DNA of 36,607 bases. Source: Macrostomum lignano. Lineage: Eukaryota. The position numbers and the translations under genes were made by a program. The stretch is from positions 1-36,607 of the forward strand of contig NIVC01004735.1 of assembly GCA_002269645.1 (NCBI GenBank), given 5' to 3'. Positions within the stretch are counted from its first letter, which is position 1; each line of letters opens with the position of its first letter. The notes beneath the pieces were generated by a model. The model searched no databases and had not been told where the DNA came from. It was given only the letters and a program-made list of their open reading frames with translations. Positions 1-36,607 of this stretch are shown piece by piece.

Positions 1-116
1 CGCTTGTAGAAGAAAATGTCCATCATGAAGTACATAAAAAGCGTTTTATGCTACCTGCTCTCAAAGAATTCAGTTAGCTGTTTTAGAAGAAAAATTACTT
101 GGAACAACCAACTGCC

Positions 117-2539
117 ATGGAGCCAGAATTGAGAGCTGCACTAGAGGCAAAAGACGATGAAAAACTGCAGCAAACTCTGCCCGCTTATCGACTCCAATAT
201 GGAGTTGACGGTCGTGGCTACAAGTATTTCTTCAACGAAGAGCGAACTCAGCCCGTGACGCATCACGTCGTCTGCAAGACGCGAAGTTCGCAGTGCCTGA
301 AACTTCTGATTGACAAGTTCGGACCCGAGTTCGTGACCTGCAGAAACGACAGGGATGAGACCGTTGTGCATCTTATAGCTCAGCATCAGGACGACTCCTG
401 GATGGAACTGATTCCAGAACCTATTGTCCAGCAAAGCCTTAAAGTGACGGCATGGAAGGGCAGAACTGTGACTCACTATGCTGCTATGAACGATGTAAGC
501 GACTCAGTATTAAAACTACTTGTAGACAAGTGCGGAGTCAACTGTCTCAAAAGCTTGGACAATGACGGCAACACGGCCCTCCATCTTGCTGCGCAGTATC
601 AGGGTAGCGATTCGATGAAGCTAGCTAAAACAGTTCTGGGTACTGACTGCTTCCAAAGTAGATGTTTCTCGAATCGGACTGTGATTCACTATGCAGCTTC
701 CAACACCAGTAGTCACACTTCACTAAAATGGCTTGTCGTACTGTGCGGAACCGACTGTCTTAAAGCTTCTGATAAAGACGGATACACTGCCGTCCATCTC
801 GCTGCACAGTACCAGGGCATTAAGTCAATGGAGCTGATGAAGGACCGCTTGGAACTGCCTGTTTCTATCCAAGCAAAAGCTCCCAAGAGAAAACGGTGTT
901 TCATTGTGCAGCTTCAAACAGATCCAGCAATGCATCATTGAAATGGCTTGTTCAAGAATTCGGATCTGACTGTCTAACCAAATTTTGCGACAAATTCGGA
1001 AACATGCCCCTCCATTTTGTTGCAGAGTGGCAGGGAGCAGATTCGATGGAGCTGATGAAGAAGGAGCTTGGAAGCAGCTGTTTTCAACTCCAAGGCAAGT
1101 CACATAAAACATCGATACACTATGCCGCTGCTAACCGAGAAAGCAACGAATCGCTAAAATGGCTTCTCAATGAGTACGGACCCGAAAGTCTCAAAGTTCC
1201 GGACAAAGATGGAAACACGGCGGTCCATCTTGCTGCCCAAAATCAGGGCGTCGACTCAATGGAACTGATGAAGACAAAGCTCGGAGACGCCTGTTTCGAA
1301 ATAAAAGGCAAACTACGCTGGACTCCTGTTCACTTTGCAGCTACCAACCTTAGTAGCAATGCGTCACTAAAGTGGCTCGTCAAAGAATTGGGATCAGACT
1401 GTCTTGAATTGCCTGACAAGGACGGAAACACTGCCATACATCTCGCAGCTCGGTACCAGGCATCGATTCGATGAAACTGATGAAGGAAGCGCTCGAAAGG
1501 ACTGCTTTCTGTTGAAAGGCTGCTTGAACAGAACTGCAATTCACTGTGCAGCTACCAATGAAAGCAGCAACCAATCGCTAAAGTGGCTCGTAAGAGAATG
1601 CGGAGCTGAAAGTCTCACAGTTCCCGATCAAAATGGACACACGGCTGTCCATCTTGCCTCACAGTATCAAGGCACAGACTCCATAGAACTGATAAAGCAA
1701 GAGCTCGGTACGGAGTGCTTTTTACTAGAAGAAAGTTTGTTTGCTAGAACGCCAGTTCATTGTGCTGCTTTAAACAGAGTCAGTAACGCATCCTTAAAAT
1801 GGCTAGTCAAAGAGTTCGGATGTGGGTGTCTTAAAACTCCCGATAAAGACGGAGACACGCCTATCCATCTTGCCACACAGTGTCAAAGCATTGATTCACT
1901 GGAATTGATGAAAATAGAGCTCGGAATCAACTGTTTTCAGCTGAAAGGCTACTCAAATAGAATGCCAATTCATATTGCCGCTTCAAGCAGCGAGAAATTA
2001 GCATTGTTTAATTGGCTGATAAAAGAGTGTGGACCCGATTGTCTGAAGGTTCCTGAGAAAAACGGAAACACGGCTGTGCATCTTGCAGCTCAGTATCAGG
2101 GCATCGAGTCGATGAAACTGATAAAGAAAGAGCTAGGAACTGGTTGCTTCCATTTGAAGGGCAGATTGATGCGGACCCCCGTTCATTGCGCCGCTTGTAA
2201 CAAATTTGGCTACTCTGTGCTCAAGTGGCTTGTCCTGAAGTGCGGTCCCGACTGTGTGGCTGCTGTCGACAAAGACGGAAACACGATCATTCATCTCGCC
2301 GCAGAGCACCAGTCAGCTGACTTGTTTCAGTTTCTAGTGGATCAAATTGGACCTCAAGTACTCTCTCTGAAGAACAACAAAGGAGAAACACTAGTAGAAT
2401 GTGTGGAGAAGGACTCGGATAATGATCGTAAAGCAAGAAAGCGAAGCTGGATCGAACTTTCAAAGGATTTTGAGTCTTTTTATCTCGAGGAGGGAGCTGT
2501 TTCTGTGAATGCAGAAGCTACGGATGATTTGTTAAACCA
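117..2539 (+). CDS. Ankyrin-repeat module 1 (about 20 ANK repeats plus cap), a large exon of a probable ANK-ANK-kinase gene; frame broken by three 1-bp deletions
   Basis: ORFs 99-941, 896-1474 and 1404-2543 carry consecutive TxxHxAA...LkWLv...G.dcL...dk.G repeats. Adding one G at each of 851/852, 1459/1460 and 1495 gives one continuous frame. ATG at 117 is in a GCCATGG context. The exon ends CA|GTAAGT (donor at 2540, phase 2). Confidence 0.85.
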
Positions 2540-2898
2540 GTAAGTTTCAGGCTCTTCACAATTTGAGTTGCGGGTTAAATTACCTGCTGCGTATGTAGCT
2601 CGTACTGAAGTATTTTAATTTGATGTTTAAGAAAAGCTTTAAAAATGTCTGTTGCTGCACTGTGAAGAGCTTGTACTCGTAATTATATAATTCCAATGCT
2701 CCAACGAATATAGCCTACCCTATAAAATATAAAAACCATAATTTTTTAATGAATGCATTGAATGGTAAAAGTCGAGGGATGAAGCAATTTAATTTGATGC
2801 TTATCTGCTAATAGCTTATTTTTGTAGTTATCTGTAAAAAATGTGTGTACCAAAGTGTTGCAATATAAAGTATACAAACAAACTGATTCAATTTTCAG

Positions 2899-4140
2899 AC
2901 TGCGTACAGCTTTGGAAGCCCGTGACGATGCGCTTCTGCGGCGACTCTGCTTGCTTCTTAACTCTAACGTTGAACTAACGGTCAATGATTGTCTCAACAA
3001 GGATCGAACTCAGTCTGTGACTCATCACGTCGTCTGTAAGTCGCGAAGTTTGCAGTGCCTGAAGCTTCTGATATCCAAATTCGGACCCGACTGTCTGTTA
3101 AACAGAAACAATCGAGGTGAAACCGCGGTGCATTTGATTGCTATGCACCAGGAAAACCTGTGGATGAAACTAATTCTAGAAGCTCTTGGCCGTGACTGCT
3201 TCAAGGACACAGCATCTAACGGTCGAATGGTGACTCACTATGCTGCTACGAATGAGACAAGTAACTCATCGCTAAAGTGGCTTGTTGCCGAGTTTGGACG
3301 CGACTGTCTCTTAGTACCCGATAAAGAAGGAAGCACAGTCGTTCATCTTGCCGCAGAGTATCAAGGTGTCGACTCCATGGAACTGATGAACAGAGAGCTC
3401 GAAACCGACTGCTTCAAAGAGTTAAAAGGATCCCAGAATCGAACGGTAGTTCACTATGCCGCCGGAAACAATATTAGCGATGCACCGCTTCGTTGGCTGG
3501 TGAAAAAGTTTGGACCAAGCTGTATCAAATTTCCAGATAAACATGGTGTCACGCCTATCCATCTAGTTACATTAAACTCCAGAAGCACGAGTAGTATGAC
3601 GCTTAATTGGCTAGTTTCTGTCGGCGGCCCGGACTGTCTCACTATTCCTGACAATGAGGGAAACACACCTGTCCATCTCGCTGCAGAGTTTCACAACATC
3701 GAATCCATGAAATTCATAAAGAAAATACTCGGACCAGAATGCTTTAGAAGAATTGGTTTTTGGCAAAGAACACCAATTCACTGCGCTGCCGCAAACAGTA
3801 ACTGCAGTGCCCTGCTTGGATGGCTCATAAAAGAATGCGGACACGACTGTCTGATGTGTCAGGACAAAGACGGAAACACGCCTGTCCATCGCGCTGCATG
3901 CTTTCAGCCAGTTAAATCATTGAAGTTGCTGGCTGACCAAATCGGGCCCGAAATTTTCTCGCTTAAGAACGCTTCTGGAAAAACAATAGCCGATTTTGTA
4001 AACCAGGACTTAGATGAAGACCGAAAACTACAAAAGCAGAGTTGGATCTCGAGCCAACTGACGCCAGAGAGACAACTAAACCTGAGGCATCCGGAAGTCA
4101 GAATGACGGCATCGGTAGAATCCTTGGGTGGCTCAAGTGG
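2899..4140 (+). CDS. Ankyrin-repeat module 2 (about 9 ANK repeats plus cap), internal phase 2-2 exon
   Basis: Acceptor TTTTCAG|A at 2898/2899 and donor TGG|GTAAGC at 4140/4141. N-cap LRTALEARDD...VTHHVVCKSRSLQCLKLLISKFGP and C-cap DQIGPEIFSLKN..G.T..D.V..D.D.DRK..K.SWI align with both ends of module 1. Confidence 0.85.
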
Positions 4141-4445
4141 GTAAGCAACTGCAGCATATTTGTAGCATATTTGTAGCATATTAGAAATCTATTACCGATC
4201 ATCTTTGGGGAGCAGCTCGCGGTAAACGTGTCTGAGTCTTGGGGTTGTCCAACAATTCATTCCCATATAGTCCGACCCCTTTGAGGCACAGAGAGTGTAC
4301 GTGCCTGACCATTCGAGATGGTACATCCTGTGTGATGTTTGTTATGTTTTGTTATGACTTGCATGTACTGCATCCTGTGACTAGCCATCAAGTTCCCCAC
4401 TGCATTTAAAACTGTGTCCATTCATTTCACTCTGGAAACAAGCAG

Positions 4446-5437
4446 CAGAGCTGGCGGAAAACCATTTCGCGAGAAATGGGAAAATAAGCAGCTTCTCGGC
4501 AGGGGCGGTTTCGGCGACGTCCACAAAGTGCTCACCGACACGGGCGTCACGTGCGCTGCAAAAACTCTCAGACTGCCATTGCAGCTCGGAGATCAACTGG
4601 ACTCTAAGGCTAGAAAGGTTGACTCAGTTGTTGAGAGCGAGAGAAACCTGTGCCAACTGCAGCATCCCAACATCGTCAGGTTCTTGTACATCACTCAGCC
4701 GGAGCCTGCAACAGTCGTTGTCTTTATGGAGCTGCTGGACGGCCACACTTTAGAGAATTTCATCGACGAGAAGCCGATAGATGAAGAGAAAATTCGACAC
4801 TTTAGCAAGCAAGTGAGTTCATTTGAATTTGTCTCGAGTGCACTTCTGAAATATAGTACATATACTTACTTCAGTTGGAAAGCAGAAGTCCTGAAGTTCT
4901 CTCAGAATTTCACTGACCAACCGCTCTTAGATCTGCAGCGCGCTGCTCTACCTGCACAGCCAGCAGCCGCCCGTGATCCACAGAGACATCAACTGCACCA
5001 ACATGATTGTCCTTGCCGACGGAACTGATCGACTTAAGCTGATCGACTTCGGCCTGTCAATCAAGCTGGAGCAGTCAGTCAGCCACATCTCAGCCTCCAC
5101 TTCGCCAAAGGGCACTCTAAACTTCATGGCGCCAGAGCTGCTCGGAGATGGTGAGTCGGAAAGCGTGCAGTACAGCAGAGAGTCGGACATCTGGGCGTTC
5201 GGCTGCTCGGTCTACCAGATGGCCATCGGAGCGAGGCCCTTTGCCACCGCCAAGAACTTGCTTCAATTGGTTCGCCTGCTAGACCAAAACGGAGCCCCGC
5301 TACTGCAGACGGGGCAGCAGAGCTGCTCACAAGAGCTGCTAGATTTCTATTCCCTGTGCACCGCTAAAGATCGCAAAGCCAGAATATCGGCAGAGGCACT
5401 GATGAAGCACAAATTTTTGACTCGTTCCTGTGACTAA
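4446..5437 (+). CDS. Ser/Thr protein kinase domain (MAP3K/STE-like) in two exons, about 4446-4812 and 4931-5437
   Basis: Motifs LGRGGFGDVH, CAAK, alphaC Glu (ESERNL), LQHPNIVRF, HRDINCTN, DFG, GTLNFMAPE, SDIWAFGC, RISAEALMKHKFL. Intron 4813-4930 (CAA|GTGAGT...CTGAC...CTCTTAG|ATC, phase 0) joins FSKQ to ICSALLYLHSQQPPVIHRD. The acceptor could be at 4442, 4445 or 4448, all phase 2. Confidence 0.9.
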
Positions 5438-5856
5438 ATCTAATTATAGCTAAGTTAAGAAGCTTATAAAACATGCATGTTTTGACTGGCTCGAGAGCAC
5501 TACGGTTAGAGAAAGTGCTGAACGTTGGTGGCATAAGCAACAGCCATCACAACAAGAGTGCCACTCATTATATTATGATTAAGTGATTAAAATTACTAAA
5601 ATTATTGTTGTTAGAGCAATGTTTTATTCAATTTAGGCTTACTAAAATAGGTATGTACATAAAATGCGCACTTGTGTTAGTGCACGCTTGCATGAAGCTT
5701 ACCCTACCTTGTTTATGCCATTTTATCCATAAATTTCTTGCTATCAAACCCTTTTTAAATTGCATCTTTTAAAGTGAATTCTAGACCAAAAAAGTTTTTG
5801 TCCAGTTTTGTACAATTTTAAGTGTTCTCAAGTTTTTAGTCTAAGGAAACTTTCTA

Positions 5857-6475
5857 GCGCCCCTGGTGCTGGCGCCCCTGGTGCTGGCGCCCTTGGTGCT
5901 GGCGCCCCTGGTACTGGCGCCCCTGGTGCTGGCGCCCCTGGTGCTGGCACTCCTGGTGCTGGCGCCCCTGGTGCTGGCGCCCCTGGTGCTGGCGCCCCTG
6001 GTGTTGGCGCCCCTGGTGCTGGCACCCCTGGTGCTGGCGCCCCTGGTGCTGGCGCCCCTGGTGCTGGCGCCCCTGGTGCTGGCACCCCTGGTGCTGGCGC
6101 CCCTGGTGCTGGCGCCCCTGGTGTTGGCGCCCCTGGTGCTAAAGCCCCTGGTGCTAAAGCCCCTGGTGCTAAAGCCCCTGGTGCTAAAGCCCCTGGTGCT
6201 AAAGCCCCTGGTGCTAAAGCCCCTGGTGCTAAAGCCCCTGGTGCTAAAGCCCCTGGTGCTAAAGCCCCTGGTGCTAAAGCCCCTGGTGCTAAAGCCCCTG
6301 GTGTTGGCGCCCCTGGTGCTAAAGCCCCTGGTGCTAAAGCCCCTGGTGCTAAAGCCCCTGGTGCTAAAGCCCCTGGTGCTAAAGCCCTGGTGCTAAAGCC
6401 CCTGGTGCTAAAGCCCCTGGTGCTGGCGCCCCTGGTGTTGGCGCCCCTGGTGCTAAAGCCCCTGGTGCTAAAGCC
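5857..6475. repeat. 15-bp minisatellite GCCCCTGGTGCT(GGC/AAA), about 41 units
   Basis: Directly visible tandem units; GGC variant dominates the left half and AAA variant the right half. Confidence 0.95.
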
Positions 6476-6924
6476 GGGACCATGAGATTTCTCTACCGCA
6501 CATTGCATAGCATGAATTACATGCTGATGCATGCACGCTGGGAGTTGCGATACTTTTTTCTATTACTTTATCTAAATAAACAATGTCAAAGATTTATCAA
6601 CTATTCTTGTTTTTCAAACGGAGGTACCATGTGTATGCTGAACCTCACGCTCTCAGTTTGACCTTTGAGTAAGTATAAAATACTAAAAACAACAGATTAA
6701 AAATGATATTCAACTTTGGACATTAGTCGCACGAATTAAAACAAATGAAATGATTTGTGCTGTTTACAATTATTGAATCACCAAAGAATGAAAGGCCTCC
6801 AGGGTTGTCTGTTCATATTTCAAAGTTCAAAGAACTTTTGAAGTTAACTGTGCCCACAGGGCGCACGCACGCGCCTCGCATCGTACAGTTCGTCTCAAGG
6901 CTTCACGCAGTCTTGCTCAGGAAC

Positions 6925-7790
6925 CACCAGCTCGAAACGTCACCAGCTCGAAACGTCACCAGCTCGAAACTTCACCAACTCGAAACTTCACCAGCTCGAA
7001 ACTTCACCAACTCGAAACTTCACCAGATCGAAACTTCACCAGATCGAAGGTTCACAAGCTCGAAGCTTCACAAGCTCGAAAGTTCACAAGCTCGAACCTT
7101 CACAAGCTCGAAGCTTCACAAGCTCGAAAGTTCACAAGCTCGAAGCTTCACAAGCTCAAAAGTTCACAAGCTCGAAGCTTCACAAGCTCGAAAGTTCACA
7201 AGCTCGAACCTTCACAAGCTCGAAGCTTCACAAGCTCGAAGCTTCACAAGCTCGAAAGTTCACAAGCTCGAACCTTCACAAGCTCGAAGCTTCACAAGCT
7301 CGAAAGTTCACAAGCTCGAAGCTTCACAAGCTCGAAAGTTCACAAGCTCGAAGCTTCACAAGCTCGAAGCTTCACAAGCTCGAAGCTTCACAAGCTCGAA
7401 AGTTCACAAGCTCGAACCTTCACAAGCTCGAAGCTTCACAAGCTCGAAAGTTCACAAGCTCGAAGCTTCACAAGCTCGAAAGTTCACAAGCTCGAACCTT
7501 CACAAGCTCGAAGCTTCACAAGCTCGAAAGTTCACAAGCTCGAACCTTCACAAGCTCGAACCTTCACAAGCTTGAAGCTTCACAAGCTCGAAAGTTCACA
7601 AGCTCGAAGCTTCACAAGCTCGAAAGTTCACAAGCTCGAAGCTTCACAAGCTCGAAAGTTCACAAGCTCGAACCTTCACAAGCTCGAAGCTTCACAAGCT
7701 CGAAAGTTCACAAGCTCGAACCTTCACAAGCTCGAAGCTTCACAAGCTCGAAAGTTCACAAGCTCGAAGCTTCACAAGCTCGAACCTTCA
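6925..7790. repeat. 16-bp minisatellite TTCACAAGCTCGAA(GC/AG/CC), about 54 units
   Basis: Direct tandem units; more diverged (G/T)TCACCAGCTCGAAAC units at the left edge. Confidence 0.95.
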
Positions 7791-8329
7791 AAATCTCTGG
7801 AACTAGAAAGTTTGAAATTTTTTATTAGTTAGTTACTTTTTAAGTGTTCTTTCTGGGTGCGAGTTAGTTAGTACCGAAGGAATTATCGCTCCCAAAATTC
7901 AGATTTGCCTGGACTTTGGTCCGAGTTCAACATTTTCCAGAGGTCCAGCGAACGTGTGATCTAAAAATAGCTCAGTTTGTTCTTGGGAAACCCCATGCGG
8001 GAAAGACAAAGTAACCAGTACGGCCTAACGAGTTCCGGAGATCACGCCACCGCGGACCCGCCCGCAGATAAGTCAGTCTGCCTCAACCTTCCAAAAGCCC
8101 TTCTTTCTGAGAAATGTACGGGCCGATTTTTGTGTGGACTGGGGGTGAGGCGGAACGAAAACCCCACACGCTCAACCCCGCCACAAATCGGGGCGTGCCG
8201 TGAACTGCAAGTCCAGTCCAAGGAGACGTTGAACAAAAATCTGGACCAAACTACTCATTGTCGGACACTTGCCAGACGCTAAAATGGATTCGTGTCCGTG
8301 ACAATTGACGCTAGTGACTTGACTTTATA

Positions 8330-9188
8330 CTGTCAGTGACATTTGACTGTCAGTGACATTAGACTTTCTGTGAAATTTGACTGTCAGTGACATTTGACTG
8401 TCAGTGACATTTGACTGTCAGTGAAATTTGACTGTCAGTGACATTTGACTGTCAGTGACATTTGACTATCAGTGACATTTGACTATCAGTGACAGTTGAC
8501 TGTCAGTGACATTTGACTGTCAGTGAAATTTGACTGTCAGTGACATTTGACTGTCAGTGACATTTGACTATCAGTGAAATTTGACTGCCAGTGACATTTG
8601 ACTATCAGTGACATTTGACAGTCAGTGACATTTGACTATCAGTGACATATGACTGTCAGTGACATTTGACTGTCAGTGACATTTGACTATCAGTGACATT
8701 TGACTGTCAGTGACAGTTGACTGTCAGTGACATTTGACTATCAGTGACATTTGACTATCAGTGACAGTTGACTGTCAGTGACATTTGACTATCAGTGACA
8801 TTTGACTATCAGTGACATTTGACTGTCAGTTACATTTGACTATCAGTGACATTTGACTATCAGTGACATTTGACTGTCAGTGACATTTGACTATCAGTGA
8901 CATTTGACTATCAGTGACATATGACTGTCAGTTACATTTGACTGTCAGTGACATTTGACTGTCAGTGACATTTGACTGTCAGGTTACATTTGACTATCAG
9001 TTACATTTGACTGTCAGTGACATTTGACTGTCAGTTACATTTGACTATCAGTGACATTTGACTATCAGTGACATTTGACTATCAGTGACATTTGACTATC
9101 AGTGACATTTGACTATCAGTGACATTTGACTGTCAGTGACATTTGACTGTCAGTGACATCAGACTGCCAGTGATATTTGACTGTCAGT
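8330..9188. repeat. 17-bp minisatellite TGACATTTGACT(G/A)TCAG, about 50 units
   Basis: Direct tandem units, each containing the inverted pair TGACA...TGTCA. Confidence 0.95.
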
Positions 9189-9870
9189 CTGTCAATGACA
9201 TTTGACATTTGAAATCAAAATATATTTTACCAAGATGCAGAGAATTTTTAATTAGCTTAGAAATGAGACCAAGTTCAGAGAAATTGGTTCAACAAAAATC
9301 AAAAGAGGTTGCCAGTGTGTTAAGTGGGTTGGCTAGGCTATAGATGTAAAACTTACAGAACTGCATTCAGCCAAGCACTATTAGTAAGTGCCTGAAATAG
9401 TAGTACTTGATGGTACAGAGTTTCCACTCCAGATACTCCGCAGTCAAGGCCTCCTTGGCCTTGGCCCCAATAAATGAATGAATCAAAAGCATTCCCACTG
9501 CACTGGCCGGGCCGCAACCCCACCTCCTTCTTGTACGCAAGGCAGCGCCCCAGGCCGAGTGAAGTTTCATTTCGTGAAATGCACACACACAGACGTCTGA
9601 AGCCAGTGCAGCGCACCCCCCCATTCGTTCTTTCACCCAGCATTAACTACCCCTACCCCAACCCCATTTATTGCATACTTTGGCCGGTTCAAAAACGCCG
9701 ACCCGAACCCCCAGCCTGCCCCCTCTGAATAAGCCGTAACTTGCTAAGTAAAGTTGTTAGCGATATTCTATTCCAGTTGCAAATAGACTTCTTTATTTAC
9801 TGCAGAATATTTGTCCTTTTCTAATAACCAGCTTACTAAGCAAGCATTTACACCGTCACAGAGTTGCAAT

Positions 9871-12800
9871 ATGGAGTCGATGTACACCAGCTTCAAGGAG
9901 TGGCACGACCGGACCATGTCCCTCGGAGACCCCCGGCTCGACGGCTGGTTCCTGATGGACTCGCCCGTGCCTTCAACGCTCCTGTCGATTCTCTACGTCG
10001 TGCTGGTGCTAGCTGGTATGCGCTGGATGAAGGGTCGGACTCCCTTTGACCTCCGGCCGCTCATGGTGGTGTACAACCTGTCTATGGTGGTGTTCTCCGC
10101 CTGGCTGGTGTACGAGTTCTGCGTGTCCGGATGGCTGACCGGCTACAGTCTGGGCTGTCAGCCAGTTGACTTCAGCCGGTCGCCGAAAGCAATCCGCATG
10201 GCCAAGACTTGCTGGTGGTTTTATTTCAGCAAGTTCATTGAGATGTTAGACACGTTCTTCTTTGTACTTCGAGGCCGATTCGAACTTGTGACGTTTCTGC
10301 ACGTTTTTCACCACGCGGTGCTGCCGCCTGCCTGGTGGTGGGGCGTCAAGTTCGTTCCAGGTGAGACTTTGAGTAAAACTTTCGCTTTTGAAAACTTATT
10401 TACGCTACATATCGGCTCCAACTAATTTTTGGTAATAATCTAATGACCTCTAAAAGTGATAGTGATACGATTTTTGCCCTTGAACTCTGTTCTCAAAAAG
10501 TGTGCGCCAGCAAGTTAAGGAGTGGTCTGATTGCTAATTATAAGTTCTTCCTCCTCTGTCTTATCAGTTGGGTTTCCTTTCCTCTGTCTATAAAGAATTT
10601 GCTTGTGTCACACTTGGCAGCAGTTTTTTAAACGAACCGAAGATATGTCCAGATCTGGTTGGGCGACAGGGCAGGCTGACAGAAGACAGACAGCAGGCGA
10701 TTCTTAAATCATTTGTTTGTGAAGTTGATTGATAATCCAGGCTGACTAAATAAAGAGAATTTCTATTTAGCCACTGCCACAGTCGGCCATAGACAATAAA
10801 GCCATAGACAATAGACTATGGACATAGACAAAAGACCATAGACAATTTCAAAGTTAGAAATCGTTTTCGTTTAGTGCTGAAAACAAATCTGGAACTTTCT
10901 ATTTTGTTAATAAAATTTGCAGTGACCTTCATTTGCCCATTACTCTGCTTTTCTGTTGGAATTTCAGAAGCGCAGACGTAAAACCAGTTTTTTAGTCGAA
11001 TTGGCTTGGCAAGAGCGGAGAGGTCGAACTCTAGAAATGCGAAACTCATCGTTTCTATTGTTCGAACTAGTTAGTTTCTTCTCCAAGAGTTTTTTGTTTC
11101 ATTTTTCTTATTCAGCTCAGTCGTCTTTCTCTCCTCTCTGTCTTCTTATTTGCACTGTTTTCGGTTTGTTCACAAGCGCTTCAAGTTTTGTGTGAGCGTC
11201 TGTAGAATTCTTAGAATTTTAACGTTCGCTCGTATAGTTACACAAGCCCAATAGTTTAAATCGCAGTGAAATTTGTTATAAATCTATCGCAATTAAATCT
11301 ATCGTAAACAACCTTATTTCTAACAAATATTTATATTAAATCAACGGAAGTAAGCGTAACATGCAAACGTTGTATTAACTCCAACAACAGCGCCAGAGTT
11401 TCCATTCCGATCTTCTTCAAACAAAGATAAAGTTATAGTTTAAAGCAAGCTGAACAAATGAACGCATTAACATTGTTAAGAGACTTTTTTGTAATATCTA
11501 GCTCTCCAGTTCTGGGGGGGGGGCCTGAGTGCACACCACCCCGTCGCTTGTCCAACTGGAATTCTCTTGCCCCAGCGCGCCCAGAACTCGCTATTGTTTC
11601 AATTTGTCAATTTGTTTGAAGTTTGCGCTCACTCGCTTGCGTGCCCGCCAGCCTGCCCGGCCCCGCCCGGTAAACTCGCAGGCAGTCATGGACAATTCAA
11701 GCTGGCTATCTGGATTGGAAATTGAGCGGTGATCATAGCTGGTGTTTTTTTCTTCACAGTATGCTAATTTTTAGAAAATGAGCACTGCTCATCTTTATGC
11801 AACCAGCCCGACCCTGGGCGCAACGTAAGCATTGTGATTCATAAATAGATGTCACAGAGGAATTATTTACCTTGCGTAGCAACAAGCAGTAACCGAGCAA
11901 AACACTTTATGTCCAGATCTGGTTGGGCGACAGATCTGGTTGGGCTGGCTGGAGACAGACAGGAGGCGATTCTTTAATCATTTGTTTGTGAAGTTGATTG
12001 ATAACCCAAGCTAACAAAGTAAAGAGAATTTCTATTTAGCCACTGCCACAGTAGTCGGCCATAGACAATAAAGCCATAGAAAATAGACTATGCACATAGA
12101 CAAAAGACCATAGACAAAAAAGTCAATCAAGATCAAGCGACAGCTCGTAAGCTGTGCTCTCCCACAAAAGGCAAGCCAAGCCAGCTGTAAAAGGGCCCTG
12201 TTCTCAGGTTAAAATAATATCAAGCAGAGAATTACAAAGCCATTCTGCTCATCTTGGTGCAACCAGCCCGACCCTGGGCGCAACATAAACATTGTGATTC
12301 ATAAATAGATGTCACAGGGGAATTATTTACCTTGGTTAGCAATAATCAGTAACTAAGCAAACGCGTTATCACCTCTCCATTTTAAAACCAGGTGGTTTCG
12401 GAAGCTTCGCAGCCATGCTGAACTCTGTGGTGCACACGGTGATGTACCTGTACTATGGCCTGGCCGCCATGGGCCCCAGCGTGCAGCCCTACCTGTGGTG
12501 GAAGCGGTACCTCACCAAATTCCAGATGGTGCAATTCGTCACCATGGTGGTGCACGGAATGCAGCTGTACTTTATCGAGTGCAACTATCCGAAGGCGTTT
12601 GCCAACGCTATCATGTGCTTCGCTTGCATCTTCTTTGTGCTGTTTGCCAACTTCTATATTCAGGTGAGTCGGTTGAAGTGCTTTTTGCGTTCAACAACTT
12701 AATGCTGACAAATTGGCTTTAGCTAGTAACTAGCAATCTATAGTGCGGCCCAGGGGCGTAGCCAGAAGGGGGGCAAGGGGGCCGCGGCCCCCCCCCCAAT

Positions 12801-15067
12801 CACCAACTCTGGCCTTTGGCGCCCCCCCCCCAGAACTGCGCTTTGTCGCCCATTTGAAAATGCTGCCGCTTTTCTGGCGCCCCCCCATAAATAAACTGCT
12901 CCCCCCCTAAAAAAACTGCCCCCCCCCTATAAGAAACTGGCGCCCCCCCCCTATAGAAACTGGCGCCCCCCTAAAAGAAACTGGCGCCCCCCCCCCCCTA
13001 TAGAAACTGGCGCCCCCCCCCCCTATAGAAACTGGCGCCCCCCCCCTATAAGAAACCGCCGCCCCCCCTATAGAAACTGGCGCCCCCCCCTATAAGAAAC
13101 CGCCGCCCCCCTATAAGAAACTGGCGCCCCCCCCCCCTATAGAAACTGGCGCCCCCCTAAAAGAAACTGGCGCCCCCCCCCCTATAGAAACTGGCGCCCC
13201 CCCCTATAAGAAACCGCCGCCCCCCCTATAGAAACTGGCGCCCCCCCCCTATAAGAAACCGCCGCCCCCCCTATAGAAACTGGCGCCCCCCCCCTATAAG
13301 AAACCGCCGCCCCCCCTATAAGAAACTGGCGCCCCCCCCCTATAGAAACTGGCGCCCCCCCTAAAAGAAACTGGCGCCCCCCCCCTATAGAAACTGGCGC
13401 CCCCCCTAAAAGAAACTGGCGCCCCCCCCCCCTATAGAAACTGGCGCCCCCCCTAAAAGAAACTGGCGCCCCCCCCCTATAAGAAACCGCCGCCCCCCCT
13501 ATAGAAACTGGCGCCCCCCTAAAAGAAACTGGCGCCCCCCCCCCTATAAGAAACCGCCGCCCCCCTATAGAAACTGGCGCCCCCCTAAAAGAAACTGGCG
13601 CCCCCCTTTATAAGAAACTGGCGCCCCCTAACTCACGCCCCCCTCCCAATCAATATTCCTGGCTACGCCCCTGATAGTGCCCCCATTCAGTACGCCCAAT
13701 AATCAAAGAGCAAAAATTATTCATGTAAATCAATTAAAAAAGCACATTTCCTTAAGAACCGATTCCTTCTTCAGTTTTATAAATCACCTTATTCGAATAA
13801 ACTTGTCACGGGCAAAGATGTTTGCTATGAATCTCTGTTTTCTATGAGTAACAAAGGAAATAAGGATAACCGAAATTCCACCCTAAATAGAAAACATCCC
13901 CAAGACAGCAAGCATCCCCCAGATAGCAAGCATCCCCAAGACAGCAAGCATCCCCCCAGATGGCAAGTACACCCCCAAATACAATAGCAAGCACACCCCC
14001 AAATACAATAGCAAGCACACCTCCAAATACAATAGCAAGCACACCTCCAAATACAATAGCAAGCACACCTCCAAATACAATAGCAAGCACACCCCAAATA
14101 CAATAGCAAGCACACCCCAAATACAATAGCAAGCACACCCCCAAATATAATAGCAAGCACACCCCCAAATACAATAAATAGCAAGCACACCCCCAAATAC
14201 ATTAGCAAGCACACCCCCAAATACATTAGCAAGCACACCCCCAAATACAATAGCAAGCACACCCCCAAATATAATAGCAAGCACACCCCCAAATATAATA
14301 GCAAGCACACCCCAAATACAATAAATAGCAAGCACACCCCCAAATACAATAGCAAGCACACCTCCAAATACAATAGCAAGCACACCCCAAATACAATAGC
14401 AAGCACACCCCCAAATACAATAGCAAGCACCCCCAAATACAATAGCAAGCACACCCCCAAATATAATAGCAAGCACACCCCAAATACAATAAATAGCAAG
14501 CACACCCCAAATACAATAGCAAGCACACCCCCAAATGCAATAGCAAGCACACCCCCAAATACAATAAATAGCAAGCACACCCCCAAATACATTAGCAAGC
14601 ACACCCCAAATACATTAGCAAGCACACCCCCAAATACATTAGCAAGCACACCCCCAAATATCGTGCGATTCGCAGAGTTTGAGGCCGTTGAGGGCCAATC
14701 CCCCATGGCACAGAGGAGTGCTCAGTGCATGTACAGGAGTCACCGGAATAAACAGAATTCTTATCCTACGCATCGTGTCTGTTTGTCTCAGCTGACTCTC
14801 AATTTCAGTCTAGGCTCATCTATGTCACTTTCTTTGCTTCTGGACCTTCTCAGAATCCGGTACCTGTCCCCCCCCCAACTCCCGCAGTCCTACCTCAAGC
14901 GCTCCGGTAGGCGAGGTGCCAAAACGCAGGAGGCCAATGGACACAAGTCTGCCGTTCCGGTTGCCAATGGTAACGGCAAGAGCAACGGGCTGGCGAGTCA
15001 CCACGAGAATGGCAACAGCAGCAGCAACGGCTACCACGGGGTGAAGCGGAGTCGCAAAGCCGATTAA
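9871..15067 (+). CDS. ELOVL: Very-long-chain fatty acid elongase, ELOVL1/7-like, copy 1 (exons 9871-10360, 12392-12663, 14888-15067; 313 aa)
   Basis: GNS1/SUR4 motifs DPRLDGWFLMDSP, KFIEMLDT, FLHVFHH, LNSVVHTVMYLYY, TKFQMVQF; C-terminal RKAD resembles an ER di-basic signal. Splice sites CCAG|GTGAGA and ACCAG|GT (phase 1), CAG|GTGAGT and CGCAG|TCC (phase 0) keep the frame. Confidence 0.93.
10644..12369. repeat. Intra-intronic segmental duplication: A 10644-10845 / A' 11908-12117 and B 11785-11910 / B' 12245-12369
   Basis: Shared strings TATGTCCAGATCTGGTTGGGCGACAG...AAGAGAATTTCTATTTAGCCACTGCCACAGT...CCATAGACAA, and CTGCTCATCTT..TGCAACCAGCCCGACCCTGGGCGCAAC...GATTCATAAATAGATGTCACAG. Confidence 0.9.
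12751..13673. mobile_element. Non-autonomous DNA transposon (MITE), 923 bp, with 15-bp TIRs and an internal minisatellite of about 21-25 bp
   Basis: CAGGGGCGTAGCCAG (12751-12765) and its exact reverse complement CTGGCTACGCCCCTG (13659-13673). Interior about 12895-13629 is (TATA(A)GAAACTGGCGC(C)n) repeats. No coding capacity; the TSD is not clean. Confidence 0.8.
13893..14660. repeat. 24-bp minisatellite CAATAGCAAGCACACCCCCAAATA, about 30 units, in ELOVL copy 1 intron 2
   Basis: Direct tandem units with indel variants; shorter AGCAAGCATCCCC units at the left edge. Confidence 0.95.
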
Positions 15068-16700
15068 AACAAAAGAAGATAATTTAAAAAACGCTGCAAA
15101 ATCTGTTTTGTTGAGTGTTTTGTTTAGATGGGAAACTCAAGTAGAAGGACGTTTGAACTTGTTGAAAATCTTGCAACTTTGGCTGAAGGAGACACTCGCA
15201 AGTCTTGTCAAGATATCATTGCCGCGGGCGTCCTTCTACTTTAAAAAGTTGACCATGTTTTTCATTTATCAATTTTTACTTTGGTTAATTAATATCTTAC
15301 TGAAGTACTTTAGCAAGTTTTGTTGGAAAATATTTAATATTAGACTAATTTCTTGCGTGTATTAGGAGACCTGTTAAATACGTTACCTGGACAAGAATCA
15401 ATTAAAAAGTCGTTGTAAACAACTCTCTAGTGCCTCTACCGTTGTCCAAAAATCGTTGTGTTAACGCCTAACTTTTGCTAGAGATGCGATTTGAATTCAT
15501 CAAGCGATGCAAATGTACAAGTGTACAATAGAATGCTTCAAAGTGACTCTTGGGTGACTATTTGACGACATTTTGGCGACTTGTACCGGGATATCTCGTC
15601 GTTTAGAGCTGTTTAGAGTCACTTATTTCCTATTTACGCTCGTACCTGTGTCTTCTGAAACGACTTTTGGATGCTTCTTTGCCTGGGTACCGTTTTTATC
15701 GGGAGAGTTACCCTAAATTACGAGTATATTAGCAATAACTGTTATATTATCGGGTTTGCTGGTTTTCCTCAAATGCATATTTGGTTTCTTACCTTGTCAT
15801 GATCAGCGAACAAATTTTGGCCCAAATGATTAGTTATACATGTAAACTGACCGAGTCACTGTGCCACTGTCACAGCCAGTGCCCTAACTGCCTGTTGCCG
15901 TATTAGTAACATGAGCCCCACCTCCCTCCACTTTCTCACGGCTGATTGCATATCCTAGACAGGAATTTCAGTTCAATTGCGCATTCTCAGCTTTCAGTAA
16001 TTAAAATTTAAGGTTCGTCGCTTTTTATCAATAAATAGAAAATTACAGCGGCCTCCGTTTGGTGCAGTTTTGTTTTGGATTGATCAAACCAGCTTGTATA
16101 TGAGCTCTTCTTGTTGACTTGTTTAGCAGAACGTGCTGTTCAAGCTACTTTCAGTAGGCATGACTTGTTGAAAATACATGCTATTAAATACCTACCAAAT
16201 CTCTGCAGACTTAGACATTTCTACTAAACTGTTTCCAGGGCCCTACAATAAGAGAGCTACAGTACACTAGAGAGAGCTACAGGGCTTTTAGCTGCCCACC
16301 TTTCTTCCATTGCTCAGGTGGCACCATACCTGTACCTATACTGCAGGTGCACGCTCTGGAAACGTGCCAATTGCAGAGCACAAAGGGCCCTGCACACTGC
16401 TCTCGCGAACGACCTCTGAGATAGTCGCGCGCGGCTATCTACTAAGCTGTAGAATCAGCCTCTGCACTCTCATAATTGAGCAATAAGCTGAGAATAGCTA
16501 GGACAGAATGCTCCGCTGTCGTAAAAAGATTCTGTTGCTTAATTATAGCCACGATCGTATTTAAAGTAGTCGAGCCATTTTTTAATGAAATGGCCTTATC
16601 TGGATGAGAAAGCTAGCTGGCTTCATCTTAAATGTGTAGTGTCATAATTGCAAATCAGTTTTACGTAATTAGAAGCGCCCAGCTTTATTGCAATAATGTA

Positions 16701-17101
16701 CTCAGATTAATCAAATACAGACACTCACCTTCATCAAATACACTCAGCTTCATCAAATACAGACACTCAGCTTCATCAGATACAGACACTCAGCTTCATC
16801 AAATACAGACACTCAGCTTCATCAAATACAGACAATCAGCTTCATCAAATACAGACACCCAGCTTCATCAAATACAGACACTCAGCTTCATCAAATACAG
16901 AAACCCAGCTTCATCAAATACAGACACTCAGCTTCATCAAATACAGACACTCAGCTTCATCAAATACAGACACTCAGCTTCATCAAACACAGACACTCAG
17001 CTTCATCAAATACAGACACTCAGCTTCATCAAATACAGACACTCAGCTTCATCAAATACAGACACTCAACTTCATAAAATACAGACACTCAGCTTCATCA
17101 A
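16701..17101. repeat. 23-bp minisatellite CTCAGCTTCATCAAATACAGACA, about 17 units
   Basis: Direct tandem units. Confidence 0.95.
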
Positions 17102-17723
17102 TTACACTTTACAGGCGCCAAATCAATGAAATTAACTCAGTTTTATTAACAATGTTACCTGCACCATTCTTCCCGACTCAAAAAGAATTTAACTCCGTCT
17201 CAATATTGATTGAAACAGGAACTAAGCTTATAAAATAAACAAAAACATTCCAATATTGAACTACGAGTATACATGATACATTGTGCAGACTTTTCGCTAT
17301 CTTTAAAATTTCATTCAAAAATCTTACGATGGGCTGATAAGAGTCAAAAGTACACCATGACAACCAGTTAATTAAGCTGTGAACTCTAGCCTACCGTTTG
17401 GGCAGACTATTAGGGTCATTGCGGTCGCACAATAAGCCCCCTCTGTCCAAACCTCAGTGCTGTACTGTATGCCCCGGCCATAACTCATTCCATTTTTGTT
17501 CATTAATTGTACCAATGCCCAATGCTCTGCATGGCTCACCCCACATCACCTTCACCTCACCCCACCGTGAGCTTGTCTGTACAGGTGAGCTGGACAGTGC
17601 TCAGCCTGTGCTCATAACTATATATACTATAGCATCTGCGGACTCTCTACCGTCTCTTGTCCTCAGCTCATACTGATTCGCTCTGGCAGATTAGGATTAG
17701 GACTTTGAGAACTGCTCGTCGCT

Positions 17724-19851
17724 ATGGAGTCGATGTACCGCAGCTTGAAGGACTGGCACGACCAGGCCATGTCCCTCGGAGACCCCCGGCTCGACGGCTG
17801 GCTCCTGATGGACTCGCCCGTGCCGCCTGCGCTGCTGTCGATTCTCTACGTCGTGCTGGTGCTGGCTGGTATGCGCTGGATGAAGGGTCGGAATCCATTT
17901 GACATCCGACCGCTCATGGTGGTGTACAACCTGTCCATGGTGGTGTTCTCCGCTTGGCTGGTGTACGAGTTCTGCGTGTCCGGATGGCTGACCGGCTACA
18001 GTCTGGGCTGTCAGCCTGTTGACTTCAGCCGGTCGCCGAAAGCAATCCGCATGGCCAAGGCGTGCTGGTGGTTCTTCTTCAGCAAGTACATCGAGATGTT
18101 AGACACGTTCTTCTTTGTACTTCGAGGCCGATTCGAACTTGTGACGTTTCTGCACGTTTTTCACCACGCGGTCGTTCCGCCTTCGGCCTGGTGGGGAGTC
18201 AAGTTCGTTCCAGGTGAGATGGAGGAGATATTATAGTCTATTTTAGTGGCCAAACATGGAGACATGCAGTTGTTAATCCAACCGAATGGCGTTCTCGATT
18301 TTCCGTCGCAACGGACGAAACGTCCTCCAACGAGGACTTTGATCATTTACATTTTGCACGGTTTTTACGGTTTACAAATTTACCCTTGAGAGTTAGCAGA
18401 ATCTACAATGCTGCACTCTGAACTTTGGAACCAATGCAGAAAAAGTTCGAGGCACACTGTGCATGCAAACTTAGCGTACAATATTAAGAAGGGCGTTGAA
18501 CGCTCTGTCTCCATGCTCAGTGGACCGTCCATTTTTATATTATTTTTTTATTAGAGGCAGGGGGTTGCGTGCACCCTGGCGCACTTTAAGCGACATAGGC
18601 ACACAACCGGCGAGAGGCATTACTGCCCATTCCGCCGACTCCCCTGAGCAGGCATACAAGCGCGCGGATACGTACGCAGGCACACACTCACACAGGAGTG
18701 TACAGCGGCCCTAACTTTATATTATCGTTAGGCATGTACACTTCACTGCGCCTTGGGGGGTTGGCTCTCAAGGCCGTTAATTGCACGAGCAGAGCCAAGC
18801 CGAGATTCCAATTCAGCCCCAAATTAATGTGACTGCACTTGGAATCGAGCCTCGGTCGCTGGCACACCAGAGCCTGCGCTAGACCGCTGGGCTACGGCCC
18901 CCCGGCCCAGTGGACCGTCCATACAAACGCGTACTTTAATAGGCCAGTTTTCGTGTTACTTGCATGTACTACTATGCCTTTGTTTGCTAGCTACACCCTG
19001 CGATGAACAATAGGTTTTGCGAATTAAATGTAGATTTGCAGTAATATTTTGGAGCTTTTGCTCCAAAACGCCTTAATTAAAGTAAATAACTAACACATAA
19101 GCTACACTACAGATATCACAGTTATCCAAACGAATTTTGTGTTTATTTTCAGGTGGTTTCAGCACCTTCGCTACTATGCTCAATTCAGTGGTGCATGTTG
19201 TAATGTACCTGTACTATGGCCTGGCCGCCATGGGACCCAGCGTGCAGCCCTACTTGTGGTGGAAGCGGTACCTCACCAAATTCCAGATGGTGCAATTCGT
19301 CACCATAGTTATTCACGGAATGCAGCTGTATTTTATCGAATGCGATTATCCTAAGGCTTTTGCCAACGCTATCATGACTTTGGCGTGTATCTTCTTTGTG
19401 CTGTTTGCCAACTTCTATATTCAGGTGCGACCATCGTAATAGATATTTAGCTTTAACACCAGGGGCTTTAGCACCAGGGGCTTTAGCACCAGGGCTTTAG
19501 CACCAGGGGCTTTAGCACCAGGGCTTTAGCACCAGGGCTTTAGCACCAGGGCTTTAGCACCAGGGCTTTAGCACCAGGGCTTTAGCACCAGGGTCTTTAG
19601 CACTAGGGGCGCCAGCACTAGGATCGATATTTTATTTACCTTTGAACGTCAGAATTAGACAAATAAAAAGTTACAAAAACCCCCAAACCACACTGCAGGC
19701 CTATCTCAAGCGCTCTGGAGGCAGGCGCTCAGTCCAGAAGAAGCAGTCTGCTCATCAAACGGTGCTGGTTGCCAATGGTCACAGTAATGGAAGAAATGGA
19801 GCCGCTCATAACGGACATCACGAGGCAGCGCATGGTCGAAAAACCGATTAA
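17724..19851 (+). CDS. ELOVL: Very-long-chain fatty acid elongase, ELOVL1/7-like, copy 2 (exons 17724-18213, 19153-19424, 19699-19851; 304 aa)
   Basis: Same motifs, same exon 1 and exon 2 lengths (490 and 272 nt) and same phases as copy 1. Sites CCAG|GTGAGA, TTTTCAG|GT, CAG|GTGCGA, CTGCAG|GCC; ends HGRKTD*. Confidence 0.93.
18533..18907 (-). mobile_element. tRNA-derived SINE, about 375 bp, in ELOVL copy 2 intron 1
   Basis: Perfect 15-bp direct repeat CAGTGGACCGTCCAT at 18518-18532 and 18908-18922. Minus-strand head GGGGCCGTAGCCCAGCGGTCTAGCGC...GAGGCTCGATTCC has A-box TAGCCCAGCGG (18894-18884) and B-box GGCTCGATTCC (18851-18841). A-rich tail at about 18533-18552. Confidence 0.88.
19451..19621. 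repeat. 14/15-bp minisatellite TTTAGCACCAGGG(G)C, the reverse complement of the 5857-6475 family, in ELOVL copy 2 intron 2
   Basis: TTTAGCACCAGGGGC is the reverse complement of GCCCCTGGTGCTAAA; the array ends with GGGGCGCCAGCAC, the GGC variant. Confidence 0.93.
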
Positions 19852-20097
19852 AAACGGCCTACTAAAGCGCTTTCGTTACATCAATTCATGTTTTATTGAC
19901 ACATTTAGCAGTACTTGTAAAATTAAAAACGATAAAAACTTACAATGATAAATTAGCCTTTCCTTTATTAATTTTTTATTCAAAAAACCAAAGCATAAAA
20001 CTATGCTTAAATGATTACGACTGAAGCAGTGACTCACAGAAACTAATTACCTTCGATTCCTCGAAAATGTTTGAAGGCGGATTCTATGCGAACAAAT

Positions 20098-20240
20098 CAG
20101 CACTCGGTCTCAGGTGTCAGCACTCGGTCTCAGGTGTCAGCACTCGGTCTCAGGTGTCAGCACTCGGTCTCAGGTGTCAGCACTCGGTCTCAGGTGTCAG
20201 CACTCGGTCTCAGGTGTCAGCACTCGGTCTCAGGTGTCAG
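20098..20240. repeat. 20-bp perfect tandem repeat CAGCACTCGGTCTCAGGTGT x7
   Basis: Seven identical units. Confidence 0.95.
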
Positions 20241-21359
20241 CAGAGAAAGCAGCGCAGGTCGCCCGAGGCGGCATCGAGGAAGAGGCCCGCCGCTGCCGCC
20301 GCCTCCGACGCCCCCGACTGGCAGCGCAGCGAGTGGGGCGCGAACTCGGGACGTTTCGATGCGACCACCGCATGCAGGAGGCTGCCTGTGTGTGAAGAAG
20401 AAGAATAAAAAAATATGATATTTGAAAATGAGTCTGCTATTCACGCGCAGATATTTTTTGGTGCGAAATCGGAGTTCTTCGATGTGGCGTTTCGTGTTGC
20501 TAACTGCATGCTAATCTTTCAAGAATTGCTTACACCGCGATCGAATGAATCACAAAATCACACAACACACACGACTGATGCACAAAGTGACGAATATGCT
20601 AAACAGAAACCAGGAGCAGTCAATCTGTCGGATTACTGAAATGGTGTGGCTCGTGGGGGGGGGGTTGCTGAGGTGCTGGGGGCGCTGTGAACGCCAAGGA
20701 GCCTTCCTCAGAATCGTGGACCTTATGAGAGACCTGCTATGTTGCTTTTCTATTTTATCTCCTTTTTGTCATTCGAGCACAGTAAGTATACCTGAGCAGA
20801 AGACATGCCACTGTTTTCGCTCTTCAGTAACGTCGCTCAGCTCCCGGTCAGACAGAAGTACAGTGTCGCCAAGTACAATGGAATCCGTTTTTAATATTTT
20901 AATATGGACACTGTTGTGCCTAAGCCAGCGGCTTGTGGAGCACTGTGGGGGGGGGTCCGCGGGGTTTTTAGTCATTAAGACTAAACACAGGCTATAAATA
21001 CTCATAAAGCAACCACCTTTGGCCCGGCCTTTCTAACTGGTTAGAAACTGGTTGGTTTGTATCAAAACAGGTCTTCTTGATCTTTCAGTCAAGTGACATT
21101 CACTTGAACAGCAATTCTACTTATTTACCTACTTTTATTCTAATTCTACTTATTTACTACTTATTACCTACTTTCTACTTATAGCCAGTAGAAAGTTTCA
21201 ACAGCAAAATAGATGAAAAAGATGGAGGTTTTCAGTATTTTTAGTCCTAAATCAACAACAATAATTGCCTTTATGAGCTCTGTAATTGTAAATGAAGCCA
21301 ATATATGTGTATTTTTCTTAACCGTTACCCTTCAGACAATAGGTTTCTTTTACAAATTT

Positions 21360-21631
21360 GTGTCTATGGTAGATACTTTGTGTCTTTCGTAGACAGTCTG
21401 TCTTTGGTAGACACATTTGTGTCTCAGGTAGACACATTTTTGTCTCTGGTCTTTGGTAGAGACTTTGTGTCTCTGGTAGAGACTTTGTGTCTCTGGTAGA
21501 GACTTTGTGTCTCTGGTAGATACTTTGTATCTCTGGTAGAGACTTTGTATCGCTGGTAGAGACTTTGTATCTCTAGTAGAGACATTGTGTCTCTGGTAGA
21601 CACTTTGTTTCTCTGGTAGAGACTTTGTGTC
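21360..21631. repeat. 20-bp minisatellite TCTCTGGTAGAGACTTTGTG, degenerate to the left
   Basis: Direct tandem units, core about 21447-21631. Confidence 0.9.
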
Positions 21632-21992
21632 CATAGTTTGAAAATTGTGTCCATTGTGTCTATAGTGGAAATGAATCTCGAAGAAGCCGCACATCTAAAC
21701 CTCCAGGGAAATTCAAACGATTCGGCGGGATAGTGTTTTCCTACATGTACTTTAGTTTTCCATCCTTTCACTCACCGTCTGGTTAATCTGGTTTAGTAAA
21801 ATTGGCTGGCTCTTGCAGCGCCTTTCAAATACAATCGAATCACAATTTTTCAATTAATTTTTTCAAGAGCATATGAATTCGATAAGTGTGCTTGCGTTCA
21901 ACAAAACACCCCCCTTCCCTCTGCAATTTAGTATGCAAATTTGTTTAACAATTATAAGATAAGTTGTGACAGATTTCTGTTAGTACTACCTG

Positions 21993-22629
21993 ATTAACCC
22001 GCACCCCATTCTGCTCAGTTATCGATTTTCTACTCGTACCCAACCTCCATTAACATCCACCCCACTCCGCTCAGTTATCGATTTTCTACTCGTACCCAAC
22101 CTCCATTAACACCCACCCCATTCCGCTCAGTGATCGATTTTCTACTCGTTCCCAACCTCCATTAACACCCACCCCACTCCGCTCAGTTATCGATTTTCTA
22201 CTCGTTCCCAACCTCCATTAACACCCACCCCACTCCGCTCAGTTATCGATTTTCTACTCGTACCCAACCTCCATTGACACCTACCCAATTCCGCTCAGTT
22301 ATCGATTTTCTACTCGTTCCCAACCTCCATAAACACCCACCCCATTCCGCTCAGTTATCGATTTTCTACTCGTTCCCAACCTCCATTAACACCCACCCCA
22401 CTCCGCTCAGTTATCGATTTTCTACTCCTACCCAACCTCTCTTAACATCCACCCCACTCCGCTCAGTTATCGATTTTCTACTCGTACCCAACCTTCATTA
22501 ACACCCACCCCACTCCGCTCAGTTATCGATTTTCTACTCGTTCCCAACCTCCATTAACACCCACCCCACTCCGCTCAGTTATCGATTTTCTACTCGTACC
22601 CAACCTTCATTAACACCCACCCCACTCCG
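21993..22629. repeat. 56-bp minisatellite, about 11 units
   Basis: Unit CCCCACTCCGCTCAGTTATCGATTTTCTACTCGTTCCCAACCTCCATTAACACCCA; ATCGATTT recurs at 22021, 22077 and 22133. Confidence 0.95.
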
Positions 22630-22743
22630 TGGAGTTATTGATTCAATATTTGTACTCGTAAGCACTCTTCATTTGCATATATCTTTTTTATTATTAATTA
22701 ATAATATTATAAATTTACAATAGATTGAATCATTTATTAGGCG

Positions 22744-25700
22744 TTATGGATTTCGGTTTCGCTGGTCTCTGGGCTGCTTCTGATCAGCAAAGCGAACCCG
22801 ACGCTGCTGGGCATCGCTGTCTGCCTTCTGCGATGCCGTGGAGGAGTCTGGTGACGCTGTGGGAGACGACGGAGCGACAAAATGCTCGATCACCATGGGA
22901 ACAGTCATGATGATGCACAGCACCTGCGGATGGGGTATCGGCTTTTGTAGATTTTAATATCCTACCAGTGTCTTTTCATCACTTTCATAGCCTACCTGTA
23001 AGACGATAAGCACTATGTACTGAACTACCATCAGGGGTTTGAGTATTTGTGGCAGCTGCAGAATGTCCATACAGTTCTGGAATAAAATATCAATATTGGA
23101 TAGCGGAACTGATGACGAGCCTGAAGAGCATTGCTGGGGGAATCAGGAGAATCTTGCTGGGGGAATCAGGCGAATCTTTCTGGGGAATCTGGAGAATCAT
23201 GCTGGGGAATCTGGAGAATAATGCTGGGGAATCTGGAGAATCATGCTGGGGAATCTGAAGAATCATGTTGGGGGAATCTGGAGAATCATGCTGGGGAATC
23301 TGGAGAATCATGCTGGGGAATCAGGAGAATCTTGCTGGGGAATCTGGAGAATCTTGCTGGGGAATCTGGAGAATCTTGCTGGGGAATCTGAAGAATCATG
23401 TTGGGGGAATCTGGAGAATCATGCTGGGGAATCTGGAGAATCATGCTGGGGAATCAGGAGAATCTTGCTGGGGAATCTGGAGAATCTTGCTGGGGAATCT
23501 GGAGAATCTTGCTGGGGAATCTGGAGAATCTTGCTGGGGAATCTGGAGAATCTTGCTGGGGAATCTGGAGAATCTTGCTGGGGAATCTGGAGAATCATAC
23601 TGGGGAATCTGGAGAATCATGTTGGCGAATCTGGAGAATCATGTTGGGGAATCTGGAGAATCTTGCTGTGGAATCTGGAGAATCATGCTGGGGAATCTGG
23701 AGAATCATTCTGGGGAATCTGGAGAATCATGCTGGGAAATCTGGAGAATCATGCTGGGGAATCTGGAGAATCATGCTGGGGAATCTGGAGAATCATGCTG
23801 GGGAATCTGGAGAATCATGTTGGAAATCTAAAGAATCATGCTGGGGAATCTGGAGAATCAGGCTGGGGAATCTGGAGAATCATTCTGGGGAATCTGGAGA
23901 ATCATGCTGGGGAATCTAAAGAATCAGGCTGGGGAATCTGGAGAATCATACTGGGGAATCTGGAGAATCATGCTGGGGGAATCTGGAGAATCATGTTAGG
24001 GAATCTGGAGAGAGCTGGGAAATATTTTTCTAAAAAAGCCGATAAGGTTTTTGTCACCTTTGCAAAGATGTATCCCCGTTTTCGAGCTAACCTGCCGTCC
24101 CTGGCTCTGACGCACAAGTTGCGGTCAGACTTCTCAGCCAGTTGAGTACAGCAGGACAAGGGGTAAACAATTTTACGCATCAGATTTGTTGCTGAGGCGT
24201 TTAATTGAGCAGAGTTCGCCTCTCGCGTCCACGGAGTGTTGAAGAACACATTTTGGTCCGGGTCATCGCTCCAGCCGCAGCAGGAATGCTGCAATAAGAA
24301 ATGCTTGCTTGCGGGTGAATTGGACAGGAATGTCTGTAGTTAAAGGACAGGAATTTCTGTAGTTAAAGGACAGAAATGTCTGTAGTTAAAGGACAGAAAT
24401 GTCTGTAGTTAAAGGACAGGAATTTCTGTAGTTAAAGGACAGAAATGTCTGTAGTTAAAGGACAGAAATGTCTGTAGTTAAAGGATAGGAATGTCTGTAG
24501 TTAAAGGACAGGAATTTCTGTAGTTAAAGGACAGGAATTTCTGTAGTTAAAGGACAGAAATGTCTGTAGTTAAAGGACAGAAATGTCTGTAGTTAAAGGA
24601 TAGGAATTTCTGTAGTTAAAGGACAGGAATGTCTGTAGTTAAAGGACAGTAATTTTCGTAGTTAAAGGACAGGAATGTCTGTAGTTAAAGGACAGGGAAT
24701 GTCTGTAGTTAAAGGACAGTAATTTTCGTAGTTAAAGGACAGGGAATGTCTGTAGGCAATACGGTAATATCTGTACAGAATATTCACAAAATGTCATCCC
24801 AAGCAAGCTATTTACAGTAGGCATATTGGAGCGTTAAACTGTGCATCGAACTAAGCTTACATCCACTTGAAATGCATTTATTGATTGAGTAATGGAAATG
24901 CTTTCGTTGCTGCTTGAGTTGCCATAGTGACTCTCGATTGTTTTCTTGATTTGCGCCGCCGAAATCAGATGGTTGCCGGCCGGTACGCTGTTGACAAATA
25001 ATAGAATCACCGACACCAGGCAGAGAGTGAGGGAGCCAACCAAGGACACTGCGTACTGATCTCACGATGGGTGCGGTGTAGGGGGTGAGGTCAGGGTGAG
25101 GTTGTATCGCTTATCTCACTCAGAATTGACTCTAATCTCACCATAGACAGACTCTAATCTAACCCTAGAGTGACTCTAATCTTTTTTCCTCCTAGTATAT
25201 TTTTTCAAATTTGATTTCTGAATTGACTCTAATATTCAACCACACTGATTCTAATCCTCACCCTAGAATGACTCCAATCTCTCTCTAGACTGACAATAAA
25301 TCTCACCCTTAGACCTAAAATAATTCTAATCTCGACTTAGATCTAGAATAACTTAAATCTCATCCTAGACTGACGCTAATCTCACCTTAGACCTAGAATT
25401 ATTCTAATCTCATCTTAAATCTAGAATGATTCTAATCTTACCTTAGCTCTAGAATGACTCTAATCTCACCATAGATCTAGCTAGAATGACTCTAATCTCA
25501 CCCTAGAACTAGCTAGAAGGACTCTAATCTCACCCTAGACCTAGCTAGAATGACTCTAATCTTACCCTAGAACTAGCTAGAATGACTCTAATCTCACCCT
25601 AGACCTAGCTAGAATGACTCTAATCTTACCCTAGAACTAGCTAGAAGGACTCTAATCTCACCCTAGACCTAGCTAGAATGACTCTAATCTCACCCTAGAC

Positions 25701-27200
25701 CTAGCTAGAATGATTCTAATCTTACCCTAGAACTAGCTAGAATGACTGTAATCTCACCCTAGACCTAGCTAGAATGACTCTAATCTTACCCTAGAACTAG
25801 CTAGAATGACTCTAATCTCACCCTAGACCTAGCTAGAATGACTCTAATCTAGACTGATTGCATTTTCACTGCACTGTGAAGTCTCACCGCCAGTGTCACG
25901 AACCGCAGCTTCAGTGCGGTGGTGATGAAGCCAAACAGCCCGACCAGAACGCTGCAGGCTCCCGACACAGCAAAATGGATACTGCTTGCGCTGCTGCTGG
26001 CGACACTGGACTTGCCGTCGCTGTGGGTTTGAGAAGTTTGAAGGTAACTGTTGCTTTGTTTGCTGCTGATTTGTTTATGATTGGCTCTAATCTCACCCTA
26101 GATTAACTCCAATCTCATTCTATATATAGTAGCTTTAATCTCACTCACTCACATTTTCAGACACAAGCGAGACAACTTACAGACACATGGGAGACAATTT
26201 ACAGACACAAGGGAGACAATTTACAGACACAAAGGAGACAATTTACAGACACATAAGAAACGATTTACAGACACAAAGGAGACAATTTACAGACACATGG
26301 GAGACAATTTACAGACACAGAAGAGACAATTTACAGACACAAAGGAGACAATTTACAGACACAGAAGAGACAATTTACAGACACAAAGGAGACAATTTAC
26401 AGACACAAAGGAGACAATTTACAGACACAAAGGAGACAATTTACAGACACATAAGAAACGATTTACAGACACAAAGGAGACAATTTACAGACACATGGGA
26501 GACAATTTACAGACACAAGGGAGACAATTTACAGACCCAGAAGAGACAATTTACAGACACAAAGGAGACAATTTACAGACACATGGGAGACAATTTACAG
26601 ACACAAGGGAGACAATTTACAGACACAGAAGAGTCAATTTACAGACACAAAGGAGACAATTTACAGACACAAGGGAGACAATTTACAGACACAGAAGAGA
26701 CAATTTACAGACACAAAGGAGACAATTTACAGACACAAGGGAGACAATTTACAGACACAGAAGAGTCAATTTACAGACACAAAGGAGACAATTTACAGAC
26801 ACAAGGGAGACAATTTACAGACACAGAAGAGACAATTTACAGACACAAAGGAGACAATTTACAGACACAAGGGAGACAATTTACAGACACAGAAGAGACA
26901 ATTTACAGACACAAAGGAGACAATTTACAGACACAAAGGAGACAATTTACAGACACAAGGGAGACAATTTACAGACACAAGGGAGAGAATTTACAGACGC
27001 AAAGGAGACAATCTAATTATCATATTTAAAAAAGTACCTCACCTAATTTTACTGACAATCCAATTAGGCGCATTTTCGCCGTTGTGACTGTGAGAGAAGA
27101 GGTCGATCGCATACATGCCGTAGCCGAACATCCCCACGCCGAGGAGAATGAAAGTGAAGTTAACACAAAAATTACCTCCATTGTACATCGAGAATGACAT
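22744..27200 (-). CDS. Tetraspanin A, complete, 6 exons: 27200-27043, about 26047-25888, 25055-24861, 24288-24058, 23076-22996, 22923-22744 (about 334 aa)
   Basis: TM1 VNFTFILLGVGMFGYGMY; TM2 FAVSGACSVLVGLFGFITT; TM3 YAVSLVGSLTLCLVSVILLFV; large loop IKKTIESHYGN...INAFQVD|HSCCGW...YPLSCC...LCV...YIFAK|NCMD; TM4 LMVVQYIVLIVLQ|VLCIIMTV. All junctions are GT-AG with matching phases (2,0,0,0,0). The exon 2 acceptor and the start ATG (27200 vs 27188) are uncertain. Confidence 0.88.
23132..24008. repeat. 22-bp minisatellite CTGGGGAATCTGGAGAATC(A/T)TG, about 40 units, filling tetraspanin A intron 4
   Basis: Direct tandem units within intron 23077-24057. Confidence 0.95.
24322..24754. repeat. 23-bp minisatellite TTAAAGGACAG(A/G)AAT(G/T)TCTGTAG, about 19 units, filling tetraspanin A intron 3
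   Basis: Direct tandem units within intron 24289-24860. Confidence 0.95.
25122..25855. repeat. 32-bp minisatellite CTAGAATGACTCTAATCTCACCCTAGACCTAG (core 25449-25850, degenerate units of about 28 bp to the left), tetraspanin A intron 2
   Basis: AGAA(T/G)G recurs at a 32-bp spacing in the core. Confidence 0.92.
26158..27011. repeat. 22-bp minisatellite GGAGACAATTTACAGACACAAA, about 39 units, filling tetraspanin A intron 1
   Basis: Direct tandem units within intron 26048-27042. Confidence 0.95.
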
Positions 27201-27611
27201 ACTTTGCTATGACTAAATTTTACATGTAGTGTGTAGTGTAAGTCTCCCAAAATTTGTCACATAAGAGCTATTGTTTAACCAAAATACCTCAATGGAGTGT
27301 TCAGTAGCCGCTCGAATGTCTATGGCTAAGAGTGCGCTCTGCATTTAATTTCTTATGATGATTTTGCAAAGCACTTCAGAATCCTGTTCAAATATTTAAT
27401 GTATTATGATGTATGATGATTTCTGGCTAAATTATAGGGAGGTCTATGGGATTCATAGTTAAAGCAAATCATTAGCTGAAAAGTTATATATTAAAGTACA
27501 AAGTTAAATTTGTCATAAAATGTAAACAAGATGTGGCTGCTAAAAATATCGAGACATTAAATTTTAGTTACGGGCTGGGCGGCACTTCTCTCACTTCAAC
27601 TGATTAAGACA

Positions 27612-27668
<57 letters not shown>

Positions 27669-27671
27669 GTC

Positions 27672-27758
<87 letters not shown>

Positions 27759-27771
27759 TCGACAGACAGAA

Positions 27772-27820
<49 letters not shown>

Positions 27821-27823
27821 GTC

Positions 27824-27902
<79 letters not shown>

Positions 27903-27915
27903 TCGACAGACAGAA

Positions 27916-28014
<99 letters not shown>

Positions 28015-28035
28015 TAGACAGACAGATAGACAGGC

Positions 28036-28068
<33 letters not shown>

Positions 28069-28069
28069 A

Positions 28070-28114
<45 letters not shown>

Positions 28115-28117
28115 GGC

Positions 28118-28178
<61 letters not shown>

Positions 28179-28242
28179 CAGATAGACAGACAGACAGACA
28201 GAGAGACAGCAGACAGACAGACAGACAGATAGACAGACAGAT

Positions 28243-28284
<42 letters not shown>

Positions 28285-28320
28285 CAGACAGACAGACAGA
28301 CAGACAGATAGACAGACAGC

Positions 28321-28413
<93 letters not shown>
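27612..28413. repeat. (GACA)n microsatellite, about 800 bp
   Basis: About 200 tetranucleotide units with sporadic GATA, GAAA, GGCA and GATC interruptions. Confidence 0.97.
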
Positions 28414-28439
28414 CTAAGACATCTCCGCAATCTAGATGG

Positions 28440-28630
28440 CAGCTAGTCCATAATTTGGAAAAGCTTAATTGGTTTGCTGTCCCATGCAGCTTTTGCACTC
28501 CAGGTGGGTCCTGCTGAATAGCAGATTTCTTCAACCAATGCTCCCTAACTCTGGTGTGGAGTGTCTTTTGGTTTTTCCCACGTATGAGACAAAAGGTTGT
28601 TGTCCTGCGATTCAAACCCATGAGGACGAG
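28440..28630 (-). mobile_element. Decayed Penelope-like retroelement GIY-YIG endonuclease fragment
   Basis: Minus strand reads S-YVGKTKRH (28587-28561), then a 1-bp frameshift, then LHTRVREHWLKKSAIQQ, then HLECKSC in another frame. This matches the PLE endonuclease pattern YIGxTxRxLxxRxxEH...SAIxxH. The upstream GIY/CxxC part is degenerate. Confidence 0.7.
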
Positions 28631-29899
28631 TGTACATACCAGACGGTTTTGCATCCATTTTTTGTTATCAGTATCCCTTTTTTGTATTCCGCAGCCAGTG
28701 GCCTAAGCCGCGGTTTTGTTATTGATGTTTTTCCATCGCCCTGCGCTGTGATTGGCTGCGGCTAGCCCAGCCGTGTTAGCGATTGGCTGGGCCTGGTGGC
28801 GGTTTCGGTACTGCCTTACCCCCCGGGCGGGTGGTTGGCTGGGGATTGGGTCGGTGGTGGGGGTGGGTTGGAGAGCGTGTGGCCCCCCTCCCCGCGGGCG
28901 TTGGCTCTTTTTTTAGCGGCGCTCGCTGGGCCCTTGGGTGGTGCTCTCAAATAAAGCCAAATAAATCAGCTTAGAAACGATCCACTTCACATCGGCCGGT
29001 CGGCAGTCTCTCTCGCGAACTCAGTAAGTGCGTTACTCATTTCGGTTGCCAAGGCGGGGGGGGGGGTGTAGAGTCCGTGTGTCCTGACTCCGACTCAGCT
29101 AGGTTGGAGGGGGACATCGGTACGGTACACACGTACATATTCTTTGACCGCCAGCCAGTGCGTCCTGACGCCTCGCTGAAGGCGGCCGGCATCACTGCGT
29201 CCCGACGCCCCAGACTTTTGCAAAGCTGCTCGGACTAGCGCCCGAACGCAGGCTAGCAAGTACCCGCACTATACAAAGTACTGTACTCTGTAGAACCCAC
29301 CGTGCTGCTAAGGCCGCGCTTCACGGCTTTGCGAGGACTTCGATTTGGTACCTCTGATCTCTTTCAAAGAGTCCAGACTGCATATCGTCTACCACAGGAG
29401 GAATCACCGAATCAGGTCTGGCTTGCAACTCAGCTCATCTGCGCGGGACGCCCTGAAGGTGCTCCCAGATGGCAGCTGCCTGCCCCTCCCGCCTGTTTCG
29501 CAACCGAGTTTGTCTATGGCAGAACCCCCCCCCCATTCAGCGCTAAACTATGAAATAAACCAAGGCAGGTTTCCGAATTTTCATTCAGTTGAGTGGCACC
29601 CTTTTTTACTGTTATTTGCAGTATTGAAAACTTTTATTTCTGTTCAGAAAATAAAATTGAGTAAAGCATAATAACAATTCTAAGAAAGGTGCGTGAAAAT
29701 AAGTTTTATCGCTCGTATGGTTAGACGAGATTGACAAAAATGACACTAATAATGCTTTTAGAGCAGCAAATGTTATTTATATAGTTGCAAACAAAAATAT
29801 TTACTGCGACCTTATACTTGTGTGTACTTTGTGCAGTCTCTTACAAACCTTAGTAGACATATTATTTATGGATATACGTATTTATTGATCGGACGCTCG

Positions 29900-31219
29900 T
29901 CACTCGGACGCTGATGAGCTGGGGTCCAGCAGCCACTTAACCATCAATGCGATGCAGAGCGACTGAAATTTATTTCGGTTGAAAATTTGCTAGCTAATGG
30001 TGTGAGTTATCAGCCATTGAAGTGAGGTGTAAGTCGCACCGACAGCAGTATACTTAAACAATATTTTCCCCTTACCTGCATAATGGCAGCAAACAGCATC
30101 TGGAAGATGGTCAGCCACATGTTTAGACTGGCAGAGCTATTCAGCTTGCTGAGGCAGTCCTGTAAAAATTTTGACAATTAAAATTGAAATTAAATTTGAT
30201 TGGCTGAGGCTGTAGGGTGGGTGTCTAGCATGAGCTGGCGAGCTTTGATTTGATTGGCTGAGGCTATCGGGGTAGGTCTAGCATAAACTGGTGTACTTTG
30301 ATTTGATTGGCTTAGCCTGGGGGGTGTGGGGTGGGTGTCTTGCATGATCTGGCGGGCTTTGATTTGATTGGCCGAGGCTGTGGGGAGGGTGTTTAGCTCT
30401 GGAACTATTCTAACTGAAATGCTTGTCTGACAGAGAACTGGTCACTGACATCTTCAAACACGTATTTCTTCTCTCGAGCCTCTTTGAGCGACTCCGACTC
30501 GCGACACTTCGGCCCGGCTACCAGACAGCAGGAATCGGGGAGGCGACGCTCTTTAAGAGTTTTGTTGCTGGGGTTCGCGTTGACTTTCTTGAACCACGGC
30601 GTCTTCAAAAACAGGTTATCAGACGGATCTCCGCTGAAGCCGCAGCACTGGGCCTGAAAAGTTTAGATGGCTTACGCTTGTTTAGCTTGGCCAATGACCC
30701 ACTTTGGAGTCTAGATGAGTGTGACCCAATGACCCACTTTAGAGTCTAAATGAGTGTGACCCAATGACCTCACTTTGGAGTCTAAATGAGTGTGACCCAA
30801 TGACCTCACTTTGGAGTCTAAATGAGTGTGACCCAATGACCTCATTTTAGAGTCTAAATGAGTGTGACCCAATGACCCACTTAGGATTCTAGATGAGTGT
30901 GACCCAATGACCCACTTAGGATTCTAAATGAGTGTGACCCAATGACCTCACTTTAGAGTCTGAATAATTGTGACCCAGCCCAGTGACCTACCTGAATACG
31001 GGTAGTTTTGAAACAACGTTATTCTCAAACCTTTTTCTGATGATTGTCAATATCCAAAGAGAACTCTTTGGCTAATTCGTCAGCGTTGTTACCATAGCGT
31101 TCGACAATCTGTCGTTTGATATTTTCCTTGGCGGTGACAGCGAATGACCTCGTGGAGGTGACGGTCACAACCAGGATTAGAAGGTCCATGACCACAGCTC
31201 CCGCCAGCATGATGATGAT
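29900..31219 (-). CDS. Tetraspanin B, 3' part only: exons 31219-31031, 30653-30450, 30159-30076, 29962-29900
   Basis: IIIMLAGAVVMDLLILVV (TM3)...IKRQIVERYGN...IDNHQKK|AQCCGFSGDPSDNLFLKTPW...LPDSCC...KC...YVFED|DCLSK...WLTIFQMLFAAIMQ|SLCIALMVKWLL...*. Intron positions and phase 0 are the same as in tetraspanin A; all junctions are GT-AG. Confidence 0.87.
30195..30398. repeat. Degenerate tandem repeat of about 53-61 bp (about 3.5 units, each with TTTGATTGGC) in a tetraspanin B intron
   Basis: Recurring TTTGATTTGATTGGCTGAGGCT...GTCTAGCAT..CTGG within intron 30160-30449. Confidence 0.8.
30691..30978. repeat. 35/36-bp minisatellite TGACCCAATGACC(T)CACTTT(G/A)GAGTCTAAATGAGTG, about 8 units, in a tetraspanin B intron
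   Basis: Direct tandem units within intron 30654-31030. Confidence 0.93.
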
Positions 31220-31236
31220 CTGCGGATGGCAAATGG

Positions 31237-31614
31237 GTGGATGTCCAAAGGGTGGATGTCTAAAGGGTGGATGTCTAAGAGGCGGATGTCCAAGGGGCGG
31301 ATGTCTTAGAGGCGGATGTCTAAGGGGCGGATGTCCAAGGGGCGGATGTCCAAGGGGCGGATGTCTTAGAGGCGGATGTCCAAGAGGCAGATGTCCAAGG
31401 GGCAAATGTCCAAGGGGCGGATGTCTTAGAGGCGGATGTCCAAGGGGCGGATGTCTAAGAGGCGGATGTCTAAGAGGCGGATGTCCAAGGGGCGGATGTC
31501 CAAGGGGCGGATGTCCAAGGGGCGGATGTCCAAGGGGCGGATGTCCAAGAGGCAGATGTCCAAGGGGCAAATGTCCAAGGGGCGGTTGTCTTAGAGGCGG
31601 ATGTCCAAGGGGCG
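31237..31614. repeat. 15-bp minisatellite CAAGGGGCGGATGTC, about 25 units
   Basis: Direct tandem units starting just upstream (minus-strand sense) of the tetraspanin B TM3-exon acceptor. Confidence 0.95.
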
Positions 31615-31922
31615 TTTGGATGACGCAGAATGTAGAAATGACACAATCGAATATATCCTCTAAATAACTAAAAATGACGCGCAAAAAATTACCGTTTCTA
31701 AAAAGGATATATTCTAAATATACGCCATAAAAAAATGACGAAACTTAAACCAATAAAACAACACAAGATTTTCCCTATCCCAACAAAAATAAAGCTAAAA
31801 TCAGATACACTACTTTAAGGAGAAAAACAAAGACACATATTAGACTTCAAGAGACAAAACTACAATCCTTCGAAAAACTATTTGAAGTTATAGTTATTCA
31901 AATAACTATGTAAATAACAATA

Positions 31923-34900
31923 TTTGCACCTGCGTATATCAGCCCCATTGAGTGTCATTTCTAAGCTCTCCATTTAATTCTATATATTGACAGCGACAGG
32001 GCTAGTTAGAGATGCTGAGAGTAGCGGGCTCTGCGTCATCTTTGCACCTGTGTATATCAGCCCCATTGAGTGTCATTTCTAAGCTCTCCATTTAATTCTA
32101 TATATTGACAGCGACAGGGCTAGTTAGAGATGCTGAGTGTAGCGGCTCTGCGTCATCTTTGCACCTGTGTATATCAGCCCCATTGAGTGTCATTTCTAAG
32201 CTCTCCATTTAATTCTATATATTGACAGCGACAGGGCTAGTTAGAGATGCTGAGAGTAGCGGGCTCTGCGTCATCTTTGCACCTGTGTATATCAGCCCCA
32301 TTGAGTGTCATTTCTAAGCTCTCCATTTAATTCTATATATTGACAGCGACAGGGCTAGTTAGAGATGCTGAGTGTAGCGAGCTCTGCGTCATCTTTGCAC
32401 CTGTGTATATCAGCCCCATTGAGTGTCATTTCTAAGCTCTCCATTTAATTCTATATATTGACAGCGACAGGGCTAGTTAGAGATGCTGAGAGTAGCGGGC
32501 TCTGCGTCATCTTTGCACCTGTGTATATCAGCCCCATTGAGTGTCATTTCTAAGCTCTCCATTTAATTCTATATATTGACAGCGACAGGGCTAGTTAGAG
32601 ATGCTGAGAGTAGCGGGCTCTGCGTCATCTTTGCACCTGTGCATATCAGCCCCATTGAGTGTCATTTCTAAGCTCTCCATTTAATTCTATATATTGACAG
32701 CGACAGGGCTAGTTAGAGATGCTGAGAGTAGCGGGCTCTGCGTCATCTTTGCACCTGTGTATATCAGCCCCATTGAGTGTCATTTCTAAGCTCTCCATTT
32801 AATTCTATATATTGACAGCGACAGGGCTAGTTAGAGATGCTGAGAGTAGCGGGCTCTGCGTCATCTTTGCACCTGTGTATATCAGCCCCATTGAGTGTCA
32901 TTTCTAAGCTCTCCATTTAATTCTATATATTGACAGCGACAGTGCTAGTTAGAGATGCTGAGAGTAGCGGGCTCTGCGTCATCTTTGCACCTGTGTATAT
33001 CAGCCCCATTGAGTGTCATTTCTAAGCTCTCCATTTAATTCTATATATTGACAGCGACAGGGCTAGTTAGAGATGCTGAGAGTAGCGGGCTCTGCGTCAT
33101 CTTTGCACCTGTGTATATCAGCCCCATTGAGTGTCATTTCTAAGCTCTCCATTTAATTCTATATATTGACAGCGACAGGGCTAGTTAGAGATGCTGAGAG
33201 TAGCGGGCTCTGCGTCATCTTTGCACCTGTGTATATCAGCCCCATTGAGTGTCATTTCTAAGCTCTCCATTTAATTCTATATATTGACAGCGACAGGGCT
33301 AGTTAGAGATGCTGAGAGTAGCGGGCTCTGCGTCATCTTTGCACCTGTGTATATCAGCCCCATTGAGTGTCATTTCTAAGCTCTCCATTTAATTCTATAT
33401 ATTGACAGCGACAGGGCTAGTTAGAGATGCTGAGAGTAGCGGGCTCTGCGTCATCTTTGCACCTGTGCATATCAGCCCCATTGAGTGTCATTTCTAAGCT
33501 CTCCATTTAATTCTATATATTGACAGCGACAGGGCTAGTTAGAGATGCTGAGAGTAGCGGGCTCTGCGTCATCTTTGCACCTGTGTATATCAGCCCCATT
33601 GAGTGTCATTTCTAAGCTCTCCATTTAATTCTATATATTGACAGCGACAGGGCTAGTTAGAGATGCTGAGAGTAGCGGGCTCTGCGTCATCTTTGCACCT
33701 GTGTATATCAGCCCCATTGAGTGTCATTTCTAAGCTCTCCATTTAATTCTATATATTGACAGCGACAGGCTAGTTAGAGATGCTGAGAGTAGCGGGCTCT
33801 GCGTCATCTTTGCACCTGTGTATATCAGCCCCATTGAGTGTCATTTCTAAGCTCTCCATTTAATTCTATATATTGACAGCGACAGGGCTAGTTAGAGATG
33901 CTGAGAGTAGCGGGCTCTGCGTCATCTTTGCACCTGTGTATATCAGCCCCATTGAGTGTCATTTCTAAGCTCTCCATTTAATTCTATATATTGACAGCGA
34001 CAGGGCTAGTTAGAGATGCTGAGAGTAGCGGGCTCTGCGTCATCTTTGCACCTGTGTATATCAGCCCATTGAGTGTCATTTCTAAGCTCTCCATTTAATT
34101 CTATATATTGACAGCGACAGGGCTAGTTAGAGATGCTGAGTGTAGCGGCTCTGCGTCATCTTTGCACCTGTGTATATCAGCCCCATTGAGTGTCATTTCT
34201 AAGCTCTCCATTTAATTCTATATATTGACAGCGACAGGGCTAGTTAGAGATGCTGAGAGTAGCGGGCTCTGCGTCATCTTTGCACCTGTGTATATCAGCC
34301 CCATTGAGTGTCATTTCTAAGCTCTCCATTTAATTCTATATATTGACAGCGACAGGGCTAGTTAGAGATGCTGAGAGTAGCGGGCTCTGCGTCATCTTTG
34401 CACCTGTGTATATCAGCCCCATTGAGTGTCATTTCTAAGCTCTCCATTTAATTCTATATATTGACAGCGACAGGGCTAGTTAGAGATGCTGAGAGTAGCG
34501 GGCTCTGCGTCATCTTTGCACCTGTGTATATCAGCCCCATTGAGTGTCATTTCTAAGCTCTCCATTTAATTCTATATATTGACAGCGACAGGGCTAGTTA
34601 GAGATGCTGAGAGTAGCGGGCTCTGCGTCATCTTTGCACCTGTGTATATCAGCCCCATTGAGTGTCATTTCTAAGCTCTCCATTTAATTCTATATATTGA
34701 CAGCGACAGGGCTAGTTAGAGATGCTGAGAGTAGCGGGCTCTGCGTCATCTTTGCACCTGTGTATATCAGCCCCATTGAGTGTCATTTCTAAGCTCTCCA
34801 TTTAATTCTATATATTGACAGCGACAGGCTAGTTAGAGATGCTGAGAGTAGCGGGCTCTGCGTCATCTTTGCACCTGTGTATATCAGCCCCATTGAGTGT

Positions 34901-36607
34901 CATTTCTAAGCTCTCCATTTAATTCTATATATTGACAGCGACAGGGCTAGTTAGAGATGCTGAGAGTAGCGGGCTCTGCGTCATCTTTGCACCTGTGTAT
35001 ATCAGCCCCATTGAGTGTCATTTCTAAGCTCTCCATTTAATTCTATATATTGACAGCGACAGGGCTAGTTAGAGATGCTGAGAGTAGCGGGCTCTGCGTC
35101 ATCTTTGCACCTGTGTATATCAGCCCCATTGAGTGTCATTTCTAAGCTCTCCATTTAATTCTATATATTGACAGCGACAGGGCTAGTTAGAGATGCTGAG
35201 AGTAGCGGGCTCTGCGTCATCTTTGCACCTGTGTATATCAGCCCCATTGAGTGTCATTTCTAAGCTCTCCATTTAATTCTATATATTGACAGCGACAGGG
35301 CTAGTTAGAGATGCTGAGAGTAGCGGGCTCTGCGTCATCTTTGCACCTGTGTATATCAGCCCCATTGAGTGTCATTTCTAAGCTCTCCATTTAATTCTAT
35401 ATATTGACAGCGACAGGGCTAGTTAGAGATGCTGAGAGGAGCGGGCTCTGCGTCATCTTTGCACCTGTGTATATCAGCCCCATTGAGTGTCATTTCTAAG
35501 CTCTCCATTTAATTCTATATATTGACAGCGACAGGGCTAGTTAGAGATGCTGAGTGTAGCGGGCTCTGCGTCATCATTGCACCTGTGTATATCAGCCCCA
35601 TTGAGTGTCATTTCTAAGCTCTCCATTTAATTCTATATATTGACAGCGACAGGGCTAGTTAGAGATGCTGAGAGGAGCGGGCTCTGCGTCATCTTTGCAC
35701 CTGTGTATATCAGCCCCATTGAGTGTCATTTCTAAGCTCTCCATTTAATTCTATATATTGACAGCGACAGGGCTAGTTAGAGATGCTGAGAGTAGCGGGC
35801 TCTGCGTCATCTTTGCACCTGTGTATATCAGCCCCATTGAGTGTCATTTCTAAGCTCTCCATTTAATTCTATATATTGACAGCGACAGGGCTAGTTAGAG
35901 ATGCTGAGAGTAGCGGGCTCTGCGTCATCTTTGCACCTGTGCATATCAGCCCCATTGAGTGTCATTTCTAAGCTCTCCATTTAATTCTATATATTGACAG
36001 CGACAGGGCTAGTAAAAGATGCTGAGAGTAGCGGGCTCTGCGTCATCTTTGCACCTGTGTATATCAGCCCCATTGAGTGTCATTTCTAAGCTCTCCATTT
36101 AATTCTATATATTGACAGCGACAGGGCTAGTTAGAGATGCTGAGAGTAGCGGGCTCTGCGTCATCTTTGCACCTGTGTATATCAGCCCCATTGAGTGTCA
36201 TTTCTAAGCTCTCCATTTAATTCTATATATTGACAGCGACAGGGCTAGTTAGAGATGCTGAGAGTAGCGGGCTCTGCGTCATCTTTGCACCTGTGTATAT
36301 CAGCCCCATTGAGTGTCATTTCTAAGCTCTCCATTTAATTCTATATATTGACAGCGACAGGCTAGTTAGAGATGCTGAGAGTAGCGGGCTCTGCGTCATC
36401 TTTGCACCTGTGTATATCAGCCCCATTGAGTGTCATTTCTAAGCTCTCCATTTAATTCTATATATTGACAGCGACAGGGCTAGTTAGAGATGCTGAGAGT
36501 AGCGGGCTCTGCGTCATCTTTGCACCTGTGTATATCAGCCCCATTGAGTGTCATTTCTAAGCTCTCCATTTAATTCTATATATTGACAGCGACAGGGCTA
36601 GTTAGAG
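31923..36607. repeat. 118-bp satellite array, about 40 near-identical units, continuing past the window end
   Basis: Unit TGCACCTGTGTATATCAGCCCCATTGAGTGTCATTTCTAAGCTCTCCATTTAATTCTATATATTGACAGCGACAGGGCTAGTTAGAGATGCTGAGAGTAGCGGGCTCTGCGTCATCTT; the period is confirmed by a 2-bp register shift every 120 bp. Confidence 0.97.

What the first reader, a model, noticed from the sequence alone, without database searches (positions are those of the whole stretch)
117..5437. Probable single gene: two capped ankyrin solenoids spliced onto a MAP3K-like kinase
Seen: both apparent ANK stop codons (TAA at 2541 and 4142) lie inside canonical donors, CA|GTAAGT (2540) and GG|GTAAGC (4141). Both donors are phase 2 and match phase-2 acceptors at 2899 and 4443/4446/4449, giving about 1,510 aa with about 30 ANK repeats and a C-terminal kinase. 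Known: N-terminal ANK plus C-terminal kinase occurs in TNNI3K, ILK, RNase L and plant ANK-Raf kinases, with far fewer repeats. Inference: a lineage-specific sensor-kinase whose large, rapidly varying repeat array may act as a recognition platform, possibly in immunity or stress signalling.
Basis: partly seen in the sequence, partly recalled or inferred. Interest (0 to 1): 0.75.

Follow-up and report, generated by a model that had tools for sequence, protein, structure and literature searches.

The report
Flatworm ankyrin-repeat kinase gene, already annotated
The region is one four-exon gene of the flatworm Macrostomum lignano that joins two long ankyrin-repeat arrays to a protein kinase.

Summary
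The window is the whole contig NIVC01004735.1 of Macrostomum lignano assembly Mlig_3_7. All predicted splice sites are real. The deposited protein PAA46701.1 (BOX15_Mlig014711g3, 915 aa) equals join(1908..2539, 2899..4140, 4446..4812, 4931..5437). That annotation comes from RNA-seq transcript assembly. Neither the second ankyrin exon nor the kinase exon has an in-frame ATG. Intron positions and phases are conserved in a paralogue that is 44% identical.

There is a caveat. On this contig the first ankyrin exon is broken by five single-base indels (172, 213/214, 845/846, 1458/1459, 1494/1495). The 1,513-codon frame therefore exists only after repair. A 98.75%-identical duplicate locus is intact at those five sites. 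The indels cluster in the first 1.5 kb at the contig end, so I read them as probable assembly errors (about 0.65) rather than pseudogenisation.

The kinase keeps every catalytic residue. It scores equally against STE kinases (MAP3K2, PAK, MST) and WNK, so "MAP3K-like" is not specifically supported. Named relatives at 38% identity or more are all M. lignano. Paralogues fuse the same modules to caspases, which hints at cell-death or stress signalling but does not prove it.

Verdict: gene structure correct, function unknown, modest novelty.

The parts
117..2539 (+). Exon 1. It holds the start codon (ATG 117, MEPELRAALEAKDD...) and ankyrin array 1 (20-21 repeats with N- and C-terminal caps). It ends in phase 2. 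On this contig it is broken by five single-base indels.
   Evidence: ORFs in three frames. Repaired translation. Ank_2 1.2e-66. An in-frame TAG at 84-86 lies upstream of the ATG. The duplicate locus L002 and P0001/P0002 read through.
172..214 (+). Compensated indel pair: an extra A at 172 and a missing G between 213 and 214. The window reads TLPAYRLQYGVDGR where the duplicate reads LCPLIDSNMELTVG.
   Evidence: alignment. P0001/P0002 and the ANK2 paralogous segment (LCLLLNSNVELTVN) show that the duplicate's frame is the ancestral one.
845..846 (+). Missing G relative to the duplicate. The frame shifts from 0 to 2 (KD|LGTACF).
   Evidence: P0001/P0002 read KDALGTACF.
1458..1495 (+). Two missing G bases, after 1458 and after 1494. 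The frame shifts from 2 to 1 and then from 1 to 0.
   Evidence: P0001, P0002 and P0121 read YQGIDSMKLMKEALGKDCF.
1908..1910 (+). ATG used as the start of the deposited CDS (PAA46701.1, 915 aa). It is the first Met of the longest uninterrupted frame, not the likely biological start.
2540..2898 (+). Intron 1 (359 nt, GTAAGT...TTTTCAG, phase 2, 31% GC). It contains the apparent TAA stop at 2541.
   Evidence: P0003 reads DDLLNQ|LRTALEA.
2899..4140 (+). Exon 2. Ankyrin array 2 (9-10 repeats, capped), 1,242 nt, symmetric phase 2-2. The frame is open upstream only from 2828 and has no in-frame ATG there.
   Evidence: In the AlphaFold2 model, 10-residue-block mean pLDDT is mostly 76-93 over residues 1-390 (one block at 62), followed by a disordered linker.
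4141..4445 (+). Intron 2 (305 nt, GTAAGC...CAG, phase 2). It contains the apparent TAA stop at 4142. A triple tandem acceptor allows exon starts at 4443, 4446 or 4449, and the annotation uses 4446.
   Evidence: P0003 reads GGSSG|RAGGKPF.
4446..4812 (+). Exon 3. Short linker plus the kinase N-lobe (GRGGFGDV glycine loop, AAK beta-3 lysine, alpha-C Glu). The frame is open only from 4381 and has no in-frame ATG.
4813..4930 (+). Intron 3 (118 nt, GTGAGT...CTTAG, phase 0), lying between FSKQ and ICSALL.
   Evidence: The same position and phase occur in P0004 (twice) and in P0205.
4931..5437 (+). Exon 4. Kinase C-lobe (HRDINCTN, DFG, S/T-rich activation loop, APE) and the TAA stop at 5435-5437.
5586..5591 (+). 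ATTAAA, a candidate polyadenylation signal 150 nt after the stop codon. None of the three introns contains AATAAA or ATTAAA.
   Evidence: motif scan only.

Best explanation
Window 117-5437 (+) is one protein-coding gene of Macrostomum lignano (transcript cluster Mlig014711, copy g3).

Gene structure.
- It has four exons joined by three GT-AG introns of phases 2, 2 and 0.
- The intact product is about 1,513 aa.
- Its layout is a capped array of about 20 ankyrin repeats, a linker of about 40 aa, a second capped array of about 10 repeats that is a paralogue of the first, a disordered linker of about 40 aa, and a C-terminal Ser/Thr kinase domain.
- On this contig five single-base indels in the first 1.4 kb of exon 1 break the frame. 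I judge these most likely to be consensus errors at the end of a PacBio contig (about 0.65). The alternative is that this copy is 5'-degraded (about 0.3).

How it probably works (inferred, not shown).
- The protein has no obvious N-terminal signal sequence or hydrophobic stretch on reading the translation (not tested with a predictor), so it is probably cytosolic.
- The two ankyrin solenoids would bind partner proteins.
- The flexible linkers would let them present partners to the kinase, or release it.
- The kinase keeps every catalytic residue and has a Ser/Thr-rich activation loop (SVSHISASTSPKGT) that suits activation by phosphorylation.
- The same kinase type and ankyrin arrays 42-45% identical to this gene's (near-identical between the caspase- and kinase-bearing paralogues P0007 and P0008) are fused to caspase domains in M. 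lignano paralogues. The most likely pathway is therefore a lineage-specific stress or cell-death signalling module (about 0.3).

The gene is one member of a Macrostomum-specific family. That family appears to have been built by duplicating and recombining ankyrin exons that end in phase 2.

The overall confidence of 0.7 is for the gene structure and domain layout together with the reading of the indels. Taken alone, the single-gene structure is about 0.9, and the functional pathway is about 0.3.
For: Shown:
- P0003 (PAA46701.1, 100% identical, contig length 36,607) equals join(1908..2539, 2899..4140, 4446..4812, 4931..5437).
- The Mlig_3_7 annotation is built from RNA-seq (STAR, StringTie, TACO). 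It is cut at spliced-leader and poly(A) sites by TBONE, and ORFs are called by TransDecoder (PMC5730564). No such cut falls inside this gene.
- P0001 (A0A1I8HJF1, 1,359 aa, from the other assembly) spans ANK1, ANK2 and the kinase.
- The duplicate locus L002 is 98.75% identical and intact at all five window indel sites. With indels resolved the frame is 1,513 codons with no internal stop.
- Eight single-base indels lie in window 1-1500, against one in 1501-5800.
- Substitutions between the two copies are 13 synonymous and 12 non-synonymous. In the frameshifted part they are 5 synonymous and 3 non-synonymous, so there is no sign of relaxed constraint.
- There is no in-frame ATG upstream of the ANK2 exon or the kinase exon, and no poly(A) hexamer in the introns.
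- The spliced leader ends in ATG (PMC8629364). At 2899 or at 4443/4446/4449 that ATG gives stops within 8-14 codons.
- Paralogue P0004 has introns at the same positions and phases.
- Pfam domains. The catalytic residues K, HRD, N, DFG and APE are conserved across the family.
- The ankyrin array 2 model is mostly confident and the linker is disordered.
- Caspase fusions occur in paralogues.
Against: - No transcript reads were examined directly. The RNA-seq support is second-hand, through the deposited annotation.
- Because the transcriptome is genome-guided, it cannot show whether the frameshifts are real.
- No independent sequence of the window-type copy exists in the collections searched. P0001, P0002 and P0121 are all of the L002 type.
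- L002 carries its own single-base insertion after window position 943. Copy-specific frameshifts therefore occur away from a contig end as well.
- The kinase part of the structure model is poor.
- Nothing tests kinase activity, binding partners, expression or phenotype. The link to cell death rests only on domain co-occurrence in paralogues.
Confidence: 0.7

Rival explanations
1. The frameshifts are real. This copy (g3) would be a recently 5'-degraded duplicate. It could make at most the 915-aa protein from Met 1908 (the last 3 ankyrin double units of array 1, array 2 and the kinase), or it is on its way to becoming a pseudogene, while the other copies carry the function.
For: - The DV1 genome has extensive recent duplication, with 180 Mb in blocks at least 95% identical (PMC5730564). 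Redundant copies are therefore free to decay.
- The duplicate L002 also has a private frameshift away from a contig end.
- The ELO gene of L002 has a 1-bp deletion inside its CDS.
- One of the five indels (845/846) is not at a homopolymer.
Against: - Five indels in 1.4 kb of CDS sit next to 2.9 kb of CDS with none.
- That density exceeds the intronic single-base indel rate between the copies, which is 6 in 3.6 kb.
- The indels lie exactly at the contig end.
- Substitutions in that stretch are still mostly synonymous (5 versus 3) and no stop codons occur within the shifted frames.
- The L002-type frameshift is absent from the other assembly's model P0002. This shows that such indels can be assembly-specific.
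Confidence: 0.3
2. The three coding blocks are separate genes or cistrons: two ankyrin proteins ending at TAA 2541 and TAA 4142, and a kinase with its own 5' end. They might be resolved from a polycistronic precursor by spliced-leader trans-splicing, which is common in this species.
For: - About 30% of M. lignano genes are trans-spliced and about 15% lie in operons (PMC8629364).
- The acceptor TTTTCAG at 2892-2898 fits the trans-splice motif [T/C]TNCAG.
Against: - The deposited transcript-based CDS runs through both junctions.
- The TBONE pipeline cuts at spliced-leader and poly(A) peaks and made no cut here.
- ANK2 and the kinase lack any in-frame ATG, and the leader's ATG is out of frame.
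- Upstream cis donors are present.
- There is no poly(A) hexamer in either intron.
- The same fused architecture and intron phases occur in paralogues.
Confidence: 0.03
3. The locus is a single gene, but ankyrin array 2 is a cassette exon. Because exon 2 is symmetric (phase 2-2, 1,242 nt), it could be skipped, joining array 1 directly to the kinase. The triple acceptor could also give isoforms differing by 1 aa. The 1,513-aa form would then be one of several products.
For: - Skipping exon 2 keeps the frame.
- Three in-phase acceptors lie 3 nt apart.
- Family members with one array plus a kinase exist (P0009, P0010).
Against: - No isoform evidence was seen.
- Both Mlig_3_7 deposited models (P0003, P0121) include the whole exon 2 and use the 4446 acceptor. 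P0001 also includes the whole exon 2, whereas P0002 joins a truncated ANK2 to the kinase.
- The GenBank annotation was filtered to remove alternative forms, so their absence is uninformative.
Confidence: 0.15

Closest known systems
Uncharacterised M. lignano paralogues: Mlig014711g1 (PAA51374.1), A0A1I8HJF1, Mlig002601g1 (P0004), Mlig020446g2 (P0009), Mlig023755g1 (P0008)
   Same: - The same architecture: an ankyrin array or arrays with the same caps and 71-aa double-repeat unit, followed by a C-terminal kinase.
- The same intron positions and phases.
- Identity of 37-99%.
   Different: - The number of arrays and repeats varies.
- P0004 carries an extra degenerate kinase-like domain between array 2 and the kinase.
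- None has a described function.
Platyhelminth ANK caspases, and the M. lignano caspase with a kinase pro-domain (PMC11463336)
   Same: - M. lignano ankyrin-caspases P0007 and P0013 carry the same type of ankyrin array (42% and 39% identical to this gene).
- The repeat units of P0007 are nearly identical to those of kinase-bearing P0008.
- The ankyrin exon also ends in phase 2.
- P0198, P0199 and P0205 combine this kinase type (41-48% identical), ankyrin repeats and a caspase in one protein.
   Different: - This gene has no caspase domain.
- The paper treats ANK caspases as mainly a feature of parasitic flatworms.
TNNI3K and ILK (animal N-terminal ankyrin plus C-terminal kinase), and plant ankyrin Raf-like kinases
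   Same: The order of domains: ankyrin repeats first, then the kinase.
   Different: - From general knowledge, those have 5-10 repeats and TKL-group kinase domains, and ILK is a pseudokinase.
- Here there are about 30 repeats in two arrays.
- The kinase scores higher on Pkinase (173.9 bits) than on PK_Tyr_Ser-Thr (121.7).
- Neither TNNI3K nor ILK is among the 60 best solved-structure matches.
- The shared architecture is best read as convergent.
WNK kinases
   Same: - Best single-sequence matches among solved structures (WNK1 8.7e-25).
- Shared motif LHSQQPPVIHRDINCTN, compared with LHTRTPPIIHRDLKCDN in WNK1 (alignment).
- A rotifer WNK1 homologue is among the best named hits outside Macrostomum.
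   Different: - This kinase has the canonical beta-3 lysine (CAAKTL).
- It has glycine, not lysine, in the glycine loop (GRGGFGDV).
- The defining "with no lysine" arrangement is therefore absent.
STE-group kinases (MAP3K2, MAP3K5, PAK1, SLK, MST3/STK24)
   Same: - The family profile scores MAP3K2 highest (158.9 bits), with PAK1, SLK, TNIK and MST close behind.
- It has the GT..FMAPE motif.
   Different: - The scores do not separate MAP3K from STE20 or from WNK.
- No orthology to any named MAP3K was found.
- Identity outside Macrostomum is only about 30-38%.
RIPK4/ANKK1 and DAPK1 (kinase followed by ankyrin repeats)
   Same: They combine a Ser/Thr kinase with an ankyrin array. From general knowledge, they are linked to inflammatory or cell-death signalling.
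   Different: - The domain order is opposite.
- They have fewer repeats.
- They did not appear among the best matches.
- This is a resemblance from memory and was not tested.

Membership tests
Ankyrin-repeat proteins (Pfam Ank clan) | Significant matches to ankyrin repeat profiles, arranged in tandem | tested here: met
   Ank_2 1.2e-66 for array 1 and 5.2e-28 for array 2. There are 29-31 repeats with a period of about 35.5 aa. The AlphaFold2 helical solenoid for array 2 has 10-residue-block mean pLDDT mostly 76-93, with one block at 62.
Eukaryotic protein kinase superfamily, predicted active | Full-length Pkinase match with a glycine loop, beta-3 Lys, alpha-C Glu, HRD, catalytic Asn, DFG and APE | tested here: met
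   Pkinase 5.6e-51 over profile positions 2-263 of 263. The motifs present are GRGGFG, AAK, ESE, HRD, N147, DFG and APE. K40, N147, F163-G164 (of DFG) and P191-E192 (of APE) are invariant, and H140, R141 and D142 are at least 90% conserved; the DFG Asp and the alpha-C Glu are on neither list. Activity itself was not assayed.
MAP3K (STE11-like) | Kinase domain clearly closer to MAP3Ks than to other kinase families | tested here: inconclusive
   Single sequence: WNK1 90.8 bits, NEK7 88.7, PLK4 88.1, MAP3K2 86.6. Family profile: MAP3K2 158.9, WNK1 157.6, PAK1 156.7. No phylogeny was made.
MAP3K (STE11-like) | Phosphorylates a MAP2K | not testable with these tools
   This needs a biochemical assay.
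WNK kinases | Catalytic lysine moved to the glycine loop (beta-2), with a non-lysine residue at the usual beta-3 position | tested here: not met
   The query has GRGGFGDV and CAAK, where WNK1 has GRGSFKTV and a beta-3 strand without the lysine (alignment). K40 is invariant in the family.
TNNI3K/ILK-type ankyrin kinases (TKL group) | Kinase domain of the TKL group, related to TNNI3K or ILK | tested here: not met
   Neither appears among the 60 best solved-structure matches with the single sequence or the profile. Pkinase scores above PK_Tyr_Ser-Thr.
Platyhelminth ANK caspases | Caspase (Peptidase_C14) domain following an ankyrin pro-domain | tested here: not met
   There is no Peptidase_C14 match in any of the three parts. 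Paralogues P0007 and P0013 do have one.
M. lignano Mlig014711-type ankyrin-kinase family (defined here, not a curated family) | N-cap LR.ALEA.DD, a 71-aa double ankyrin unit with LKWLV and DCF motifs, a C-cap ending in ..SWI.., a phase-2 intron after the array, and a kinase with a phase-0 intron at Q|ICSAL | tested here: met

The most novel reading that the evidence does not exclude
This gene may be one member of a Macrostomum-specific combinatorial repertoire.
- Long ankyrin arrays lie on exons that end in phase 2 (here, a symmetric phase 2-2 exon).
- These exons would be duplicated and shuffled onto two effector modules, a WNK/STE-like kinase and a caspase.
- The known products are ANK-kinase, ANK-caspase, kinase-ANK-caspase and ANK-kinase-caspase proteins.
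- Such a repertoire would be a flatworm-specific cytosolic sensor-to-cell-death or innate-immune system. It would be analogous in logic to NLR/RIPK-caspase pathways but unrelated in ancestry, with the ankyrin solenoids as the recognition surfaces.
Probability: 0.15. Interest if true: 0.6.

Novelty: new member of a known kind. Interest (0 to 1): 0.3.

Why it matters
For this locus the practical result is a corrected gene model.
- The public CDS (915 aa) is truncated, because the genome-guided annotation inherited single-base indels at the contig end.
- The real product is probably about 1,513 aa, starting at ATG 117.

More broadly, M. lignano is a regeneration and stem-cell model that lacks the extrinsic apoptosis components FADD and DED caspases (PMC11463336).
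- A large family that recombines ankyrin arrays, one kinase type and caspases is a plausible place to look for its replacement stress or cell-death signalling.
- That idea is cheap to test, because RNAi and transgenesis are available in this species.
- The domain combination itself (ankyrin plus kinase) is not new, and nothing here shows a function.

Tried and rejected
- Looked for independent transcript or assembly copies of the window-type allele. The 90% clusters of P0001, P0002 and P0003 hold only the deposited M. lignano proteins. No Logan or ENA transcript-derived proteins of this gene appeared. The frameshift question could therefore not be settled.
- A literature search for Mlig014711 found nothing. 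A search for Macrostomum, ankyrin, kinase and expansion found only the caspase paper and a general duplication preprint.
- AlphaFold2 on ANK2 plus kinase with an 11-sequence alignment modelled the ankyrin array well but the kinase poorly (pLDDT below 50 from residue 510). It could not be used for fold comparison or for any docking inference, and no fold search was run.
- The kinase could not be assigned to a named family from solved-structure matches, either with the single sequence or with the family profile.
- Considered introns instead of indels for the frame changes in exon 1. I rejected this because each is a single-base difference from a 98.75%-identical duplicate.
- Considered an extra upstream exon or a further ankyrin block. 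The 9 kb upstream in the duplicate locus holds an unrelated large secreted-type ORF and no further ankyrin block. An in-frame TAG lies 30 nt upstream of ATG 117.
- An Rfam scan of the window found nothing.

Full report
**What the window is.** A protein search with the repaired conceptual product returned a 915-aa protein at 100% identity. Its only contig is 36,607 bp long, the same length as the window. It is named [quoted passage not shown]. The record is NIVC01004735.1 of assembly GCA_002269645.1 (Mlig_3_7). The CDS is annotated at 1908..5437, protein PAA46701.1 / A0A267DBN9. The window is therefore a whole contig of a free-living flatworm genome. The rest of it holds two tandem ELO-family genes, many minisatellites and a terminal 118-bp satellite.

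**Checking the observation.**
- The sequence shows CAG|TAAGT with the donor G at 2540, and GGG|TAAGC with the donor G at 4141. The TAA stops at 2541 and 4142 lie inside GTAAG.
- Only 1.7% of stop trinucleotides in the window lie inside GT[AG]AG, which is the cis-donor motif reported for this species in PMC8629364. Two of two is unlikely by chance (about 3e-4).
- Both donors are phase 2. The acceptors giving exon starts at 2899 and at 4443/4446/4449 are also phase 2.
- Translating join(1908..2539, 2899..4140, 4446..4812, 4931..5437) reproduces PAA46701.1 exactly. Using 4443 or 4449 does not.
A third intron (4813..4930, phase 0) lies inside the kinase.
- Pfam confirms ankyrin repeats in both blocks and a complete Pkinase domain.
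- I count 20-21 repeats in array 1 and 9-10 in array 2.

- The first block is not one ORF. It is three overlapping ORFs in three frames (99-941, 896-1474, 1404-2543).
- Frame-by-frame translation shows ankyrin sequence continuing across single-base shifts near 846, 1460 and 1495.
- A duplicate locus, NIVC01003447.1 (L002, gene Mlig014711g1), aligns to window 1-6467 at 98.75% identity.
- Against it the window has an extra A at 172. It lacks a G after 213, 845, 1458 and 1494.
- The duplicate has its own extra G after window position 943.
- Proteins from the other assembly (P0001, P0002) are intact at the five window sites, and P0002 is also intact at the L002 site.
- With the six indels resolved, the frame is 1,513 codons with no internal stop.
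- The deposited CDSs start at the first Met after the last frameshift in each copy: 1908 here, and MPLHFVAEWQ in L002. This is what TransDecoder would do on genome-guided transcripts that inherit assembly indels (method in PMC5730564).

**Are the frameshifts real?**
- Single-base indels between the copies number eight in window 1-1500 and one in 1501-5800.
- The intron-rich ELO region has six in 3.6 kb.
- The excess sits exactly at the contig end, where long-read consensus is weakest. Four of the five window indels are at short homopolymers.
- Substitutions in the affected stretch remain mostly synonymous (5 versus 3). For the whole CDS the counts are 13 synonymous and 12 non-synonymous, roughly dN/dS 0.3 by my estimate of sites.
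- I therefore favour assembly error (about 0.65).
- However, L002's private frameshift and a 1-bp deletion in L002's ELO CDS show that copy-specific frameshifts also occur away from contig ends. The DV1 line is heavily duplicated, so real decay of this copy remains possible (about 0.3).

**One gene or three?**
- The ANK2 frame is open only from 2828 and the kinase frame only from 4381, both without an ATG.
- None of the introns contains AATAAA or ATTAAA. ATTAAA occurs 150 nt after the final stop.
- M. lignano trans-splices a leader that ends in ATG (PMC8629364). Joined to 2899 or to 4443/4446/4449, that ATG is out of frame and gives stops within 8-14 codons.
- The annotation pipeline cuts transcripts at leader and poly(A) peaks, and it left this gene whole.
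- Paralogue P0004 (44% identical, locus L003) has a phase-2 intron between its two arrays. It has a phase-2 intron 15 aa before the kinase glycine loop. It has the phase-0 intron at FSKQ|ICSALL, and the same phase-0 position in an extra degenerate kinase-like domain.
- The single-gene reading is well supported.

**The protein.**
- Both arrays begin with the same cap (ELRAALEAKDD and QLRTALEARDD). Both end with the same cap (...DRKARKRSWI and ...DRKLQKQSWI). Array 2 is therefore a duplicate of a whole array.
- Exon 2 is 1,242 nt and symmetric (phase 2-2). Skipping it would keep the frame.
- AlphaFold2 models array 2 as a solenoid with 10-residue-block mean pLDDT mostly 76-93 (one block at 62), followed by a disordered linker. 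The kinase was poorly modelled with the shallow alignment.
- The kinase keeps the glycine loop, beta-3 Lys, HRD, Asn, DFG and APE. The beta-3 Lys, the Asn and most of DFG and APE are invariant and HRD is at least 90% conserved across 16 family members.

**Which kinase?**
- The single sequence matches WNK1/3 best, with NEK7, PLK4 and MAP3K2 within 5 bits.
- A family profile puts MAP3K2, WNK1 and PAK1 within 2.2 bits of one another, with SLK within 5 bits.
- It shares the WNK motif PP(V/I)IHRD..C.N. But it has the canonical beta-3 lysine and no glycine-loop lysine, so it fails the defining WNK feature.
- "MAP3K-like" is compatible with the data but not specifically supported. "STE/WNK-like, unclassified" is the accurate label.

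**Distribution and relatives.**
- A word-indexed search found more than 40 M. lignano clusters at 52-74% identity to the kinase, and nothing above 38% elsewhere.
- A full HMMER scan of 1.84 billion representatives found many hits. Every hit at 38% identity or more that carries a name is M. lignano. One unnamed Logan protein (P0231, ANK plus kinase, 40%) is of unknown origin.
- Paralogues recombine the modules:
  - P0007 and P0013 are ankyrin array plus caspase.
  - P0008 is a kinase with ankyrin units nearly identical to those of P0007.
  - P0198 and P0199 are kinase-ANK-caspase.
  - P0205 is ANK-kinase-caspase with the same Q|ICSAL intron.
- The ankyrin exon of P0007 also ends in phase 2.
- ANK caspases and a kinase-pro-domain caspase of M. 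lignano are already noted in PMC11463336. I found no description of the ankyrin-kinase family.

**Verdict.**
- The structural inference is right and is already embodied in public records, though truncated there.
- The mechanism I commit to is a cytosolic, catalytically competent Ser/Thr kinase that is targeted or regulated by two ankyrin scaffolds, probably in a lineage-specific stress or cell-death pathway. This is an inference from domain content and paralogue architecture only.
- Novelty is modest: a new member of the known ankyrin-plus-kinase kind. The more interesting lead is the family-level shuffling of modules with caspases.

Noticed in passing
L005 3-3728 (P0007); P0008; P0198/P0199; L006 1501-9702 (P0205): M. 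lignano paralogues recombine three modules. P0007 and P0013 are ankyrin array plus caspase. P0008 (a kinase) and P0007 (a caspase) share nearly identical 71-aa ankyrin units. P0198 and P0199 are kinase-ANK-caspase, and P0205 is ANK-kinase-caspase. The ankyrin exon ends in phase 2 in the caspase gene too, and the kinase intron Q|ICSAL is conserved in P0205.
   Followed up: partly
window 2899-4140 and 4441-4449: Exon 2 is symmetric (phase 2-2, 1,242 nt), so skipping it keeps the frame. The intron 2 acceptor is a triple tandem AG (exon start at 4443, 4446 or 4449). All three are in phase, so isoforms differing by 1 aa are possible. The annotation uses 4446.
   Followed up: partly
window 80-117: gttttag|AAG at 86/87 could be an acceptor. 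An exon starting at 87 is in frame both with ATG 117 and with the terminal ATG of the M. lignano spliced leader. P0001 begins exactly there (KKNYLDQPTAMEPEL), but that is also the first codon after an in-frame TAG, so the coincidence is uninformative.
   Followed up: no
L003 3001-8698 (P0004, Mlig002601g1): This two-array paralogue carries an extra, degenerate kinase-like domain (GEFGKVY...; no HRD) fused to array 2. It has the same phase-0 intron position as the true kinase, which implies an internal duplication of the kinase module followed by decay.
   Followed up: partly
window 9871-15067 and 17724-19439 (+): There are two tandem ELO-family (fatty-acid elongase, PF01151) genes with about 90% identical exons. 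The duplicate contig's copy has a 1-bp deletion at the position matching window 9897, inside the CDS, and a shorter annotated product (298 versus 313 aa).
   Followed up: partly
window 5857-31614: There is an unusually dense series of minisatellites, with periods of 4-56 bp and typically 10-50 copies. They create long spurious ORFs on both strands, for example 5808-6532, 6757-7575, 13825-14706, 23243-24145, 26187-27029 and 27596-28654.
   Followed up: no
window 31923-36607: A 118-bp satellite of 39.8 copies at 99% identity runs to the end of the contig. It probably explains why the assembly stopped there.
   Followed up: no
L002 1511-6345 (+), upstream of the duplicate locus; beyond the window's 5' end: The neighbouring upstream gene encodes a large protein with a hydrophobic, signal-peptide-like N-terminus and a long cysteine-rich repeat region (CxxCxxGxF-type). 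It shows what lies beyond the truncated 5' end of the window contig. It has no ankyrin repeats.
   Followed up: no
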